DNA of 64,000 nucleotides, from IMG/VR virus record IMGVR_UViG_3300022853_000017. The stretch is one strand, 5' to 3'. The notes under the pieces are model-generated. The model did not search any database. It saw only the letters and a list, made by a program, of their open reading frames with translations, and was not told where the DNA came from. This document shows positions 1 to 64,000 of this stretch, in pieces. Source of the stretch: an uncultured virus (IMG/VR IMGVR_UViG_3300022853_000017) (taxonomy: Duplodnaviria > Heunggongvirae > Uroviricota > Caudoviricetes). The translations under genes and the position numbers were made by a program. Numbering within the stretch: position 1 is the first letter of the stretch; every line of letters starts with the position of its first letter.

Positions 1-613
1 CGGGGTTTCGAACCTTTTTACCTAGTAGACGTTTGACTTCCTTGAATGCGGCCATCTCAATATCATCATCTGGTTTATTGTTATCAACGATAACCATAGT
101 GCCCCTGAACAGGGAATTAAACTTACCGATATTACCCTGTACCTCTTTCCAACTGGTGATTGCAATATCTTCTGGTACAGTGCGTTCACGCTTGAGGTTG
201 CGAGCAAGTGCTACATCAAGTGAGGTATTGACGAATATCATATGGGTGTCGTATCCCAATGATTCAAGTTCTGCCTTCTGTGAGCGAATTTTATCGTATT
301 CCTTACCAGTGCCATCAATGACCAAACCGATACGTCCTTCGATATAGTTTTTCTGTCGAGAAGCAGTGACAACCTTTGCTTTTCCTCTAATAATATCTCT
401 TCGTGGGTCTTCTGACCCCATTTTCATAGAAACACCAGCGTCCTTGAGATACTTCTCAAATACGTCATCAGAGTTTACAACACGCAATCCTGTCCCGCCG
501 GTGGTGGACCGGACAACGTATGATTTACCGCTGCCCGGTCCACCAGCAAGGAAGAATGCTTTAAATATATTGGGGTCTTGTAGACCTTCCTGTAGTTCGT
601 GATATGTCTTCAT
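1..613 (-). CDS. P-loop kinase (zeta-toxin/AAA_33-like), runs off window edge
   Basis: Manual translation from ATG 613: MKTYHELQEGLQDPNIFKAFFLAGGPGSGKS...VNSDD...IDGTG (Walker A GPGSGKS). Not in the ORF track. Confidence 0.8.
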   Translation of the reverse strand, partial: MKTYHELQEGLQDPNIFKAFFLAGGPGSGKSYVVRSTTGGTGLRVVNSDDVFEKYLKDAGVSMKMGSEDPRRDIIRGKAKVVTASRQKNYIEGRIGLVIDGTGKEYDKIRSQKAELESLGYDTHMIFVNTSLDVALARNLKRERTVPEDIAITSWKEVQGNIGKFNSLFRGTMVIVDNNKPDDDIEMAAFKEVKRLLGKKVRNP

Positions 614-749
614 TCTGTGGGTGTCCTTGTTTTCTATATCCTGCCATCTCTATAATGTATTTATCGTTGTCTGAAAGTGGAGTGCAATCAAACGTGCGAT
701 CTTGTGTTTGGAATGTCATCTTCTTAATGCGGTTCTTGGACTTAGCCAT
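561..749 (-). CDS. small hypothetical protein
   Basis: 62-aa ORF with AAGGAA RBS, overlapping the start of the kinase gene. Confidence 0.5.
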   Translation of the reverse strand: MAKSKNRIKKMTFQTQDRTFDCTPLSDNDKYIIEMAGYRKQGHPQNEDISRTTGRSTRPQYI

Positions 750-812
750 TTTTAGTTCCTTTCGCTGGTTATGTTTGGATATAGGGGTGTTAGAAATGGA
801 CTTCTCCTTATG

Positions 813-2117
813 TTATTTGCCCATGGCATCCTTGGTGACGTTCATGGACATTGTGTGTTTTTCGTTAATAATATCAAAATCATGCCGTAAAGACCTGATA
901 AGAAAATTACCATTGTACAACATGTCTTCTGTTTCGTTATTGGTGGTTTTAACCGCAGCAACACTGGGTATTTTAATCTCCACAATATCACCTGCTTTCA
1001 CAACAGTTGTACCTACAACATCAATGTTCAGTTGTAATCCAGACTCTAACATTGCTAGTTGTGAATTTCGTGATTGCATTAAGTTCAACCTGTTTGCGCC
1101 ATATGCATATTGATTAAATTCATCCTCAAAACTCTGATCATTACCAATACCCACGGTAGATTTCAGAAATTGCCTAGAAGGAAAAGATGATACATTCTTC
1201 CCATCAGGGTCATTGTTTGCAAGGGGGTTTGGTCCAAGATGTTGTTCCTTCGAAAAATTATCACTATACTTATATATATGCGTTTCGTAACTTTTGGACA
1301 TGATATCATGGACAATTAATTCAGACGAAAATATGCCTGTGGTGTAATTCCACACAGTATCAGGGGAACTGGTTATCCTGTAATTTTCAATCGCAGACAG
1401 CTCCGCCATGATATCTCTCACACCATCTTTCGTTCTTTTACCTGCCACACTAGATTCGTATGACATGACAGGGAGTTGAGAATACATATTTCCAAGAGTT
1501 CTGAAGTTGAACCCGGAGGTGCTTTCCCAGAAAAAATATGTTGATTGATTGAATTTCTTTGATACAGCATTCTTTGTTGCAATAGCTATAACATCAAGAG
1601 GTTTTATGTTTGGTGCAATTATTTTTTTGTTGTCAGCACTGGGTTCAATGTTCCGCTTCTTATTGCTGTCTAGGTCAGTCTTCAACATTGTTTCAACGAT
1701 GTCTGAGTACGATCCTGTCAAAGTTCTTTTGACTCTGGCTCTTTGGTTGATTACAAATTCTCTTGAGCAGAATGACATAGTTGAAGCCTGAACACCATTA
1801 CCAATATTAACCCTATCATCAATACTCGTAATCATGAATGGGTTTGTTGTGTAGTCAATTGTGTTCTCTCCACCCCGCAAATTTGGTGTTGCAATCTTGA
1901 GCATCAGGTATTCTTGCCCGATAATAGGACCAAAGGATGCTAGGTTGAAAGCATCTTGAATTGTCATGGTTCCTGTTACGGTAAGTTGATTTATTCCCTC
2001 AAATATAGAGAGCCCCATAATAGACGCTGTTAATCCAACCACTTTCCCTGTAGATAATACTAGGTCTGCTTGGATAATGTTAAACTCACCACCACTTCTA
2101 AGTTCTAATTTTGCCAC
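813..2117 (-). CDS. baseplate hub protein (gp27-like)
   Basis: 434 aa; follows gp48-gp53; C-terminal GDIVEIKIP...YNGNFLIRSLRH typical of hub proteins. Confidence 0.65.
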   Translation of the reverse strand: MAKLELRSGGEFNIIQADLVLSTGKVVGLTASIMGLSIFEGINQLTVTGTMTIQDAFNLASFGPIIGQEYLMLKIATPNLRGGENTIDYTTNPFMITSIDDRVNIGNGVQASTMSFCSREFVINQRARVKRTLTGSYSDIVETMLKTDLDSNKKRNIEPSADNKKIIAPNIKPLDVIAIATKNAVSKKFNQSTYFFWESTSGFNFRTLGNMYSQLPVMSYESSVAGKRTKDGVRDIMAELSAIENYRITSSPDTVWNYTTGIFSSELIVHDIMSKSYETHIYKYSDNFSKEQHLGPNPLANNDPDGKNVSSFPSRQFLKSTVGIGNDQSFEDEFNQYAYGANRLNLMQSRNSQLAMLESGLQLNIDVVGTTVVKAGDIVEIKIPSVAAVKTTNNETEDMLYNGNFLIRSLRHDFDIINEKHTMSMNVTKDAMGK

Positions 2118-2121
2118 TCAA

Positions 2122-2664
2122 TCAATCCTCTGTATTAGAAACCAATGCCTCAAATTCCTCAACAAACTGTTCTAGATATTGGGGGTCTAACAGCCGTATT
2201 TTTCTAATTATATCCTGTTTCGATTCTTCGTATTCTCTATTTGTGACCAGTGTTGCATCTGCAATAGTGTTACCATTAGTGTCTTTATTGGTGAGGCCAA
2301 TATTAATCTTTTTTGTGGTGTCACCCGATACCTGATAAATCTCGTAGTGGTGTGTTGCATCCACATTATCATATCTCTCGGCAAGATGTGCAAGGAACTG
2401 GCGAGTGTTCATTGGCCACTGGTGATACCTGTCTGTGATGTTATTGACAATCAGAATGACCCAATGATATTCTGCATCACCATAATATTTGTAAGCAATC
2501 ATCTCTGGCGTTTCACCATTCCTAATGTCATATGTATCATACAAAGATGATACTGATTTTGATTTACCATGAAGAGCCACACGCTTGAGTAAATGGGTGA
2601 CTGTTTTGAATTCTCCATCGCCAACAGAATCATATGCAATAACTGGAAATTGACTAAAATACAT
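2122..2664 (-). CDS. gp53: baseplate wedge subunit gp53
   Basis: MYFSQFP...GETPEMIAYKYYGDAEYHWVIL...WP motif. Confidence 0.9.
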   Translation of the reverse strand: MYFSQFPVIAYDSVGDGEFKTVTHLLKRVALHGKSKSVSSLYDTYDIRNGETPEMIAYKYYGDAEYHWVILIVNNITDRYHQWPMNTRQFLAHLAERYDNVDATHHYEIYQVSGDTTKKINIGLTNKDTNGNTIADATLVTNREYEESKQDIIRKIRLLDPQYLEQFVEEFEALVSNTED

Positions 2665-2665
2665 C

Positions 2666-3790
2666 TTAGTATCCGTTCCTAATATTATCTCTGTCCATGA
2701 TTTCTAGTTCTTGGAAAGCCAGAGTGATGGTTGTTTTCTGGGGTGGCGCACCCTTTTTGTCAGCATTATATGTTACAAATTTATCTCCACCATAAGTAAC
2801 ATCCATTGTTTTTAGATAACATTTACCAATCTTATTGATATATTGATTTTGTCCATTGACATGCATATACTGAATTGAAAATACATCAGGAATTGTCATC
2901 TCTCTTGTACTACCGGCATTCTTAAAACTTGGGGTCATTCCCTCTTTAAATTCTTGTACAATTTTATGCACCGTTTCTGTTTCTGTATGATCTTTGGGAA
3001 TGAATGTGAAAGAAAAGGAAAATGACCTTCTACCAATACCCCTGAACATCATCTCTGTTCTGGGTGTAATAATCGTTCCACTCTCAATTGCAAGCAAATC
3101 TTTTGCGCCGGGAATTGCCTTATCAATCATACCCACTCCCATTTTCACTAGCCCGTCACCTAGAGTGTCAAACCCTTTCTTAAAAGAATCCCCGCTCAAT
3201 GTTCCGTTCTGATAAGCCTTAAACAATCCATAGAGCGCTTCACCCACCACACCAATTTCACCCTCAGAATAATCCATAGCATAGTTTACATTAACTGCTG
3301 GGGGCATGTACAGTCCGATAAAGGTTCCGGTTCTCTGGATATTTCTGCGAGACAACGTGAGTGAATTACTTGCGCCATTCTTACCAGCACCACCAGAACC
3401 GCCAGATTGTGCGTTTAATTGGTCGTGTGCTTTTTGCTGGTTTTCATCCGTTTTGTCCTTGTTCAATGTTTTCTTGCCGGTCACTTTGTCTATATAGAAA
3501 ACATCAGCAACCTTTCCTGCGTGTTGTATTGGTTTTACTTTTGCACCCGATACAGAATGTCGAGCGAAGAGTATATAGCTTGCTTGATGAGCATTAACGC
3601 CAACATCAGAAGGGTATAAGAGAATTGGGTCCGGTTTATTAAAACCAGTTTGTACAGGACTAGATGAAGAACTACTACTTGAACCACCTAATCCTGACCT
3701 AAGACCATCAGCAACAGAAGTAATTACTCTCTGTGCAGCACCTGATGCAGCATTCTTTGCTATGTTTACGAAAGCGTCTCTTAATGCCAT
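2666..3790 (-). CDS. gp48: baseplate tail-tube cap gp48
   Basis: LYMPP, PRTEMMFRGIGRRSFSFSFTFIPK, LAFQELE motifs. Confidence 0.85.
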   Translation of the reverse strand: MALRDAFVNIAKNAASGAAQRVITSVADGLRSGLGGSSSSSSSSPVQTGFNKPDPILLYPSDVGVNAHQASYILFARHSVSGAKVKPIQHAGKVADVFYIDKVTGKKTLNKDKTDENQQKAHDQLNAQSGGSGGAGKNGASNSLTLSRRNIQRTGTFIGLYMPPAVNVNYAMDYSEGEIGVVGEALYGLFKAYQNGTLSGDSFKKGFDTLGDGLVKMGVGMIDKAIPGAKDLLAIESGTIITPRTEMMFRGIGRRSFSFSFTFIPKDHTETETVHKIVQEFKEGMTPSFKNAGSTREMTIPDVFSIQYMHVNGQNQYINKIGKCYLKTMDVTYGGDKFVTYNADKKGAPPQKTTITLAFQELEIMDRDNIRNGY

Positions 3791-3820
3791 GTCTAAATAT
3801 CCTTATACACTTTATGAAAC

Positions 3821-3828
3821 TATTTATA
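3821..3828 (-). promoter_or_regulatory. T4-type late promoter TATAAATA
   Basis: Exact consensus upstream of gp48. Other exact copies: 4268-4275(+), and on minus 13792-13799, 13894-13901, 15563-15570, 16867-16874, 36829-36836, 40053-40060, 43176-43183, 48372-48379, 49423-49430, 52222-52229, 57461-57468. Confidence 0.75.
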
Positions 3829-3832
3829 ACAC

Positions 3833-4276
3833 ATGTCATACAAAGGTCGATACATACCAACCAAGCCCAAAAAATATAAGGGCAATCCACAGAACATAGT
3901 TTATCGTTCTCTCTGGGAACGTAAATTTATGGTATACTGTGACAACAGCACATCCATAATTGAATGGGGCAGTGAAGAGATCATTATACCCTATTTATCA
4001 CCCAAGGATGGACGTATGCACAAATACTTCCCAGATTTTTATATCAAAGTCAAACAGGCTAATGGTCAGATTAAGAAGATGATAATTGAGGTTAAACCCA
4101 AGGTGCAGTGCAAACCACCCAAGGAACCCAAGAGGCGCACCAGACGATGGATGAATGAGGTCATGACCTATGGTGTGAATGATGCTAAGTGGCGATCTGC
4201 TACAGAATGGTGTGCAGATAATGGTATGGAGTTCAAGATTTTAACTGAAGATCATCTTGGGATTTCGTATAAATAG
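3833..4276 (+). CDS. gp4: head completion nuclease gp4
   Basis: YKG...YRSLWERKFMVYCD...WGSEE...YFPDF...IEVKP. Confidence 0.92.
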   Translation: MSYKGRYIPTKPKKYKGNPQNIVYRSLWERKFMVYCDNSTSIIEWGSEEIIIPYLSPKDGRMHKYFPDFYIKVKQANGQIKKMIIEVKPKVQCKPPKEPKRRTRRWMNEVMTYGVNDAKWRSATEWCADNGMEFKILTEDHLGISYK

Positions 4277-4280
4277 ATAT

Positions 4281-4844
4281 ATGGCAAGAGCACCCAGCAA
4301 ATATATGCAATCAGTTAAGGATGAGGCAAAAGGTCGCCCCAAATCTACTGCATGGTATAGAGAGAAAATTAAAGAGTTTGGTACACCAACCACACTTGAC
4401 CTCATACGAGATGGTAAGAGGAGCAATCAACCATTCTATGGTAGGCTTAACATGTTCATGTATGATCCTAAGTTCAAGAAGACCCTACCATACTATGATA
4501 CGTTTCCGTTGGTATTACCCATAGAGAAGTATTCAGATGGATTTCTGGGGATCAACTTGCATTATCTACCCATTCCTCTAAGAATTAAGTTGCTTGATCG
4601 TTTGGTGGATTTCTCTAATAATACCGCATTTGATGAGTCAACAAAACTTATCGTTGATTACCAGAAACTAAAGAATGTGAGACTTATCAGGCCAACCATA
4701 CACAAATACCTAGCAGGACAGACCAAATCACAGTTTCGTAGAATTGATGCAGACGAATTTACAATTGCGACTCTCCTACCTGTACAGAGGTTTAAGAAAG
4801 CAGATTCTTCTGAGGTATGGAAAGATTCGAGGGCAATGATCTAA
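4281..4844 (+). CDS. gp2: DNA end protector protein gp2
   Basis: YDPKFKKTLPYYDTFPLV...GINLHYLP; ATG 4281 lies just after a late promoter. Confidence 0.9.
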   Translation: MARAPSKYMQSVKDEAKGRPKSTAWYREKIKEFGTPTTLDLIRDGKRSNQPFYGRLNMFMYDPKFKKTLPYYDTFPLVLPIEKYSDGFLGINLHYLPIPLRIKLLDRLVDFSNNTAFDESTKLIVDYQKLKNVRLIRPTIHKYLAGQTKSQFRRIDADEFTIATLLPVQRFKKADSSEVWKDSRAMI

Positions 4845-5509
4845 TGGCAACACTAGCAAATTTTGTAGAATCAACCGCATTTGGTGTATTAAATGATTTC
4901 TTGTCAGAGTTTCATAGTGACAATGGATATGCACTCCCAAGTCGTTACGAGGTTATTATCACATCCCCGGCAGAGGGGGATGCAAGGAAAGTTTCTATGC
5001 GATGTGAAGCCCTTGACTTACCCGGCAGGTCACTTAATACATCACCAGATTCTAACATGTATGGTATTGCACCAGAAATTGTTGATGGTATCACGTTTGG
5101 TGGTACACTAGCTATGACCTTTCAATCAAGTAGTGACCTAGAAGAAAGAGTATTCTTTGAACACTGGCAAGAGATGGCTTGGGACAAGGGAACGTGGAAT
5201 GTCAAGTATTATAGGGATTACATTAAAGAAATTGAAATCTATGTTCTTGATGTAAATAACCAAAGACGTTATGGAATTAAACTATTTGAGTGTTTTCCAA
5301 AAGATATTGGTCCAAGTCCTTTAAGTTATACTCAAGCAACAGATATCATAAAGATACCTGTCACTATGGCATATAAGTATTGGGAGACTCTTGATATTAC
5401 TAACCAACCACCCAATCTTATGGAAAAGGTTCTTGATACAGTAATCACTGGTGCAGAACGAACGATTAATGCGAACATACCGAAGGTGTTGAGCAGACTT
5501 GGAAACTAA
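4844..5509 (+). CDS. tail-tube-like baseplate protein (gp54/gp19 family)
   Basis: SRYEV...LPGRSL...FFEHWQ...YYRDY...ECFPKDIG; position between gp2 and gp26. Confidence 0.75.
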   Translation: MATLANFVESTAFGVLNDFLSEFHSDNGYALPSRYEVIITSPAEGDARKVSMRCEALDLPGRSLNTSPDSNMYGIAPEIVDGITFGGTLAMTFQSSSDLEERVFFEHWQEMAWDKGTWNVKYYRDYIKEIEIYVLDVNNQRRYGIKLFECFPKDIGPSPLSYTQATDIIKIPVTMAYKYWETLDITNQPPNLMEKVLDTVITGAERTINANIPKVLSRLGN

Positions 5510-5531
5510 TTATGATAAAGGATGATAAATT

Positions 5532-6245
5532 ATGGCATTACCTAAACTACAAACTTCTGAATACACACTAACACTACCATCAACACAGGAGGAAATTAAA
5601 TTCAGGCCATTCTTGGTCAAAGAGCAAAAGATTTTGATGATTGCCCAAGAATCCGGGGATGAAAAACAAATTGCCGATGCTATGGGGGCGTTGGTATCAA
5701 ATTGCACCTTTGGTATTTTGGATGCTAATATTGCTCCAATGTTTGATATTGAATATGTGTTTTTACAATTACGGGCGAAATCTGCTGGTGCTAAAGTAAA
5801 AATTACTGTTACATGTCCAGATGATGAAGAAACTATTGTTCTGGTTGAAATTGACTTAGAGAAAATTGGTGTACAACTGAGTGTAGAACACTCACAGGAA
5901 ATTACCATCACAGAAGATATCAGACTAAAATTAAGATATCCAATATTGAAAGACCTTCAGGGATTATATTTGTATGATGATTTGGGTGATTTCGAAAAGT
6001 CAATGGCAATGATCAATAAATGTGTTGAAAGTGTTATTAATGGGGATGAAACAATCCATAGAATTGATATGACAGAGGATGAAATTACAGAATTTATTGA
6101 TTCGTTTAACACAGAGCAGTTAGAGAGTGTGATGAAGTTTTTTGAAACAATGCCGAAATTACGACACGTTATTGATGTTACCAATCCGAAGACAAAGATA
6201 AAGAGTGAAGTATTATTGGAGGGGCTTGAAAGTTTTTTAGGATAG
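5532..6245 (+). CDS. gp26: baseplate hub assembly protein gp26
   Basis: MALPKL...FRPFLVKEQKIL...FDIEYVFLQLRAKS...FFETMPKL. Confidence 0.9.
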   Translation: MALPKLQTSEYTLTLPSTQEEIKFRPFLVKEQKILMIAQESGDEKQIADAMGALVSNCTFGILDANIAPMFDIEYVFLQLRAKSAGAKVKITVTCPDDEETIVLVEIDLEKIGVQLSVEHSQEITITEDIRLKLRYPILKDLQGLYLYDDLGDFEKSMAMINKCVESVINGDETIHRIDMTEDEITEFIDSFNTEQLESVMKFFETMPKLRHVIDVTNPKTKIKSEVLLEGLESFLG

Positions 6246-6433
6246 GGCTGTCTCATGACTCTGTGGAGAATTATTATAGACAAAATTTTGCAATGATACA
6301 GCATCATAATTGGAGTTTAACTGAATTAGAGAATATGGTGCCGTGGGAAAGAGAAATATATTCTGGTTTATTGATAAAACATTTAGAGGATGAGAAAGCG
6401 GAGTATGACAAACAAGCAAGAAAAAACAAATAA
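6233..6433 (+). CDS. gp51: baseplate hub assembly catalyst gp51 (in -1 frame of gp26; in-frame ATG at 6293)
   Basis: Manual translation: ...SHDSVENYYRQNFAMIQHHNWSLTELENMVPWEREIY...; TAA 6431-6433. Confidence 0.85.
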   Translation, partial: FFRIGLSHDSVENYYRQNFAMIQHHNWSLTELENMVPWEREIYSGLLIKHLEDEKAEYDKQARKNK

Positions 6434-6447
6434 TCGGAGTTAATCAA

Positions 6448-6783
6448 ATGACGCAGAAAAAGCTACAAAAAGATAGTGAATTTGATAAATTTGATATTGA
6501 TGGTGATGGAATTGTTAGTGATGAGGAGTTGGCTATGGAAGAGAGAATGATACGACTTGAGAATGAAGACAAGAAAGAGGATGCCCAACGCAAGATGGCG
6601 TGGTTTGCTCTTAGCGGTATGCTATTGTATCCTGTATGTGTTGTTGTGTCGGTTGTGTTTGGTATTGAGGTAGCAGCAAAGATACTTGGTGACATGGCAG
6701 GAGTATACTTCATTGCTGTTGCTGGTATCATTGCAGCTTTCTTTGGCGCTCAAGCGTTTGCAAACAAAGAACCTAAGAAATAA
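6448..6783 (+). CDS. small membrane protein with N-terminal EF-hand-like loop
   Basis: DIDGDGIVSDEE followed by two hydrophobic helices. Confidence 0.7.
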   Translation: MTQKKLQKDSEFDKFDIDGDGIVSDEELAMEERMIRLENEDKKEDAQRKMAWFALSGMLLYPVCVVVSVVFGIEVAAKILGDMAGVYFIAVAGIIAAFFGAQAFANKEPKK

Positions 6784-6795
6784 GGAACCTGAGTT

Positions 6796-8787
6796 ATGGC
6801 TGATCTGAAAACTGTTGCTAATCTGTTAGTTGAAACCAATAAAAAATTGGAGCAGCTTGCTAAAGATAATGCAAAAAGTGGCACTGCTACTTCTATAATA
6901 GCACAAAATTTGCCTGAAATATTGAGTGCTAGAGCCCTTGCTACTCGCCAAGAAAAGTATGATAAGAGAGAGGGCGTAACTGAAGTTGATGAAGCGGTAG
7001 CAAAAAATACTAAAGATATTGTAAGTGAGTTAAAGTCCGGCAATAATTCTGTTAATAATTCTGTTCAACAGACCGTCCTCGCTATCACGGGTCAGAGCAA
7101 ACAGAACTCCCAAGATAATAAATTCAATTTTAAGACACTAAACTCTCTTGCTAACTTTGCCAGTTTGAATCAAAAGTCGGGAAAAGAACAGGGGGACATC
7201 TTCTTTGGTTTGAAGAGAGGTCTAGAGGGTTTTTATGAAAATATAACCTTTCAGAAAGGTCAAAAAACCGGAGTGAAAATGTCTGCGAGACATGCAATAA
7301 AGGATCGGCCAGAAGAAATAAAAAAATCTGATGAAGCTCTGGCATCCATGAAAAAGTCACTCGAAACGCTTGGTTTAGTTGCAACAGACAATAAAAAATA
7401 TAATAAACTACAGTATGAAGCCGATAAAGCGGACCTTAAATTTAGAATCAAGACCGCAACTAGTCCTGCCAAGAAAAAAGAACTACGAGAAGACCTACTG
7501 AAACTAAACGCAGAACAGGGTTCTAAACTAGCAAAGTTGGGTGCTGGCATTGGTGAATTGGTTTCAATGGGCAAGAAAACCATAAGTTTAGGACTAAAGG
7601 CATTTTTCACCACTATTGGAATTGGTGCGTTATTGATTGCTCTTGGTACATTTTTTCAAAGCGAAACATTTGCAGAAATGACAAAGGGCGTAGATAAGCT
7701 TATTGCGTTGTTTAGTGGTAAGGATAAAGAAGGAAATCCAGTAAGTCTTTTTGATCGAATTGCCGGTATATTTAGTGCTGATGGTTTGCTCGTATTAGGA
7801 ATTGCTGCGCTGACCGTTGGTTGGGTGGGAAAAAAAGCAATCGATCTGTTATTGTTGCCCCTAACACTAGGTTTCAAGGTAATCAGGGGGGTATTTCGTG
7901 GAATAGGAAAGGCATTAGAGGCGTTAGGACTTAAAAATAAACCAAAGGTTGTGGGAGCCCTGCCGCCACTAGTGGGCGGATCAGTTCCACCCAAAGCTGG
8001 CAGTGTTGTAACTTCACCAAAAGGTAGTAAAGTTTATGCCGGGGTTGATGGTAAAGCCACTACAACAAAGGTGGGGGATTTAACGGGCAGAGCCAAAATA
8101 ATGGCAGCTGCTAAGGCCAATTCTGGGGGTGGTTTAGGTCATCTAAAAAAATATCCCAGATTGTTAATGGCTGCAAAGAGAATTCCCCTACTTGGCCCTA
8201 TCCTTAGTAGTGCGATGGTGGCATCACTATTATTGAGTGACGCATCTAAGGAAAATAAAATCAAAGGTGTTGGTGGTTTAATCGGTGGTGGTTTGGGGGC
8301 AGCCGGTTTCGGTATTGTCGGCGGAGCATTGGGTGCATTGTTCACTGGGCCGGGGGCAATTGTCGCAGCGCCTTTGGGCGCACTTATTGGTGCGGGGGTT
8401 GGTTTCTTTGGTGGAGATTGGGCAGGACAAAAACTTGCTGGATTCTTAATGGGAGAAGAATCAAGCCCAGAAAACGATATTAAAAAATTAACATCTGCTG
8501 GCGGATCAAATGCTGGTGGATCACCTACTAAACCAGTTGGACCCAATATAGGGGGATATGGACCCAAAGGCGAGTTCGGCGATAGTCAACCAGACCTAAA
8601 TCGATTTGAGCAAGAACGAATGGGGAGAGGTACTGATGGCGGTGCATCTGGAGCTACTACTTTTGTTGATGCAAGCGTAAAATCAAGTGTCCAGCACCAA
8701 AATCTGGGGATGGGCGGTGGTGGTCCAATCATCCCCAATAAGTTTGGTGGATTAAACGCAGCGGCCGCCATCTTTGTCGGGTCTTAA
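6796..8787 (+). CDS. tape-measure-like / gp29-like baseplate protein
   Basis: 663 aa; helical N-terminus, hydrophobic and Gly-rich segments; downstream of gp26/gp51. Confidence 0.6.
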   Translation: MADLKTVANLLVETNKKLEQLAKDNAKSGTATSIIAQNLPEILSARALATRQEKYDKREGVTEVDEAVAKNTKDIVSELKSGNNSVNNSVQQTVLAITGQSKQNSQDNKFNFKTLNSLANFASLNQKSGKEQGDIFFGLKRGLEGFYENITFQKGQKTGVKMSARHAIKDRPEEIKKSDEALASMKKSLETLGLVATDNKKYNKLQYEADKADLKFRIKTATSPAKKKELREDLLKLNAEQGSKLAKLGAGIGELVSMGKKTISLGLKAFFTTIGIGALLIALGTFFQSETFAEMTKGVDKLIALFSGKDKEGNPVSLFDRIAGIFSADGLLVLGIAALTVGWVGKKAIDLLLLPLTLGFKVIRGVFRGIGKALEALGLKNKPKVVGALPPLVGGSVPPKAGSVVTSPKGSKVYAGVDGKATTTKVGDLTGRAKIMAAAKANSGGGLGHLKKYPRLLMAAKRIPLLGPILSSAMVASLLLSDASKENKIKGVGGLIGGGLGAAGFGIVGGALGALFTGPGAIVAAPLGALIGAGVGFFGGDWAGQKLAGFLMGEESSPENDIKKLTSAGGSNAGGSPTKPVGPNIGGYGPKGEFGDSQPDLNRFEQERMGRGTDGGASGATTFVDASVKSSVQHQNLGMGGGGPIIPNKFGGLNAAAAIFVGS

Positions 8788-8789
8788 TT

Positions 8790-8819
8790 AAAAAAAGGGG
8801 GAACCCAAAAGTTCCCCCT
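8790..8819 (-). terminator. intrinsic terminator between convergent genes
   Basis: 9-bp stem AGGGGGAAC/GTTCCCCCT, 6-nt loop, U-tract on the minus strand. Confidence 0.85.
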
Positions 8820-8827
8820 CTCCTTAC

Positions 8828-9712
8828 TTACTCTTTTGCCAACTTTTCAAAGTAGGACATAGTGTCCTCATCATCATCATTATCAACAGTAGGCGCTGGA
8901 GTAGGTTTCGTATCCACCTTTGGTTCAACCCAAGGAGCATCTTCCATAACTTCAGCAGCTTTACCTACCTTAACAGTTCCTATTAGAACCATATCCATAC
9001 GCTTCTTCAGTTCATCATAGGACTTGAAGTTAGTTTCAGCAGTAAACTCTGATAGGGGATACTGCTTCTTCCACACTTCTTCCAACTTATCATCATCATC
9101 AAACAAAGGAGATGGCGCTGAGAACTCTGACTTATCATAGTTCCAGTAACCTTCTACCATACGAAGCTTCAACTTGAAGTTCGCACCTGCCCAGAAGTCA
9201 AAAGGATTAATTGGAGTTTCATCCTTAAACGCAGGCTGCATTGCTTCCATGCACTTGTCAAAGATTTTCTTACCAAACTTGTAGAGCATCACCTTACCCT
9301 CATTCTGAGGATTAGCAGAATCTTCAACAACATAGATGTTTGCAAAATACTGCAACTTACGCTTCTGCTTACGAGCAATCTCCTTATCAGACTCAACACC
9401 TGAGTTCCAATATGCAGAGTTCATCTCAGATACAGGGTCATTCTGACCAACGGTAGTGAGAGAGTTCTCAATATACCACTGTCCAGTTGGACCTTGGAAA
9501 GCATGGTTCCACACCTTTGCCCAAGGCATATCCTCACCCTCTACTGCGGGAAGGAAACGAATAACGGCATAACCATTACCGCTCTTATCCATGACAGGCT
9601 TCCAGAGACGATCATCCACATAGGACTTCTTCTCTCCCCCACCACTATCTGATTGAACTGCACCAAGCAGTTTGTCCAAAGAATTAGACTTCTTTAGTGT
9701 ACTTAACGACAT
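8828..9712 (-). CDS. gp32: single-stranded DNA-binding protein gp32
   Basis: DDRLWKP..DKSGNGYAVIRFLP...HAFQGP.GQWYIENSLTT; acidic tail SYFEKLAKE. Confidence 0.97.
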   Translation of the reverse strand: MSLSTLKKSNSLDKLLGAVQSDSGGGEKKSYVDDRLWKPVMDKSGNGYAVIRFLPAVEGEDMPWAKVWNHAFQGPTGQWYIENSLTTVGQNDPVSEMNSAYWNSGVESDKEIARKQKRKLQYFANIYVVEDSANPQNEGKVMLYKFGKKIFDKCMEAMQPAFKDETPINPFDFWAGANFKLKLRMVEGYWNYDKSEFSAPSPLFDDDDKLEEVWKKQYPLSEFTAETNFKSYDELKKRMDMVLIGTVKVGKAAEVMEDAPWVEPKVDTKPTPAPTVDNDDDEDTMSYFEKLAKE

Positions 9713-9748
9713 ATGTATTCTCCTTATGTAATATATGTTTTCGTATGT

Positions 9749-10555
9749 TTATAGTATGCTTACTTTATCACAAAACTCTGTCTTTGTCAAGTAACTTAGG
9801 TTATTTTCTTGAATAAAATGATCTTTTGCATCTATCCAATAAAACTTTGTATCCCAAAACTCTCTAAAAACAGTTTGCATCTGGTTCATCCAATTAGTGG
9901 TATTAAAACCTTTTGCATCACTGGGCAGATAATTATCTGTCCCTTTATATATGTTGTTCAACGGTTCGTCATGTGACGATAGGTCAAACCCCAGTATATA
10001 AATCTCTGTTGCTCCCTGCTGACATGCAAGGTGCAGTGCGGTGTTACCCGCTGACCATTCAACAGGAAAGTCAATAGGCCACACAATATCATTCTCTTCC
10101 ACATAGGTAATCCAGACACCCACATCCTTCTCCATCTTCATGCGAAGGTCTTTCATATCCAACTCTGGATTCATCTTAATTGCAGCTACAATCTTGTCCT
10201 GTAATGAAGAAGGGTCTTTCCCTGAAATTACACAAAGGTCTGTTCTCTTCAAGCTCCTGTGTATGAAGTCCTCTGGAATATCAAACCCCATAAACATCAT
10301 ATCAACAATAGATGACGGCACTATACTCCAATTTGCAAAATGACAACAGCCCTGCTCAGGCCATTCTGGATTATCTAATACATATCCAGAATTATAAATT
10401 TCCTGCTGCATACCGTAGTCAACTGCAACAAGGTTGTCCACCATCACATCACGATAGATTGCATTGCAACCCCATGTGACAGCATCCACCTTATACTGTT
10501 TATCACTGAACCACTTGCGTGACTCACCATTACCAATGACAACTGCTTTAGACAA
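9749..10555 (-). CDS. conserved hypothetical protein, Rossmann-like (DUF115/MptE-like)
   Basis: VIGNGESR, WGCNAIYRD, WSAGNTAL, IYILGFDL motifs. Confidence 0.55.
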   Translation of the reverse strand: MSKAVVIGNGESRKWFSDKQYKVDAVTWGCNAIYRDVMVDNLVAVDYGMQQEIYNSGYVLDNPEWPEQGCCHFANWSIVPSSIVDMMFMGFDIPEDFIHRSLKRTDLCVISGKDPSSLQDKIVAAIKMNPELDMKDLRMKMEKDVGVWITYVEENDIVWPIDFPVEWSAGNTALHLACQQGATEIYILGFDLSSHDEPLNNIYKGTDNYLPSDAKGFNTTNWMNQMQTVFREFWDTKFYWIDAKDHFIQENNLSYLTKTEFCDKVSIL

Positions 10556-11222
10556 TGCTGATATCCGTCATGATGGGGAAAATCTTTGCAATCTCACGGG
10601 CACAGGCCTGTGCAATCTCCTGATGTTCCTTCTGAGTACCATTTGCGCTTCTTAGGTCAATGTAGTGTACCCATGAGCGCAGGGTGCCATTCATGTATAG
10701 GCGAGATACAGTCATACCCTCTGGTAGAACTGCACGAGCCTGTTCCTTTGCAATACCTTTGTCAACTGCCCACTTGTATATTTCTTCTGCCTGACGCCAC
10801 AACACATGTTGCTTCATACGGAAGTCTTCATTCAATCGATTATGTTTCTCATCATCACTGTCCAGATCAACACTGTTCTGTCGATTGATTGGGTCTTGCA
10901 GTCGAGCTTCTCTTGCTTCAAAAGACAAATCCTTGGTAGGGTCTGCATACCGTTGGCTGAACTCTTGAAACGAAAATGAGCGGTGACGTAGAATCTGTCG
11001 TGCAATATCTCTTGTTGTCTCAATCTCAATACACGCACTGACCATCTCTAGGGGTGACCAGTGCTTGTGCTTGATAAGATACTTGACCAGTTTCTCGCTA
11101 GTATCTTTATTGTTCTGATTGCCAGGATTAGATACTCTAGCGCAATATGCGATGAGCTCCTGTGCATCATCCACACCAATAATGTTATCTGGTGTAGAAT
11201 GTGATGTCATTTTTACTTTCAT
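10548..11222 (-). CDS. thyX: FAD-dependent thymidylate synthase
   Basis: ARQILRHRSFSFQEFSQRY ThyX motif; HWSPLE; TQKEH. Confidence 0.97.
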   Translation of the reverse strand: MKVKMTSHSTPDNIIGVDDAQELIAYCARVSNPGNQNNKDTSEKLVKYLIKHKHWSPLEMVSACIEIETTRDIARQILRHRSFSFQEFSQRYADPTKDLSFEAREARLQDPINRQNSVDLDSDDEKHNRLNEDFRMKQHVLWRQAEEIYKWAVDKGIAKEQARAVLPEGMTVSRLYMNGTLRSWVHYIDLRSANGTQKEHQEIAQACAREIAKIFPIMTDISIV

Positions 11223-11238
11223 ATTTTGTCCTTGAAAT

Positions 11239-11312
11239 TGGTTCCGGTAGATGGAATCGAACCACCATTAGAAGATTACAAATCTACTGTAATACCATTA
11301 TACTATACCGGA
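11239..11312 (-). tRNA. tRNA-Thr(UGU)
   Basis: 74-nt cloverleaf TCCGGTA...GTAGA TTTGTAA TCTTC...GGTTCGATTCC...TACCGGA A CCA. Confidence 0.85.
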
Positions 11313-11319
11313 TTACCAT

Positions 11320-11517
11320 CTACTTGTTAGGAGTAAACCGGCGCTGTGGTTTATAACCCTTGGGCCAAGTGGGTTGACGATTAGCAAGCTGATTAACTCG
11401 CTCCGAAAGTTCGTCGTTTTTAACCGACACCTCAGCGTTGACAAATTGCATTGCCTTCACTTCGTTTTCTAGTTCCCGGCACCGTGCCTCAAAGAACCCT
11501 TCTACTCTATCCATCAA
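11320..11517 (-). CDS. hypothetical coiled-coil protein
   Basis: 65-aa ORF coupled to gp59; GAGGAG RBS. Confidence 0.6.
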   Translation of the reverse strand: MMDRVEGFFEARCRELENEVKAMQFVNAEVSVKNDELSERVNQLANRQPTWPKGYKPQRRFTPNK

Positions 11518-12095
11518 CTGGACTCCTCTATGAGTTTCAATAGTCTTATCTTATACTGTTCTTGATCAATTGTCAAGAACCTTTTGTAATTATTCATCAG
11601 ATTTCTTAAATCAATCCATATGATGTCATCCTCTAATTGTTTATTCCAAGATTGTGAATAATTCACTAACTCATCCAATATGATGATTGTTTCTAATGAC
11701 ACCCGGCCACCCAGAAACTCTTTCATTAATTTGGGATGTTGTCCATTTTCTATTTTGAACAAATCCTCAAATGCCTCTACCAGAGGTTTCATCTCAACAT
11801 CAAACAAATCAAAGAAACCCTGACGTTTCAGTTTCCATGCATCATAGTTATCATCATTGAAGTTGGCAATATACCCCTTCTTATCCCTAATGAAGTTTGC
11901 TACAAAGTAATTTTTGATTTGTTCTTCTGTCTTGTACTTGCGAGCCAACCTAACGAAAAACGACCTGTCTTTACGTTTATAGAAGGTGTCACGCTTGATA
12001 CGAGTCTTGCCCTTGTATGTTACAAAGTCATAGTCACTCTTACCAAAGTGTGCCTTCATAGCACAATACATTAGATAAACGTCAATCGGTTCCAT
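11514..12095 (-). CDS. gp59: helicase loader gp59
   Basis: Y.MYCAMKAHF...YDFVTYKGKT...FYKRKDR.FF..LARK; next to gp33. Confidence 0.9.
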   Translation of the reverse strand: MEPIDVYLMYCAMKAHFGKSDYDFVTYKGKTRIKRDTFYKRKDRSFFVRLARKYKTEEQIKNYFVANFIRDKKGYIANFNDDNYDAWKLKRQGFFDLFDVEMKPLVEAFEDLFKIENGQHPKLMKEFLGGRVSLETIIILDELVNYSQSWNKQLEDDIIWIDLRNLMNNYKRFLTIDQEQYKIRLLKLIEESS

Positions 12096-12228
12096 TACAG
12101 ATACGCTTCGATACCCAATCAGTTAAAATGCAGGGGATTACCCCATGAATAATTAGAACAGTAGCCATAGCCCATGCATGAGCAAGGTGCATAAAATAGT
12201 TAGTGTTGTTTTCCTTTAGATGTTTCAT
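12082..12228 (-). CDS. small hypothetical protein
   Basis: Manual: MKHLKENNTNYFMHLAHAWAMATVLIIHGVIPCILTDWVSKRICNGTD. Confidence 0.6.
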   Translation of the reverse strand: MKHLKENNTNYFMHLAHAWAMATVLIIHGVIPCILTDWVSKRICNGTD

Positions 12229-12350
12229 CAGTCCATAAACTTTCTGTCTTTGATTAAATGATACAGTCTGTGTGTGAATACATCGAAGAACAGAACAAAT
12301 AAATTATTTGCCGTGTATGTTCCGTTTGGAACTTTTAATTCATATTTCAT
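12228..12350 (-). CDS. small hypothetical protein
   Basis: Manual: MKYELKVPNGTYTANNLFVLFFDVFTHRLYHLIKDRKFMD; start/stop overlaps on both sides. Confidence 0.55.
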   Translation of the reverse strand: MKYELKVPNGTYTANNLFVLFFDVFTHRLYHLIKDRKFMD

Positions 12351-12565
12351 ATTGGGAGTTGTGCTTGTTTCGGTAGAAAATTAAGTTCCCGTGCATTAGC
12401 CTCAATCTTCTCTTTGAGACTTTTGGAAATAAGACTGCCCACAGTATCGGGCTCAATATCTTGACGGTGGCAATAATCAAGAACTGCATCCATATGCGAG
12501 ATGTTCTTGTCTATTGCAAGACGTTCAATTTCCATTGAAAATGTCTTTGATGTGTTTAATGCCAT
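12347..12565 (-). CDS. gp33: late-promoter co-activator gp33
   Basis: FSMEIE...HMDAVLDYC...LISKSLKEKIEANARELNFLP. Confidence 0.92.
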   Translation of the reverse strand: MALNTSKTFSMEIERLAIDKNISHMDAVLDYCHRQDIEPDTVGSLISKSLKEKIEANARELNFLPKQAQLPI

Positions 12566-12593
12566 TTTGTACTCTTGTAAATTAATTAAAGGT

Positions 12594-12640
12594 GAGGGGC
12601 TAACCGTGGGCCCCCCTCGGATGTATTACGGCATCACCCG
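12594..12640 (-). other. tandem hairpins with complementary loops in 3' UTR of HTH gene
   Basis: CGGGTG/CATCCG and GAGGGG/CCCCTC stems; loops contain GCCGT and ACGGT. Confidence 0.55.
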
Positions 12641-12657
12641 TTAGTAGTGGTGTTTAA

Positions 12658-12936
12658 TTAGACACCCTGTGCAAGAGAGCGATAACCCGCCGCAATCACA
12701 GCACGAGTTGCAGTACCAAGGCGGTACTTGTTGTAAGTTACACCATCAAACGAGCTAACCCGCTTGTTGAGGTATACAGGATATCCCTGCATACGAAGAG
12801 AACTCATCAATGCTCGGACATTCTTAACGCCATAACGTGCGCTAATCTGCTTCGCAGTAAGTTCATTACCGTTTTCGAGAGCGGCAATAACCTTAGTTGC
12901 CTTCGAAGTTGTAGTTGTAGCCATACTATAATTCAT
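12658..12936 (-). CDS. small winged-helix DNA-binding protein
   Basis: ELTAKQISARYGVKNVRALMSSLRMQGYPVYLN...YRLG. Confidence 0.8.
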   Translation of the reverse strand: MNYSMATTTTSKATKVIAALENGNELTAKQISARYGVKNVRALMSSLRMQGYPVYLNKRVSSFDGVTYNKYRLGTATRAVIAAGYRSLAQGV

Positions 12937-12957
12937 CCTTTCAAGATGATGTTTTTG

Positions 12958-13017
12958 ACAATATTGCCAGACACAAAGTGTTTCGTTTGGATTTCACAAA
13001 CTCATCAGTGACATTGT
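12958..13017 (-). ncRNA. type I hammerhead ribozyme
   Basis: TGTCA-CTGATGA-GTTTG(TGAAATC)CAAAC-GAAA-CAC(TTT)GTG-TC-TGGCA: complete core, stems I-III, GUC cleavage triplet at 12972-12970. Confidence 0.9.
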
Positions 13018-13023
13018 TTACAG

Positions 13024-13052
13024 AGTATAACAGGTTATTAGTTATTTGTCAA
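13024..13052 (-). promoter_or_regulatory. sigma70-type early promoter TTGACA-17-TATACT
   Basis: Near-consensus. Similar TTGACA-17-(-10) promoters on minus at 9762-9790, 13896-13924, 14122-14150, 20597-20625, 24599-24627, 26874-26902, 27171-27199, 42286-42314, 57463-57491, 60388-60416. Confidence 0.8.
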
Positions 13053-13064
13053 GACCTTTTTTGA

Positions 13065-13252
13065 ATAAAGTGGAAGTTTTTTATCCTGTTGCTAAGAAAA
13101 AAACTCCCAAAAAAACTCCGAAAGATTATGCAGCTAGTGCAAAATCCTCATAAGATACGTTATCGTTTGCATCTATAGTTTTTGACCTATAAGGCGATCA
13201 ATCCACAATTCTCCACTCATCCGTCCCTGCCTGTCGATCCCATGTCACCCCC
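13065..13252 (-). ncRNA. ssrA: two-piece tmRNA, coding piece
   Basis: 5' end GGGGGTGAC..GGATCGAC at 13252; tag (A)ANDNVSYEDFALAA* at 13170-13126; terminal hairpin about 13070-13108 (3' end approximate). Confidence 0.9.
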
Positions 13253-13764
13253 GAAACTATTTCAAAAAACTCTGCTAGGTGGTTGTCATCCATTCTGTTC
13301 TTCAACCAATTTACAGAAACACTAACATATTGAACATTTCCTTTGATATAACCCTTTGAGTTGTCTATCCTATCAAGCGAAGACATATAATTATATCGTT
13401 CAGTAGATTGCATAGCTGTTGGATGTTCCAATTTGACTTTGGTGTAAGCACACTTTCCGTCTTGTAGTTCCCATAACTCTTTTAGGTAAGGTAAATCCAA
13501 ATCAACAACCTTATCCCTTTTATTTGCCCTTCTCATATATTCCCTAAAATCAGTATATTCATCAACCCGATTATTAGAATATTTTGAGATATTTTCTTTG
13601 TTCTCTTTGCTAGAAACCCAAGGATTATATCTTGATGGTTTTCCAGCACAAGAAAGCGAACAATAAAAGTTGGTTCTACCCCTTTTTTTCTGTCTTGTAA
13701 TTTCCTTCAATTCTTTATCAAAACTAATATTACAAGCAGAACATTCAATAGTTTGTGTTTTCAT
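13198..13764 (-). CDS. HNH-family homing endonuclease-like protein inside the tmRNA intervening segment
   Basis: CxxC...YCSLSC Zn module; CAYT...SLDRIDNSKGYIKGNVQ.V...VN..K; own late promoter 13792-13799. Confidence 0.8.
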   Translation of the reverse strand: MKTQTIECSACNISFDKELKEITRQKKRGRTNFYCSLSCAGKPSRYNPWVSSKENKENISKYSNNRVDEYTDFREYMRRANKRDKVVDLDLPYLKELWELQDGKCAYTKVKLEHPTAMQSTERYNYMSSLDRIDNSKGYIKGNVQYVSVSVNWLKNRMDDNHLAEFFEIVSGVTWDRQAGTDEWRIVD

Positions 13765-13826
13765 ATCCTTTCTTATCCCCCTTTTCACACCTATTTATAA
13801 AAAGGTGGAAGTCAAGGGTTCTAACT

Positions 13827-13890
13827 TGGTGGAGGTGGGGGCATCGAAGCCCCGTCCAGTTCAGCTATCAATTCGTATCATCAAATTGTA
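13827..13890 (-). ncRNA. ssrA: two-piece tmRNA, acceptor piece
   Basis: ...GGAC GGGGC TTCGAT GCCCC CACCTCC A CCA; pairs 7/7 with GGGGGTG including G3.U70; 5' end approximate. Confidence 0.88.
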
Positions 13891-13931
13891 TCTTATTTAT
13901 ACCATATTCAGACTAAAATGTCAAGTACTTT

Positions 13932-14066
13932 TTAAAAAGAAATTTTACCATAACCAAGAAGTAAAGCAATAATACCAGAAATCAATAGAATATCAGCACA
14001 TACACTCCATATAAGGTATAGCTTAAACATTAACACTGATATTTTTTTTACTAAGGGGTTCTTCAT
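13932..14066 (-). CDS. small membrane protein
   Basis: Manual: MKNPLVKKISVLMFKLYLIWSVCADILLISGIIALLLGYGKISF. Confidence 0.5.
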   Translation of the reverse strand: MKNPLVKKISVLMFKLYLIWSVCADILLISGIIALLLGYGKISF

Positions 14067-14138
14067 CTGAATCTCCCGATATTTCTATTACCATATTAAT
14101 CTCCTCATCAAATGATATCTTACAATACCACACCCAGA

Positions 14139-14513
14139 CTAGAATGTCAAGTACTTTATTGGCAACCCTTTAATTTTTTTTGGAGGCGCAACTACAACTC
14201 CACCCATTCCCTGACTGATAATACACATTATTTCACCCGACTGTTCTACTATGGTAGTTGTGCCCGTGTTCTCGTTTATATAGAACATAACAGTATCACC
14301 TCGTTCTGCATCAATCCATGCAGCGGCCGGGGTTTCATTAAACTCTGCAATTTTGTCAAGAATTGCTTTCGTGGGCCCACATACTACGGGTTTATTTAAC
14401 AAAGTAAATTCCGGCAGGGTTTCTAAATATTCTGGTGCTGGAATTGTTTCTTGCGCTGAGGTTTGACTACCCAGCAGCAGAAACACCGCCAGTATTGCTA
14501 TTAGATGTTTCAT
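14139..14513 (-). CDS. exported hypothetical protein
   Basis: Signal peptide MKHLIAILAVFLLLGSQTSA; KPVVCG motif. Confidence 0.65.
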   Translation of the reverse strand: MKHLIAILAVFLLLGSQTSAQETIPAPEYLETLPEFTLLNKPVVCGPTKAILDKIAEFNETPAAAWIDAERGDTVMFYINENTGTTTIVEQSGEIMCIISQGMGGVVVAPPKKIKGLPIKYLTF

Positions 14514-15180
14514 TCTGTTTACTCCATTCTGCAACGGTTTCTACAAGAGCATCTAAATAATCATACTTTTCTTTAACAAATTCTTGGACAGTTCCATCAG
14601 CTGTTACTACTAAAATAACTACTTGAGAGATTTCTATCCCTGTTCGTTCCCCGAACATTTCTGCATATGCAGAACCCTGAATGTAATAACTTTCATTATA
14701 CTCATCTTTACGCTCTTTAGTTGATGTCTTGAAGTCGATAATCGATGGTACACCATTGTACTCTGCAATACAATCAACCCTTCCCGCTACCTTATATTTA
14801 TCACTATAGAGTCCTGCTTCTTGAGCATAAATGTTATCTATATTGCATATAACAGACTTTAATTGACTAAAAAGGCAGTAGGGCAAGAAATTGCTTTTGT
14901 GTTTCGCCCACTCATCAGGAAAATTGAACTCCATGTTGTTGAGATAATCTTCACACATCTGATGAACCTTAGTGCCACGATTAGCAGCAGTCCTTGCTAT
15001 ATGATTAGCAACTTCATTACCTACCCTTTTACGCCACTCCATCAGTCCCTTCTTGTTACGGACTGATAGAACCGTTGTGATTGATGGATACCTATTACCC
15101 TCTGGTGTCTCGTATAGTCGTATACCGTCATGGTTAGTTGCCGTTATAGGTTGCAACTCCACCCCTACATGATTAAACAT
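14467..15180 (-). CDS. PD-(D/E)XK exonuclease
   Basis: YPSITTVL, RGTKVH, AGRVDCIAEY..SIIDFKTS, Q..AYA. Confidence 0.9.
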   Translation of the reverse strand: MFNHVGVELQPITATNHDGIRLYETPEGNRYPSITTVLSVRNKKGLMEWRKRVGNEVANHIARTAANRGTKVHQMCEDYLNNMEFNFPDEWAKHKSNFLPYCLFSQLKSVICNIDNIYAQEAGLYSDKYKVAGRVDCIAEYNGVPSIIDFKTSTKERKDEYNESYYIQGSAYAEMFGERTGIEISQVVILVVTADGTVQEFVKEKYDYLDALVETVAEWSKQNETSNSNTGGVSAAG

Positions 15181-15196
15181 TATTTAATTTCTATTC

Positions 15197-15541
15197 CTAT
15201 AATTCCCAAGTTTTATTTGAAGCATTAAAGACCCTAACTTTATCATCTTGATCTGTAACTCTACCAGTTATATTGTTTGCTGCCATGTAAGTATTAAATT
15301 CATCCTGTTTTGTGTTTAGTTTACCATCACGGCTATCCATGCCCCGACGATGGGTGATGAAATCTTCTTTGGATGCCCAAACAATTGCAAATGTTTGAAT
15401 TAACTCATCGGCACTATAACTGACAGTTATGGAAACTTTTTCTGATATATCATCATAACCAGACCTACCATGAACTTCGTGTGGCCATTGTGTTGAAGTG
15501 TTAGGTCTTGTTGTGACTTTTGTGACTGTGAAAGTTGCCAT
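15197..15541 (-). CDS. hypothetical protein (late-expressed)
   Basis: 114-aa ORF, GGAG RBS, TATAAATA upstream. Confidence 0.65.
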   Translation of the reverse strand: MATFTVTKVTTRPNTSTQWPHEVHGRSGYDDISEKVSITVSYSADELIQTFAIVWASKEDFITHRRGMDSRDGKLNTKQDEFNTYMAANNITGRVTDQDDKVRVFNASNKTWEL

Positions 15542-15572
15542 ATTTAATCTCCGTTTGTCATATATTTATAAA

Positions 15573-16016
15573 TTATGCTAACGCACGAATCCTCTCAACT
15601 AGTCTGTCTGCACGATTGGTGACCTGTTTGTACCAACCACTATCTACCATCTCATCTGCGGCCACATTCCAATCACGAGCATCTACACCACGTTTCATAC
15701 CTTTAAACTTACTCAAGCGAGGGCGTCCCATGTTGAACATCATGTTGGCAATCACTTGCTGAGCTTCTTCGGGCAAGTCTTCGAAGTCCGAATAAAGGAT
15801 ATCGCAGTCTCGCATGACGTTTTCGCAATCCGATTCGAAGGCCTCAATGACTCTAGACTCATCGACTGATGTTCCGATTTCTTGACCATATTCGGGGTCA
15901 GACTCAAGGACAAGATGGCCAACGCCGAAAGTAGCATAACCCAGATGATCATTATAGATTTCATATTTTACACCCTCATCAATTTCTAGTTGTTCTCTTA
16001 ATACTTGTAAATCCAT
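15573..16016 (-). CDS. T4-type lysozyme / endolysin (GH24)
   Basis: DEG...Y.DHLG.ATFGVGHL catalytic E-D-T; NM.FNMG; S.WYKQV.NRA. Confidence 0.92.
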   Translation of the reverse strand: MDLQVLREQLEIDEGVKYEIYNDHLGYATFGVGHLVLESDPEYGQEIGTSVDESRVIEAFESDCENVMRDCDILYSDFEDLPEEAQQVIANMMFNMGRPRLSKFKGMKRGVDARDWNVAADEMVDSGWYKQVTNRADRLVERIRALA

Positions 16017-16732
16017 TATTCCATTCCTATTCCTAGTTTAATCTTATTAATAAGATAAGACCGAACAAACCCGCTGCGTACAATATCGCCGATAGTAAAT
16101 TCAGTGCAGTTAAATTCTTCCATCTCTTCCAATATTCGAAGAAAATCATGTAAACCATTTTTCTCGTTTGTCCTCTGTAAATCAGACTGATCAAAATCAC
16201 CACAGAACATAATCTTTGAGTCCTGCCCAACACGAGTGACAATAGTATCAAGCTCATGGAAGTTCATGTTCTGACACTCATCCACTATGATGATTGCGTT
16301 ATCAAATGTCAACCCCCGTAGAAAAGAGGTTGATAGAAAGTAGAGAGTGCCCTGCCCCTTGAGGCGGTCATATAGATTATTGAATGACTGTTCGTTAGGT
16401 TGCTCAAACATAAACTGTACCATGTTCTGATACGGCACCTGATAGAGTGCAGCCTTGTCTTCCTCATCACCCGGCAGGAAACCAATCTCTCGTGTAGGAA
16501 TAAGGGATCGAACCAGAATTACTTTCTCGTACTTGGTCTTCAAATCCATGACTGCTTGCAATGCAAGGAACAATGCACAAAACGTCTTACCTGTACCCGC
16601 AGCACCAAATAAGAATTGGTTCTTATCCTTACTGAACGACTCAAACACCACCTTCTGATTATCAGTGATGGGTTTAACTGCTACTAAATTGATGTGATTG
16701 ATCTCTTTGTTCTTCTTCTTAGTGTTTACCAT
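16016..16732 (-). CDS. phoH: PhoH-like ATPase
   Basis: GAAGTGKT, REIGFLPG, FLRGLTF, DECQN, TRVG, GDFDQSDL. Confidence 0.95.
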   Translation of the reverse strand: MVNTKKKNKEINHINLVAVKPITDNQKVVFESFSKDKNQFLFGAAGTGKTFCALFLALQAVMDLKTKYEKVILVRSLIPTREIGFLPGDEEDKAALYQVPYQNMVQFMFEQPNEQSFNNLYDRLKGQGTLYFLSTSFLRGLTFDNAIIIVDECQNMNFHELDTIVTRVGQDSKIMFCGDFDQSDLQRTNEKNGLHDFLRILEEMEEFNCTEFTIGDIVRSGFVRSYLINKIKLGIGME

Positions 16733-16744
16733 TATATATCCTTA

Positions 16745-16864
16745 AAAATTGGGGGAGAGGGAGTCCAGCTGGAACCCCCTCTCTGATGCATAGGCGGAGT
16801 GACTTCCCAGCTTCCGTTGCCGCTGTGCAGCAGTGCTGAAGTTTGATTTCTCGCCCGCATCAAT
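16745..16864 (-). ncRNA. putative structured ncRNA of unknown family plus terminator
   Basis: Late promoter, then nested stems TGATGC/GCATCA, GGGCG/CGCCT, ACTTC/GAAGT, CAGC/GCTG, then a GC-rich hairpin and U-tract. Confidence 0.55.
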
Positions 16865-16874
16865 ACTATTTATA

Positions 16875-17174
16875 CTAAACAACACCATGCTTTTTCAATA
16901 CTGCTCGAGTTTTCTGTTGTTTGGTAGTCTCACCACCATAACGGTCTGCAAGAGGTGTACCGGGATGTGCCTCAGCAATCCGTTGAAGGTTCTCTGTCAT
17001 ACCATTATCCTGTTTTGGTCCAATGCCCATGATATGATCACCGACAAAAGCAAACCCACCGGGGATTTGACTGATATGTGGATTATCCTTTAGATACTCT
17101 TCACGTTCAGAATTAGGCATCATATCATCCCATTCTTTTTTTGTCTTGCTATCATAAAATGTATATGTTGGCAT
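16875..17174 (-). CDS. conserved T4-like hypothetical protein
   Basis: MPTYTF...REEYLKDNPHISQ...LQRIAEAHP. Confidence 0.75.
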   Translation of the reverse strand: MPTYTFYDSKTKKEWDDMMPNSEREEYLKDNPHISQIPGGFAFVGDHIMGIGPKQDNGMTENLQRIAEAHPGTPLADRYGGETTKQQKTRAVLKKHGVV

Positions 17175-17404
17175 TATATTTCCATCTCCAATTGATCAAG
17201 GTTACTGTCAATTTTCTCTACTGGGCATTCACCCTGTTCGAAGGGAACGATGAAGGTCATCCGCCAGCGTTCTAGTTCTTCTATTCGTTGATATAAATCT
17301 CGTTCGATACTGGTCAATTCGGGTCGTGTGCCGGGGCGAGGTGTAATTATTTTGTCCTCACGCATTCGTCGCCCCATGTAATCCCAGTAACCCTCTCTTT
17401 GCAT
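17174..17404 (-). CDS. hypothetical protein
   Basis: ORF filling the operon; start taken as MQREGYWDY. Confidence 0.5.
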   Translation of the reverse strand: MQREGYWDYMGRRMREDKIITPRPGTRPELTSIERDLYQRIEELERWRMTFIVPFEQGECPVEKIDSNLDQLEMEI

Positions 17405-17882
17405 TAAACCACTCCGGTACGGTTCTGTTTTTCCACTTTGCAAAACCTGACTTCTCTACTATATAGTACTTTTGATAAGCAAGCACTGCATCATCACCCT
17501 TACACTCTTCGGGCATACACTGAGGTGGGTCACTAAAGAATGTTTCAAAATCCATATTCTTGGGAGACTTAAACAATGGTGCAAGCAACCGTTCTGTAGC
17601 ATGGTGTTTGCCATACCGATAAGTGTACTCTACCATAAGAGCAACCATGTGGTCGTACAACCATGTGTAATTTTCCAAACTGGAACGAACCCAGATAGTG
17701 CTTGGATGATTCTTATGAGCCAGTTTATACAGACCCCTACGATCAGCATACTCATCCCCGTCAAGGACACGATGGGCAGTGGAGAGCATCTGTGCGCTCT
17801 CCAATATCATCTTTATAACATGGCGGTCACAACTCATCTGTGCTGCAATAACAGGGTCACGGTCTAGATAGAATATGTTCAT
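17358..17882 (-). CDS. pyrimidine-dimer DNA glycosylase-like (DenV/Pyr_excise-related)
   Basis: MNIFYLD.DP..AAQ..CDRHVIKMILESAQMLSTAH, HKNHPSTIW, RYGKHH. Confidence 0.8.
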   Translation of the reverse strand: MNIFYLDRDPVIAAQMSCDRHVIKMILESAQMLSTAHRVLDGDEYADRRGLYKLAHKNHPSTIWVRSSLENYTWLYDHMVALMVEYTYRYGKHHATERLLAPLFKSPKNMDFETFFSDPPQCMPEECKGDDAVLAYQKYYIVEKSGFAKWKNRTVPEWFNAKRGLLGLHGATNA

Positions 17883-18226
17883 TGTTTTTTGTTCCAAACT
17901 CCTTTAGAGGGCGCATTAAGAGTAATGCTATTAAAGTAAATAGATTCCGATACATTATCACCCTTTGGGCGGTTTTCTACATACTTATTACCAAAAATAC
18001 GAACAACCGAACCATTTTTATTTAAAGTATATGCAATCACATATACTCCATCTCTTTTAGGCAACAACCATTTTTCTAATCTTTCACCTCTTTTCCCAAT
18101 TGGGCCTGTTACATATTCTCTGACATCTTCTATGTCATCATACCCCGGCACTTTGACAAGTTCAGTCTCTTCGAATTTACCAATACCATATTTCATTTCT
18201 TCAATCGTATCCATAACAGCGTTCAT
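17879..18226 (-). CDS. hypothetical protein
   Basis: 115-aa ORF with coupled overlaps. Confidence 0.6.
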   Translation of the reverse strand: MNAVMDTIEEMKYGIGKFEETELVKVPGYDDIEDVREYVTGPIGKRGERLEKWLLPKRDGVYVIAYTLNKNGSVVRIFGNKYVENRPKGDNVSESIYFNSITLNAPSKGVWNKKQ

Positions 18227-18456
18227 TCTTCTTTCCTTGTATCATCCAATAGTAACATCTTACCTTGTTTTTCATCAATTGTCAAGACCCTTTCGGACTC
18301 AATCATATCAATAATTATTGTGGTGATACTAACTTCCGTATTCAACTCACCAATCTTCCGTGTCAATCTCTTTAATGTCTGTTGATAATATTCTATCTCT
18401 TGCTGTTTCTTGAGCCGAGATTCAATCAGTTCTGTTAGGGATATTATTTCTGCCAT
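18223..18456 (-). CDS. hypothetical coiled-coil protein
   Basis: 77-aa ORF. Confidence 0.65.
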   Translation of the reverse strand: MAEIISLTELIESRLKKQQEIEYYQQTLKRLTRKIGELNTEVSITTIIIDMIESERVLTIDEKQGKMLLLDDTRKEE

Positions 18457-18938
18457 GATAACCTCTCTACCATTGCATTCTTAGCATTACATTGAAATAC
18501 GACGATGGGCCTCAATTCCTGACAATACTTTGAAATTGGTTGTCCTTGATGTATCTGGTCACAGCTGAAAATCATTAACCTATTACCAACATATGAAACC
18601 AGAGTGTCACCAACCAATGTCCCACCACCCCAATCAGATTGCCAATTCAGTTTTGGATAATATATCATGGTAAAGTCACAGGAATCATAATGCGCCTATT
18701 GTTCCAATCCATGAGTATGACCAAGAAGGTAAGATGATTTTACCGAATCAATTCCGTCTAATTGGATTGAACCTACCAAATCTTTGAACAGGTCATCGAT
18801 GAAAGGTTTTCCGTCAGAATACCAGTGTTTGTTAACCAGTGGTGGTGTTACTGGCTGATACTCATATGACCATTTCATATGAGATATTTGGTGATGATAA
18901 TTATCAGTGCCGAGAATATTATCAAAAACTTCAATCAT
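18444..18938 (-). pseudogene. 2OG-Fe(II) oxygenase interrupted by in-frame TAG (18696-18698)
   Basis: HTHGLEQ*AHYDSCDFTMIYYPKLNWQSDWGGGT aligns without gaps to paralog 63275-63820. Confidence 0.8.
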
Positions 18939-19471
18939 GGATTTCTCCTACCCTTGGGAACGTCCCACACAAATGTCAGCCTATCAACATCACCATTGTT
19001 ATATGACATATGTGGACGTTTGTTGTCAAACCAGAAAAATGTGCCGGGTTCGATCTGATGTGATTCGTCTTCAACCGTGTACAGATATGTTCCCTGCAAC
19101 GATAGATGATACCTATCTCTCGTTAGGTAATAGTCACCTTCATCAATGTGCCTACCTAGTGTCTCGCCGGGGCGCAGTCTAAAGAATGCTGCTCTTGAAT
19201 GTCGGTGTAGTCGATAAGACTTCAACCATTTCCTGATGGCAGGATAACGGTAGTACATCGGAGTGTTCTGTTGTAGTTCAGTCTTCTTAGGGTCATCGTC
19301 AGCGTTCTTCACTGCTGCCATAGTGAGGGGTAGAAATCCATACGGTTTCGTATCTCCAGCAGCACCATGTAGTGATCCTGCTACGGCCCAATCCTCACTC
19401 TTAATATCAGCGAGGATAGCACTTACGTCAATGTTCTTTTCAATAAACCTAAAGTGACTCATTTTTCCCAA
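18935..19471 (-). CDS. aspartyl/asparaginyl beta-hydroxylase-like 2OG oxygenase
   Basis: HIDEG...RYHLSLQG...FWFDNKRPH...N.GD.DR..FVWD. Confidence 0.8.
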   Translation of the reverse strand: MGKMSHFRFIEKNIDVSAILADIKSEDWAVAGSLHGAAGDTKPYGFLPLTMAAVKNADDDPKKTELQQNTPMYYRYPAIRKWLKSYRLHRHSRAAFFRLRPGETLGRHIDEGDYYLTRDRYHLSLQGTYLYTVEDESHQIEPGTFFWFDNKRPHMSYNNGDVDRLTFVWDVPKGRRNP

Positions 19472-19968
19472 CGATAAAAAATATGATCCTGTATCTCTAC
19501 AGTCTTCGTTTTAGTCTTTGCCCATGCGGGTGACACATAGTCTGCATGGTAATGCGTTGCACCACCAGTGATATCTAGGAAGGAAATCTCATTACCCAGA
19601 ATTGCTCCTGCAAGACCATACATCCTATTATATATCTTCTTATTACGGGGTGTATCACTCTTACCGTCACAGAACCAGCTGAATTGGCACCTATTTTTTA
19701 TAGGGTATCTCACTTTGGGGTTTTGCCATGATGCTCGTGTAGGCCCCTGTTCTACCACCTCACAGATGGTATTGGGGAACCTATTGTCATTAACCCTGTT
19801 CAATACAACAGCAGTAACCGCAAGCTCTCCTGCTATACCCTGACCCCTTGCCTCATGATACATGTTGAGTGCAAGACACTCAGCAGACCTGTTGGGTTCA
19901 ATTGTCGGGGCACTTGGTTGTGGTACAGCAATCATAATTCCAAGGATTACTGCTTCAAGGCCGTTCAC
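19459..19968 (-). CDS. cell wall hydrolase (SleB/Hydrolase_2)
   Basis: CLALNMYHEARG, VVLNRV, CQFSWFCDG, GATHYHADYV.P.W, HIFY. Confidence 0.92.
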   Translation of the reverse strand: MNGLEAVILGIMIAVPQPSAPTIEPNRSAECLALNMYHEARGQGIAGELAVTAVVLNRVNDNRFPNTICEVVEQGPTRASWQNPKVRYPIKNRCQFSWFCDGKSDTPRNKKIYNRMYGLAGAILGNEISFLDITGGATHYHADYVSPAWAKTKTKTVEIQDHIFYRWEK

Positions 19969-20147
19969 ATTTCACCCATCTGTGTAGTGATATACTGGCG
20001 GGCATAGTTTCCTGCCTCATTAGACTTAAAGTACATAACAGCATCCTCAATAATCTCATCGACAATGAAGTCAGAAACCCCCTCACCATAATCATATCCG
20101 TTGCAGAACTCTTCAATGTCCATCATCCAGTTTTTCATCTTACTCAT
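19965..20147 (-). CDS. small hypothetical protein
   Basis: 60-aa coupled ORF MSKMKNWMMDIEE. Confidence 0.65.
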   Translation of the reverse strand: MSKMKNWMMDIEEFCNGYDYGEGVSDFIVDEIIEDAVMYFKSNEAGNYARQYITTQMGEM

Positions 20148-20569
20148 ATCACATATTCCTCTTTAAAGTTTTCCAATAGTTCACCCTGCATACCGTATGC
20201 CTCAATCTCCCAAGGTTCATCATCGTAGGCAGTCGTGTCATCATAGACCTTACCCATGTACATCTTACGAAATCCATCAAGGTCTTTCATCTTGCGTGTG
20301 GCACCCTGCCAGACATGGACCATCTCATGGCACACAGTCTCAACAAGATATTCGCCATCAAGGTTCTTATCAATGTCAATGTAGAAGTCACGATTGTTTT
20401 CACCTTCGTAACACTCACCCGCATTATCTTTATTATCAAGAACTGTGAGGTTGAGCTCAATCTCAAGGGTTCGCATACAAGGCATCAATTCACTGATGCA
20501 GAAGGTAACTGCGCTCTCAGCGAGAGCCCGTTTCTTCTTCGTGGAACCTATGACATTAATGTAATTCAT
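20144..20569 (-). CDS. HExxH metallopeptidase-like protein
   Basis: TVCHEMVHVWQ...PWEIEAY. Confidence 0.8.
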   Translation of the reverse strand: MNYINVIGSTKKKRALAESAVTFCISELMPCMRTLEIELNLTVLDNKDNAGECYEGENNRDFYIDIDKNLDGEYLVETVCHEMVHVWQGATRKMKDLDGFRKMYMGKVYDDTTAYDDEPWEIEAYGMQGELLENFKEEYVI

Positions 20570-20641
20570 GAAAACCTTATCTCTCGATTATACCTAATCA
20601 TACCATACCCAGAAGGGTTTGTCAAGAAAAATCGTACATGC

Positions 20642-20654
20642 TAAGTCATTGATT
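20642..20654 (-). promoter_or_regulatory. IHF-type binding site upstream of an early promoter
   Basis: AATCAATGACTTA matches WATCAANNNNTTR; about 16 bp upstream of the -35 box at 20620-20625. Confidence 0.45.
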
Positions 20655-20674
20655 TTAAAGGAAACTCAAAAAAG

Positions 20675-21172
20675 TTACCCTGCAGCTAGTCCTTTAGACT
20701 GAGGATAGACGGCATGTTCGATTCGTCTGTAATCGTCATCCCAATCAAATGCTTCCTTGACCACGTTATCAGATAGCCCCTTGTACTTACGGTGCAGGGT
20801 CTTATCCTTTGCAGCGATTAATAGTTCTGCCTCATCTGCATGAAGACCCTCAAGCATCTGGACAAACATCATTTCACGTTTGTTCTGATTTAGAGCAGGA
20901 TTACCACCCTTGATGAAATGATATAGCCGACGGACCTCTTGCTGCAGCAGGGTATGTTCTGTCCCCTCTGGTGCATCGTTCACCCTGTATGGTACATCAC
21001 CCTCTGGAAGTTCCCATTCAATCTTGGGGTCAAAGGATGACTTGCAGATCATGCGAAGTGCATCGGTCTGGTACTGCCTCAGAAAAGTAACCTTTTCCTT
21101 CTTGCTTTTGGTCTTAGAAACTTGCGTCAAAATCTCTGCAAAACTGCGTGTATATGTGTCGATTGCCATCAA
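20675..21172 (-). CDS. conserved T4-like hypothetical protein (rnh neighbour)
   Basis: LPEGDVPY...KREMMFVQMLEGLH..EAELL...KDK. Confidence 0.75.
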   Translation of the reverse strand: MMAIDTYTRSFAEILTQVSKTKSKKEKVTFLRQYQTDALRMICKSSFDPKIEWELPEGDVPYRVNDAPEGTEHTLLQQEVRRLYHFIKGGNPALNQNKREMMFVQMLEGLHADEAELLIAAKDKTLHRKYKGLSDNVVKEAFDWDDDYRRIEHAVYPQSKGLAAG

Positions 21173-22014
21173 AACTCTCCTATCGATTCAACGAGGTTGC
21201 GTAACCTCTTTTGTGTAAAATAATTTAGTAATTTGCTTCGGTCACCTTCTGGTGCCTCTTGGTACTCTTTCAATATCTCAGTAAATAACTCTGGTGGTGA
21301 TTCTTTCAAATCAATCAACTTCTTGTTCCTTTGGTAATTACGTTTAACTTCATCATTTGGAAAATCCCCATCGATCATCGCAGCAATCTTCTTCTTACCT
21401 AGGGGTTTCTGTCGGATGCCATCTACAAAGGTATTATCCGGCGATAACACATTAGGAACACCGTCGCTGCTGTCACCTTTTAGGACATGCTCACTCAAAT
21501 ATACATCTGGGTCAATACCGTTCACAAATTTCTTGGTGATCGGGCTGTACTGTGTCACGTTACGGAACTTCTGCAACTGAATGAAATCCTTGTCACCAGA
21601 CAAAATCAACGTCTTACCGTTGTCAAACTCTAACTCACCAGCAAGAGCAGCAATGATATCATCTGCCTCTGCGCCATAAACCTCTAGAAATTTGTATGGG
21701 AAGAACTCTTTAATTTCTGATTTGATTGCGATCAACACCTTAAAGATGGCATCCCAATCGTTAGAGGAAGATTGTCTCCCCTTCTTGCGATTGTGCTTAT
21801 ACTCAGGGTAATAGTCTCGCCGCCAATAGTGCTTGGAGTCATAACACAGCACCAACTCACCATACTCATCGCAAAATTTCATGCGATACATGCGTAGGGA
21901 ATTGAGGATCATATGGCGAACCATATCCTCATCAGGTGCGGTCTGTTTTGTCATGTGCAGATGCATCATTACGGATGCAACTGAAATTTGGTTCATATCA
22001 ACTAAAATAGCCAT
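21169..22014 (-). CDS. rnh: T4 RNase H (5'-3' exonuclease)
   Basis: LVDMNQI, YWRRDYYPEYK, EADDIIA, SGDKDFIQLQ, GDSSDGVPN. Confidence 0.95.
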   Translation of the reverse strand: MAILVDMNQISVASVMMHLHMTKQTAPDEDMVRHMILNSLRMYRMKFCDEYGELVLCYDSKHYWRRDYYPEYKHNRKKGRQSSSNDWDAIFKVLIAIKSEIKEFFPYKFLEVYGAEADDIIAALAGELEFDNGKTLILSGDKDFIQLQKFRNVTQYSPITKKFVNGIDPDVYLSEHVLKGDSSDGVPNVLSPDNTFVDGIRQKPLGKKKIAAMIDGDFPNDEVKRNYQRNKKLIDLKESPPELFTEILKEYQEAPEGDRSKLLNYFTQKRLRNLVESIGEF

Positions 22015-22029
22015 AATTATTCTTTCGTT

Positions 22030-22698
22030 CTACTTATTTATAACAGTTGCATTGAAGCTCATCATACGCCGTTCACCTTCTACCGAATATGGATACACAA
22101 GATGCTTTAACCAAGAGGGGAACACTAGAAACTTTCCCACTTCTGGTTTGAATTTTAAATTGTCACATCTAAATGATTGTTGTTCACCAAATGAATATTC
22201 AATCAATCCCTTTGCAGGATAGTGGTCTTGGAAATCCTTTTCCCACTCATCATTCATTCCCTCTGGCACCTTGAGATAGATGCCACCAGAGAAGTCTCCG
22301 TTATGGTGGTGCAATGGATTGAAGTCACCAGCATATTGACTAACTACCCAACTATGAGTTAGGTGAATACTATTCAATGTGGGGATTCTATCATTACCCA
22401 TTCGAGTCCAAGGATTGTTTCTTTTTTTATCAATATGGTAATTTAGATAATCAAGGCAGCCCTGTTTCACAGTTTCAAACAAAAACTTTTTATCATCTGG
22501 ATCAGTGACAGGAATTAGAATTTCCTTATTCACTTTGCCAACGAGCTTGTGTGACCAATCCCACTTCTTACTCTTTTCATCACTAGAGAGAACATCATCA
22601 GCTACAGCGTTAACAATATCAACAAACCTGTCTGAAACTGTTGTCTCTAGGATTGTTGGGCTAAATGGTTCATGAAACTTCTGGGTCATCTTCATCAT
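22030..22698 (-). CDS. 2OG-Fe(II) oxygenase-like protein
   Basis: SWVVSQYAGDFNPLHHH, SGGIYL, FPSWLKHLVYP, ERRMMSFN. Confidence 0.85.
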   Translation of the reverse strand: MMKMTQKFHEPFSPTILETTVSDRFVDIVNAVADDVLSSDEKSKKWDWSHKLVGKVNKEILIPVTDPDDKKFLFETVKQGCLDYLNYHIDKKRNNPWTRMGNDRIPTLNSIHLTHSWVVSQYAGDFNPLHHHNGDFSGGIYLKVPEGMNDEWEKDFQDHYPAKGLIEYSFGEQQSFRCDNLKFKPEVGKFLVFPSWLKHLVYPYSVEGERRMMSFNATVINK

Positions 22699-23086
22699 CT
22701 TCCTCTATCAAATTTGCAAGTTCAACAATAGTATTAAAGTCAACTTCTGTTTCAAACGTGTCGCCAGATTCCATAATATCAACAAACTGTTCCATAAACT
22801 TATGTGTTGGATGGACCATTTCCATATCTCTATAAAGGGAACCCATAACCAGTTCAATGATCATTGCCATATCACGAATGAAATCTTTCTCACCAACAGC
22901 AATACCATTCTCACTCATAGTATGAATCATTTGTACCATCAAACTTTGAGTAAGCTCTTCAGCAAATTGAAGATTTTCATGATGTAGGATAATATCCTTA
23001 TCAGGAAGCTTTACTTTTCTTCCGCCCTTTTCGGACCACGGGCCCTTTACTACGTTTTCCGGCGGTATCGTCTTTTGGTCGCTCAT
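22670..23086 (-). CDS. hypothetical protein
   Basis: NVVKGPW N-terminal motif; acidic. Confidence 0.65.
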   Translation of the reverse strand: MSDQKTIPPENVVKGPWSEKGGRKVKLPDKDIILHHENLQFAEELTQSLMVQMIHTMSENGIAVGEKDFIRDMAMIIELVMGSLYRDMEMVHPTHKFMEQFVDIMESGDTFETEVDFNTIVELANLIEEDDEDDPEVS

Positions 23087-23630
23087 ATCCAGTAGCCTCT
23101 TCATGCATTTCTTGTGTCCACACCAATCCCAAATCAGGATACAATGTTCCTACGTCTCTTTTTGGTTGACCCTTGCGTGGGCCATACCAGTAGTAAGCAA
23201 GCGCAACACACCTGTTGCGAATCTTACCCTGTTGTTGTTCACCATAGAACATGTCAACCCATGTTCCTGTGCGAAGATATGCCTGCATATTACGAACATA
23301 CGCTTCATGGTCAGAAAGTTTTGCTATTGAACCTTTTACATTCTGTCGAACAGCAGCACGTTCAGACTTTGCATAGTCCTGTTGAACTTTAATCCAATGT
23401 TTAACTTTAGCAGGACTTAATTGGTGATCGTCAGGAAGCTTCCGAAGACTTTCATGAATGTTAGTCTGACCATAATCAGGGTTTTTTTCTAATTTTGCTG
23501 CCCGTGCCTTTACAAGACGTTCTGATGCTGCTTCCTTTTGTTCCTCAGTCATAGGTTTGCGGGATTTGCGTTTCTTAGGTGCTTTCCACTCACTATTGTC
23601 TGTGGTAACAGTGATTTTCTTTCGTGCCAT
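23001..23630 (-). CDS. conserved hypothetical protein
   Basis: RKPMTEEQKEAASERL..AR, YLRTGTWVDMFYGE, PKRDVGTLYPD. Confidence 0.7.
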   Translation of the reverse strand: MARKKITVTTDNSEWKAPKKRKSRKPMTEEQKEAASERLVKARAAKLEKNPDYGQTNIHESLRKLPDDHQLSPAKVKHWIKVQQDYAKSERAAVRQNVKGSIAKLSDHEAYVRNMQAYLRTGTWVDMFYGEQQQGKIRNRCVALAYYWYGPRKGQPKRDVGTLYPDLGLVWTQEMHEEATGYERPKDDTAGKRSKGPVVRKGRKKSKAS

Positions 23631-23634
23631 TGGA

Positions 23635-23838
23635 TTAGTATCCCTGTTCTTCCATTCGTTTTTCAAGGTTACGCTTCTGCCTACGTTTAGCAGAAGCACG
23701 TTCATGTCGGCGTTTCTCACCCCGACTCATATAGGATTCTCGTTCTCGTAGTTCATTAAAGAACCCATCTTCGGTGAGCTTCTTCTTTAGAATTCTCATC
23801 GCCTTATCAACATTATTATTACGCACTTCGATTCTCAC
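23635..23838 (-). CDS. rpsU: ribosomal protein bS21
   Basis: IEVRNNNVDKAMRILKKK...GFFNELRERESY...EKRR. Confidence 0.9.
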   Translation of the reverse strand: MRIEVRNNNVDKAMRILKKKLTEDGFFNELRERESYMSRGEKRRHERASAKRRQKRNLEKRMEEQGY

Positions 23839-24230
23839 ACCGATTCTCCTTCTTGTGAATAGTATACACTCTTTAGGTCAAATAAGTCAATGCACCTTTG
23901 GCATCCACTACATGGCTTTGACAAACCAGTAATCCATTTTCTGTTAGTCTTGTTCCTCTTTGCCCTTACAATATATAGTTCGCACTTAGATAGGTCATCC
24001 ACATCAACAGATGTTAGTGCGTTCTTGATTGCATGGACCTCTGCATGAAAGAATACCGCATGGTTGTTCTTACAGAACTTAGCCTGAAAGGGATGCGACT
24101 TCTTATGATTAAATCCATAGGATATAACCTTACCCCTGCGAACCACTACAGCTGCAATCCTTGCACCACGAACAGGTTCTACTGCTTGTGCAAGCTTAAA
24201 GGTTTCATCGAAAATCTCAGCATTCATCAT
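23835..24230 (-). CDS. zinc-dependent cytidine/dCMP deaminase family protein
   Basis: HAE...SKPCSGC. Confidence 0.85.
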   Translation of the reverse strand: MMNAEIFDETFKLAQAVEPVRGARIAAVVVRRGKVISYGFNHKKSHPFQAKFCKNNHAVFFHAEVHAIKNALTSVDVDDLSKCELYIVRAKRNKTNRKWITGLSKPCSGCQRCIDLFDLKSVYYSQEGESV

Positions 24231-24234
24231 AAAA

Positions 24235-24561
24235 TTACTTAATAATCCAGTCAGTATTCATCCAATTAGTGTCTTCATCCATAAGCTCAACCTTATCACC
24301 GTGTAATTCTTGTAGTTTAGCCCAGGCACCAGCATTGTTCATACGAAGTGTATAACTTTCTTTATCACAACTATAACAACTACCAGACGACCCATAAAAG
24401 TTATACTGGTCACCAGCATCTTCAACACTTGTAATACCAGAGTTCATACGCCAACTATCGCCATCAAGATATCCACCACTCCATCCTGCAAGGACTCGGT
24501 AATGGGGATCATCTCCACTCATTTTAACAACAACCCAATTATCTGGATTATAATTACTCAT
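24235..24561 (-). CDS. conserved phage hypothetical protein
   Basis: PDNWVVVK...WSGGYLDGDSWRMNSGI. Confidence 0.75.
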   Translation of the reverse strand: MSNYNPDNWVVVKMSGDDPHYRVLAGWSGGYLDGDSWRMNSGITSVEDAGDQYNFYGSSGSCYSCDKESYTLRMNNAGAWAKLQELHGDKVELMDEDTNWMNTDWIIK

Positions 24562-24698
24562 TTTTCAATTTCTCCCATATCTTCTTAGTTTATACGTTAG
24601 TATACACCATTAAACAGAGTTTGTCAAGCACCTTTTTCATTATTATTCCCAACGATCTACTTTACCACCGGCATCTTTAAGTTCATCCTTCACTGTAC

Positions 24699-24875
24699 TC
24701 ATGTCGGGGGGGCCGGTAATGGCATCCAGTGTGTGGATTTGATAGATTGTGTCCCCTCCGTCCATCCTCCAGACTCCCACCAAACAACTTCACAGGGGAA
24801 CGCCTCATGCCTTATGTTTATTGTCAATATCTCAGTCCCATCCTTCGGCGCAGTATCAATCGGTTGCCAAGTCAT
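24699..24875 (-). CDS. DUF551-like protein
   Basis: Manual: MTWQPIDTAPKDGTEIL...THWMPLPAPPT. Confidence 0.8.
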   Translation of the reverse strand: MTWQPIDTAPKDGTEILTINIRHEAFPCEVVWWESGGWTEGTQSIKSTHWMPLPAPPT

Positions 24876-25123
24876 TTCTCGTACTCCGCAATGGCTATGT
24901 CAATAGAGTTTTCTAACTCTGATCGTGTAACGCAATAATCAGAAGCCTTCTTCACGCTCTCATAAAACTGCATCAGTTCGGCGTTTGTTGCCCTCAGAAT
25001 CTCAATATCTTTAGGCAACATACCCTCTGGTAACCCATCTGCTAGTTTGTCTGCATAGTCCGACATAACTTTCAACTCAGCCTCAAGACGGTTGACTTCT
25101 TTCTTGTATTCAGATGCTAACAT
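24872..25123 (-). CDS. hypothetical protein
   Basis: ORF with GLPEGMLPKDIEILR; coupled overlaps. Confidence 0.6.
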   Translation of the reverse strand: MLASEYKKEVNRLEAELKVMSDYADKLADGLPEGMLPKDIEILRATNAELMQFYESVKKASDYCVTRSELENSIDIAIAEYEK

Positions 25124-25466
25124 TATCTTTCCACCATTCAATTTCACTGTTGCCATCATTATAATATGATTCTAGGATTTTGTCAAGGGTTTCCATCGTT
25201 TTAGTTTCATAATCATCCAACCACACTGAAAATCTATTCCAATCTGCGGCGGACATTAAGGGCAATCCAATCTCATCACCATATGGTAATTCAGTTCCAT
25301 GAACGTCAATACGGCCGGCCATGTAGTTATGCTTGATTTCTTCAGTGGTAACTTCTTCTTTGAGAAAATCACTCCAGCGTGTTACAGGGGGCATCAATAA
25401 ATCACGTTCCCTATACCAGCTGAGAGCGATGGGGCCCATCCAGTTAGTGCTGTAACTAATTGTCAT
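25110..25466 (-). CDS. hypothetical protein
   Basis: 118-aa ORF, YSTNWMGPI. Confidence 0.65.
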   Translation of the reverse strand: MTISYSTNWMGPIALSWYRERDLLMPPVTRWSDFLKEEVTTEEIKHNYMAGRIDVHGTELPYGDEIGLPLMSAADWNRFSVWLDDYETKTMETLDKILESYYNDGNSEIEWWKDNVSI

Positions 25467-25481
25467 TTGTTTCTTTCTCTT

Positions 25482-25865
25482 TTATTTTTCATTATAATGT
25501 TCAGAACAAGTGACCCTATAACGATCAATGGCTTGCCAGCCACATGAAACATATTCGAAACAATCAAATTCGTCGCATAATCCTAATACTCTCTTGATCT
25601 TGATTGAATCATCTTCTTTGAGTGCGTTTAGAATCAAATCTTTCAGTTCAAGATCAAATTCATTTGAAATAGTGAGCCCGTCATTGCAAAGGGCGGCATA
25701 TGCTTCAGGTCCAAATCCCAGCCGCCCATAGACAAGATGACGATATGATCCACCATCTCTGGCATGTTCAACAATATGCTTCATTGCCCACTGCACTACA
25801 GCAAGTTTCTGATTATTAGTCAAATCTTTCATCTCATCACTGAGATCATAAGAATCATCAACCAT
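25482..25865 (-). CDS. hypothetical protein
   Basis: 127-aa ORF, GGSYRHLVYGRLGF, Cys/His-rich tail. Confidence 0.65.
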   Translation of the reverse strand: MVDDSYDLSDEMKDLTNNQKLAVVQWAMKHIVEHARDGGSYRHLVYGRLGFGPEAYAALCNDGLTISNEFDLELKDLILNALKEDDSIKIKRVLGLCDEFDCFEYVSCGWQAIDRYRVTCSEHYNEK

Positions 25866-25867
25866 TG

Positions 25868-26191
25868 TTATTCAACCCCATCTTCTGAAGCAATACTTTT
25901 CCTCACCAACTCAAGTTTTTGATCCTTTGTCCATTCACTAAGATAATCATTGTCCTTATCAAAAAGTTCAAGCATATCATCTTCGCTCATCTCAACAGTA
26001 TCCACGATATATTCCCCCATATGCTCTTGGGAGAACTCTTTACATTCATCAGCATTAACTGTATCGTTAGCCCACTCAATAGCATTAACTCGGTCTAATG
26101 GATTTAGTTTCTGGAGATCATCACGATGCATTACATAACGCATACGGTGCGATGAAATAGTAGTAACAACAACATAATCTTTATTATTCAT
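25868..26191 (-). CDS. hypothetical protein
   Basis: HRMRYV...EFSQEHMGE...FDKDNDYL. Confidence 0.7.
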   Translation of the reverse strand: MNNKDYVVVTTISSHRMRYVMHRDDLQKLNPLDRVNAIEWANDTVNADECKEFSQEHMGEYIVDTVEMSEDDMLELFDKDNDYLSEWTKDQKLELVRKSIASEDGVE

Positions 26192-26196
26192 TTCTC

Positions 26197-26421
26197 TTAC
26201 CATCCTGGCGCACGATAGTCGCCATCCTTTTTATATACTTGAAAACCATCAAGCCCGTATGTGGGACAAACAAAAATCTTATCTGGCAATCCAGAACTAT
26301 CCTTCTCACCAGCTTCTCCACAAATGAAGAAGTGTCCCGACTTTTCTGGAAATACTTTACGGAGAATGTTCTTGAGTTTTTCATTCTCTATTTCAAGTTC
26401 TTTAATGCGATCTTCGGTCAT
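26197..26421 (-). CDS. hypothetical protein
   Basis: FFICGEAG..D..GLP..I.VCP.YG. Confidence 0.65.
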   Translation of the reverse strand: MTEDRIKELEIENEKLKNILRKVFPEKSGHFFICGEAGEKDSSGLPDKIFVCPTYGLDGFQVYKKDGDYRAPGW

Positions 26422-26867
26422 CCTCGCCTCATCTTTGCAATCTCTTCTGCCTGTTTCTTACCCCGAACTGGCACTGCATTGGATTTATGCATCTGTGCAA
26501 TACCTATAATCTCAATACCAGTATAAATCTTCTCTGGTTTCTTTGCCATAGAAGAATCATACAGAACATTATTGGTAGACCCGGCAGGATTCGAACCTGC
26601 GACATAAGCGTTATGAGCGCTCCGTTCTAACCAGACTGAACTACAGGTCTGTGATTTGGCGCACTCGACAGGACTCGAACCTGCGACCCACGGCTTAGAA
26701 GGCCGTTGCTCTAATCCAACTGAGCTACGAGTGCCTATACCCATCTTCTTGAGAAACTTGTCGTGTTGACGCTCTGCCTCTAGGACAGAGGCCGACTTCT
26801 TTTTCTGTTTGCGCTTGCGTGTATTCGTAGTCGAATAATACACAGGCAATAAATGCATACTGTTCAT
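26418..26867 (-). CDS. conserved T4-like hypothetical protein whose CDS contains two tRNA genes
   Basis: MHLLPVYY...KFLKKMG and YTG..IIGIAQMHKSNAVPV...MRRG ends; open frame through both tRNAs; early promoter 26874-26902. Confidence 0.75.
   Translation of the reverse strand: MNSMHLLPVYYSTTNTRKRKQKKKSASVLEAERQHDKFLKKMGIGTRSSVGLEQRPSKPWVAGSSPVECAKSQTCSSVWLERSAHNAYVAGSNPAGSTNNVLYDSSMAKKPEKIYTGIEIIGIAQMHKSNAVPVRGKKQAEEIAKMRRG
26573..26650 (-). tRNA. tRNA with CAU anticodon (probably Ile2; Met not excluded)
   Basis: 78-nt cloverleaf AGACCTG...GAGCG CTCATAA CGCTT...GGTTCGAATCC...CGGGTCT A CCA. Confidence 0.9.
26657..26734 (-). tRNA. tRNA-Arg(UCU)
   Basis: 78-nt cloverleaf GCACTCG...ACGGC CTTCTAA GCCGT...GGTTCGAGTCC...CGAGTGC G CCA. 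Confidence 0.95.
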
Positions 26868-26898
26868 TATATAACTATAAACTATTTTTTAGGGTTTG

Positions 26899-27135
26899 TC
26901 AAGTGTTTTTTTCAGAATCTTTAAGCGCATATGCAATTAATTCTGAAATAGGAATCAACTCTTTGTCGCCATCCTTATCCATTGATGTTGCAATAAAACC
27001 CTCTTTCTCTAGGGTTTCAAGCATAGAGCCGATGATATTCTTAATATTTGTCTTTGAGAAATAACCTCCTGCATAATATGCGGCACCAATAGCACCCATT
27101 GCAAGGAATGTGTGGAGGTATACATCCATAATCAT
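26899..27135 (-). CDS. small membrane-anchored hypothetical protein
   Basis: N-terminal hydrophobic helix; LEKEGFI...DKDGDKELIPI. Confidence 0.65.
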   Translation of the reverse strand: MIMDVYLHTFLAMGAIGAAYYAGGYFSKTNIKNIIGSMLETLEKEGFIATSMDKDGDKELIPISELIAYALKDSEKNT

Positions 27136-27226
27136 ATTTATATCTTTCCTTAGAACCAATCTACAAGTATAATATAACACATTGTAAAGGGATTGTCAAG
27201 TCTTTTTTTGATATTTTTTAAAATAA

Positions 27227-27382
27227 TTAAATATACGATACGAGTACTCCGACGATTGTTCCAATGATGAACCAAACAATCCCATGTTTCAACATATCGC
27301 TATCATACCAAAGGGGTTGATTTTTTAAATATATATCTGATGCCTTATGACCTGTCTTCGATGAAAAATAATTCCTACTCAT
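27227..27382 (-). CDS. small membrane protein
   Basis: Manual: MSRNYFSSKTGHKASDIYLKNQPLWYDSDMLKHGIVWFIIGTIVGVLVSYI; GGAG RBS. Confidence 0.6.
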   Translation of the reverse strand: MSRNYFSSKTGHKASDIYLKNQPLWYDSDMLKHGIVWFIIGTIVGVLVSYI

Positions 27383-27391
27383 AGTTCTCTC

Positions 27392-28042
27392 CTACTTTGT
27401 GGTGGCTATCTTAATCTTATAGGCACTTAACCCTGTTGCTCTACTAGCGGCATTGAGTGACGGATATTCTACACCTTCAAAAATGACTTTTATACTATAA
27501 CTTTCCATCATATTTTGAGTTCTGGATTGCGATCCTTTTTTACCTTTGTTCCAAGGCTCTTTACCTTTACGGGGATGACCCTTTTCTGCCCATACTGATT
27601 TTAGTTTATCTCCGTGATTCTTAGGAATGCCCAAGCCCCTACCCCTGTTTGCTTCACTTATTTTGCGTTTAGTTTCATCTGTGTGTTTCATACCATGAAA
27701 TCCATTTTTTTCGCCATACAAAAAGTTTTTGCTTGCTATGTGTGCTTGGTACGCTGGACTGTGGGGTGTGTCTCCGCCATCACCCTGTTCATGTACTATA
27801 TTAGCCCATTCGTTGGATTCTGCTATATTATATAAGTGGCTATAGTAGAGTGCGGTTTCCTTAAATAATAACTTATCGTTAGTCTCAAATAGTATTTCCG
27901 TAGTATGTTCTATACCATGTTTATCTAAATGGCGAATCCAATGCGTGCCGGAGCCCATATATGTGTATGGATTTTGTACGGTTTTACCCAAATACTTTAA
28001 TCCTGAAGAATGTGTTTTGATGTATAGATATGTATGTTTCAT
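27392..28042 (-). mobile_element. free-standing GIY-YIG homing endonuclease with NUMOD3-like repeat
   Basis: YLYIKTH..GLKYLGKT...YMGSG..W; HTDETKRKISEA; PWNKG. Confidence 0.85.
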
Positions 28043-28080
28043 ACATGTATTTAGTATTTTGTGGTTGCGACAAAAGCTTC

Positions 28081-30132
28081 TTATTTTGATTGAGCCCAGA
28101 AGATTCCATCCCAATCCTCTTCAAGTGGTTGTGTCTTCATAAACTCACAGCGTTCAATCCACATAGTATAATAGTTTTTCATTCTACCGTCGAATTCATT
28201 CATCAAATCATTACATAATCTAATAGCATGGTCAAAATGTTGATTACGATAATATTCGTGCATCTTCTCATGTTGGCTCTCTGCTATACCCCAATTGGTA
28301 TTCTCCATCATCCATCCCATTTCACTGAGAACGGTATATATTCGAATACCAACAGTCTTACCCTTCACTGCAAGCTCATCAACCTTCAAGTAGAAGAAGT
28401 CATCCTTGGTTAAGTCATATGTGGCTTCACCAACCAACAACAGACACCCATACTCTTTGCACTTGCTCTCAATACGAGCAGCGGTAGAGACTGCATCACC
28501 AAGGACATCATAACTGTGTCGCATGGTAGAACCCATCTCTCCAAGATATCCCAACCCTGTGTTGATACCCGCACCCATTCCTATAGGTGGTTTGCCTTCA
28601 GCAACGATCTTGTCATTAAACTTCACTACTGCATCTAGCATCAGTAGCCCAGTTTTAACTGCGCTCTTTGGGTGGTCTGGGTCATCTATGGGTGCGTTAT
28701 GAATGTGCATACTTGCATCACCGATATATTTGATTACCATGCCGTTTGAATCTAAAATAGGTTGTGTGATTGCATCCATATATCCATTCATGATTTCAGT
28801 AAGACCCTTGACATCATCACCAAAACTCTCGCCTAATGGTGTGAACCCACGAAGATCAGAGAAGCAAATACTAATCTCCTTCTTCATACCGTCTTTGATC
28901 AGTGATGGATTTTCTTGTAGTAACCGAACCACAGTTGGGCTGGCATATCCAGCGAACTGTTTCTTGATTTCCATTTTCTGTTTATATTCTTCCATGAACC
29001 GCAGAAACGCAGCAATGGCCCAAACTACAAACATAGTAAGGACGGGATAGGACCAATCCACCAGATAACTGTATTCCGTGAATAGGTAAGATGAACCATA
29101 GAATGAACCGACAAGGAACAATGGCAGTAATACTGCACCAAAATACCACGCCAATGTGAGAACTGTTAGTGCTAGGATTAATGCACCAACACCGCTGATT
29201 GCTAATTCTGCAAGATCAGTCCAAAATGGTCTGGTTATATTGCGACCTGTCATCATGGTAGCAAGTGATGCACCAATAAGGTCATGGGACTGTATGACCC
29301 CCACAGGGGTTGCAACAGGGCTTCCAAGACCAGAAGCAGTCATACTGAGTATAACGATTTTACCTTTGAGGTCTGGTAATTTCTCATGTAGGGGGTGAGT
29401 TTTTGTTCTCCACTGAAAATCCAACCATATGTTACCATTGGCATCTGTGTCAATCATTTTATATTTGGGGATGCGTAGTTTTTCTACACCAGCGATACCC
29501 GTCTTCATCTGGAACGATATGTCTCCTGATGCCATGCGTAGGATTTCCATACTGATAGATGGATATATTTTATCATTCACTGCAATCACCAAAGGCATAC
29601 GTCTAACTACACCATCAGCCTCTGGTGCAATAACCATCATACCAACAGCATTGGCACTCTTTGCAAGTTCTGGAATAGGACCAACCACACCGGGGTATCT
29701 ATATACCCAATTTTTCCAAGGATGGCCAACCGTTGCAACACCACGCACTACACCAGAATTACTATTGTCTGTGCTAGGTATCTGCCCTATAACAGTTGGT
29801 GTTTGTTTGAGCACGTTAGCAAAGAATGTATCCTTACCCCCACGGTCTGGGTCTGCGAATAGAATAGGAACAACGACTAATGACGCTCCTGCTTGATAGA
29901 GTTTGATAATCTCGTTACCAAGTGTTTCCCTATCCCAAGGCCACTGCCCACGTTCTCTGATTGTCTGATTGTTAATTTCTACAGTAACAACATTATCAAT
30001 TATCAGTGTTTCTTGATTGCGCTGATGTTGATCCATTGCCTTGAGGCGAACCATGTCTAGGAACCACGGGTCTGCAAAACGCAATCCACACAATACTAAA
30101 ATGACGAATAATGATATAATCCACTTTTTCAT
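28081..30132 (-). CDS. CHASE2-domain class III adenylate/guanylate cyclase
   Basis: GQWPWDR, DGVVRRMPL; 3 TM helices; FSDLRGFT, KYIGDA, GINTG, YDVLGDAVSTAARIES, VKGK. Confidence 0.93.
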   Translation of the reverse strand: MKKWIISLFVILVLCGLRFADPWFLDMVRLKAMDQHQRNQETLIIDNVVTVEINNQTIRERGQWPWDRETLGNEIIKLYQAGASLVVVPILFADPDRGGKDTFFANVLKQTPTVIGQIPSTDNSNSGVVRGVATVGHPWKNWVYRYPGVVGPIPELAKSANAVGMMVIAPEADGVVRRMPLVIAVNDKIYPSISMEILRMASGDISFQMKTGIAGVEKLRIPKYKMIDTDANGNIWLDFQWRTKTHPLHEKLPDLKGKIVILSMTASGLGSPVATPVGVIQSHDLIGASLATMMTGRNITRPFWTDLAELAISGVGALILALTVLTLAWYFGAVLLPLFLVGSFYGSSYLFTEYSYLVDWSYPVLTMFVVWAIAAFLRFMEEYKQKMEIKKQFAGYASPTVVRLLQENPSLIKDGMKKEISICFSDLRGFTPLGESFGDDVKGLTEIMNGYMDAITQPILDSNGMVIKYIGDASMHIHNAPIDDPDHPKSAVKTGLLMLDAVVKFNDKIVAEGKPPIGMGAGINTGLGYLGEMGSTMRHSYDVLGDAVSTAARIESKCKEYGCLLLVGEATYDLTKDDFFYLKVDELAVKGKTVGIRIYTVLSEMGWMMENTNWGIAESQHEKMHEYYRNQHFDHAIRLCNDLMNEFDGRMKNYYTMWIERCEFMKTQPLEEDWDGIFWAQSK

Positions 30133-30134
30133 AA

Positions 30135-30926
30135 CTAATTTCCTTGCGTAATTCCCACACTACATCCACCACTTGTCAGACAATTCTGTGTCAATGAATA
30201 TGATTGGTTTGTACTACCTTGCTGAATCAAATTCAAATCTGTGTGATAACTACCTGTCAAATCTATTGTTGCACTATGGGCCCCGCTATCTTTTTGAATA
30301 ACAGATTGTGTCCCACCATCTGTCCTCACTGTTATATTTAGGGTCTTATTTCCACTACCATCCTGCTTGACAAACATAGTATTATATTCCCCACCATACA
30401 TGTAAATCTGTGCATAATGGTCTGCATCAACCGAACCTGATGATTGACCCACCTTGATGTTATTATTACCTGAATGTAAGTCTAAATTCACAGTATGGCC
30501 ACCATATTCTGATATAGTACCAGAACAAGTTGTGTCTGATTGGCTATCATATGTACATCCTTGGCCAACACTAACCGTGTTGCTATTGCTCTGAATATGC
30601 ATACCCACCCTATTCGTATCTGTGCCGGTGGTGTTGTATTGTTCAGTTTTTATGGTGTTGCTGTTACCATCCAAATCACCACCCCAAGTCTCACCACTAC
30701 CCCAATAAGAAATCCAACTGACTGTATTGTTGTTTCCCCCTTGTGTAATATTCAAATCATTGTTAGTACCTTCCATAGTAAGATTTACGGAATTGTTATT
30801 ACCGTCAATATCTACAGTTATCGTAGAATCTGTACTCGTACCTATCTGTTCAATGAACACACTGTTGCCAGCAAGTGCAAAGTTAGTCAGACTGAGTAAT
30901 ATTAATGATATTAGAAGCGTTTTCAT
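30135..30926 (-). CDS. curlin-like repeat protein (CsgA/CsgB-like)
   Basis: Signal peptide; N.V.IEQ.G, QGGNNN, QDGSGN, QQGSTNQ repeats. Confidence 0.75.
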   Translation of the reverse strand: MKTLLISLILLSLTNFALAGNSVFIEQIGTSTDSTITVDIDGNNNSVNLTMEGTNNDLNITQGGNNNTVSWISYWGSGETWGGDLDGNSNTIKTEQYNTTGTDTNRVGMHIQSNSNTVSVGQGCTYDSQSDTTCSGTISEYGGHTVNLDLHSGNNNIKVGQSSGSVDADHYAQIYMYGGEYNTMFVKQDGSGNKTLNITVRTDGGTQSVIQKDSGAHSATIDLTGSYHTDLNLIQQGSTNQSYSLTQNCLTSGGCSVGITQGN

Positions 30927-31941
30927 CTTTTGTTGTTATCTCCGGCACAGGCATTCCCTGTGTAATATTAATCCTATAACCATAGTCGTTTATCAAGTCT
31001 AAATCTACTGTGTTACTTCCTACTCTTCGTATGATGCGTGTGCTGTTTCCATCTACCAGTGTGTTGACCTGTGTGACTTTATTAAACCCACTTGTTCTAC
31101 CATCAATCATCTCTGATTGTGCGAGTGAAGCGGCAATCTGGTCTAGGATATTTCCAAGTAGGTCAACATCCAAATCGTTAATGTCTAATTCATTAAACCC
31201 AAATAGGTCTTCTTCTAATTCGTTCTTACCTAAATCATTAAACTCTAAGAGATCAATATCAAGTAAATTCTTACTGTCTTTAGAATCCTCTAATAAATCC
31301 AACAATTTCTGTTTGGGCGGTTTAATAATCAACATGTTATTAATCTGGTCTAATGTCAAATCTAGTATTACAGGCTTAGATGGTTTGTTTTCCCCCGTAC
31401 TAACTAATGTTGATTGGAATGCTTGGTTCATAATAACTTGTCCCGCATCAGTCTCTACCGATATCTTACCTACGGTCCCGTCTTTGTTGGGTAGTAGAAT
31501 AATTAAAGATTTTCCAACCTCATCCACGGTCATACTGAATGCAGTCCCCAACACACCAATCCTTGCTGTTGGTGTTCTAATTTCTACGTTCTGATGATTT
31601 AATTTAGCAATATTACCACTCGCATATCGCACTGTGCCAAGTGCAATATTCATGACCAACTTAGAGCCTGTTTTAGAATTAGGGTCATATATAAATTCAT
31701 CAATTACCAAAGCACTGTGGGCACTCACTGCAACATTAGTATCATCAACAAACGTGATACCTATGTCACCTTTACCAGTTTTCACAGTGTCCTTAAACTC
31801 AATATCGGAACCCTTCTTTAGATCAGTCTTTTCACCAGACCTTTCTACAGAAGCGTTTCCTTTGACCACATTTCCAATAGCACCATAAGCATTGGTACTA
31901 AAGAAAATAATACTAATCGTCCATAGTAATCGTAACATCAT
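30883..31941 (-). CDS. FecR-domain exported protein
   Basis: Signal peptide; D.VKTG...ITFVDDT...IDEFIYDP...IRTPTARIGVLGTAF. Confidence 0.88.
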   Translation of the reverse strand: MMLRLLWTISIIFFSTNAYGAIGNVVKGNASVERSGEKTDLKKGSDIEFKDTVKTGKGDIGITFVDDTNVAVSAHSALVIDEFIYDPNSKTGSKLVMNIALGTVRYASGNIAKLNHQNVEIRTPTARIGVLGTAFSMTVDEVGKSLIILLPNKDGTVGKISVETDAGQVIMNQAFQSTLVSTGENKPSKPVILDLTLDQINNMLIIKPPKQKLLDLLEDSKDSKNLLDIDLLEFNDLGKNELEEDLFGFNELDINDLDVDLLGNILDQIAASLAQSEMIDGRTSGFNKVTQVNTLVDGNSTRIIRRVGSNTVDLDLINDYGYRINITQGMPVPEITTKDENASNIINITQSD

Positions 31942-32596
31942 GGCCTGACCCCACTGTTGTCATGTCCACTGTTCCATCATATGCACCACCCTGTGTAATA
32001 GAAAAAGTACTAGATGAACCCGTATGATGCAGGGTTGTGTCTTGGTCAGCAGCACCAGTGTGTGTAGATGTAATAGTATTACTTCCACCAATCGCTGTAA
32101 TGTTTGTCACCTTCTTATCACCACTCGCCATTGTTGCAGTACTATTTTCATTAATAGTCACTGTATTACTGTCACCTGTAACAACAAGATCAACATCGGC
32201 ATCACTAGACGCAGCACTATTACCCACATTCACCGTAGTCGTATTTGAGCTACCAGTGATTGTCTGGATAATACTGTTGTCATCAGATGAAGAACTAGAA
32301 CCAACCGATACGGTAGACGTATTACTACTACCTGTCTGGTTGATTGTTAACTCTTGTGTTGCACCAACGACAGATGCAGCAATAGTATTTGTACTACCAA
32401 CTTGGTCAATGTCCAACGTCTGGTTGTCACCTGTTAGGGTAACATCAGTTGTCCCGTCACCAAATTGGTTGTCTTGTCCATCTTGATTGATGTTTGCAGT
32501 CAGACTTGCACCAGACTGCGTAATGTAAACGTCACTCGCATAACCCACATTCATCATAACAAAGTAAGCGAGAATAGTAAGTATGCTCGTTCTCAT
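31913..32596 (-). CDS. curlin-like repeat protein (CsgA-like)
   Basis: Signal peptide; YITQSG, INQDG.DN, IDQVGSTN, INQTGSSN repeats. Confidence 0.78.
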   Translation of the reverse strand: MRTSILTILAYFVMMNVGYASDVYITQSGASLTANINQDGQDNQFGDGTTDVTLTGDNQTLDIDQVGSTNTIAASVVGATQELTINQTGSSNTSTVSVGSSSSSDDNSIIQTITGSSNTTTVNVGNSAASSDADVDLVVTGDSNTVTINENSTATMASGDKKVTNITAIGGSNTITSTHTGAADQDTTLHHTGSSSTFSITQGGAYDGTVDMTTVGSGHDVTITMDD

Positions 32597-33393
32597 TTGA
32601 TTTTCTCCTTTTTAAATTCCCAAAGTTTATTTTTCTCACCCACCTTAATAATTTCTATAACCGATTGTTCAATTGCTTTCCTCACGGCATAGGTAGTAGA
32701 CTCATTGTCTGTTATACCTGCTTCAGTCTCCAGCAAGCTTGTTCCCATATCCAAAAACTTGAACACTGTAGCAGATAACTTAGTACTCAGAATTGTCTTC
32801 TGAGAACTGACTGCTAGTAACACCTCACCTGTCTGTACCGATATTAATCGTAAAGCAACTGTAACCATATCTTTACGATACTCATCAGATATACCAATAC
32901 CCAAATATCTTACACCTAGTCCACCAGTTTCCGTATTAGTATCATAACCAACTATACCGCCTGTTAGTAACACTCCTGCAAATAGTAGCGGCCTGATCTT
33001 TTCTGCTTTATCTCCTTCGTGCGACTTTCTTGTGTTTCGTATAATCTGCCGTTCTTTAAGAAGATTGTCTAATTCCATCCTCTCAATAACTTGAAACCAC
33101 TCACCATTCCCAGCCTTCTTTAATGCTTGCAGTAACCATATGTCACCGCCCTGTGTAACCGCACTACTAAGCAAAGCAAGATTATTACCAGACTTTCTCT
33201 GACCAGTAACGTCATTAAATTTATACACTGCTATCGGCACTTTTTGCACTGGTGCCGGGATATTTTTTAGTTCATCTACCATTGGCGATGAAGTTACTTC
33301 AGGTGCATCTATCGGTTGGATAGATGCACAACTAGAAAGTAAAGTCGCCAACAGGAACAGTGATAATAGTCGAACTACCATTTGCATCCACAA
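32593..33393 (-). CDS. csgG: curli secretion channel lipoprotein CsgG
   Basis: Lipobox LSSC; AVYKF.D.TGQRK, SSAVTQG, WF.V.ER..LDNLLKERQIIR, GGIVGYD. Confidence 0.95.
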   Translation of the reverse strand: MWMQMVVRLLSLFLLATLLSSCASIQPIDAPEVTSSPMVDELKNIPAPVQKVPIAVYKFNDVTGQRKSGNNLALLSSAVTQGGDIWLLQALKKAGNGEWFQVIERMELDNLLKERQIIRNTRKSHEGDKAEKIRPLLFAGVLLTGGIVGYDTNTETGGLGVRYLGIGISDEYRKDMVTVALRLISVQTGEVLLAVSSQKTILSTKLSATVFKFLDMGTSLLETEAGITDNESTTYAVRKAIEQSVIEIIKVGEKNKLWEFKKEKIK

Positions 33394-33769
33394 TCGTTAA
33401 TTCTACGGTTTCAGAACTTTTGGTGTAACTGATTGTTGTACCCTCAAAAGTAACTGTGCCGGAAGTTGAAGATTCTTCTCCGAACATACTATCTACTAAT
33501 TGTTTTGAAAGTTGAGCATATATCCTTGACTCTACATTTTTCATAAATTTAGATAGGTTCGTATTTGCAGCATCTCGTATTGCTTGACGTTTCTCTGCTT
33601 CTCGTTTCTCTTTGATTGCTTGTTTCCTAGAGAACTCTTGATTCTCAATAGTTAGAACATGGGCGCTATATCCCTGCCCACTAAAAGCAGGAGACTTCCA
33701 TTGGTGCGTCAAATCTCCAGCAAACGCAAGTGAAGGAACAAACAATAATATCGGTATAAACCTAATCAT
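33332..33769 (-). CDS. csgF: curli assembly component CsgF
   Basis: Signal peptide, L...WKSPAFSG; ESRIYAQLSKQL; TIITVP; directly upstream of csgG. Confidence 0.85.
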   Translation of the reverse strand: MIRFIPILLFVPSLAFAGDLTHQWKSPAFSGQGYSAHVLTIENQEFSRKQAIKEKREAEKRQAIRDAANTNLSKFMKNVESRIYAQLSKQLVDSMFGEESSTSGTVTFEGTTISYTKSSETVELTIVDANGSSTIITVPVGDFTF

Positions 33770-34016
33770 TCTTCTTCTCCTTCTCAATATCACGAAGTTC
33801 CAGTATAGTATTGATCTTTTGGTCCATTCGTATCATATCATTGTCAAGCATCCGTACCCTATCAATAAGTCCAATAGTAGTTCCGGTTGCCTTTTCCAAT
33901 GCGGGAAGAATTTCTTGGGTGACGTATCTCCAAATAAAGAATATGAAATAACCCATACCAACAGCCATAACTACAGTAATGCCCTGTTCTTGGACTGCTT
34001 TAATAATCTCTTCCAT
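33762..34016 (-). CDS. small membrane/coiled-coil protein of the curli operon
   Basis: One TM helix; LIDRVRMLDNDMIRMD. Confidence 0.7.
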   Translation of the reverse strand: MEEIIKAVQEQGITVVMAVGMGYFIFFIWRYVTQEILPALEKATGTTIGLIDRVRMLDNDMIRMDQKINTILELRDIEKEKKND

Positions 34017-34020
34017 TCAA

Positions 34021-34299
34021 CTAGTCCTTTCTGGCATCCTCCTTGCCATCGGCAGCAGACATCCTTCGGACATCTGGTTTTACACCCAATACATGGCATA
34101 CCAAAGAGTCTAGTCTCACAATTTCATTATTAATAGTTTTGACACGGTTATCTAACGCCGTAATCAACATATTCAATGTCGCAGCGGAATCTACCACCGA
34201 TGCTAGTATATATTTTAGGAGAATAATAATAAATGCACCACCAGCTAAAACGGCAGTAACCGTAAAACCAAGTTCAGCGATAATTGCAAATATTTCCAT
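34021..34299 (-). CDS. small membrane/coiled-coil protein of the curli operon (paralog of next gene)
   Basis: One TM helix; LDNRVKTINNEIVRLD. Confidence 0.7.
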   Translation of the reverse strand: MEIFAIIAELGFTVTAVLAGGAFIIILLKYILASVVDSAATLNMLITALDNRVKTINNEIVRLDSLVCHVLGVKPDVRRMSAADGKEDARKD

Positions 34300-34350
34300 C
34301 GCTGACTCCTATAAAATACGATATAGGATTATTTAGGTGATTCGGGTGTT

Positions 34351-34767
34351 TTAGGGTTTAGTTATTAGGTGGGAGCGACTTATTTTACATCCTATAAATG
34401 CATTATAAAATTCATCTGGTTTTAATAGACAATCTGTGTCAAATTGAAGTTTAGCTTCATAGTAATTTATTTCGCCCTTTGATTTACATAGCCGAACAAT
34501 TTTTCTATCAAACAATTCTAATCCGTGTTCTTCTACTAACAACTTTACTTCTTCATTTGAACCACAGTAAGTTTTCCAATCAGTCTCCACTATCTTGATG
34601 CGTTTTCTTTTCTTACCCTTCAGTGGGGGTAATTTTCTTTTAGACACTAAACCTTTTTTGCCAATATAGTCTTTACCATTTCTTTTGTCAGTTACTATAT
34701 AAACAAAACCAAGATTGTCTTCAATCATTTCACTTGTGAATGGTTTTCCGTTGTAGTGCCAAGTCAC
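34351..34767 (-). CDS. GIY-YIG endonuclease (conserved T4-like type)
   Basis: GFVYIV...YIGKK...DWKTYCGS...YYEAK...FYN; GTG start 34767. Confidence 0.82.
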   Translation of the reverse strand: MTWHYNGKPFTSEMIEDNLGFVYIVTDKRNGKDYIGKKGLVSKRKLPPLKGKKRKRIKIVETDWKTYCGSNEEVKLLVEEHGLELFDRKIVRLCKSKGEINYYEAKLQFDTDCLLKPDEFYNAFIGCKISRSHLITKP

Positions 34768-34919
34768 CACTGTCTCCAAGCGTTTGCAATAATTGCAAAG
34801 CATGTTGCTGTATGTAAGACAACCCAAACAGTCCTGATTATCGCAACCCTGTCTGCTTTGTCATCCTCATCAAATGCTTTATACCCGATTGCCTTACACC
34901 AATATTTCCACATGTTCAT
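34764..34919 (-). CDS. small membrane protein
   Basis: Manual: MNMWKYWCKAIGYKAFDEDDKADRVAIIRT...TCFAIIANAWRQW. Confidence 0.65.
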   Translation of the reverse strand: MNMWKYWCKAIGYKAFDEDDKADRVAIIRTVWVVLHTATCFAIIANAWRQW

Positions 34920-35347
34920 GGTGTAACCGTAATGTCTTTTACTCTATATGGTTGATTAAGAATCCAATCAATAAGTGATACACAATATGATACAGTCATT
35001 TTTGGAGCGTCAATATGAGCAACCCTAGCAGTATCAAAACGACCAAACCTTACAATCGTTGTATCTATTCCTTGATAAAACAATTGATCATTAGCATAGT
35101 CTAATGCTGCTTTCTCAGTTGGATAAGTTCTAATTCTATTTCCACGCTGATCAGGAGAATTTGATCCTATATTAATTATACGTTTGTTGAGTTCAGCAGC
35201 CTTATACAATAGATCAACTTGTTGAAACCCATCATGTTTGCAATTAATAAATACATCACAATCTTCTAGAGTATCTACTGTGTCATAGAATACACTAAGT
35301 GCTTGACCAAGGCCTCTCCTTGTTCCAGTAATATAAAAATCACTCAT
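34916..35347 (-). CDS. short-chain dehydrogenase-like Rossmann protein
   Basis: ITGTRRGLG, DVFIN, IINIGS, Y..EK. Confidence 0.75.
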   Translation of the reverse strand: MSDFYITGTRRGLGQALSVFYDTVDTLEDCDVFINCKHDGFQQVDLLYKAAELNKRIINIGSNSPDQRGNRIRTYPTEKAALDYANDQLFYQGIDTTIVRFGRFDTARVAHIDAPKMTVSYCVSLIDWILNQPYRVKDITVTP

Positions 35348-35505
35348 TATTCATCCTCTTCGCTCCACTCAATCTCATCAACAAATTCTGGATCATAAGT
35401 TGATTCACCACAGAAAGGACAATAGGTTATTTGATAATGGTGTTCATCCATCCCATGTTTAATACGAAACTCTGCTTCACATTCTTCACATACTATTAAT
35501 TTCAC
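35347..35505 (-). CDS. small Zn-ribbon protein
   Basis: Manual (GTG start): CEEC...YCPFCG, acidic tail. Confidence 0.7.
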   Translation of the reverse strand: MKLIVCEECEAEFRIKHGMDEHHYQITYCPFCGESTYDPEFVDEIEWSEEDE

Positions 35506-36038
35506 GCAATTGCCTCATATGCGTCTTCCCAGTTGCCTGATAATCCTGCCACCTCATATTCTGTAACTCTTCCCTCAAAGAAGTTAGTGTGGTCTGCACC
35601 ATTCAGTACCCACTCTAACCAAGGCAGAGGATTTTCCTTTACCTTAAAATTGGTTTTTAAACCCAACTGCAATAAACGTCTGTCTGTTATATACCTTATA
35701 TATGACTTTACTTCAGACGCATCTAGACCTTCAATCTCACCCATCTTATAGGCAAGGTCAATGAATTTGTCTTCTAACTTGACTGCAACACGAGCCATAA
35801 CATAAATGTCTCCCTTGAAATCATCATCAACTACCTTGGGATGCTCAACACAAAATTGACGGAACAGTTTAGCGTTCCCCTCAACATGCATACTATTTCC
35901 AGTAACCGACCTATTGCCATGTTCATCCGTAACAACAAATGATTTACCCGGAACAGATAAGCAATGAAATTCTGTTGGTTCGTCAAGTTTTGTATGTGTT
36001 ATTTTTACATCGGTTGATTTAATTCTTTTTATTTGCAT
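35502..36038 (-). CDS. nrdB: IntC (48 aa) fused to RNR beta subunit C-terminal part
   Basis: ...EFHCLSV...SVTGN|SMHVEG...YIRYITDRRL.QLG...NFFEGRVTEY. Confidence 0.92.
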   Translation of the reverse strand: MQIKRIKSTDVKITHTKLDEPTEFHCLSVPGKSFVVTDEHGNRSVTGNSMHVEGNAKLFRQFCVEHPKVVDDDFKGDIYVMARVAVKLEDKFIDLAYKMGEIEGLDASEVKSYIRYITDRRLLQLGLKTNFKVKENPLPWLEWVLNGADHTNFFEGRVTEYEVAGLSGNWEDAYEAIA

Positions 36039-36805
36039 ATCATGTCACCCCTTTTTGTTATTCCTCTTATATATCCAGCTGGAATTTCTTGTCCCCCACA
36101 AATCCATTTATTTTCCACTTTATTTGTGATTCTAATTTTTCCAGTAAAATGTTTTGATTTTTTAGATGAAGATTCAACACTCATTGTTCTCCCCCTCGAT
36201 TTATTTTTAAACGCATTGCTTCTCCCTCTTTGCCAACCATCAGGAATATCAATTTCATTCATAATCTTTTTTTCATTTACACCATCAGTTATAGTCATCT
36301 CACCAATTCTTTTTTTTATCCCATTTCGTATATTTTCTAAACCACTCCTCTCATGAATTCTTCCTTTATTGTCCGGTAATGTGTTAGGAAAATCTATTAT
36401 TCTTTTTTTAGCTGATATTGATTTTTTCAATTTTACTTCTGGCGAATCTTTTCTCCCAATAGTTTTCTTTGATATGCGTTTATATATTTTATTCCTTTCT
36501 TCTGGTGATTTATATTTATTTGTGTTTCCGCCCGAACCACCTTCTGATAAATTGTATATCAAATCACCAAATTTAGATTTATATTTGTCAATCCAATATA
36601 TTTCTCTATCATCTATATCACTATTATCACAATATTCAATAATAGAAACAATTAAATGATCAGTACTGCCGTGTTTTTTTATTGATTGACGCAGCAACAT
36701 TCCAGAACCAAAGTAATTTTCATCAAATATTTTTTTATGACTTTTACCAATATAAACCCTATTATTAGTTACATTTAATGTTTTGTATATATACCCCATC
36801 AACAT
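36029..36805 (-). mobile_element. GIY-YIG homing endonuclease between nrdB halves
   Basis: GYIYKT.N..NNRVYIGK...YFGSG...REIYWI...YNL..GG; very AT-rich. Confidence 0.9.
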
Positions 36806-36862
36806 ACCCCCAGTTAATATTATAATACTATTTATAATAATGGAGTATTCAAGACGAAAGAG

Positions 36863-38014
36863 TTATTCAACAATTATAAAATATTTGTCTTCTGATGGTT
36901 CAAAATCCTTTGCTAAACATTCCTTTATTTCACCACCCTGTTCATATATCATTCTATGATTTGGTGAAACTTTTTGGTCAAACCCGGCGCCCTCAAAATG
37001 ATATATTTCATCACGAATAACTTTTTGTGTTTTTGTTGGGTTTGTATATGAAAAATCTTTTGTGTTCATATCAAATTGTAACACTTCATCTTCTAATGTT
37101 ATATTTTCAATATTTTTATCGCCGGCCTTAGTTGTTACTTTCGTGCCAACCAATAATGCTTCGTCACGAATAGACCACTCAACAACCTTACCCATACCCT
37201 TCATCTTACCGAACCGCTGGAAGTTGAGGAGCATAACGAATGACGCAAACAGTGCAACACCTTCATTGAACACAGACTTTGCAAGTGCAAGACCTAGACC
37301 CTTCATTGTGGTATTGTCTGACTCCTGCATGAACTCAATCTTATTTACCATTTCCTTGTACTCTAGGAATGCATGGTACTCACTGTCTGGCAACCCAAGT
37401 GTCTCATTGAGTAGAGCATATGCACGTTGGTGTATACCTTCACGGGCTGCAAAAGAACCAAGCATGTTACGGATTTCATTATTCTTGAACTTGGGAATAA
37501 ACTGGTCATAATAGTTCTGACCCACTGCAACATCAGACTGTGTGAACAGGCGTAGGATGTTGGTAACATATTCCTTCTCAGTCTCAGTGACCTTACCAGA
37601 CTTCCAATCAGCCACATCCTCAGACAAATCAAGTTCGTCCTCAATCCAATGTGCCTTTTCATGGCGTGTGGTAATCTCTACTGCCCAAGGATAGTGAAAC
37701 GGTTTATAGGTTTCACTGAACTGTAATAGTCCACCCCCGCTGCGTTTCTTCAGTAGGTCATCACCCATCTTCATTAGATCATCATAACCCCCGATACGCT
37801 TGTCATCAATAAAGATTTGGGGAACAGAATTAACCCTACGAGTATTCATCGCACCCACCACTTCGGTAGCGCCATTGATTGTCTGATAGAACGCTAGACG
37901 TTCTTCTTCATTATCAATCAAATCCTCTTCATACTCAAATGCATGTTCCTTCAACCAACTCTTTGCCATCGTGCAAAATGGACAATCGGACTTTGTTACC
38001 ACTCTTATATTCAT
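36863..38014 (-). CDS. nrdB: glutaredoxin-RNR beta N-terminal part fused to IntN (98 aa, Ala1)
   Basis: CPFC...[41 protein letters not shown]...SPNHRM. Confidence 0.92.
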
Positions 38015-38015
38015 A

Positions 38016-38330
38016 CTATACTCCAAACGATGATCCACAACCACAACTACTTTTCTGTTGTGGATTGCTAATTTTGAGGAACGAACCCCCCAACTCTGTT
38101 ACATAATCTATTTCTGACCCCAAGACATACATCTCTGCCATTGGGTCAAGTACTAATACATTTTCAATTGGTTCTGACCAATTTACATCTGGAAGCTCTG
38201 ATGCCATTGCCCAAACATATTCCAAACCAGAACATCCACCACCCTTAACTCCAAGGGACACATAGTCTCCATCTGATCTAACACTATCTAGATAATCAAC
38301 TGCCGATTTTGTTAGCGCTATCCCGAACAT
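38016..38330 (-). CDS. A-type Fe-S carrier (IscA/HesB family)
   Basis: GGGCSGLEY...IDY...NP...CGCGSSF. Confidence 0.92.
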
Positions 38331-39364
38331 GCTATACACTCCTCTTGTGTCATTGTTTGTGTTTCGTAATCTTTCAATGCATCACGCACTATTTTGGTTG
38401 ACACATTCTCTGCTTTGGCTGAGGTTTCTGTACGAAGATAATACAATCCCTTACAACCCAACTTCCAAGCATTGTAGTGTACTTTATGTAGGTCTGCCTT
38501 CGATGCGCCTGCTGGAAAGAACACATTTAATGACTGACCCTGACATAGAAACTGTTGCCGATCAGCAGCCTGAGAAACGATTGCGTTTTGGTCAATTTCA
38601 ATAGCAGTCCTGAATATATCCTTTACCTCTGATGACAGAAAACTTAGGTGTTGAACAGAACCACCATTAGTGATAATCGAACTCCAAGTTGTTGCATCAT
38701 TCTTATTTATCTTCTCCAATTCCTCTTCAAGATATTTATCTTTAACCAAATGGGAACCAGCACGGGTTCTGTGCGTATATGCATTTGCCTTACTGGGCTC
38801 AATAGATGGCGACGTGCCACAGATGATTGAACTGTTTGCATTAGGTGCAATTGCCAATAGGTGAGAATTGCGCCTTCTTGTACCCTTCATATCTGGACAT
38901 TCACCACGTTCCTTTGAAAGTTGTTCTGTCTCTGCAACTGCTTCTGATTTAATATGTTCAAAGATTTGAATGTTTTTAACCACAGCAGATGGAGACTCAA
39001 GGGGGATACGATGCTTGTGCAAATAAGAATGCCATCCCATTGCACCCAAACCAAGGCTACGTTCTTGTGTAGCAGAGAAACGAGCACGACTGATTTCATC
39101 ACCCGCATTGTCAATGAAGAACTGAAGGACGTTATCTAGGAATCGAATAAGATCACGAATCATTGTAGTATCCTTCCATTCATCAAATTTCTCCAGATTG
39201 ACAGATGACAAACAACACACAGCAGTGCGATCTTCATTAGTAGGAAGGTGAATCTCATTACAGTTATGCACAACAATACCATTAGCATAAAAGTTGTGGT
39301 TGTTCTCTACAGTAATATCATATACGGGCCGGCGCTGAGTTAGTTTCGTTATTTTTAAGGCCAT
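38318..39364 (-). CDS. nrdA: IntC (34 aa) fused to RNR alpha subunit C-terminal part
   Basis: VYDITVENNHNFYANGIVVHN|CNEIHLP...AIAPNANSS...QSLN...LYYLR...ECIACSG. Confidence 0.95.
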   Translation of the reverse strand: MALKITKLTQRRPVYDITVENNHNFYANGIVVHNCNEIHLPTNEDRTAVCCLSSVNLEKFDEWKDTTMIRDLIRFLDNVLQFFIDNAGDEISRARFSATQERSLGLGAMGWHSYLHKHRIPLESPSAVVKNIQIFEHIKSEAVAETEQLSKERGECPDMKGTRRRNSHLLAIAPNANSSIICGTSPSIEPSKANAYTHRTRAGSHLVKDKYLEEELEKINKNDATTWSSIITNGGSVQHLSFLSSEVKDIFRTAIEIDQNAIVSQAADRQQFLCQGQSLNVFFPAGASKADLHKVHYNAWKLGCKGLYYLRTETSAKAENVSTKIVRDALKDYETQTMTQEECIACSG

Positions 39365-39366
39365 GA

Positions 39367-40008
39367 TTATTTTCTCCTACTTGCTTCTGCTAGTTTTTGT
39401 TTGTGTTCTTTAGTTTTTACATATTTAAAGTCATCGTCACACAACCCATATTTTTTCTTCATAGAATTTTTAAATCCCACTCTGCCACCACCCAAATCTT
39501 CAAATCTACACAGCGCATAACTTGTGGGAAAACCAAGAGTTTTACTATATATAAACCAGTGATATAATGGTAATACACCATGTTCTTTAAAATAAGAATA
39601 TGCGCCTTCAAGCAGTGTTTCGTCATCAACATTAATATATCTGGGATTATTCGTTCCTTTCATCATCCTACTATGATTTTTATAAAACTCATCTCGTTTC
39701 TCTGGGGGAACACAATATCCACCATCACCACCAAGACTTTGATTATACCCATTCACATAAGTATCAAGATTTTTAATATAGAACTTTTCCATATCAGTTG
39801 CTTTCTTTTTAGAACGACCTTCCCACAATATCTTTGATGAAAAATCATCTATACCATATAATCGTATCGCATTATATAAATGCGTCTGCTGACCTCGTTT
39901 AGCATTAATATGGTGTTTGTGCAATCTCGCTGATACACCCTTTGAACTATATCCCACATATTGTTTGCCGGATGTTTTAGATGTTAATAGATATGTTGTG
40001 TATTTCAT
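39367..40008 (-). mobile_element. GIY-YIG-type homing endonuclease between nrdA halves
   Basis: TYLLT...GKQYVG.S....RL..H...E..YI...GYN...GGDG. Confidence 0.88.
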
Positions 40009-40095
40009 ATTAATCCCCGATAGATGAGTAGATGGATTTCTTGTTATACTTATATTTATAATAAAACAAATCTATAGAAATCCATCTACTATTAT

Positions 40096-41274
40096 CTAAC
40101 CAAAGACAAGATCATCATCCTCGTTCAAATCCTCAGCCTTTACATACCCACGATTTTTTGTGAATACTCTGTGGTCGGGGGTGCATTCAATAAAGTTGCC
40201 AGTTTCTTCATCCTCAATACGAATCAAATCAGCATCATTATTCATCAACGAACCAGATAATACTCTTTGATAGGAAGTTTCACCAGTTTCCACATTATAG
40301 GACAGAACTTTAACATCAGCAGCAAAACTCTGTTTGCAAATATATTCAAGTGTAACCCCAAAACAGGGATCGCCGTCTATAATACAATCAAGTTTTGTAT
40401 CACCCACAAGACACAGGTTAGACCCGTTGATTTTTAATCCTTTATCTTTCATGGTCTGTGGTAATGCACGGTTGGCTGTATCAATGAAGTTAAGATATGG
40501 TTCACCTGTGCGATAACGTGTCTCCAACACAGTTTCCCATAATTTTCTAGCCTTCATACTGTCACGGGCATCTTGTTCATTTGGATCAACCAAATCCCAC
40601 ATCTCATCACGTTCTACTGCTCGCATAAACGCATCGCTAATATTCACTGCATGATGCAAATTAAGGTTCTTACGATTCACGTCTCCTGTGGGTATACGCA
40701 TGTTTAGGAACTCAATAATATCAGGGTGGGAGATGTCCATGTATGCAGCATATGACCCCTTACGGGTCTTCCCCTGACGATATGCGGTCATGTCAGCGTC
40801 TACTGTATGGATAAATGGCATAGGACCGGGTGCTTTATCTGACACTGCACGAACATCACTCCAATGTCCACCAACACCACCACCCTTGACTGACAACCAA
40901 CGCAACTCAGCAGAATGGTCAATCAAACCCTCAAGGGTATCAGGAACATATGTGAGGAAACAGGAGATAGGAAGAGCTCGTGTCTTCTCACCCGGCATAG
41001 GAGCATTGGATAGGACCGGGGAAGCAAACATAAACCAACCATCACTTACATAATCATAAATCTTCTGGGCAAGTTCCATGTCACCATATGAATACGCAAC
41101 CGCTGCTCGTGCATATGCCTGTTGTGGTGATATTTCATCCTTTGTCTGGTAATAATCTGTAAGTAACTTCTTAGCTTGTTCTGACAGAGATTGATCTTTT
41201 GTTCTGTCTATTTTAATTCCAACGTATTCTTCTGTGGTTTTGAGGTATACAACTTCAGCGGTTGCGGTGTTCAT
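40096..41274 (-). CDS. nrdA: RNR alpha subunit N-terminal part fused to IntN (105 aa)
   Basis: FASPVLSN, ISCFL, GGGVG, RQGKTRKGS, TGEPY, GSNL|CLVGDT...CTPDHRVFT. Confidence 0.95.
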   Translation of the reverse strand: MNTATAEVVYLKTTEEYVGIKIDRTKDQSLSEQAKKLLTDYYQTKDEISPQQAYARAAVAYSYGDMELAQKIYDYVSDGWFMFASPVLSNAPMPGEKTRALPISCFLTYVPDTLEGLIDHSAELRWLSVKGGGVGGHWSDVRAVSDKAPGPMPFIHTVDADMTAYRQGKTRKGSYAAYMDISHPDIIEFLNMRIPTGDVNRKNLNLHHAVNISDAFMRAVERDEMWDLVDPNEQDARDSMKARKLWETVLETRYRTGEPYLNFIDTANRALPQTMKDKGLKINGSNLCLVGDTKLDCIIDGDPCFGVTLEYICKQSFAADVKVLSYNVETGETSYQRVLSGSLMNNDADLIRIEDEETGNFIECTPDHRVFTKNRGYVKAEDLNEDDDLVFG

Positions 41275-41283
41275 CTTTTGCTC

Positions 41284-42279
41284 CTACACTCTTCTCCATT
41301 CTGCGAACCTCAACTTTGCCGCTGGTCCAGAGAGAGTATTGTTTGTTATGATTTCTTGTATTTCTTCTTTAGTATATCCACCGATAACCATATCGTTGAT
41401 ATCCTTATACTCCATAGTATCAGGCCACAGGCATACGCTCTTCCCCTGATCAATTGTTTTCTCTATCTGTTTGTTGATCTCCTTATTTCTAGGTTCATTG
41501 TCGTAGATGATTGTGAGGCCACCTTCAATATTACTAAAGTCTGCTCCGGCAACTGCAATGCAGTTATCCAGAAACAGACTATCTAACGGTCCTTCAACAA
41601 CAAGAATAGGTTTACCCCTGTCTATCTTGTCCAGACCAAAAATCTTGTCACGGTCAGCATCAATCTTGATGGTGATATACTTAGGTTGTTCATCACCAAA
41701 GGCTCTACCCTGATACGCAAACACTTCACCTTGTTCATCACGAAACGGAATAATCAACCTTGGATGATCGCCACCCAAGGAAGGAAATTTACCTTTGATT
41801 ATCGTATTTGTGAATTTATAAAATGATTCGCATAGATATAAATCGGAGAGTGATTCCAGAGGGAGTTTTCGTCTTTCCACAATCTGTCTCGCTGGGTGGT
41901 CATTAGGTAGGTCTTTAATAGATTTAAGACCTTCAAGAATACCTTTTTTGCGAAACACTGGTGCATTGAATTTGAACTCCGGCTGAGGACTACTACGAGT
42001 CTCAACACCTTTTTTATATCGTTCCATTATATAGTCTTTGTAGGTTTTTGAGTCTATTGTCTTGACTAGGTTACCCAAAGATGCACCAACGCCACAGTTA
42101 TGACACTTGAAGAACAGGTCATTGTTCTTACGGAAGACAAATCCTCTTGTCTTAGTTCGTGATTTTTGGGAATCCCCACAATAGGGACAACGGAAGTTCC
42201 ATAAATTATCGCCCTTCTTCTTGAACTGTTGAAGATAAGGACTGATAATATTTAAGTATTTGGTATCAATATATGACAT
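41284..42279 (-). CDS. gp61: DNA primase gp61
   Basis: RCPYCGDS...KCHNCG; VEGPLDSLFL; DNEPRN; KDINDM. Confidence 0.96.
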   Translation of the reverse strand: MSYIDTKYLNIISPYLQQFKKKGDNLWNFRCPYCGDSQKSRTKTRGFVFRKNNDLFFKCHNCGVGASLGNLVKTIDSKTYKDYIMERYKKGVETRSSPQPEFKFNAPVFRKKGILEGLKSIKDLPNDHPARQIVERRKLPLESLSDLYLCESFYKFTNTIIKGKFPSLGGDHPRLIIPFRDEQGEVFAYQGRAFGDEQPKYITIKIDADRDKIFGLDKIDRGKPILVVEGPLDSLFLDNCIAVAGADFSNIEGGLTIIYDNEPRNKEINKQIEKTIDQGKSVCLWPDTMEYKDINDMVIGGYTKEEIQEIITNNTLSGPAAKLRFAEWRRV

Positions 42280-42310
42280 TCATACATAATAACAGGTCTA
42301 TGGTATAATG

Positions 42311-42742
42311 TCAAGTGATTTGCAGCAGTTTATGCAAAACAAATCCGGCGACAATTGATGCTCCTATCAGGACATGACGCCATTTCTCCAGAACGCCTAC
42401 CCTTGTGGCCAGTTCATCCTTAATCTTCTGTATCTCTTTATTCTGCTGGGTATGTTGCACTAGTGCCGCAGCCATAATCTCTTTGGTATTTGTGGTAATG
42501 CGGGAATGAAGTTCGTCTATCTTAGCGGTTAGTTCTATGCGACGAATCTCTAATTTGTTATCTGCAGCTGTAGTTGTTTCTTCTTGGCGAGCAATCTTCT
42601 CTTCATGCACAGACAACATACGATGGATTGAGTTGGAAACATCGGTCAATTTTTCAATCGCAATGTCCAAACGGTCATGTATTTTTGTTTGATCTGCTAC
42701 TTCTTTTTTAAGAAGCTCAACCTCTGTTTCCAACTCTCCCAT
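42311..42742 (-). CDS. coiled-coil protein with C-terminal membrane anchor
   Basis: RLDIAIEKL...LSVHEEKI...ELHSRITT...LEKWR. Confidence 0.7.
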   Translation of the reverse strand: MGELETEVELLKKEVADQTKIHDRLDIAIEKLTDVSNSIHRMLSVHEEKIARQEETTTAADNKLEIRRIELTAKIDELHSRITTNTKEIMAAALVQHTQQNKEIQKIKDELATRVGVLEKWRHVLIGASIVAGFVLHKLLQIT

Positions 42743-42747
42743 AATAT

Positions 42748-42912
42748 CTACTTCTCAGATTTCAACATGGTAAGAACACCCCATGCAATTGCTGCAAGTG
42801 CAGCATACTTCGCAAATGGGCCGAGGAACAACACCACAAGACCAACAGCAATCAGTGCGCCGCCATCCCATGAAGTGCGTTCCATTACTCTACTTTTAAT
42901 CCAACTAAACAT
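42748..42912 (-). CDS. small two-TM membrane protein (holin candidate)
   Basis: Manual: MFSWIKSRVMERTSWDGGALIAVGLVVLFLGPFAKYAALAAIAWGVLTMLKSEK. Confidence 0.65.
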   Translation of the reverse strand: MFSWIKSRVMERTSWDGGALIAVGLVVLFLGPFAKYAALAAIAWGVLTMLKSEK

Positions 42913-43158
42913 TTATTTCTCCTCTAATTGTTTTATTCTGACTTCTAGACTGTCAATCTTTAAACTGACATTTGGGTATTTTGTCTTCCAATTCGTTTCA
43001 TCAGCAAGAACCTTCAATCCCAATTTCCTAGATGCCCATGATGCAACATCATCAACCTTACGATAGAACCACTTACCCATCTTGGTGTCAGAGAACCAAG
43101 AATCTGCGGCACTACCAATAACGGCAGAGGCAATACTACTTATTAAAAAAAACCACAT
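42913..43158 (-). CDS. hypothetical protein
   Basis: 81-aa ORF after late promoter 43176-43183. Confidence 0.65.
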   Translation of the reverse strand: MWFFLISSIASAVIGSAADSWFSDTKMGKWFYRKVDDVASWASRKLGLKVLADETNWKTKYPNVSLKIDSLEVRIKQLEEK

Positions 43159-43178
43159 ACTGTTTCCTTTTTATTTAT

Positions 43179-44030
43179 TTATACGACCACTGAAGGCCAT
43201 GGAAGGCCCGCAGCATCGGCTAAATAATTCCACCGATTGTTACTAGAGGTCGGCGAGGCCTCGCCTCGATATGTGTAAGTGTCTTTGTTAGCTAGTGAAC
43301 GGAATGGACCATAACTACCCCTTTCAGCACAATATAAATCAAAGTCACGTCCTGTTTTTCCATCTGCAACAAAAGTTTCATATCCTCTTTGGTAGGCGCA
43401 AGGCATACACCACAATTTATTACATGTGGATGTGTCACACTTATGAGTAAGCACACGAAGCTCCTCTGGCATTGCTTCATATTGTGCAAATCTACCTGTG
43501 AGTGTCTTGTGAAACAAATCAGGATCAAGGTCTTTACCCGTTGGTATGGGAGTTAGATCAGGAGAACCGCCTAGATAGATATCAACACCAGCAGACTCAA
43601 TCAGCCCCCGCATCTCAGAATTTTCAAGATATCCCCAATCCGTTGCCGTATTTTCCATCGATATTCCAATAGAAATTGCATCTGCTCCAGTTTCAGATGG
43701 CCAGATGGCATACGATTCGTATCGTGGTAGAATCATGCCAATATCATAGGTTCCTTTTGTAAATCCACTGAGAACAGGGACTCTATTATTGACGTAATCA
43801 ATTGACCAATCAACAAATTGTAAATCAAAGTCTCGGATAGTGGATTTAATTAAAAGAATAATTTCTCTAATAGACTCTATTTCTTTCATATTGTCCCTAT
43901 CATTGTATCCGGGCACATTCCATTTCTCAACTGCATATCTCACAACAACCTCAGCATCGGTTTCCGTTAACCAGCGACAAAGATTATAGGTCGAATTAAC
44001 TCCTCCCGAAAATGGTATAAGAATTTTCAA
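43179..44030 (-). CDS. PP-loop (QueC-like) adenine-nucleotide alpha-hydrolase
   Basis: LIPFSGGVNST PP-loop variant; C-terminal CxxxxCxxxxCxxC cluster. Confidence 0.55.
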   Translation of the reverse strand: MKILIPFSGGVNSTYNLCRWLTETDAEVVVRYAVEKWNVPGYNDRDNMKEIESIREIILLIKSTIRDFDLQFVDWSIDYVNNRVPVLSGFTKGTYDIGMILPRYESYAIWPSETGADAISIGISMENTATDWGYLENSEMRGLIESAGVDIYLGGSPDLTPIPTGKDLDPDLFHKTLTGRFAQYEAMPEELRVLTHKCDTSTCNKLWCMPCAYQRGYETFVADGKTGRDFDLYCAERGSYGPFRSLANKDTYTYRGEASPTSSNNRWNYLADAAGLPWPSVVV

Positions 44031-44031
44031 G

Positions 44032-44208
44032 TTAACCCCAATCTGGTGTTGTGCATTTTTCGCATCTACAAGATTTACAAACTTCTACTTGACCTTCAAT
44101 GCCATGGCTGTAAGGTTCACGTCTATAATCTTTCATCCTTTTCGTTCCACAATGAGATTCGTGACCACAAATATTGCAATAGGTCACATCCCAATCTTCA
44201 GCCATCAT
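44032..44208 (-). CDS. small Cys-rich protein
   Basis: CNICGHESHCG...VCKSCRCEKC. Confidence 0.65.
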   Translation of the reverse strand: MMAEDWDVTYCNICGHESHCGTKRMKDYRREPYSHGIEGQVEVCKSCRCEKCTTPDWG

Positions 44209-44684
44209 TAGTCTTCCTCTCTTGGAATGATTGACCAACGACCAAATAGAACAACTGCATAATATGCGGCATGCATTTTCCACTTCGGAACAGATGGAGC
44301 AGCATCTTTCATTGCCATCAGGAAAACCTTATCTGATGCCTTTTTTGCAGATTTGTATGCACGTTGAACTTCTTCTACATTCGGATCATCAGGGTCTTCG
44401 TTTTTGAAACGATACTGGCGAATGCGTTTGTAGAGAAGGTCATGAATGATTGCAGCACGAGCGATGTCCCACGGGGAAATCAACCACCAGATTGCACGAG
44501 GCACACTAGCTAAGTCAGTGACAAAACCCTTAGAGCAAGTGATCTTACTATCGGGACATTTTACACCAACTGCCTGTAGTGCAGCCGCATCAATCTCATC
44601 ATTCTGATAAGAGAGGGCTCGTTCCAGAATCCACTTCTTGGGTGGATGAAATTCAGCTGAAATTTTATTATTGAACTTTCCCAT
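44208..44684 (-). CDS. DUF1353-like protein
   Basis: GFVTDLASVPR..W...AAIIHDLLY...D.VF..AM...Y.AV..FG. Confidence 0.82.
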   Translation of the reverse strand: MGKFNNKISAEFHPPKKWILERALSYQNDEIDAAALQAVGVKCPDSKITCSKGFVTDLASVPRAIWWLISPWDIARAAIIHDLLYKRIRQYRFKNEDPDDPNVEEVQRAYKSAKKASDKVFLMAMKDAAPSVPKWKMHAAYYAVVLFGRWSIIPREED

Positions 44685-45030
44685 TTTTATCTTCTTTCTT
44701 CTCTGGCGCTACCGCATTTTCATAGTAGACAATGATCTGTTTCTGTTGTTCTATATATCGTCTCAGTTCAGCAAAGTTCAGCGCCAGATTTTCATAATCC
44801 TTTACTGATAGTGCGATATAAGAATCAGCACCATTCTTCTTCGCATATTCCTTGACAAATTCAGCGTAGTTAGCCTTTGCAACTACATAGATTTTTACAT
44901 CATTTAGCTGGACTTGCTTTGGCCTTGTTACTATTGGAACTTCCGTCTTTACTGTCTTTGTTACCGTCACTACCTTTGACGGCATCAGACTGCACCCCCC
45001 CAGTAGGATCAGTGATGACAGCAAGATCAT
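44668..45030 (-). CDS. outer-membrane spanin lipoprotein (Rz1-like)
   Basis: Lipobox LGGC; overlaps the 3' end of the upstream i-spanin. Confidence 0.7.
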   Translation of the reverse strand: MILLSSLILLGGCSLMPSKVVTVTKTVKTEVPIVTRPKQVQLNDVKIYVVAKANYAEFVKEYAKKNGADSYIALSVKDYENLALNFAELRRYIEQQKQIIVYYENAVAPEKKEDKNGKVQ

Positions 45031-45379
45031 CCCATAAACGATTGGTCGCATTTTGCATCCTCTTTTCTATCAAACCCGGCTTCTTATTTGCCAAGTGTGT
45101 TAGGTTGTGTTTTTGCAAAGTTGCACGGAGTTCATCACCATAACCCTCTGCAATCTGCAATTCCTTCTGTAGTTCTCTACTTAGTTCTGCGTTTTTTGCA
45201 ATATCGTTTTGCAATGTTGTAATACTATCTTCACTAATCTGAATTGCAATTTCAAGCTTTGCATTGTTCTCAGTAAGAATAGCAATGCGTTGTTGGGTAT
45301 CCTTATAATACAAATACCCACCGAAACCTACGGCACTAAGCACACCCATGATGATCAGGAATAGATATACTTTAATCAT
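44900..45379 (-). CDS. inner-membrane spanin (Rz-like)
   Basis: N-terminal TM plus long coiled coil; LANKKPGLIEKR. Confidence 0.7.
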   Translation of the reverse strand: MIKVYLFLIIMGVLSAVGFGGYLYYKDTQQRIAILTENNAKLEIAIQISEDSITTLQNDIAKNAELSRELQKELQIAEGYGDELRATLQKHNLTHLANKKPGLIEKRMQNATNRLWDDLAVITDPTGGVQSDAVKGSDGNKDSKDGSSNSNKAKASPAK

Positions 45380-45951
45380 CAGTCAATATACATATTCAGT
45401 TCATATCTCTTATTGTCGAGATTAGCAACTTGAATATGCACTTTCTGTTTCTTGTTTGTGTCAAGGATATAACTGTTGGTCTTGCCACTACTGGGTTTCT
45501 TTGGACCAGATGCAACCTTGCTATCAATCTCAGATGGGTCTACTGTCACGCCTTTGGTCTTTGCAAACTTGTATGCGTGTTGCATGACTCCAGAGAAATC
45601 CTTGTGATACAGTTCGTATCCAGTGGCAGACTTTGCAGCATTTACAGGCTGAATGTCTGCAACAGGTTTTGCTACATCATATCCAGAACCATATGCAATT
45701 TCAGAAACAGCATCCTCTTTAATCTTTTCAATGAAAGCACTCTTCTTTGATTCCCGCTTGGCTCGGCGTGTTTCTAAACGTGTTTTGTGTTCCCGATATG
45801 CCTTAGTGCGAGCATCAATCAAGGAACGGTTAAGCAATTTCTTTTTCTTACCACCATCAGGGTTCATGTCTACTGCACCACTACTTGCGTTATTAGCGGG
45901 GGCATCTTCTTCTAACCCACTATGGGGGGATACTTCTATCCAGCGTTTCAT
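45379..45951 (-). CDS. modular hypothetical protein (putative internal head protein)
   Basis: LEEDAPAN motif; C-terminal GYELYHK...YELNMYI module. Confidence 0.6.
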   Translation of the reverse strand: MKRWIEVSPHSGLEEDAPANNASSGAVDMNPDGGKKKKLLNRSLIDARTKAYREHKTRLETRRAKRESKKSAFIEKIKEDAVSEIAYGSGYDVAKPVADIQPVNAAKSATGYELYHKDFSGVMQHAYKFAKTKGVTVDPSEIDSKVASGPKKPSSGKTNSYILDTNKKQKVHIQVANLDNKRYELNMYID

Positions 45952-46562
45952 TTTATGTCCTCCAAACTAACGTAAATCTTTTCTTGTGTTTTAACGTGAA
46001 TAATAGGAAATATGTCAATACCAAGAATCGTATCTAACGGAGCTTCGTCATCAAACGCAACTACCTTATCACCCTTCTTAGCAGTTAATTCTTCCTCTTC
46101 ACTATTTAGGATATCATTAACTAGAGTGTACTCCCCTTTAGGTAGCACCTCACCAAATCCAATGACTTCCTCAGAAATTGTGTTGTCTATCTCATATCCT
46201 TCTTCTTTAAGATACTTCATAAACTCTTTCTCAAACATATCAGGGTCATCAACAGATTCCTTGAATGTATCTTTGAGTAGGAATAGGGCAGCAGCATAGG
46301 TTCCCAACTTAGTTCTAAGTCCGGGCACCTTGCCAAAAATCTTTTTGATGTTGAATACTAGTTTGTGGAGAACTGTGTATGCAGATCGCATCTCATCACC
46401 TATGAGTTGGGTGGGTTGCATACCACGGGAAACAGTCTTCTCCATGATACGATTACCATCTGCATCAATAATACCCAGCTTAAATGCTGGCATATTATCA
46501 AATGGTGTCACAAGTAGTTTTATGAATCTGTATGTAACAAATAAATCTATCGCTCTTCCCAT
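45948..46562 (-). CDS. conserved T4-like hypothetical protein
   Basis: DLFVTYRFIKLLVTPF...AFKLGIID...YTVLHKLVFNIK. Confidence 0.75.
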   Translation of the reverse strand: MGRAIDLFVTYRFIKLLVTPFDNMPAFKLGIIDADGNRIMEKTVSRGMQPTQLIGDEMRSAYTVLHKLVFNIKKIFGKVPGLRTKLGTYAAALFLLKDTFKESVDDPDMFEKEFMKYLKEEGYEIDNTISEEVIGFGEVLPKGEYTLVNDILNSEEEELTAKKGDKVVAFDDEAPLDTILGIDIFPIIHVKTQEKIYVSLEDIK

Positions 46563-46924
46563 TAGATTTCCCTTAATGTTTCTAAAACGTAATTGTCAGA
46601 TTCAATATCTGACAATTCATCTTCTCTAATCATATTTAGGAAAATTAGAAATGACTTCAAGACACCAAGGTATTCTTTTTGTGTCCTAAAGAGAAGAAGG
46701 GTGACACAAGCCTCAGTTCCAAAAAGGTTCCTGAGAATGATGATATGATTGAGAAGCAACCGTTCTTTAAGTTGTCCCCCCAATGAATACTTTTTAAAAA
46801 GACGTTTAATATACTTAAACCTCTTCATATCATCGTGAAACTCTTTTTCCCCTTCACACTGTGGATTGTTATAATGTTTAATAGCATACATTACAAAATT
46901 GTTAGTAGTTATATTTTCATACAT
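46562..46924 (-). CDS. conserved T4-like hypothetical protein
   Basis: YAIKHYNNPQC...EF.DD.KRFKYIKRL...LKERLLLNHII. Confidence 0.78.
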   Translation of the reverse strand: MYENITTNNFVMYAIKHYNNPQCEGEKEFHDDMKRFKYIKRLFKKYSLGGQLKERLLLNHIIILRNLFGTEACVTLLLFRTQKEYLGVLKSFLIFLNMIREDELSDIESDNYVLETLREI

Positions 46925-46925
46925 T

Positions 46926-47363
46926 CTATTTAATAGAAGCAGTTAACCTACATGAATTATCCTCTTGCATTTCATAACCCAGCACCAGACTTAAACCACC
47001 CTCTACCTGATGAGAGATGCCGTCATCTGCTTCAAACTCATCATATGGAGTGTCCAAACCTTTACCGAAGCGACCGCCAAAACTGGTCAAGGGTAAATCG
47101 TAAGAACCACTTTCACCTTCCATCATAGGGACTTCATCAAATGTCAGTCCAATTTTACTTAGAGAACTTCTCAATCTACTAACAACCATCTCTGGGATCA
47201 TTGTTCCGTCTATTGTAGCTCTTGCTACCGTACCAACAAAAGAATTAAGCGCCCGTACAACTCTGGGGTCAGAATAATTGCCCGTTGGGATATCTTGATT
47301 TAGAGAAGCAATAGTTGTCTGAAATGTGGCTTCATCTAATGCGAATTTTTTAAATGTTTTCAT
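46926..47363 (-). CDS. hypothetical protein with capsid-targeting-like N-terminus
   Basis: MKTFKKFALDE; FGGRFGK. Confidence 0.65.
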   Translation of the reverse strand: MKTFKKFALDEATFQTTIASLNQDIPTGNYSDPRVVRALNSFVGTVARATIDGTMIPEMVVSRLRSSLSKIGLTFDEVPMMEGESGSYDLPLTSFGGRFGKGLDTPYDEFEADDGISHQVEGGLSLVLGYEMQEDNSCRLTASIK

Positions 47364-47512
47364 TTTTCTTCTTCCTTCGGTTCTACGTCACAGGGATAAT
47401 GATCTCTAATTTGTTCTTCAAGAAATTTAGGTTCTTCTTTCTTCTTAGTAAAAACTTTGGTAACAGGTTCTACCACCTTACCCCAATTAACCTCTGATAA
47501 AACTTCAACCAT
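47360..47512 (-). CDS. small hypothetical protein
   Basis: MVEVLSEVNWG...; GGAG RBS. Confidence 0.5.
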   Translation of the reverse strand: MVEVLSEVNWGKVVEPVTKVFTKKKEEPKFLEEQIRDHYPCDVEPKEEEK

Positions 47513-47537
47513 TAAATTCTCCCATTCGTAAAAATGA

Positions 47538-47557
47538 TGGGGGGGACAAGCCCCCCA
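47538..47557 (-). terminator. probable terminator hairpin
   Basis: G/C-run stem with short loop downstream of 47576-48052; weak U-tract. Confidence 0.5.
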
Positions 47558-47575
47558 CACCAAAGTATTACACTA

Positions 47576-48052
47576 TTAAGTAAGTGCTGGACCTGTACCA
47601 AGATCACCCACAACATTTGTAGCATGAGCAACCCAATACCAAGCAGCACCTGTCCAGAGACAAGTTGCACTTTCACCAATTGCATCAAACGTGGCAATAT
47701 TACCTGCACCACCTGGCGTGGTCAGGGTAACTGTAGGTGGATTCGTTACTGCTTCTGTAGCAATAAACGTGTGAAGCTGACCTGTAACTGTACCATCAGC
47801 CAAGGTAACTGCACAAGCTACATCTGCACCACCAAGAAGATGAATGCCCTTTGTAAGTGTAGCTGCACCATTAACAATGATGGTTTCTACGGTGTTGGTT
47901 GCAAGAGGAACCGGATTAAGGTTCAAAAAGTTTGCAACGGAAATTTTCTTATTGATTGGTGTTCCCGTAGGATCATCAATCACATGTAGTAGATCACCAG
48001 ACGCAATTCCAGTGGAAAGGTCTGTGAGAGCTGTAATTTTCTTATCTGCCAT
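47576..48052 (-). CDS. virion structural / fibre-like protein
   Basis: [10 protein letters not shown]...GDLLHVIDD...NKKISV; LADGT..GQ. Confidence 0.7.
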
Positions 48053-48105
48053 TTTAGCTTCTCCTTATATTAACCCACTTAATTGTGGGAATGTTACTGT
48101 AGATA

Positions 48106-48339
48106 TTAATCCTCTTCTGAACTATTCTCTACATCACTAACAGTTGAATCTTCAACTGCTTCATCATCATCTAACTCTTTGATGAAGGCGTCACACTGTT
48201 GAAATGCACCCATTAGTGCGTTCAACAGTGCTTGGTCTTCAGCAATCTTCTTTTGCGCTTCGGCAATACGTCCCCGAACCGCTTCGATATCTTTCGAAAT
48301 AACTAGTTTGCGTTCATTAATTTTTTCAATATCAATCAT
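48106..48339 (-). CDS. small coiled-coil protein
   Basis: Heptad-rich, LNALMGAFQQCD, acidic tail. Confidence 0.6.
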   Translation of the reverse strand: MIDIEKINERKLVISKDIEAVRGRIAEAQKKIAEDQALLNALMGAFQQCDAFIKELDDDEAVEDSTVSDVENSSEED

Positions 48340-48383
48340 AATTTTCCTTTCACTTTTCAATTATATATAGTTATTTATAACAC

Positions 48384-49340
48384 TTATGCAGCAGTAACAG
48401 TTACACCATTTAACACAGAAGCAGTACCACTGGATGATCCAGCCTGTGTGTATACGGCAATATCGCTGGTATAGTCTTCCATGTCGAATGGATCATTTAC
48501 ATTTGCAGCAGTATCTTGTACAAGTCTACCACCTTGATGACCGTCTGTATCACCCTCAAGAGAAATATTAACATCAGCATCGCCGCCTGTCATTGTCAGG
48601 TCAGTAATGTCAGCCGTTCCTGTTACGCCCGCAATTGTGAAGTCTACTGATTCCATGAGTATTTCATCACCAGCGTTAGCAGCAGTATCTTGAACAAGCT
48701 TGTCGCCGGGTGTATCTCTTGTTCCTGATTCTAGCATCAGTCCAAGAATCGACCCGCCATCCTCTTCTGCGAGATTCGCAGTACCGTCAAAAATAATTGC
48801 ATTTCTTCCTTCACCAGCGGTATCACCAACACCAGCACCATTAAATGCAAGAAATCCAGCCGTCGAAGTAGTCAAAGTACCTCTGAACGTGATTTTGTTA
48901 GTGCCCGATCCAGAGTAGTAAGAACACATAACAGTACTATCTTCGACCATATCAGTTGAACCCAAACGAGACAGTAAAATATATGCTTTGTTAGTAACAG
49001 TCTGATTTGCAGCCCAAGCAGCTGACGTTACATCAATTGCTTCATCGAAAGTAATTGAAATGTCAAATGTTCCAGCGTCAGCAACTGCTCCTTCTGAAAA
49101 TCCGATTGATACTGGTGTAGCAGAACCAAAAACTTCTGCTAGGTTACTAATACAGACCAGAACTTCAGGTTGCGCATCTTTGTTATCATTACCCGAAGCT
49201 GCAAGGCCAGGAGATAAACCCCAACCACCAGCAACAGCAATGGCATTTTCTCTCGCTCCGCCTGATCCAGCAGCATTTGAATCCAGTGGTAGGAACTTGG
49301 GTCGGCTTTCCGCCGATGTACTTGATCCCCATAAGCTCAT
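48384..49340 (-). CDS. virion structural protein (acidic, Ig-like)
   Basis: MSLWG...PKFL; TFDEAIDV, Y.SGSGTNKITF; duplicated LVQDTAAN; late promoter. Confidence 0.7.
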   Translation of the reverse strand: MSLWGSSTSAESRPKFLPLDSNAAGSGGARENAIAVAGGWGLSPGLAASGNDNKDAQPEVLVCISNLAEVFGSATPVSIGFSEGAVADAGTFDISITFDEAIDVTSAAWAANQTVTNKAYILLSRLGSTDMVEDSTVMCSYYSGSGTNKITFRGTLTTSTAGFLAFNGAGVGDTAGEGRNAIIFDGTANLAEEDGGSILGLMLESGTRDTPGDKLVQDTAANAGDEILMESVDFTIAGVTGTADITDLTMTGGDADVNISLEGDTDGHQGGRLVQDTAANVNDPFDMEDYTSDIAVYTQAGSSSGTASVLNGVTVTAA

Positions 49341-49430
49341 TTTATTCTCCTCTATTCTTCTAGGTAGGAGGCAGAAATGTAAGTATCTCTGCTTTATTCG
49401 TCCCAGAATCTATTATTATTTCTATTTATA

Positions 49431-49955
49431 CTATTTAAAACCCAGACGTTTCAATTCAGCAATGGTTTTACCCACTTCTGTGTGGTAAACACCAATACCA
49501 CCCTTTGCTTCCCACTGGGTAATATTTTTCAGATAATCATCAATCAATACGTTTGGTTTCCCATCAGTCATTGCGAATTTCTGTTTATCTTCCCGTTTTA
49601 CCAGATTAGTTTTACCACGTTTAATTCTGGTATTCTTACTTAACCACTTCAACTTTCCCGGCCGAGCATTAACATCACGACCTGATGCTGCGGAGAGAAT
49701 GTGAGGATCATACTTAGCAATAAACGAATACAATCGTTTTGCCCCTGGCATCCAATCAAGATTTGCCCAGAAATCCTTTGTGTTTTTAATCGCTTCCCAG
49801 CGGTCATCCTTTTCAGCCTGTGCAAAAGGCATACCAATTACCTCCTCAGCACCACCGATAAAGTCAACGAGAACCTGATCCATATCACAATAGATTTCTG
49901 GAAGATCGTCCTTAGATGCTTCCATTAACTCCAACAAATTTTTCATTTCAGTCAA
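49431..49955 (-). CDS. HAD-family 5'(3')-deoxyribonucleotidase-like protein
   Basis: IYCDMDQVLVDF, FWANL.WMPGA, LIDDY..N..QW...GG.G. Confidence 0.88.
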   Translation of the reverse strand: MTEMKNLLELMEASKDDLPEIYCDMDQVLVDFIGGAEEVIGMPFAQAEKDDRWEAIKNTKDFWANLDWMPGAKRLYSFIAKYDPHILSAASGRDVNARPGKLKWLSKNTRIKRGKTNLVKREDKQKFAMTDGKPNVLIDDYLKNITQWEAKGGIGVYHTEVGKTIAELKRLGFK

Positions 49956-50607
49956 TCTTAGGTTTTGTATCTACTTTAGCAACTTTTCCACCTGTCATGG
50001 TCTTTGAACCTTTAACGGGTTTGAGCTCCTCATCTTCTTCATCATACTCTTCTTTAGAAGTTTTGTCAAGTTTTTTCTCATCCAAACCCCAAATTTTTGC
50101 AAGTGCTTCCTTCATTGAAGCAACCTTGAAGTCACGGGCTTGTGCCCACTCAGGGTCAGTCTCGCCGGGGGTGACATCCAATGCATAGTCACGATAGCGA
50201 TTTGTGCCGACTTCCATTGCGGGAATATCTTCTGGTACTGCGAAACCTTCTTTTACTGGGTATGTCTTACCAGCAACCACGAAAGTTTTTTCACCCTTGT
50301 CTTTGGCAGCCTTTAGTGCCATTCCAAATTCGTTACCTTCGTCCTTTACTGCCTTAGATACTGCCTTGCGGCGATTGTGAAGATACTTATCAGAATCATC
50401 AGTGTCACCATCGTTGTCAATATCCTTGTCCTTGCGGTCATCAAACTTCTTCTTGACTGCTTTGGGTTGAACAGCGTCCAGACCCTCACCGTCATCAGAT
50501 TTGTTGTTCTTGTTGGTTTCTGCAACCTTCTTGGCTGCTTCTGTCCAAACACCCAGAATCGAAGATTCAAGGGTTTCGGCCTTTGTATCAAAATATTTCT
50601 TACCCAT
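49948..50607 (-). CDS. acidic/basic modular protein (putative internal head protein)
   Basis: DKDIDNDGDTDDSDKYLHNRRKAV; EVGT..Y...TPGE. Confidence 0.6.
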   Translation of the reverse strand: MGKKYFDTKAETLESSILGVWTEAAKKVAETNKNNKSDDGEGLDAVQPKAVKKKFDDRKDKDIDNDGDTDDSDKYLHNRRKAVSKAVKDEGNEFGMALKAAKDKGEKTFVVAGKTYPVKEGFAVPEDIPAMEVGTNRYRDYALDVTPGETDPEWAQARDFKVASMKEALAKIWGLDEKKLDKTSKEEYDEEDEELKPVKGSKTMTGGKVAKVDTKPKID

Positions 50608-52195
50608 GTTTATTCTCCTTGATTTTTCTATTCATCCGTTCTAGGATTGATTCTTTTTTGGGTTGTAGTTCTTCTTTTAGTGCAGACAACATATCTTTAT
50701 AAGATTTACCAATTCGTGCTTGGAATTTCTCTTTATCTGCGGGCCTCTTCTGTGCATTGTATTTCTGTTGAACCGCCACAGATATGGGTGCAGAAACTTT
50801 AACCTTCTTACCATCTGCAAATTCAACATCAAAGCGACCTTTCAATGATTGCGCCTTTCTCAATTGCATCATGATATTCTTTGATGCACCTTTGATATCA
50901 TCATCACTTGCATCGTCATCATCATCAGCACTATCTTTACGAGAGAAGTCTTTATCCTTCGCCATCGCACGGCGAGCATCAGATGCAGCACTTTCCTCTA
51001 CATCCTCTGGGTGATGACTGCTCATAAGTGACTTGATTGTTTTTACATCAAGGCCCATGATTTTCGCAATCTCTTCTGCACTCTTCTTGTCTTTGATATG
51101 CTGGTGCAACTGGGACATCTTACCTTCATCAAGGTCAGATTCTTCAGCCAAGGTCCAACCTTTTTTCAGATACTTATCTTGGTCCTTCTTGTCAATGACT
51201 ATAACTTTACCACCCTTAGAAACCATCGTTTCTTTCTTGGGGTCTTTTAGTTGACGAGCTTCATCAAGGTCAGCTTCTTCTTTATTTAATTTATCAAAAT
51301 TCTTTTTAAGAAAAGCATTTGCCTTATCTATGTCCTTAAAAGATTTCACAATTTTTCCAGAAGCACTCATAACATGCTTGCCATCACGATCAGATGAAAC
51401 GAATGGTTTTTGTCCTTCATCAAGGTCAACTTCTTCTGTAATTTTGTTCTTTGCAAAATAATCGGCCATTGCTTGAGCATCTTTAAAAGACTTTTGACCC
51501 TTCTCACCTTTGATACTTACGAAGAAACTATCTGCACCCCTATCAAAGTCAGCAGTTCCAACTACCTTACCCTTATGCATGATGTTAATGCTATCGCCAT
51601 CTTTGGTTACTTTATACTGACCCTTACCCCCATGAGCAAGAACCTGTTTTGTGCCTTCGTCAAATATTTGTGCAATAACTTGGTCCTGAGCATGGTCTTC
51701 GTCAAATTCAACTTCTTCATTGATTTTATCCGTATCATATACATTGATGCGCCCATCTGGAAGTTTTACATCAGCAACACCTAATGTTTGTCCCTTACCG
51801 ACATTTGTTATAACACCAGAAACCACCTTACCCTTATCTTTAACTTTGACCTTTTGACCAACCTTTAACGCTTCATCAAGGTCAACTTCTTCTTCAATCT
51901 CTGGGTCATTTTCAGACTTAACCTGTTTCATTGCAAAATCTTGCAATTTCATCATGCCGCCCTTGGTGCCTTTATTGATCATATCTGCCATCTTTTTCTG
52001 ATTAGCAGGATTGACCTTATCAAAAACTTTCATAATGGCAGATGCAGTAAATGAATCCATCTTTAAATTACCGTCTTTCATTTTGACAGTCTGCATTGCA
52101 CCACCGGCTGCTTTACGCATCAGCTCCATGTTATCCTCATTAATAGGATACATCTCTCTGATTGCTTGAGCCATTGTTTTTCTATAATTTGACAT
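50600..52195 (-). CDS. modular polyprotein with EExDLDE junctions (putative internal head protein)
   Basis: Five EE(V/A/S)(D/E)(L/F)DE linkers separating short Lys-rich modules; late promoter 52222-52229. Confidence 0.7.
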   Translation of the reverse strand: MSNYRKTMAQAIREMYPINEDNMELMRKAAGGAMQTVKMKDGNLKMDSFTASAIMKVFDKVNPANQKKMADMINKGTKGGMMKLQDFAMKQVKSENDPEIEEEVDLDEALKVGQKVKVKDKGKVVSGVITNVGKGQTLGVADVKLPDGRINVYDTDKINEEVEFDEDHAQDQVIAQIFDEGTKQVLAHGGKGQYKVTKDGDSINIMHKGKVVGTADFDRGADSFFVSIKGEKGQKSFKDAQAMADYFAKNKITEEVDLDEGQKPFVSSDRDGKHVMSASGKIVKSFKDIDKANAFLKKNFDKLNKEEADLDEARQLKDPKKETMVSKGGKVIVIDKKDQDKYLKKGWTLAEESDLDEGKMSQLHQHIKDKKSAEEIAKIMGLDVKTIKSLMSSHHPEDVEESAASDARRAMAKDKDFSRKDSADDDDDASDDDIKGASKNIMMQLRKAQSLKGRFDVEFADGKKVKVSAPISVAVQQKYNAQKRPADKEKFQARIGKSYKDMLSALKEELQPKKESILERMNRKIKENKHG

Positions 52196-53953
52196 ATCGG
52201 CGTTCCTTTTTTGTTGTCTTCTATTTATAAGTTACCATGCTTTGCATGACCAATATCTTGCCATCCATTTCGGACCCGGATTATCGCAATTGTGTCTAGC
52301 ACGGAAAGATTTACGTCTTGCCGGATTACTCTTTTTAATTGTCATATTTGGATCACCAAAATTAACCTTTACGACATTACCCTTTTCATTCTTAACATAA
52401 ACTTTAGACTTCTTTACATCACCCGCTGTGGGTTTATTGAGCGTAACCTTACGGCCTTGATACTCTGATTCTTCCTCAATCTCGCCCCACTCATTTAATT
52501 CTTTCTCTTCTGGTACACAATTAGGGACTTCTTTATTGCCCTTCTTTTTCATACCAACCTGTTTGTATCCAACCCAACAAGCTTCTTCTATCTGTTCCAC
52601 CTGTTTTGCAAGGTCTTTGTCTGCCTTACCCCAAGTTCCAGCTGACTTGGTTGTGAAGGAGTTAACCCTTGCAAATGCCCACTGTTGAGGTGTAGTACCG
52701 GGACGATGGCCCGTCTTCCATGCAGCCATACCACGGTCATAAACCTTTTTCAAAATAGAATATGACATACCAGATTTCTCTGACTTCTTTACCAAACCTG
52801 CAATCTTTTCGTCAAGTTCAACTTCTTCATTCTTTGAGAGGTATGCAGCAATAGCCATGTCCTTGCGTTTCTCTTTAGACTTACCCTTAAACTGTGGTGC
52901 ATCTGACTTCTCGAAATCATCGATATAGTCTCCCTGATCTGCATCATCAGGAAGCACTTCACCAAACATCTGTTTGAACTTCTTGGTGTGTGTAGAGGGT
53001 TTGGTTTCTGCATCAGCATCGCCGGGAGCAGGACCAACCTTCTTTGATTTGAAGTGTGCATCCCTCTTGTCTTTAGTAGACTTTGCCATATCACCAGCAT
53101 AATACTTTGCTGGTTGTGTGCCCTTCTTATCATCAACATCTTTATCTTGTTTAACTTCATTAATCTGTTTAACTAGGTCAGAAAAGGTCTGCATTGTTTT
53201 TTCCTCTTGATATTCTGCCTTGAGTTCTTTGGGGAGCTTACCATCATCAACCAGTTTGTTGATATACTGAACAAGTTTTCTACCGTCCTGACCCTTATAA
53301 TCATTGGCAATCCTTGCTGCGATATAAGAAGCAGTCTTGTTTTTTAGTTCTGGTTTTTTCATATCAGACATATATTGTTTGAGCATTTTTTCATAATCTT
53401 TAGGGTGGTTCAATTGACTAATTTTTGCTATTGCTACTTTATACCATGCTTCATCAAGTTCAACTTCTTCTGCAATCTTAACAGACATAAAATCAGGCAT
53501 CTGATCTAGAAAAACCGCAAATCCACCTCTCTTTTTAGTATCATGATATATGAGATGTGCTTTGCGACCTTTGCTGGTTTTTGTAATCTTCTGAACAACC
53601 ATTTTGTCAGATTCTGCTGGAAATGTCTTCTTTGGGTCTATAACCCCAGCCACCCTATATGGACGTTTTGATTTAGAAAGAATAATGGTATCGCCCTTAT
53701 TAATATCAGGTGCTTTTACCTCACGCAACCGTGGTTCCCTGCGATTCTTTGATGGGTCTTCATTGCGTAGGTTCTCAGGAGAGTTGTTCAGTGGGTTATT
53801 GTCCTTATGTCCAACGTCCATACCCTTAACTGCCTTATCACCCATTGCCCTACGAGCCTTGTTCCTTGAAGAACGGCGGGCAATCTGTTCTGGTTTGCCT
53901 CCGTAGTTCGCATATTCCTTGGCATAGTTGCGCTCATCAAGTTCAACACCCTC
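51124..53953 (-). repeat. dispersed 22-bp repeat CTTCATCAAGGTCAACTTCTTC (+ strand) encoding EEVDLDE
   Basis: Copies at 51124, 51259, 51415, 51697, 51871, 52807, 53449 and a degenerate one at 53932. Confidence 0.85.
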
Positions 53954-55348
53954 AATGATCTTATAACCCCTCTTCTCAAACTTGTCAATTTCATCAGTGG
54001 GCACGTTCATGGTTGTCATCATACCAGACTTCTTCATACGAACCCACTCCGGTGTAGGTTTATCCTTAAAGATGGGGGGTTTCCCGACAGCAACTCTAGA
54101 CTTATCAAAATCTTTTAATTTTTGCAGGGGAGACTTTGCTTCTTTCATAGAAAAGATTTGTCCTGTAGGACCACTCATTTGTTTTCCACCAACAAGGTCT
54201 TCAAACGATAGTTTGGGGCCAGAAGTCTTGAAGTCTTTCTTACGCATAACTGTTTTTGCAACCAACTCTAATTCATTACCTTTGAGGTTGAGAACAAAAG
54301 GCACATTTACGTCAGTCTTCATGTCATTGATAACTGCTTCAGCATCAGGACCAAGTTGAGCAATCTTCTTACCATATTTCTTAAATGATTGTTTGAACAG
54401 ACGGGTCAATTCAGAAGTGGTAATATCTTTCTTATTACGGGCATCATTCACACGGTCAAGGAAGTGTCTTGTAAACTCTACATCAATACCAACCGCAGCA
54501 AACAATCTATCTGCGAATTTCTCTACTTGATCCAAGTCTCTCTTGGTGATTTCCTCTACCAAAATCTCATGAAGCCATGCCTTATGAACCTTACCGTCCT
54601 CAGTCACGAATGAGAGATAGTTTGTACCCTTACGAACAACTTCACCACGATTACCCTTGGCTTCTACAATCTCACCCACGTTCCAGATTTTACCTGTGAG
54701 ATATGCATCACGCAAGGAATCATAGTCTTCGCCCATTGCACGTTCTTCACGAATACCCATATTCTTACGAACTTCAAAGTAAAGCTTCTTCTTATCAGCA
54801 TCACCCAATGTAGCAGGAATACCTGTCTTGAAGGAATCAAAGTCACCTTTCTCAGCAGCTGCTCTCATCTTAGATGCAGACATACCTGATACACCTTCAG
54901 CATCAGGATCACGTTCCCCCGCACTAACCACTTTCACGGAATCAAACTTGAAGAGTTGATTACCCTTCTTATCAGGTGCATCATTATAACGAGTTAATAG
55001 AGTTTCAAATTCTTTCAAGCGGTCAGAACCAGCAACCATGATTAGGTTCTTGTATCCATCCTTGTAGAGTTTTTCTGCAATATGAATAGCAGTCTTGGCA
55101 TTATTGTCTGCAATGATGTTTTTCTTATACTTGGGGAACATCTTTCTCATCCATGCAACTTTCTTTGCATGGGGCAGGGGGTCTTTAGGACCAGTAGTGT
55201 GAGAGGGGTATATGAAGAATGGATTGCCTTTTGCAACAGAAGCAACCTTCTCAATCAACTTCTCATGACCCGTTGTAGGTGGATTGAATCTTCCGAATCC
55301 GAATACTACGGTTTCTTTAGCCTCTGTTAATTCTCTAAAACTACGCAT
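52232..55348 (-). CDS. cytidylyltransferase-like N-terminal domain plus modular polyprotein
   Basis: FGRFNPPTTGHEKL (HxGH), AGSDR, SAGERDPD...MSASKMR; later HNH-like DVGHKDNNPLNN and C-terminal RRKSFRARHNC...RYWSC. Confidence 0.85.
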   Translation of the reverse strand: MRSFRELTEAKETVVFGFGRFNPPTTGHEKLIEKVASVAKGNPFFIYPSHTTGPKDPLPHAKKVAWMRKMFPKYKKNIIADNNAKTAIHIAEKLYKDGYKNLIMVAGSDRLKEFETLLTRYNDAPDKKGNQLFKFDSVKVVSAGERDPDAEGVSGMSASKMRAAAEKGDFDSFKTGIPATLGDADKKKLYFEVRKNMGIREERAMGEDYDSLRDAYLTGKIWNVGEIVEAKGNRGEVVRKGTNYLSFVTEDGKVHKAWLHEILVEEITKRDLDQVEKFADRLFAAVGIDVEFTRHFLDRVNDARNKKDITTSELTRLFKQSFKKYGKKIAQLGPDAEAVINDMKTDVNVPFVLNLKGNELELVAKTVMRKKDFKTSGPKLSFEDLVGGKQMSGPTGQIFSMKEAKSPLQKLKDFDKSRVAVGKPPIFKDKPTPEWVRMKKSGMMTTMNVPTDEIDKFEKRGYKIIEGVELDERNYAKEYANYGGKPEQIARRSSRNKARRAMGDKAVKGMDVGHKDNNPLNNSPENLRNEDPSKNRREPRLREVKAPDINKGDTIILSKSKRPYRVAGVIDPKKTFPAESDKMVVQKITKTSKGRKAHLIYHDTKKRGGFAVFLDQMPDFMSVKIAEEVELDEAWYKVAIAKISQLNHPKDYEKMLKQYMSDMKKPELKNKTASYIAARIANDYKGQDGRKLVQYINKLVDDGKLPKELKAEYQEEKTMQTFSDLVKQINEVKQDKDVDDKKGTQPAKYYAGDMAKSTKDKRDAHFKSKKVGPAPGDADAETKPSTHTKKFKQMFGEVLPDDADQGDYIDDFEKSDAPQFKGKSKEKRKDMAIAAYLSKNEEVELDEKIAGLVKKSEKSGMSYSILKKVYDRGMAAWKTGHRPGTTPQQWAFARVNSFTTKSAGTWGKADKDLAKQVEQIEEACWVGYKQVGMKKKGNKEVPNCVPEEKELNEWGEIEEESEYQGRKVTLNKPTAGDVKKSKVYVKNEKGNVVKVNFGDPNMTIKKSNPARRKSFRARHNCDNPGPKWMARYWSCKAW

Positions 55349-56592
55349 TATTTCATCCAACTTTTGACAGCAGTGAAATTGTTAAACGAGAATTCCATAC
55401 GGTCTACAAGTTTAACTGCATTGCCACTTATTCTGTCAATAGCAACATAACCCTCTCGGTTAGTCACTTTAAATCCATTTGGGGTTTGAATAAAAGTATC
55501 GGTCAAACCCTTGACACTATTTAGTTTCTTAACGATTTGCATCTTCGCATCTACTAATAGGTTCTGGAAAATAATGATTTGAATTAGATTTTGAGTATGT
55601 TTCTTTATTTCACGCCCATACTCTTTCTGTATGTTGGTATATTTCTCCTTACCCTTATCAGACTTTGCCTTGTCAATTTGTTTCTGAATAGAGTCGAACA
55701 CCCACTTCTCATATCCCTTTGCATGTGCAGCAGGATTGCTGATCTTCTCACCAGCACGAACCTTTGAGTTATTATAGGTCTTGAGTGATGCACCAGCGAC
55801 CGCACCCGTCATACCATTCTGCACAACAAGAAACTTACGCAACCCATTGGCATCGATCTTATTGAAGGTTTGTCCAACTTGTGACAGTACAGCAGTGATT
55901 GTTTCTGTCTCTTTAGCAGTAAAGGTGGCTTTACCAGATACGTCTTTATATGTGGCATCGTCTTGCCACACACTAGAAGGGTTACTCAACCCACTAATAT
56001 TTGCACCAAATGAAGCTTTCATTCCCTGTAGGGTGTCGCCTGTGTATGTGGTGTGCCATACAATACCAACCTTTGCTTTGTTGATAGTCTTGCCTAATGC
56101 GCTATCTACTGGAACAGCATAAACGATGGTATTGGGTTGGAAGGTATAATACTTTGTACCGTCGATAGTCTCTGTGGTCACATCATCGGTGAACATAAGA
56201 TCACCCTGTAGGACATTTTTAATACCCAACTTGGAAAACTCTTTAAGTGCAACTTTAAACTTTGAATTGAGATTACCAGACAAGTCATCGTCAATTTCTT
56301 TTGCAGTTTTGTATAATTTCGGTGTTGCGTTAAAGACAGACTTTTTAGCCACAAAAAAGTCACCTGTCTCTGGTTCAATACCAGCGAACACGGCTGGGCT
56401 GCCGTCCCATTTTTCCGTGATGTTAACGCTGGAACGGGCAGAGCCGCTCAGCATATCTCGCAGAGAACGTAAGAAGTTAAGAGCAGCACGACCACCATCA
56501 ACACCAAAGTTAAGGATTTCATCCTCTAGATGTTCAAGGTGTAGATTCTTTCCACCCTTATCTTCTGTGAGCATTTCTGAAAATGACATCAT
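55348..56592 (-). CDS. conserved T4-like protein (DUF6267-like, ligase-type KxDG motif)
   Basis: KNLHLEHLED, KWDGSPA, QGDLMF, FQPNTIVY, EGYVA, KLVDRMEFS. Confidence 0.75.
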   Translation of the reverse strand: MMSFSEMLTEDKGGKNLHLEHLEDEILNFGVDGGRAALNFLRSLRDMLSGSARSSVNITEKWDGSPAVFAGIEPETGDFFVAKKSVFNATPKLYKTAKEIDDDLSGNLNSKFKVALKEFSKLGIKNVLQGDLMFTDDVTTETIDGTKYYTFQPNTIVYAVPVDSALGKTINKAKVGIVWHTTYTGDTLQGMKASFGANISGLSNPSSVWQDDATYKDVSGKATFTAKETETITAVLSQVGQTFNKIDANGLRKFLVVQNGMTGAVAGASLKTYNNSKVRAGEKISNPAAHAKGYEKWVFDSIQKQIDKAKSDKGKEKYTNIQKEYGREIKKHTQNLIQIIIFQNLLVDAKMQIVKKLNSVKGLTDTFIQTPNGFKVTNREGYVAIDRISGNAVKLVDRMEFSFNNFTAVKSWMK

Positions 56593-56596
56593 TATA

Positions 56597-57403
56597 TCAT
56601 ACCTTAAAGGGATTTATTTTTTTAGTATTCGGCATTATTGAATATCTGCTTTTTGGCATCTCTTGAATTTTTAATTCTGCTTGAACCTCATAATATGATG
56701 ATCTTGTCGCAATTCTTATTCTAAAAGGTCCAGCACCACTTAATAAAGGAATGCTGTTATTTAATTTTAAAGGATTTGATCTTCCTATCATATAAAAATC
56801 ATCACCGGCTTGCATATAATATGCTGGTTCTGCTTTGCCATTTAAATAATGATCTGTTATTACCTCACCCAAATTAACATCAGGTTCAGTCATGATGTAT
56901 CTATTGATTCCGGGTTGAGAAAAATACTCCCTCATAACCTCTAGAGGAACAGCATCTTTATCTCGTAGTCCACCTTTTGTGGTTGGGATTTTAGGATTTT
57001 TTATTCCAGAAAATTTTGAAATAGCTTTAAGAAAATCTTTAGTCTGGTCAGATTTGTTTAATAATTCCACAGATTTATGTGCAGATGATGTGGTGTATGT
57101 AGTATCCCACTTTTTACCATCAAAAAATACTCTAGGGTTTCCTAGATTATCTGTATGGTTCATTTTAACTTCTATCCAAGAAGTGTTACCATTTTGCGCT
57201 GTAACTCGAATATCTGCATATGCTGTTGAAACTTTAGGTCTTTCAGCAGTCACATCCTTTATTTTATTAAGAGTATCAGCAACATCCTTTTCATACCTGT
57301 CAGACTTTGAACTTTCAACTAATATAGACTGAATCCTATCGACATGGGGGGTGTATGATTCTGTGCGGGGGCGCAATTGCTTAATATAGGCTTGCAGTGG
57401 CAT
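56597..57403 (-). CDS. putative PD-(D/E)XK endonuclease
   Basis: YE..V, ADI...WIEVK pattern; YYMQAG; AT-rich; dual early/late promoter upstream. Confidence 0.55.
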   Translation of the reverse strand: MPLQAYIKQLRPRTESYTPHVDRIQSILVESSKSDRYEKDVADTLNKIKDVTAERPKVSTAYADIRVTAQNGNTSWIEVKMNHTDNLGNPRVFFDGKKWDTTYTTSSAHKSVELLNKSDQTKDFLKAISKFSGIKNPKIPTTKGGLRDKDAVPLEVMREYFSQPGINRYIMTEPDVNLGEVITDHYLNGKAEPAYYMQAGDDFYMIGRSNPLKLNNSIPLLSGAGPFRIRIATRSSYYEVQAELKIQEMPKSRYSIMPNTKKINPFKV

Positions 57404-57487
57404 AAATCTCTCCATATCCATTAAATAAAGGTGTGGGTTCATTGAAACCCTTCAATGTTCTATTTATACATAGTCTATGTTAGAATG

Positions 57488-57886
57488 TCAAGTAAAGAAA
57501 TCGTCCAGTGTGCTAACTTGTGAAGATTTATAAGCCATCTTCTCTTTATTCCAACCCTTCTTTTTAGTACCAGACATACTAAAGGGTGGGCAAGGTGGGC
57601 TACCATCAAGAATATCCAATTCATACTTCTGAATTCCTGTCATCTCCATGATTTGTTGTCCAGTGATATTTTTGATGTCACCACAGATATTTGAGGTGCC
57701 GGGCCAGTTTGCAAGATATGTATCTACTGCGACTTGCTGAAACTCATTCACGAAACGACAATCACCACCTGCTAGTTTATAACCCGCTGATGAACCACCA
57801 CCGCCCGCAAAGAATGAAATGTAAGTGAACCTCTTGCGAGATGCACTTTTTTCTAGATCATCTAATGTGTAGCGATAATATCTCAT
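57488..57886 (-). pseudogene. internally deleted C5-cytosine DNA methyltransferase
   Basis: Motif I FAGGGG and motif IV GSPPC present; motifs VI-X absent; ends abruptly in STLDDFFT. Confidence 0.8.
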
Positions 57887-60381
57887 CCGAAAAAATCCTC
57901 TAAACTACCTTGTGTTCCATAACTATCGTCAATCAACCAGCCAATCTTTTCTGAGATGAATCGTAGTGGTTCAACAAATGCCTTGCTAAATTGTGTTTCC
58001 ATGTCAATGCTATTCATAATATCCAACTCTCTTGGCAATTTTGTTATAAAAGAAAATGCAGAGGCTTGATATATATTGGGTTCCTTCATATGGATAAACC
58101 GAATCTTGTCACCTTCTTGAATAAGGGGATACTTGTTGCCCAACTTGTTTTTCTCCACCAGATGATTGTATAGAATAGCTCCCTTCACATGGATAGGAGC
58201 TCCCTTCAGAAACAAACGATCTGTTCCACGAAACTTCTTAACACCATTACAGGAACGGGGATATGCGATATCTTCTGGTGGCAACGCCATAAACTCCTCA
58301 CGAAAATCTTGTATAAAGGTATTTAGCATTTTCTCATCACCACTCATAATGATCTTGAGTGCTTCCTTCAACTTCTCACGGCATGGTGCAGGGGTTGAAG
58401 ACTTTACGGCTTCAATGCCCATAATCTTGAGCTTAGGTTCTTTATAACGAACACCTTCCATATCATACACGTTTAGAATGTAGCGCTTCTTAGCAGTCCA
58501 CACACCCTTGTCAGCGATGGCTTCACGTCCCATCACCATCTTATTTTCGTATGCGTTGGTTAGTGTAGCAAGCGCCTGATAACTTTTGTCAATAAAAGGC
58601 TCCAACTTCTCTTTTGCAATCTTGTCCAAGAAGGTGATAACATCGTTAGTGTCTGCTCCTTCTTTAAACACCTTACTAACCAATCTGTCAAAAGTAATGT
58701 AGAGCGAATCCGTATCACTAGCAATAACGAAATCCACGTCCCTTGTTTCCAAGATTTTGTTAAGATAAATGTTGATGCTCTTTTCAATCCAACGAATAGA
58801 TAACTGGCCAGACGTTGTAATTGCAGTAGCGACCAGCAGATCGAAATACCTAAACCAATTATTCCCAATAGCACCATATGCGCTGTTAAGAGAAATCTTC
58901 TTCGCCATTTGGATGTTGTTGTATCGGGCAATGTCTTTGAGTAGAGACTTCTTCCCAGTGTTCTCATACTCCTGTTGAGCGTCGAGCATAAGTCTTTTAT
59001 ATTTGACACGATCATTGTATATACCTTCCATCAGTTCTGGCAAGAAACCCCTTTTGTCCTTGCGAAAGAAAGCACCATTGGGTGTCATACAATACTCAGT
59101 ATCGTTGCTGACCCTGCCTTCTAGTATTTTATCAACCATACCCTCAGATGGTTTGATATGACCATTCACCAATGTCTCAGGCGAAATATTATATTGCATA
59201 ATAAGGTGGGAATATAGTGAGTTAAGATCGAAAGACATAACCCACTTGTGCATACCCACCTGTGGGTCTTTCACATAAGCACCTTCGAACTTTTCCACCT
59301 TCTGGTTATCAGACTTTTGAGGAATAACGATATTCCTCTCACGCAGATAGTTGTAAATCAGGATGTCCCAGTAGCGCACTGTGCCGAGGATATCAACAAA
59401 GTTCACCTTTGCATCATAAGCCATCGTCAATGCAAGTTCCATCAATTTCAACTTGTCTTCTAGATTGTCAACAATCTCCACATCTTGAATATTATATTCG
59501 ATGAACGACTGATAATCTTTGGTATACCACTCACGGAATGTTTCATATGGATTACCATCCTTACGCTCACCCAGTTCCACAAACGCAATGTGGTCAAGGG
59601 TGTATCGTTCCTGATTAGTATATGTAAACTTGCGATACAGATCAAGGTAATCTAGTGCAGAAATACCATCCAGAGTGTATGTTTGATGAGTTCGGCCCAT
59701 CTTGTAAACATCACGGGCAAACACATTTTTCCACGGGGACAGACGTTTTGTCTCATCATCATCGAAGACGTTACGAATACGATTGACAAGATAGGGAATA
59801 TCAAAGAACTCAGTGTTCCAACCCGTAATAATATCAGGTGTATTGTTTTCCCAGAATGCTAGGAACTCTTTAAGAAGATGCACTTCACTCTCGCACTGAA
59901 TGTAAGTTACATCCTCACGTTCAGTGACGAACTCACCGATACCCCAGACATGGATGTGGCCACTCTGGAAGTTCTTTATAGTGATGGACAGCATGGGTTC
60001 TGCTGCGTCTTCTGGTTTTGGAAATCCGTTCTCACACTCCACCTCAATATCGATGGTGTACATGAGCATCTGGTCCAAATCCCAATCAACCTGTTTAGGA
60101 AACTCATCAGCAATCCAACAATAGGGATACTGTGTGTTACCATAGATGATATCTTGGTTTTCACGAGCAGAAACCCACTGTTTAGCTTCTTTGATAGTTT
60201 CAAACTTGTGTGGCAGAACACTCTTGCCATCCAGAGTTTTGTATCCAGTTTCCTCACGGGTATTAACTAGATCAAAAAGTGTGGGTTCATATTTAACTCT
60301 ACGAGTCGTGCGCTCTCCATTCCTGACCTCACGGACAAGAATAGAATTGCCGTATTGTAATACGTTTGTGTAGAAGTTCAT
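57883..60381 (-). CDS. gp43: family B DNA polymerase gp43
   Basis: DIEV, GWNTEFFD, YNIQD exonuclease motifs; DLNSLY, KISLNSAYG, DTDS, KKRY; C-terminal SLEDFF. Confidence 0.98.
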   Translation of the reverse strand: MNFYTNVLQYGNSILVREVRNGERTTRRVKYEPTLFDLVNTREETGYKTLDGKSVLPHKFETIKEAKQWVSARENQDIIYGNTQYPYCWIADEFPKQVDWDLDQMLMYTIDIEVECENGFPKPEDAAEPMLSITIKNFQSGHIHVWGIGEFVTEREDVTYIQCESEVHLLKEFLAFWENNTPDIITGWNTEFFDIPYLVNRIRNVFDDDETKRLSPWKNVFARDVYKMGRTHQTYTLDGISALDYLDLYRKFTYTNQERYTLDHIAFVELGERKDGNPYETFREWYTKDYQSFIEYNIQDVEIVDNLEDKLKLMELALTMAYDAKVNFVDILGTVRYWDILIYNYLRERNIVIPQKSDNQKVEKFEGAYVKDPQVGMHKWVMSFDLNSLYSHLIMQYNISPETLVNGHIKPSEGMVDKILEGRVSNDTEYCMTPNGAFFRKDKRGFLPELMEGIYNDRVKYKRLMLDAQQEYENTGKKSLLKDIARYNNIQMAKKISLNSAYGAIGNNWFRYFDLLVATAITTSGQLSIRWIEKSINIYLNKILETRDVDFVIASDTDSLYITFDRLVSKVFKEGADTNDVITFLDKIAKEKLEPFIDKSYQALATLTNAYENKMVMGREAIADKGVWTAKKRYILNVYDMEGVRYKEPKLKIMGIEAVKSSTPAPCREKLKEALKIIMSGDEKMLNTFIQDFREEFMALPPEDIAYPRSCNGVKKFRGTDRLFLKGAPIHVKGAILYNHLVEKNKLGNKYPLIQEGDKIRFIHMKEPNIYQASAFSFITKLPRELDIMNSIDMETQFSKAFVEPLRFISEKIGWLIDDSYGTQGSLEDFFG

Positions 60382-60424
60382 TATAAGAGTATATCAGGTT
60401 TCCGTAGAATTGTCAAGGATTATT

Positions 60425-61849
60425 TTAATCTATTCCGTCTGTTGAATCGCTTCGTTCTGACCAATCAGATAAAACAAATTTACGATTTGGATTCACCGAA
60501 ACTTTAAAACGTGTTAGCAAATCCCTATTGATAAGAAAGGTGCTTGCAGCATCTTCAGTTTGAAGTCCGATAGGAACATCAACATAGTTCATATTATTGA
60601 ATTTGATATTAACATGAACTATAGGACGCTCAGCCATCTTACCGATATGAGTTGGTTTTGAAATACCCTGCAATTTACTTGTAAACTTCTTACCGTTTTT
60701 TTCCCACTTAACTGTCTTACCCTGCACATCCAATTTGTCAACGATAAGCATAGATGCCTTCGTACCATTACCAGTATCAAACTTAGATCGTATGAGTCCA
60801 TAACCCTCTATATCAAGAGTTTCATGAAATCCAGATTCTTGATTAAAAGCAAACCTTCTATGTAGGGGATTCTGTAGATATTCAACCATATATTTTATGA
60901 TACCTTCGTCCTTTGTAGGAACTTGCGGTACTTGCGTAATATCATAATTCTGGAATTTTGAACCAAGGCCGGGGGAACCATTCACTTCCAGAACGTATAT
61001 CTTCCCACCAACAATAGCATGATCAACGCCGCACATATAGGCACCTGTTGATCTTGCCGCTGCAATGATCTCTTCCTTTTCCTTATCACTTAATGTGTAA
61101 GGTTCAGTAGTTGCGCCCCTGTGTCTATTGGAACGAAAATCTTTTTCTGGTTTAATTCTCTTGGTTGATGCAAGAATCCTACCGTTAAAAACAATAGTTC
61201 TAATGTCGAAATCGATTTTCAAAAACTCTTGAATAATCAACGGAGCATTAAACTTCCACAATGACTGAATAACACTCATCATAGATTCCATGCTTTCAAC
61301 TTTAGATACTCCGATACCCTGCGTACCAGTTAGAGTTTTGATAATAACAGGAAACTTGCCGCCGATACGTTCATGAGCATCAGCAATACTTTTCTCATTA
61401 TTCACCAATGATGTACGGGGTGTAGGAATGTTACTACGTTCAAAGGCAGTGTAGGATGACATCTTGTTATCACATGTCATCATTCCATCACGATCATTGA
61501 TCATCATACAACCAGCGTTCTGCAAGGTTCCCAACAGGGCAAGGCCGATCTCAGTTCCTAAAGCACCCGCACGAACAAATACCACAGTAGAAGAAGTTTC
61601 AACTAAAATATCTTTTTCTCCACCGTCATAGTTTTTAATGGACACGGTTGATTTTTCAATATTATTCTCTGAAACCCAAGCCTCAGTGGTGACAATTCGA
61701 TAACAAGACAATCCAAGTTCTTCACAAGCAGACATCAACATACCAGTAACAATCTCTGGTTTTTTTGATTTTGATGCAGTAAGAATTAAGACAGTAATTT
61801 TGTCTTTTTGTTCCTTAGCCTCAGTGATGAATGATTTAAACTTTTCCAT
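60425..61849 (-). CDS. RimK-family ATP-grasp ligase fused to retropepsin-like protease domain
   Basis: PVIIKT..GTQGIGV, QEFL, DIR, DFRSN, GVD, EVNGSPG; C-terminal KFDTGN. Confidence 0.85.
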   Translation of the reverse strand: MEKFKSFITEAKEQKDKITVLILTASKSKKPEIVTGMLMSACEELGLSCYRIVTTEAWVSENNIEKSTVSIKNYDGGEKDILVETSSTVVFVRAGALGTEIGLALLGTLQNAGCMMINDRDGMMTCDNKMSSYTAFERSNIPTPRTSLVNNEKSIADAHERIGGKFPVIIKTLTGTQGIGVSKVESMESMMSVIQSLWKFNAPLIIQEFLKIDFDIRTIVFNGRILASTKRIKPEKDFRSNRHRGATTEPYTLSDKEKEEIIAAARSTGAYMCGVDHAIVGGKIYVLEVNGSPGLGSKFQNYDITQVPQVPTKDEGIIKYMVEYLQNPLHRRFAFNQESGFHETLDIEGYGLIRSKFDTGNGTKASMLIVDKLDVQGKTVKWEKNGKKFTSKLQGISKPTHIGKMAERPIVHVNIKFNNMNYVDVPIGLQTEDAASTFLINRDLLTRFKVSVNPNRKFVLSDWSERSDSTDGID

Positions 61850-62253
61850 TAGACTTCTTTTTTCTTACCAATATTGTACTTAGTTTCGAGTACCCAATCA
61901 CTCTTCTCTGCATAAGACAGAACTTTGATTTGGCTGAGGGGAGCAACTTCTCCAATCTCACTAATGACGTTAACCAATCCCCAATCAAGCAATAGTTTTG
62001 CAATCGTATTCCTACGAGAAATGTCATTGGTAGATAGATTTGTGTTCTTACCATCAAGAGCAAACAACTCCTTGAAGTGTACAATAAAGTATCTACCCTG
62101 CTTGTGCAGAATATGACATGACTGATATAGTTTCTTTTCTTTGCGAGATGCTACTCCAATTCGTGATAGCGTCTCACGAACTTTAAGAAAGTCATCAGGT
62201 TCTTTCAAACCAATTTCTAACATCTGCTCCTGTGTCCAATTAATATCTTCCAT
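61849..62253 (-). CDS. regA: translational repressor RegA
   Basis: PDDFLKVRETLSRIGVASR...LYQSCHILHKQGRYFIVHFKELFALDG. Confidence 0.97.
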   Translation of the reverse strand: MEDINWTQEQMLEIGLKEPDDFLKVRETLSRIGVASRKEKKLYQSCHILHKQGRYFIVHFKELFALDGKNTNLSTNDISRRNTIAKLLLDWGLVNVISEIGEVAPLSQIKVLSYAEKSDWVLETKYNIGKKKEV

Positions 62254-62434
62254 TTTTCCCACCTTTATATAATCTTTTTCTTATAGTGGCGAGTTGGTCC
62301 TCAGACAATATATCAAGAGCGGCCTTGGCCTTTACATTACTATATCCATAGAACTCTTTAACATACTCTAGATTCTCTAATTTATTCGCCTTCAACCACG
62401 GGGTAAACCTTTTCCTTGGCCTCAGACTATTTAG
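62240..62434 (-). pseudogene. orphan duplicate 3' half of gp62
   Basis: Manual: LNSLRPRKRFTPWLKANKLENLEYVKEFYGYSNVKAKAALDILSEDQL...KGGKNGRY*; no ATG upstream before an in-frame TGA. Confidence 0.85.
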
Positions 62435-62507
62435 GATTTGAGATATTCTAATATCATGACCAATTCTTCTATTGTAGAATCATTTTAACTATTTGAGAAT
62501 AATCAAA

Positions 62508-62897
62508 CTACAATTTACCACCCTTAAAAAGTTTAGATTTAATGATTGTAATCTGTTCATCATTCAATATATCAAGAGCGGCCTTAGCCTTTACATTACT
62601 ATATCCATAGAACTCTTTAATACATTCTAAATTATCCATCTTTGATGCTTTTATCCAAGGAGTAAATCTTTTTCTAGAACGCAAACTTGTCCGAAGAAAA
62701 TCAAACTGTAGTTTCTTATCTACATTTGGTAGTTGGTTAATTTCATTCACCAACATGATGGTATCAGGGAATGCACCGACACACTTGTTGACAATGAAGG
62801 GAACATATTTCCTCTCCCATTCCTCATCTTCACCGTCCATCAAGGGTTCTTTGGTTTGGTTTATAGCCTTGAGATAGGATTTTAGTTCATAGGTCAT
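62508..62897 (-). CDS. gp62: clamp loader small subunit gp62
   Basis: YLKAIN...Y.PFIVNK...QFDFL...RKRF.PW...YGYSN.KA. Confidence 0.93.
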   Translation of the reverse strand: MTYELKSYLKAINQTKEPLMDGEDEEWERKYVPFIVNKCVGAFPDTIMLVNEINQLPNVDKKLQFDFLRTSLRSRKRFTPWIKASKMDNLECIKEFYGYSNVKAKAALDILNDEQITIIKSKLFKGGKL

Positions 62898-63303
62898 ATG
62901 CTTCTTCCCAAGTCATCATACTCTTTGAATATATGTCTTCACTATTCATCAAATCTAACATAATCAAATCCTTCTGTAATTGACCAACAAAACATTCCTT
63001 TATTTCAATTGATCTTGGAGATGTAAGTTGACAAAACCACCAAACTATTTCTTCGGCTTGTTCACCAATCAAATCTTTGATAACCTGCCTATTTTCAACC
63101 AACCCACCCTCTGGCATAAAATAAACAGTTCCATACACAGAGTGAAATAAACCAGCATCTTGCATATACTCAGGACACCCCTGTTCTTTTAATCTGGTAC
63201 TAGTACCAATCAAATGTTCCAATAAAGTTTGACCACTATGTCCAACCTTATCAGAACCTATCTTTTTTAAGAAATCAATCTTGGTAGAAGTCAAGTCGTT
63301 CAC
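62887..63303 (-). CDS. HD-like hypothetical protein (DUF6817-like)
   Basis: HSGQTLLEHLIGT...AGLFHSVYGT...IGEQAE. Confidence 0.75.
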   Translation of the reverse strand: MNDLTSTKIDFLKKIGSDKVGHSGQTLLEHLIGTSTRLKEQGCPEYMQDAGLFHSVYGTVYFMPEGGLVENRQVIKDLIGEQAEEIVWWFCQLTSPRSIEIKECFVGQLQKDLIMLDLMNSEDIYSKSMMTWEEAYDL

Positions 63304-63820
63304 GGTTTGCTGAATCTATCCACAACTTAAATACGATTACACTTCTCAATTCATAACATTCCCTTGTAACAGGCATAGCCATATGGGGTAAATGTGCATC
63401 AAATACAACTAAACTATTACCAATATAAGGAACGAGTTGCCCATCAATTAGCGTACCACCACCCCACTCAGGTTTCCAATCCATTCGTGGATAGTAAATC
63501 ATAGTGAAATCACCATCATCATTATGCATTACAGGTTCGACACCATGTGTATGAGCATTCATGTATATGCGCTTATATGTTTTAACATCATAAGTCTTTT
63601 TGAAATCATACTTATGCATGGCAGAATTCCAGATAGGCAGAACCCACTCATAACCATTTGCTACCATCTCTGTTTCGTCACTGCCGCAAAAGACATGCCA
63701 ATGAAGTGATGGTTTAAGCTTGTTTGAATGATAATCATATTTCCAAGAAACTGTTTTCATCGATGAATCAATCAATTCTGCAACATGACCCTCTACAACA
63801 TCATCATATATTTTAATCAT
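63275..63820 (-). CDS. 2OG-Fe(II) oxygenase (prolyl-hydroxylase-like)
   Basis: HNDDG...WGGGT...FD..LPH...R..IVFK. Confidence 0.85.
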   Translation of the reverse strand: MIKIYDDVVEGHVAELIDSSMKTVSWKYDYHSNKLKPSLHWHVFCGSDETEMVANGYEWVLPIWNSAMHKYDFKKTYDVKTYKRIYMNAHTHGVEPVMHNDDGDFTMIYYPRMDWKPEWGGGTLIDGQLVPYIGNSLVVFDAHLPHMAMPVTRECYELRSVIVFKLWIDSANRERLDFYQD

Positions 63821-64000
63821 TTGAACTTTGTCCTTCCCATAATTTCAGTGAGACAAGCCATCATATTGATTTCCAGATCAGCAACAAACGCCGCTTTATA
63901 TTGGTACTCACCCAGTGCCACGACAACATGAGGAATGCTACTAGGGTCAATATAATCATATAGATTATCATAAACAGCACGAAACAACTTATCTGAATCA
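63817..64000 (-). CDS. gp44: clamp loader large subunit gp44, C-terminal part (runs off window)
   Basis: Manual: ...FRAVYDNL...YQYKAAFVADLEINMMACLTEIM. Confidence 0.9.
   Translation of the reverse strand, partial: DSDKLFRAVYDNLYDYIDPSSIPHVVVALGEYQYKAAFVADLEINMMACLTEIMGRTKFK

Follow-up and report, generated by a model that had tools for sequence, protein, structure and literature searches.

The element described here lies on the minus strand of a 64,000-nt stretch of viral DNA (IMG/VR IMGVR_UViG_3300022853_000017), the whole of which was analysed and is referred to below as the window. The source is an uncultured T4-like marine myophage, with gp32, gp33, gp59, RNase H, gp43 and RegA as T4-like marker genes. 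When cultured phages were searched with the DNA, the tmRNA alone was matched (four Melnitz records, 74.6%), and the protein search returned seven records at 30-40% identity (Melnitz, HTVC008M and a Stenotrophomonas phage). In the direction of transcription, the locus contains the following features.

13072..13252, minus strand: coding piece of a two-piece (permuted) tmRNA, tag frame ending in ALAA and a stop at 13126 (Rfam; homology to the tmRNA of relative L020)
13024..13052, minus strand: sigma70-type early promoter, TTGACA, 17 nt including (TG)n, TATACT (11 of 12 positions match)
13052-13047, minus strand: -35 box TTGACA (sequence reading)
13029-13024, minus strand: -10 box TATACT, with TG ahead of the hexamer (sequence reading)
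13017..13018, minus strand: predicted transcription start (A), 6-7 nt past the -10 hexamer by promoter geometry
12958..13017, minus strand: predicted type I hammerhead ribozyme (sequence, pairing in relatives, model R1)
12658..12924, minus strand: 88-aa winged-helix gene (Pfam HTH_39), with the ATG at 12924 taken as its start
12347-12565: gp33, 3' of the winged-helix gene
11514-12095: gp59, after gp33

The promoter is the sole site with an 11/12 match within 12300-13900. Of the 45 relatives that bear the ribozyme, 44 keep this promoter; the remaining one is cut off by a contig end. The winged-helix protein matches HTH_39 narrowly (E 1.6e-4, 21.9 bits, cut-off 21.3), belongs to phrog_4973, a group of unknown function, and occupies the place of dsbA in T4. 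A preliminary description of this DNA had placed a hammerhead at 12958..13052, beginning at the +1 of a strong early promoter (TTGACA-17-TATACT) in the leader of an HTH gene; promoter and downstream gene are both present, and the ribozyme does begin at the predicted +1. Many similar TTGACA-17-TATAnT sites are found on the same strand across the window. Upstream, Rfam tmRNA_permuted aligns to 13320-13126 (49.9 bits, cut-off 47), the 5' end of RF00023 aligns from 13252, where homology to the L020 tmRNA also starts, and the last tmRNA helix ends at about 13072, some 20 nt before the -35 box. ARAGORN, run on 12500-15000, reported no tmRNA or tRNA.

The hammerhead itself is complete, and every element named in the preliminary description was found on the minus strand with the core intact:

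13017-13009, minus strand: stem I 5' strand, ACAAUGUCA (sequence)
13002..13008, minus strand: core strand CUGAUGA, C3 to A9 (invariant in 27 of 27 distinct parsed modules)
12985..13001, minus strand: stem II, GUUUG (13001-12997) with CAAAC (12989-12985)
12996-12990, minus strand: loop II, UGAAAUC, 7 nt (sequence)
12984-12981, minus strand: core GAAA, that is GAA at 12984-12982 and A12981, which is paired in stem III
12971..12984, minus strand, including core GAA: stem III, ACAC (12981-12978) with GUGU (12974-12971) (invariant in the family)
12977-12975, minus strand: loop III, UUU (sequence)
12969..12970, minus strand: predicted cleavage site, between 12970 (C17) and 12969 (known hammerhead chemistry applied to the motif)
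12969-12958, minus strand: stem I 3' strand, UGGCA (12969-12965), bulge AUA, UUGU (12961-12958) (sequence)

All positions that define a hammerhead core are in place (C3 U4 G5 A6 N7 G8 A9, G12 A13 A14, the pair A15.1-U16.1 formed by A12981 and U12971, and C17 at 12970), and none of them varies among the 18 distinct family sequences. Three helices surround the core, G10.1 pairs with C11.1 to close stem II, and the topology is type I, stem I being open and stems II and III closed by loops. Stem I differs in part from the earlier account: its UGUCA:UGGCA segment stands, while the proposed ACAAU:AUUGU extension gives way to a distal helix of 4 bp, ACAA:UUGU, beyond the 3-nt bulge, because U13013 cannot serve both segments. 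Likewise, the CAC:GUG pairing of stem III is correct, and the helix is 4 bp long once A15.1-U16.1 is counted. Stem I has its 3-nt bulge 5 bp from the core, and loop II is 7 nt long. In hammerheads, a tertiary contact of loop II with stem I allows rapid cleavage at low Mg2+, and the Schistosoma type I ribozyme makes its contact through a stem I bulge and an A-rich loop II. Loops like the present loop II (UGAAAAUU, UGAGAUU, UGAAAGU) recur in unrelated viral type I hammerheads. The window has 33 copies of CUGAUGA, counting both strands, and the rest of the hammerhead accompanies this copy alone; the element is present once per window and is not a dispersed repeat. The cut is predicted at the site given earlier, then described as about 30 nt before the RBS; it would leave C17 (12970) with a 2',3'-cyclic phosphate and U12969 as the 5'-OH end of the mRNA, with the Shine-Dalgarno sequence AAGGA (12940-12936) 29 nt downstream.

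Conservation was assessed among 80 protein-anchored loci, of which 45 carry the ribozyme, 16 have the promoter without ribozyme and 14 have neither. Of the 45, 38 were parsed and gave 27 distinct modules, across which identity is 96.9% for the ribozyme and 100% for its core, stem III and UC. For neighbouring parts that look neutral it is 70.7% (promoter spacer), 67.0% (linker) and 71.1% (third codon positions of the gene). In the 18 distinct family sequences used for covariation, the 18 pairs of the hammerhead fold are formed in 99.7% of 324 cells, and sliding the partner strand by 1-3 columns lowers pairing to 22-44%. Variation within the family is limited to one compensatory pair, a U:A to C:G exchange in stem II (7/18), and two wobble-compatible changes. 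More variation was available in 18 unrelated viral type I hammerheads, chosen by a pattern derived from the core and stem III of this element: all 10 of the pairs left free in that pattern show compensatory changes, and 95.6% of cells are paired, compared with 67.1% in shuffles. A model built from these 18 with the present family excluded (R1) scored the element at 59.1 bits (rough E 9.5e-18), the second-best place in the 64 kb reaching 13.3 bits. A metagenome scan with stem III left free returned 64 stretches, 26 of them distinct and 25 of those from this ribozyme family; no covariation was seen in stem III, and in two of the 25 loop III is UUAG, 4 nt rather than 3, with the pairs kept.

Among the checks named in the preliminary description were a search with Rfam hammerhead models and covariation upstream of homologous genes. 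The second bears the motif out, with an invariant core and the compensatory change in stem II. In the first, no model reached its cut-off, the models being insensitive for this class: no hammerhead was reported at the gathering threshold in the whole window, and at E<=10 on 401 nt Hammerhead_3 gave 27.8 bits (cut-off 48.5) in the wrong, type III topology and RAGATH-1 gave 16.2 bits (cut-off 56.3). The type I model RF00163 found nothing at E<=10 in the nearest record (G001), though that record contains the element. This silence says little, because the Rfam models also miss eight of eight unrelated, covarying type I loci given to them. On the strength of its sequence, the observation of a complete type I hammerhead after the promoter is confirmed.

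Folding calculations are less favourable to the uncut ribozyme. The 66-nt element folds no better than its shuffles (z 0.06), and the minimum-energy fold of the whole leader is not the hammerhead (-15.7 vs -12.3 kcal/mol for the ribozyme fold at 37 C, a difference of 3.4 kcal/mol). That rival fold was rejected as a conserved structure, since its pairing is lost with the stem II substitution in 7 of 18 sequences, with no compensation. A pairing of core UGAUG with CAUCA ahead of the RBS was likewise dropped, as it comprises just 5 bp and its strands are 55 nt apart. Two further structures are predicted in the leader.

12956..12969, minus strand: hairpin UGGCA-AUAU-UGUCA, predicted at the 5' end that cleavage would create (minimum-energy fold of the cleaved leader)
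12933..12949, minus strand: RBS hairpin UCAUCUU-GAA-AGGAUGA, which holds the Shine-Dalgarno AAGGA (folding; family conservation)

UGUCA is present twice (13013-13009 and 12960-12956), and either copy is able to pair with UGGCA 12969-12965. The calculated stability of the first hairpin is -2.6 kcal/mol (37 C) or -4.35 kcal/mol (15 C), and all 72 cells of its four inner pairs remain paired, with no covariation among them. The RBS hairpin is 99% identical among family modules; length differences fall only in its loop, and its outer pair, U:A in most alleles, is reversed to A:U in allele D. What is new here is that, by this modelling, the cut leader would refold as a 5'-terminal hairpin followed by the conserved RBS hairpin.

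The ribozyme-free relatives give this prediction its context. In 16 of the 80 loci the promoter is kept and a plain 5'-terminal hairpin replaces the ribozyme (L012, L040 and L024 types), beginning at +2 in the L012 and L040 types and at +6 in the L024 type. All three alleles fold to a two-hairpin leader like that predicted for the cleaved ribozyme allele, a correspondence between sister loci that, as modelled, is also new here. The exchange is recent, because ribozyme-free L059 shares its promoter spacer with ribozyme-bearing L015. In the L012 type the hairpin loop and stem already spell CUGAUGA, and the ribozyme may have arisen within a hairpin of this kind. The metatranscriptome contigs that cross the site, from four of the ten matching runs (small shares in all ten), represent the hairpin allele, with 12951 joined to 13002 through six other letters and 12965-12995 uncovered.

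The combined results suggest a model in which an active type I hammerhead takes up the initial 60 nt of an early transcript and acts as a module that sets its 5' end, a reading to which we give somewhat better than an even chance. Host RNA polymerase would start at about 13018/13017, or read in from the upstream tmRNA and HNH genes, and the ribozyme would fold during transcription and cut between 12970 and 12969. The 48-49-nt ribozyme piece would be thrown away, and the winged-helix message (probably with gp33 and gp59) would now begin with a 5'-OH at U12969. Once released, the 3' strand of stem I would become a hairpin from the first nucleotide, which would make the cut hard to reverse, and all transcripts, whatever their origin, would end up with an identical leader. 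Since the ribozyme starts at the predicted first nucleotide of the transcript, it would remove nothing but itself.

Terminal hairpins at the 5' end, such as that of the ompA leader, are known to stabilise mRNAs by blocking 5'-monophosphate-dependent entry of RNase E/G. In our model the 5'-OH and the 5'-terminal hairpin should together shield the message from this pathway. According to the T4 review by Uzan and Miller (2010, PMC3014915), 5'-monophosphate ends are the preferred substrates of RNase E and G, and 5'-OH ends made by RegB are stable unless the phage polynucleotide kinase acts. Should the present phage encode a T4-type kinase, this enzyme would add a phosphate to the 5'-OH and end the protection; none was seen among the 84 ORFs of the window, which is part of the genome. 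The proposal that the element is a stabiliser and insulator is indirectly supported, because the cleaved leader and the sister alleles both show a 5'-terminal hairpin. From this arrangement we infer a RiboJ-like function in setting and stabilising the 5' end, with the cleavage, the start site and the discarding of the ribozyme piece as its presumed steps. The first interpretation as a whole is thus partly supported. A bolder version, which we hold tentatively and at somewhat less than even confidence, is that this is a natural RiboJ, with the hammerhead and the plain hairpin as two interchangeable 5'-end armours of early mRNA. Any benefit of the ribozyme must be modest or conditional, because close relatives manage without it.

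The preliminary description also suggested that the ribozyme would cut the message away from tmRNA read-through. In its fuller form this would make the processing of read-in transcripts its main job, whether by freeing the tmRNA piece or an HNH mRNA or by maturing the tmRNA 3' end. The separation itself is possible, as the tmRNA coding piece lies directly upstream, ending about 20 nt ahead of the -35 box, and no intrinsic terminator was found between that piece and the promoter. In two relatives (L035 and L036), moreover, the intact ribozyme would also split an inserted upstream gene from the winged-helix message, and an unrelated hammerhead (L120) follows a sequence resembling a tmRNA tag end, although Rfam did not confirm it on that short locus. 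It can hardly be the main purpose, however, because relatives with the same tmRNA lack the ribozyme: 16 of the 80 loci have the promoter without it and 14 more have neither, and the tmRNA is intact where this was checked (L012, cut at the locus end, L024, L040, L009 and L069; 53-129 bits). The ribozyme can also lie far from the tmRNA end, at 143 nt (L065), 572 nt (L063) or 853 nt (L035), and most ribozyme-carrying transcripts would need no tmRNA at all, because a strong promoter sits between the two. We regard read-through processing as an unlikely main role. Nothing relevant was found in the literature linking hammerhead ribozymes with phage tmRNA or with pelagiphages.

The leader could instead work as a translational or kinetic switch, in which the hammerhead, the 3'-strand hairpin and the RBS hairpin compete and the fraction of message cut or translated is regulated. 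The two UGUCA copies competing for UGGCA, the whole-leader minimum-energy fold that differs from the ribozyme fold and the Shine-Dalgarno held within a conserved hairpin would all suit such a device, and the window encodes a RegA translational repressor (61852-62262; Pfam Translat_reg, E 4.3e-42). However, ribozyme-free alleles have the RBS hairpin just as well, so it has no special link with the ribozyme, the 60 nt show no obvious ligand-binding or sensor domain, and the alternative folds lack covariation support, so that a switch seems quite improbable. We see an equally small chance that the ribozyme has no benefit of its own, being a passenger on a mobile promoter-leader cassette, or that the released 48-49-nt RNA is the real product. 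Its presence or absence varies between near-identical phages, and in L035 and L036 an inserted ORF is flanked by duplicated promoter-leader copies, resembling the recombination at promoter-early-stem-loop (PeSL) motifs reported for T4-type phages (PMC4122927). A passenger would not be expected to exceed the gene's first and second codon positions in conservation (96.9% against 93.5% and 96.1%), and in both loci the copy no longer before the gene has a truncated, mutated ribozyme and the gene-adjacent copy is intact; the single element per window speaks against a mobile repeat as well. That the leader is not a ribozyme at all, but a conserved structure or DNA site resembling the hammerhead consensus by chance, is very improbable: it would fit the absence of a passing Rfam model, the thermodynamically unfavoured fold and the L012-type hairpin, whose CUGAUGA shows that part of the core can exist for other reasons, but it leaves the co-occurrence of all core positions, G10.1-C11.1, A15.1-U16.1 and the GUC site, and the 59.1 bits from the independent model R1, without cause, and Rfam misses the eight unrelated loci too.

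The end-setting module can be placed among known systems. As in type I hammerheads (Rfam clan CL00010; RF00163), the same catalytic core is surrounded by three helices with stem I open, the cut would fall 3' of C17 in GUC, an internal bulge interrupts stem I after about 5 bp, and loop II is A-rich and 7 nt long. The element differs in going undetected by RF00163 and staying under the cut-off of every Rfam hammerhead model, in being AU-rich with a stem III of 4 bp and a loop of 3 nt, and in occurring as a single copy in a phage leader rather than in repeats, retrozymes or viroid-like RNAs. Earlier work has already placed hammerheads in front of phage genes: for phages and prophages, Perreault et al. 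(2011, PMC3088659) describe intergenic ones in PaP3 and Bcep176, others 13 nt before a start codon in haloviruses HF1/HF2, and triple ones flanking ardA. These, too, lie just upstream of a phage gene and would be expected to cut its message, and their function is given there as unknown or proposed to be RNA processing or gene control. In contrast to them, the present ribozyme sits at the predicted +1 and so would remove only itself, its cleaved end is predicted to refold to a terminal hairpin, and sister phages have a hairpin allele in its place. The stem II sequence had no text match in 11 supplementary files of that paper, although gapped alignments could hide one.

The synthetic insulator RiboJ, as characterised by Clifton et al. 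(2018, PMC6206723), consists of the sTRSV ribozyme and a 23-nt hairpin after a promoter, and raises transcript abundance about twofold, possibly via the terminal hairpin. The order of promoter, self-cleaving hammerhead, hairpin and RBS is shared, as is the hairpin-headed leader left after cleavage; here the geometry runs from +1 at 13018/13017 through the hairpin at 12969-12956 to the Shine-Dalgarno at 12940-12936, start and cleavage being predictions. RiboJ is man-made from a plant satellite ribozyme with a separately added hairpin, whereas the present element is natural and its hairpin is the 3' strand of stem I; the likeness is one of working mode, not of family membership. The RegB, PNK and RNase E/G decay control of T4 (PMC3014915) shares the principle that a 5'-OH blocks 5'-monophosphate-dependent entry, but there a protein nuclease makes the 5'-OH, as a mark of messages to be inactivated, while here it would come from a ribozyme and probably be protective. 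PeSL cassettes of T4-type phages (Comeau et al. 2014, PMC4122927) are also short conserved units of promoter and hairpin at sites of gene insertion or swapping. They are described as composite terminator/promoters, whereas here the structure lies downstream of the promoter, in the leader, and is a ribozyme in one allele.

Current Rfam hammerhead models overlook an entire group of AU-rich type I ribozymes, in marine phages and in others. The function of hammerheads in bacteria and phages has been open since thousands were found in 2011, and at this locus the predicted ribozyme product resembles the hairpin leader of sister phages. The locus is an unusually clean natural test, given that ribozyme and hairpin alleles differ by a single 38-nt block, and the interchangeable-armour reading, if true, would give phage hammerheads a concrete and testable function.

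A type I hammerhead, complete in all its elements, lies on the minus strand of the window; its C17 is at 12970, in agreement with the cut between 12970 and 12969 predicted in the preliminary description, and the claim that the ribozyme starts at the predicted +1 of a strong promoter is supported by the position of A13018/A13017 relative to TATACT. The predicted transcript begins with ACAAUGUCA, followed by CUGAUGA, and the remaining elements of the leader are as follows.

13052-13024, minus strand: promoter, with -35 TTGACA (13052-13047), a 17-nt spacer, -10 TATACT (13029-13024) and TG ahead of the -10; 11 of 12 consensus positions
A13018/A13017, minus strand: predicted transcript start, 6-7 bases past the -10, from promoter geometry
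Minus strand: stem II, GUUUG, loop UGAAAUC, CAAAC, with GAAA next
Minus strand: stem III, CAC, loop UUU, GUG, with UC next
Minus strand: stem I 3' strand, UGGCA, AUA, UUGU, the 3'-most part of the ribozyme
12940-12936, minus strand: Shine-Dalgarno sequence AAGGA, 29 nt downstream of the predicted cut
12924, minus strand: likely ATG start codon of the winged-helix gene (88 aa; Pfam HTH_39, E 1.6e-4)

The extension of stem I described earlier is present as a distal helix, but U13013 cannot be shared between the two segments of stem I, and the helix therefore comprises 4 bp beyond a 3-nt bulge; likewise, the CAC:GUG pairs of stem III exist, but the stem is 4 bp long when A15.1-U16.1 is included. 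The promoter is the sole site of such quality within 12300-13900, and among the many TTGACA-17-TATAnT promoters on the minus strand of the window it is the only one followed by a hammerhead.

The proposed search with Rfam hammerhead models gave nothing at cut-off anywhere in the window, and the element thus falls short of the defining threshold. The best match was to the type III model (27.8 bits against a cut-off of 48.5), which fitted the core and stem II while stem I collapsed. The type I model RF00163 returned nothing at E<=10 in G001, the record nearest to the window, although G001 contains the element. This failure speaks to the models rather than to the element, because the same library misses all eight unrelated type I loci tested (L081, L095, L103, L117, L120, L130, L134, L154). 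Viral contigs were scanned with a pattern in which only the core and stem III were fixed (CTGATGAG, 11-19 N, CGAAACAC, 3-5 N, GTGTC). It found 84 stretches, and the 80 of these listed as loci held 37 distinct sequences, 18 from the winged-helix leader family and 19 others. Stem II had at least 4 bp in all 37 and stem I at least 3 contiguous paired bases beside the core in 36, the lone exception (L113, omitted from the alignment) having a longer stem III that put the stem I strand outside the extraction window. The 18 unrelated sequences showed compensatory changes at all 10 pairs left free by the pattern, with 95.6% of cells paired as compared with 67.1% after shuffling and 28-40% with partners slid. 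R1, a model built from those 18 only, gave the element 59.1 bits (rough E 9.5e-18), and no other place in the window exceeded 13.3 bits. Because the pattern was derived from the element itself, ~21 matching bases are present by construction; this does not apply to the similar loop II or to the base pairing within stems I and II.

Among the scanned loci, strongly covarying type I hammerheads that lie below every Rfam hammerhead cut-off occur in at least 12 unrelated viral contigs. The loop II form UGA(A/G)A(A/U)U(U) is common to many of these unrelated hammerheads, and several lie 25-40 nt ahead of a start codon or right behind a hairpin or tRNA-like sequence.

A protein-anchored search of viral contigs gave 186 relatives of the winged-helix gene. 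In the best 80 of these, the full hammerhead pattern occurred at 45 loci, the same promoter with a different short leader at 16, and the gene directly after a tmRNA or tRNA, with no promoter-leader of this type, at 18; one locus was cut by a contig end. The 45 ribozyme loci are non-independent samples with 18 distinct ribozyme sequences, and the promoter lies directly upstream in 44, the remaining one (L029) being cut by a contig end. Modules could be parsed at 38 of the 45 (all except L007, L020, L021, L029, L032, L035 and L036), yielding 27 distinct modules. In these, pairwise identity was 96.9% for the ribozyme overall and 100% for both core strands, stem III and UC, so the core nucleotides are conserved in these relatives; it was 70.7% for the promoter spacer and 67.0% for the linker ahead of the RBS hairpin. 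Identity at first, second and third codon positions was 93.5, 96.1 and 71.1%, so constraint is stronger on the ribozyme than on the protein encoded downstream of it. The hammerhead structure was paired in 99.7% of 324 cells (18 distinct sequences), and the suggested covariation check upstream of homologous genes revealed a compensated stem II change (U:A to C:G) in 7 of the 18, along with two further wobble-compatible changes. An energy model that omits tertiary contacts and Mg2+ does not favour the ribozyme fold, which counts against it. The thermodynamically best alternative fold was rejected as the conserved structure, the stem II substitution breaking it in 7 of 18 sequences with zero compensation.

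After the predicted cut, the message would begin with UGGCAAUAUUGUCA, which in the computed fold forms a 5-bp hairpin from the very first nucleotide (12969-12956), followed by a short variable linker and a 7-bp hairpin (12949-12933) holding the Shine-Dalgarno sequence. The four inner pairs of the post-cleavage hairpin are intact in all 72 cells and the outer pair in 11 of 17, with zero covariation. All three ribozyme-free leader alleles adopt the same two-hairpin plan in computed folds.

L012-type leader, 7 loci: 9-bp 5'-terminal hairpin from +2, then the RBS hairpin
L040-type leader, 6 loci: the same plan, 9-bp 5'-terminal hairpin from +2, then the RBS hairpin
L024-type leader, 3 loci: 7-bp hairpin from +6, then the RBS hairpin, with outer pair A:U (U:A in the others)

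The hairpin-allele stem is built from the ribozyme stem I sequences ACAAUGUC and AUAUUGU. The L012 type matches the ribozyme allele except for two missing blocks, namely 38 nt after CUGAUGA and, after UAUUGUC, the short variable linker, a difference compatible with either direction of change, and its CUGAUGA forms hairpin loop CUGA and stem UGA. Ribozyme and hairpin leaders exchange within one population, because L059 (hairpin allele) and L015 (ribozyme allele) share an identical promoter spacer, otherwise the most variable segment. Contigs from two metatranscriptome studies (runs X4 and X5) show a joint at 12951-13002, with 50 nt skipped and 6 other letters, corresponding to the hairpin allele; the ribozyme-free leader is present in RNA libraries, with DNA carry-over possible. 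At two winged-helix loci (L035 and L036, 535-1410), two promoter-leader copies flank an extra ORF of ~200 aa. In the downstream copy, which adjoins the winged-helix gene, the ribozyme is intact, whereas the upstream one, no longer ahead of that gene, has a mutated stem II and lacks stem III, the stem I 3' strand and the cleavage site. The arrangement resembles the insertion of cassettes at repeated promoter motifs known from T4-type phages.

The window is part of a T4-like myophage. Downstream of the winged-helix gene lie gp33 and gp59, and other genes encode gp32, RNase H, a family B DNA polymerase, RegA, baseplate proteins, PhoH, ThyX and a split ribonucleotide reductase. Among cultured phages, Methylophilales phage Melnitz and Pelagibacter phage HTVC008M are the nearest relatives, with winged-helix proteins just 30-32% identical. 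The RegA-type translational repressor gene lies at 61852-62262 (Pfam Translat_reg, E 4.3e-42), and the AU-rich region at the winged-helix gene start, in and past the conserved RBS hairpin, could be a RegA target. The cargo of 28084-33793 and 35505-41274 is unusual in a T4-like phage; it comprises genes for a CHASE2-adenylate/guanylate cyclase protein (28084-30132), a FecR-like protein and the curli secretion proteins CsgG (32596-33393) and CsgF (33335-33793), together with both ribonucleotide reductase genes, which GIY-YIG endonuclease ORFs split, the large subunit also having an intein fragment.

A permuted tmRNA has its coding piece upstream of the promoter. The tmRNA gene (13198-14158, minus strand) appears rearranged and interrupted compared with L020, a winged-helix locus with its tmRNA at 902-1352.

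14158-13934, minus strand: start of the acceptor piece and the L020 intervening segment, by comparison with L020
13931-13826, minus strand: full tmRNA acceptor piece, by comparison with L020
13198-13788, minus strand: HNH endonuclease ORF (PHROG endonuclease/HNH matches), in a stretch of ~570 nt unique to the window
13252-13072, minus strand: tmRNA coding piece, by comparison with L020

ARAGORN called no tmRNA in this region, and Rfam tmRNA_permuted gave only 49.9 bits as against 109-123 bits in relatives; a homing endonuclease may be seated between the two tmRNA pieces. It is unlikely that tmRNA processing is the main role of the ribozyme, given that the tmRNA scores 110-129 bits in ribozyme-free relatives (L009, L024, L040, L069) and that the ribozyme module can lie 143 nt (L065), 572 nt (L063) or 853 nt (L035) past the tmRNA end.

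Hammerheads in phage intergenic regions and right before phage genes are already described for PaP3, Bcep176 and HF1/HF2 in Perreault et al. 2011 (PMC3088659). Particular to the window element are its start at the predicted +1, a predicted product hairpin derived from stem I and the natural hairpin alleles at the same site, and a narrow literature search found no link of hammerheads to tmRNA-adjacent phage leaders or pelagiphage-type phages.

The ribozyme would fold during transcription, with the stem I 5' strand, core and stems II and III being transcribed ahead of the competing downstream UGUCA (12960-12956). After the cut, expected from hammerhead chemistry to follow C12970, the stem I 3' strand would switch partners to form the terminal hairpin, which would free the 48-49-nt ribozyme piece and hinder re-ligation. 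The resulting 5'-OH end, which pyrophosphate removal cannot turn into a monophosphate, would shield the message from 5'-monophosphate-dependent attack by RNase E/G, and the terminal hairpin would be a second shield. PMC3014915 describes a preference of RNases E and G for 5'-monophosphate ends and, in T4 infection, attack on RegB-made 5'-OH ends only once the phage polynucleotide kinase has acted, kinase loss stabilizing some RegB-cut transcripts. If another part of the genome encodes a kinase, this protection could be lost. The synthetic RiboJ has the same order of elements as the window leader and raised transcript abundance ~twofold (PMC6206723). Further points against the mechanism are that RNA contigs spanning the ribozyme site come from hairpin-allele relatives only, that the post-cleavage hairpin lacks covariation and that ribozyme-free relatives get by. 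Read-through transcripts of the HNH and tmRNA genes would also be trimmed to the same 5' end, and such insulation, which the preliminary description had proposed, together with shielding of the 5' end, is most likely how the element would work in this phage.

Follow-up and report, generated by a model that had tools for sequence, protein, structure and literature searches.

Can the same stretch of DNA serve, on one strand, both as complete tRNA genes and as codons in the middle of a protein? This question is raised by a locus in the 64,000-nucleotide stretch of DNA analyzed here (the window; IMG/VR record IMGVR_UViG_3300022853_000017), which derives from a marine, T4-like phage. An initial annotation described two complete tRNAs of 78 nt each, ending in CCA, separated by 6 nt and lying on the same strand as a 149-codon ORF that crosses both without encountering a stop and whose own stop codon overlaps the start of the next gene. 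All of these features were recovered; ARAGORN identified both tRNAs, and the overlap with the following ORF takes the form ATGA (Table 1). Of the three possible frames through the tRNA block, two are closed by stops; the ORF uses the one that is open. The reading that we favor, to which we assign a probability of roughly three in four, is that the linker of an early gene of the PHROG 27048 family has been taken over by functional, in-frame tRNAs, and that translational read-through would compete with processing by RNase P.

Table 1. Positions of the nested features and their neighbors in the window
Feature	Position	Strand	Remarks
149-codon ORF	26418..26867	-	PHROG 27048 member; both tRNA genes inside, in frame
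N flank	26735..26867	-	Codons 1-44 and first base of codon 45; MNSMHLLPVYYSTTNTRKRKQKKKSASVLEAERQHDKFLKKMGI; doubles as 5' leader of the putative tRNA precursor
tRNA-Arg(UCU), 78 nt, CCA encoded	26657..26734	-	From second base of codon 45; read as ..TRSSVGLEQRPSKPWVAGSSPVECA; ARAGORN, Rfam
Spacer between the two tRNAs, 6 nt, frame-keeping	26651..26656	-	
tRNA with anticodon CAU, 78 nt, CCA encoded	26573..26650	-	ARAGORN call Met(cat)
C flank including stop codon	26418..26572	-	NNVLYDSSMAKKPEKIYTGIEIIGIAQMHKSNAVPVRGKKQAEEIAKMRRG, then stop
M107, possible internal start within C flank	26547-26549	-	
Next ORF, 74 aa	26197..26421	-	ATG overlaps stop of tRNA-bearing ORF as ATGA
Sigma-70-like promoter TTGACA-17-TATAGT	26874..26902	-	11/12 consensus matches; -10 box ends 7 nt before first ATG

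The position of the promoter suggests a leaderless or very short-leader transcript. In relatives, 38 unique contexts upstream of M1 include 16 that are promoter-like, 11 that are SD-like and 7 with a TAATG stop/start overlap, and the same promoter at the same distance from the ATG was read by eye from the sequences in 16 of the 38. A homing-endonuclease-like gene is located 0.5 kb upstream of the tRNA-bearing ORF. No Pfam family matched the ORF, any of its neighbors or the tRNA-free homologs, and a family search with the downstream 74-aa ORF found none.

Integrity and identity of the embedded tRNAs

When scored with the Rfam model RF00005, which has a gathering score of 29, tRNA-Arg(UCU) and tRNA-CAU reach 69.9 and 68.3 bits, respectively, and in both of them the anticodon loop and the CCA end are intact. 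For tRNA-Arg, compared across 26 unique relatives, pairing is retained in 545 of 546 stem cells, with compensatory changes at 6 pairs. For tRNA-CAU, with four unique relatives, the corresponding values are 88 of 88 cells and 6 compensatory pairs. The tRNAs embedded in the ORFs of relatives score 61-78 bits for most architectures. Judged by these sequence comparisons, the embedded tRNAs are intact and under structural selection. This bears directly on the proposal that the tRNA-like stretches are dead relics, which now do nothing but encode a linker. Decayed copies, consistent with this proposal, do exist in some relatives (none detectable in locus L016, 34.8 bits in L062 and 32.2 bits in L285), but the high scores, compensated stems and intact anticodon loops and CCA ends of the window tRNAs render it extremely improbable for the locus studied here.

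The tRNA-CAU is not initiator-like and may presumably be a tRNA-Ile2 for AUA. Among relatives the identity of the embedded tRNAs varies, with Arg, Met/CAU, Pro, Ala, Thr, Asp and Cys represented and at least 8 types assigned by ARAGORN. This variability argues against a specific partnership between the host protein and the tRNAs within its gene.

The two flanks as the ends of one protein

According to the initial annotation the sequences on either side of the tRNAs are the termini of a single protein family, with the tRNAs in its linker, rather than separate genes. Residues 3-148 of the window ORF match positions 2-127 of the 127-position PHROG 27048 profile (E 6e-13). The C-terminal 43 aa match this profile by themselves (E 1.7e-12), the N flank alone has no PHROG match at E <= 0.01, and BLASTP with the window ORF aligns the C part only. 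Profile-profile comparison with hhalign places the N flank at the N-terminus of the tRNA-free family with a probability of 95.1% (E 3e-8). The tRNA-free homologs are single ORFs, which match PHROG 27048 from end to end with E values from 1e-16 to 7e-68. They comprise gp114 of Delftia phage PhiW-14, ASD50532 of Acidovorax phage ACP17, an unannotated ORF of Synechococcus phage BUCT-ZZ01 and 25 metagenomic proteins. With the window ORF these proteins share an N-terminal MxMHLxxPxLxTT followed by a basic run, and a C-terminal YTGxxIxGIxxMHKSNAVP...MRR; the three proteins from named phages are also of the same size class. As a whole, the motifs, the hhalign result and the end-to-end profile matches confirm that the flanks are two ends of one protein family, and we found no indication that they are separate genes.

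What differs is the middle. In other myoviruses, tRNA-free members are single proteins 112-144 aa long that have an unrelated linker, and the tRNA-free subfamily includes 83 loci with no tRNA inside 1.2 kb. The linker of these PHROG 27048 proteins is ordinary protein of 50-70 residues, whereas that of the window ORF is made of tRNA DNA. Confidence in the AlphaFold models is low (mean pLDDT 63.9 and 55.7), with values of 36-46 for the tRNA-encoded residues 50-104 and of 76-80 for the N helix, and ESM Atlas yielded no usable lead on the protein. The family had also been described as T4-like. This is roughly right, since the members in culture are large myoviruses, one of them a Kyanoviridae phage; in T4 itself no match was found.

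Substitution patterns reveal a coding signature in both flanks. The ratio pN/pS is 0.27 for the N flank when calculated in frame, versus 1.25 and 1.46 in the other two frames, and the entropy at its three codon positions is 0.52, 0.33 and 1.13. For the C flank the in-frame ratio is 0.17, versus 1.22 and 1.88 off-frame. By these comparisons, purifying selection acts on both flanks, and in a frame that they share. They also weigh on the notion that the N flank is conserved not as protein but as an RNA leader that pairs with, or locks, the tRNA. The N flank does contain a 6-bp hairpin (26776-26792), as might suit a structured leader. On the other hand, the predicted leader-tRNA duplex of -13.9 kcal/mol is equalled by 275 of 500 shuffled leaders, the leader and tRNA fold together with a z of only -1.45, and one and the same N flank is found ahead of tRNAs for Arg, Ala, Thr, Pro and Met as well as ahead of tRNA-free linkers. 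Since variation at third codon positions and the low pN/pS point to protein coding, we give this notion almost no credence.

Persistence of the frame through changes in tRNA content

An open frame through two tRNAs could arise by accident. Free-standing phage tRNAs are free of stops in 27 of 93 phases (n = 31 tRNAs), and for two such tRNAs followed by a C flank in the correct frame the estimate is 0.29 x 0.29 x 1/3, or about 0.03. The window alone is therefore compatible with chance, and it is the comparative data that decide. Three samples of loci were used, consisting of the best 80 of 184, 241 and 150 matches; they come from uncultured viral contigs and are in part close relatives. The loci for frame analysis were fetched by flank and not chosen through ORF calling. 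The conclusions rely on fetched loci; a broader set of 848 matches may include unrelated ORFs lying over tRNA genes.

Among the best 80 loci fetched with the C flank, 73 possess an N flank, and in 72 of these the two flanks lie in the same open frame. In none of the best 80 loci fetched with the N flank is the frame broken, by a stop or a shift, up to the end of the tRNA block. The pooled best-80 samples contain 84 unique ORFs, 81 of them with tRNAs, and 80 of the 81 are uninterrupted; the sole break is the loss of 1 nt in an A5 run. A sister subfamily with an AYNKG-type C domain has an open frame in 40 of 40 cases (best-80 sample). Disruption of the frame, which the initial annotation considered would count against dual coding if it were common, thus affects 1 of 81 unique ORFs and none of the 40 in the sister subfamily. 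Homologs with 0, 1 or 2 tRNAs had been anticipated, and forms with 0, 1, 2 and 3 were all found. Across the best-80 samples, more than 100 wild relatives have an unbroken frame across one to three different tRNAs.

The manner in which the frame is maintained is informative. In the phase that is used, stops are absent from 45 of 45 unique embedded tRNA sequences, whereas the other phases mostly contain 1-3. In free-standing Arg(UCU) tRNAs this phase contains a TAG or TAA; the embedded tRNA escapes it by means of a D-loop that is longer by one base. Embedded tRNAs are 75-79 nt long with compensating spacers, so that spacers of 4, 5 and 6 nt offset tRNA lengths of 76-78 nt. The window type may be written N133-Arg78-6-Met78-47, in which numbers are nucleotides, and relatives have Arg78-5-Pro77 followed by 40 or 43, Ala76-73, Ala76-4-Pro77-40 and Thr76-5-Pro77-40. 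The totals of these architectures are all multiples of 3, whereas tRNA blocks of 76, 77, 157 and 160 nt are not. The decayed remnants in L016 and L047 are also in frame. The frame is kept across at least 14 tRNA combinations, and on a tree of the flanks the tRNA content changes at least 18 times, a count that recombination would inflate and that derives from 264 columns with 15 of 50 inner branches well supported. These alignments show that, however often the tRNA content has changed, the frame has been kept and has remained free of stops.

The same measurements address a splicing-like scheme, in which the tRNAs are excised, the flanking RNA is re-joined by a phage RNA ligase and the flanks alone are translated. 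Genes for RNA ligase and polynucleotide kinase are common among T4-like phages, and the block that would be excised from the window transcript, 162 nt, is a multiple of 3. In relatives, however, the blocks measure 76, 77, 79, 157 and 160 nt, and cutting them out exactly would put the C flank out of frame with the N flank; the two agree only when the bases of the tRNAs are counted. Moreover, ligation would leave the absence of stops from the tRNAs without a reason, and we regard the scheme as hardly credible.

A different proposal is that no protein is made from the full length of the ORF. A 43-aa C peptide, initiated at M107, and perhaps an N peptide would be made from processed RNA, and the open frame would be due to descent and chance. 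The chance estimate of about 0.03 for the window alone leaves some room for this, as does the presence of an ATG at M107 in 48 of 53 unique relatives. A search for shorter proteins returned 38 matches of 80 aa or less, among which JGI pipelines annotate proteins of 43 aa (12 matches) and 48 aa (5 matches); these come from annotations without DNA and are therefore no proof of split genes. In the remaining 5 of 53 relatives M107 is missing, so that the C domain can be reached there only from upstream, and Y103, which precedes M107, is invariant in spite of synonymous variation. An N peptide made in this way would be without a stop codon, and the proposal must also contend with the tRNA-free homologs, which are single proteins, and with an open frame that survives so many tRNA combinations, compensating spacers and in-frame remnants. 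We therefore consider it very unlikely as a full account. A separate C peptide made alongside the full-length protein is nevertheless possible, because M107 is nearly always present and because of the 43- and 48-aa annotation calls.

Finally, the frame might be open simply to keep ribosomes moving, avoiding premature termination and polarity and delivering them to the downstream start, and the joining of N and C parts would be a by-product. In 48 of 84 unique relatives (best-80 samples) the last four bases of the ORF form an overlap, ATGA in 38 and GTGA in 10, and such coupling has been proposed for selB-selC (Mukai 2021, PMC8124441). That the downstream genes differ among relatives also speaks in favor of this explanation. 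The other 36 of the 84 have no overlap, and each flank is under purifying selection and corresponds to one end of a single protein in tRNA-free relatives, which makes this explanation unlikely. It should be added that it, too, requires translation through the tRNAs and differs from the favored reading only in the reason for the frame.

Proposed fates of the transcript and known precedents

Taken together, these comparisons indicate that the same DNA very probably serves as tRNA gene and as protein linker. Translation through the tRNAs, its competition with processing and the start of transcription are inferred from sequence. In the favored reading, tRNA genes would occupy the dispensable central linker of a small, largely disordered PHROG 27048 protein, and transcription would initiate, at a predicted position of about 26867, from the sigma-70-type promoter shortly before the ATG. 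Each transcript could then meet one of two fates. Ribosomes may read from the N flank through the tRNA part, as a disordered linker rich in Ser, Gly and Pro, into the conserved C flank, and would then be coupled into the next gene by the ATGA overlap. Alternatively, the tRNA parts may fold and be excised by host RNase P, with expected cuts at 26734 and 26650, and by 3' processing, yielding tRNA-Arg(UCU) and tRNA(CAU) at the cost of the full-length message; the leftovers would be a 5' piece lacking a stop and a 3' piece still able to start at M107. Processing by RNase P is generally fast, which may limit the yield of full-length protein.

RNA sequence data were also inspected. Fifteen RNA runs, all consisting of assembled contigs, hold only 5-11% of the sampled words. 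In four runs from three studies, contigs of relatives bridge the junctions between the N flank and tRNA-Arg and between tRNA-CAU and the C flank, although DNA carry-over is possible and the contigs give no information on ends or strand; they are therefore not counted as evidence of expression. Depth peaks over the tRNAs in RNA contigs, with the tRNAs of other organisms mixed in. Joints between N and C sides were encountered in which 10-14 other letters separate the two, and these look like one-tRNA variants. An attenuation mechanism, in which rare AGA or AUA codons upstream would sense the encoded tRNAs, is not supported, since with few exceptions the N flank encodes Arg by CGC or CGT.

How does this arrangement compare with known systems? 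Mixed tRNA-mRNA transcripts are familiar from the tufB and tyrT-tpr operons of E. coli and from the T4 tRNA cluster, and dual-function RNAs are exemplified by SgrS/SgrT. In these cases stable RNA and protein derive from one RNA, the parts of which are separated by RNase P and RNase E. In tufB, tyrT-tpr and the T4 cluster the tRNA and coding parts lie side by side, and SgrS/SgrT involves a small regulator, whereas in the phage the same nucleotides are both tRNA and codons. Large overlaps of tRNA and protein genes have reportedly been described in compact animal mitochondrial genomes by Doublet et al. in 2015; there too nucleotides are shared, but at the ends of genes in highly reduced genomes, while in the phage the ORF has complete canonical tRNAs at its center. 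Our literature searches found no paper on in-frame nested tRNA genes within a phage gene.

The closest precedent is in Alphaproteobacteria, where selC, encoding tRNA-Sec, is nested within the selB ORF (Mukai 2021, Int J Mol Sci 22:4605, PMC8124441). Processing is proposed there to yield a stop-less mRNA and hence to repress the protein, a model that is itself a bioinformatic inference. The two cases share a whole sense-strand tRNA in an uninterrupted ORF that is kept among relatives (80 of 81 and 40 of 40 here, in best-80 samples), a stop that overlaps the next start, and tRNA remnants that stay in frame in some lineages; the model proposed is the same and in the phage is likewise derived from sequence. 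They differ in that selC is a single tRNA in a C-terminal extension that follows the functional domains, whereas one to three phage tRNAs lie between two conserved protein parts, so that the C domain would be joined to the N part only by reading through. Further, selB is a cellular gene whose product binds the nested tRNA, while no partnership with the nested tRNAs is known for the phage protein, and phage tRNA content turns over like cassettes, unlike selC in selB.

This turnover leads us to a more extended proposal, which we advance tentatively and regard as doubtful. The linker may be a landing pad for tRNA cassettes that are gained, lost and swapped, possibly with the aid of the homing-endonuclease-like gene, while the frame is held strictly open. 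The transcript would then be a translation-gated tRNA precursor, in which ribosome traffic chooses between protein and tRNA for each molecule. If this were true, it would constitute a built-in link between the translation capacity of the host and the phage's own supply of tRNA.

If the favored reading is correct, this locus represents a clear and widespread case in which complete, functional tRNA genes double as codons on one strand, and do so in a protein's interior instead of at its end. Software that masks tRNAs before calling genes will fragment such genes, with which the public 43-aa calls are consistent. The locus would offer a simple, testable system for studying how ribosomes and RNase P compete for a single RNA. 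The strict frame rule across tRNA swaps would provide an unusually clean evolutionary signal of translation, usable in finding similar cases. For compact phage genomes, the arrangement would be a way to gain tRNA genes without new promoters or intergenic space.

Nested tRNA genes within an open reading frame

The window, with a GC content of 39.7%, derives from a T4-like myovirus and represents its replication and early region, with genes for a family-B DNA polymerase, a gp32-like SSB, primase, a split ribonucleotide reductase and the baseplate. ARAGORN finds three tRNA genes in its whole length, two of which lie inside one ORF; both are 78 nt long and CCA-ended, are separated by 6 nt, and may be compared with the Rfam tRNA model's gathering score of 29 bits (table). 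The first base of each occupies codon position 2, and of the three frames in which the tRNA block can be read, only that used by the ORF is free of stops. The ORF's stop is shared with the ATG of the following ORF as ATGA. The initial annotation had described such a pair, nested in frame in a stop-free ORF of 149 codons that overlaps the next gene's start, and every detail was confirmed by ARAGORN, Rfam and the sequence. The free-standing tRNA-Thr(UGU), with stops in all three phases, is an internal contrast to the nested pair. Among free-standing tRNAs of five cultured phages (n=31), 27 of 93 phases were stop-free and 10 tRNAs had no open phase, so that two open tRNAs with a C flank in frame behind them (C flank, the coding part 3' of the tRNA block; N flank, that 5' of it) would arise by chance with a probability of about 0.29 x 0.29 x 1/3 = 0.03. 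The window by itself is not decisive against chance.

Coordinates of features in the window and, where prefixed with L, in loci of relatives fetched from viral contigs
Feature	Coordinates	Strand	Remarks
tRNA-Met(cat)	26573-26650	minus	ARAGORN; Rfam tRNA model 68.3 bits
tRNA-Arg(tct)	26657-26734	minus	ARAGORN; Rfam tRNA model 69.9 bits
tRNA-bearing ORF	26418..26867	minus	149 codons, covers both tRNAs
Following ORF	26197..26421
tRNA-Thr(UGU)	11239-11312	minus	free-standing
GC-rich hairpin, 6 bp	26776-26792		GCCTCT...AGAGGC, within N-flank coding sequence; flagged terminator-like on plus strand
Small preceding ORF	26899-27180
Sigma-70-like promoter	27171-27199	minus	near-consensus TTGACA-17-TATATT, TG extension
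Homing-endonuclease-like ORF	27392-28114	minus	phrog_314; NUMOD3 motif
CHASE2/cyclase ORF	28081-30132	minus	683 aa; CHASE2 sensor and adenylate/guanylate cyclase catalytic domains (Pfam E 1.6e-36, 1.5e-15); phrog_35576 over nearly full length
Ribonucleotide reductase large subunit	38318-41274	minus	split into ORFs 40096-41274 and 38318-39364
GIY-YIG endonuclease ORF	39367-40008		between the two large-subunit ORFs
ORF open through tRNA-Arg into unrelated sequence	L202:1201-1560		C flank replaced
Long tRNA	L050:98-190		Rfam 61.5 bits; ARAGORN Ile(tat)
Weak tRNA copy	L062:1411-1489		34.8 bits
Weak tRNA copy	L285:106-176		32.2 bits

Several neighbors deserve mention. The domains of the 683-aa ORF mark it as a membrane-sensor cyclase, here encoded by a T4-like phage. 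The homing-endonuclease-like ORF is situated upstream of the tRNA-bearing gene, at a distance of about 0.5 kb, and might aid movement of the tRNA cassettes; segB in the tRNA cluster of T4 provides a parallel.

Both nested tRNAs have the marks of selection for structure. In the Arg stems, 545 of 546 cells are paired across 26 unique sequences, and 9 of the 21 pairs vary, six of the nine by compensatory double changes; the Met stems are paired in 88 of 88 cells, with six compensatory pairs. By this covariation the tRNAs are evidently real. Since the stems stay paired while the frame is kept, tRNA structure and reading frame both constrain the same nucleotides.

One protein family behind both flanks

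The tRNA-bearing ORF matches PHROG 27048, a phage protein family with no assigned function, from end to end (E 6e-13), as do all the tRNA-free proteins below. A match is also obtained with the last 43 residues by themselves (E 1.7e-12), and none with the first 44. Against cultured phages, tblastn matched the C part only, in Delftia phage PhiW-14, Acidovorax phage ACP17, Synechococcus phage BUCT-ZZ01 and phage C48C1. Inspection of three of these loci (PhiW-14, ACP17 and BUCT-ZZ01) placed the match at the C-terminal end of a single tRNA-free ORF, 113-131 aa long (about 115 aa in BUCT-ZZ01). The BUCT-ZZ01 ORF as query retrieved 25 proteins of 76-144 aa, whose aligned N-terminus, M(T/S)MHLxxPxLxTTGKKKGK.., is closely like the window's MNSMHLLPVYYSTTNTRKRK... 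and whose C-terminus, YTGTxxxGIxTMHKSNAVP...MRR, resembles the C flank. BLASTP between tRNA-bearing and tRNA-free proteins aligned the C parts alone, and a profile of 16 N flanks aligned with the tRNA-free family at its N-terminus (95.1% probability, E 3e-8). The tRNA-free subfamily is abundant: stretches of viral contigs that match it number at least 600, and the 83 loci fetched have no tRNA within 1.2 kb. The single-ORF tRNA-free homologs, the profile alignment and PHROG 27048 thus bear out the proposal that the flanks are ends of one family whose linker varies, and on these comparisons the N and C flanks are evidently two ends of one protein.

Preservation of frame and probable translation through the tRNAs

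Called ORFs in the protein database measure 118-125, 144-149 or 170-175 aa. Because only called ORFs are listed there, these lengths cannot prove that the frame is kept, and DNA was therefore fetched by one flank only. Among the best 80 of 184 C-flank matches, 73 loci include the N flank, which in 72 of them shares the frame of the C flank within one open frame; the other 7 loci end at contig ends. The sole exception, L003, differs from the window only by the loss of one base in an A5 run. Among the best 80 of 241 matches to the N-flank profile, we found no stop or frameshift upstream of the end of the tRNA block: 68 are open through to an MHKSN-type C flank, 9 into a variant C domain (..IGQAYNKGG.. 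or ..APAYNKGPYQVIS..), and one, L202, through tRNA-Arg into unrelated sequence, the remaining 2 being artefacts of the start coordinate. As some contigs had been fetched twice, the two samples were pooled and de-duplicated, giving 84 unique ORFs, 81 with tRNAs, of which 80 are uninterrupted. The best 80 of 150 matches to the variant C domain reduced to 55 unique ORFs, 15 of them tRNA-free; in all of the other 40 the tRNAs are in frame and inside the open frame. Frame preservation across relatives, a point raised by the initial annotation, was thus found in both collections. A sister subfamily (L189, L191, L192, L210, L214, L226, L240-L243, L251-L330) combines the same N flank with a variant C domain, ..APAYNKGPYQVISK..IGR or ..IGQAYNKGGLQVLS..GKRR, and its linkers hold in-frame tRNAs (Ala, Pro, Arg, Asp, Cys) or none.

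The contents of the linker are diverse. As labeled by ARAGORN, the pooled sample contains Arg, Arg+Met, Arg+Pro, Arg+Ala, Ala, Ala+Pro, Pro, Pro+Thr, Thr, Thr+Pro and Met; loci cut by contig ends hold Arg+Met+Pro or Arg, a long (93-96 nt) tRNA and Pro, and the variant subfamily adds Asp and Cys. Infernal scores are 61-78 bits for most contents, 52.5 for Cys and 32-35 for two copies (L062, L285) that are still in frame and probably decaying; that of L062 looks like an Arg-type sequence with an anticodon that is now UGU. The long tRNA lies inside the open frame as the second of three arrayed tRNAs (L050) and may have a long arm or an intron. A quick maximum-likelihood tree built from the flanks (56 rows, 264 columns) has modest support; at least 18 changes of tRNA content are required on it, a count that recombination could inflate, and with shuffled labels the mean is 27 and the lowest value 23. 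The loci clearly point to many independent length changes, with the frame preserved in all.

How this is achieved bears on the question of whether the tRNAs are translated. Embedded tRNAs measure 75-79 nt and the spacers compensate (tRNA, spacer, tRNA in nt: Arg 78, 6, Met 78; Arg 78, 5, Pro 77; Ala 76, 4, Pro 77; Thr 76, 5, Pro 77), with 3' spacers of 40, 43, 47, 50, 59 or 73 nt bringing each total to a multiple of three. Because a block of 76, 77, 157 or 160 nt is not divisible by three, the flanks share a frame only when the tRNA bases are counted, which excludes excision of the tRNAs and re-joining of the pieces. Decayed remnants (L016, L047) are in frame too. No embedded tRNA has a stop in the phase in use, and the other phases mostly have 1-3. 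The Arg(UCU) tRNAs that stand alone in other phages carry an in-phase TAG or TAA, which the embedded Arg avoids by a D-loop one base longer.

A coding signature was sought in 53 unique sequences. Entropy by codon position is 0.52, 0.33 and 1.13 in the N flank and 0.30, 0.19 and 0.95 in the C flank; pN/pS is 0.27 and 0.17 in frame, compared with 1.25 and 1.46 (N) and 1.22 and 1.88 (C) off frame. The N flank itself contains no stop. M107, a possible internal start in the C flank, is ATG in 48 of the 53 and missing in 5, and Tyr103, which precedes it, is retained throughout with synonymous variation of its codon. In relatives, both flank/tRNA junctions are spanned by contigs of four marine metatranscriptome runs from three studies; these were given no weight as DNA carry-over is possible. 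Taken together, the sequences support a dual-coding interpretation of the nested tRNAs, and we put the probability that ribosomes read through them at roughly three in four. The resulting linker (residues 50-104) is predicted to be disordered, with pLDDT of 36-46, compared with up to 76-80 in the N-flank helix and 53-70 in the C flank.

A transcript with two possible fates

Start contexts at the first ATG were read by eye in 38 unique relatives. A promoter with its -10 box ending 6-7 nt upstream of the ATG occurs in 16, and the window has the same arrangement; the others have an SD-like GGAG box (11), a TAATG overlap with an upstream ORF (7), an abutting stop (1) or another context (3). A second sigma-70-like promoter stands before the small preceding ORF, and promoters are therefore dense in the early region. 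Two ideas, a sensor of rare codons upstream and pairing of the leader with tRNA, did not hold up. That the locus is a regulatory switch or a dedicated landing pad for tRNAs seems unlikely.

The literature searched gave no description of in-frame nested tRNA genes in phages. The closest published case is selC nested in the selB ORF of Alphaproteobacteria (Mukai 2021, PMC8124441), which that report presents as the first nested tRNA gene in a bacterial ORF; there too the stop overlaps the next start and in-frame tRNA remnants occur. The present case differs in being viral, in placing up to three tRNAs between two conserved protein parts rather than in a C-terminal tail, in its cassette-like turnover of at least eight ARAGORN-assigned tRNA types, and in giving no sign of a protein-tRNA partnership. 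The same paper proposes a model of processing versus translation, and the most likely reading here is likewise that one early transcript would have two competing fates. Ribosomes would translate it from the N flank through the tRNA-encoded linker to the C flank, with coupling into the next gene; or it would fold and be cut by RNase P and processed at the 3' side to release the tRNAs, leaving a 5' fragment that lacks a stop and a 3' fragment on which translation could still start at M107.
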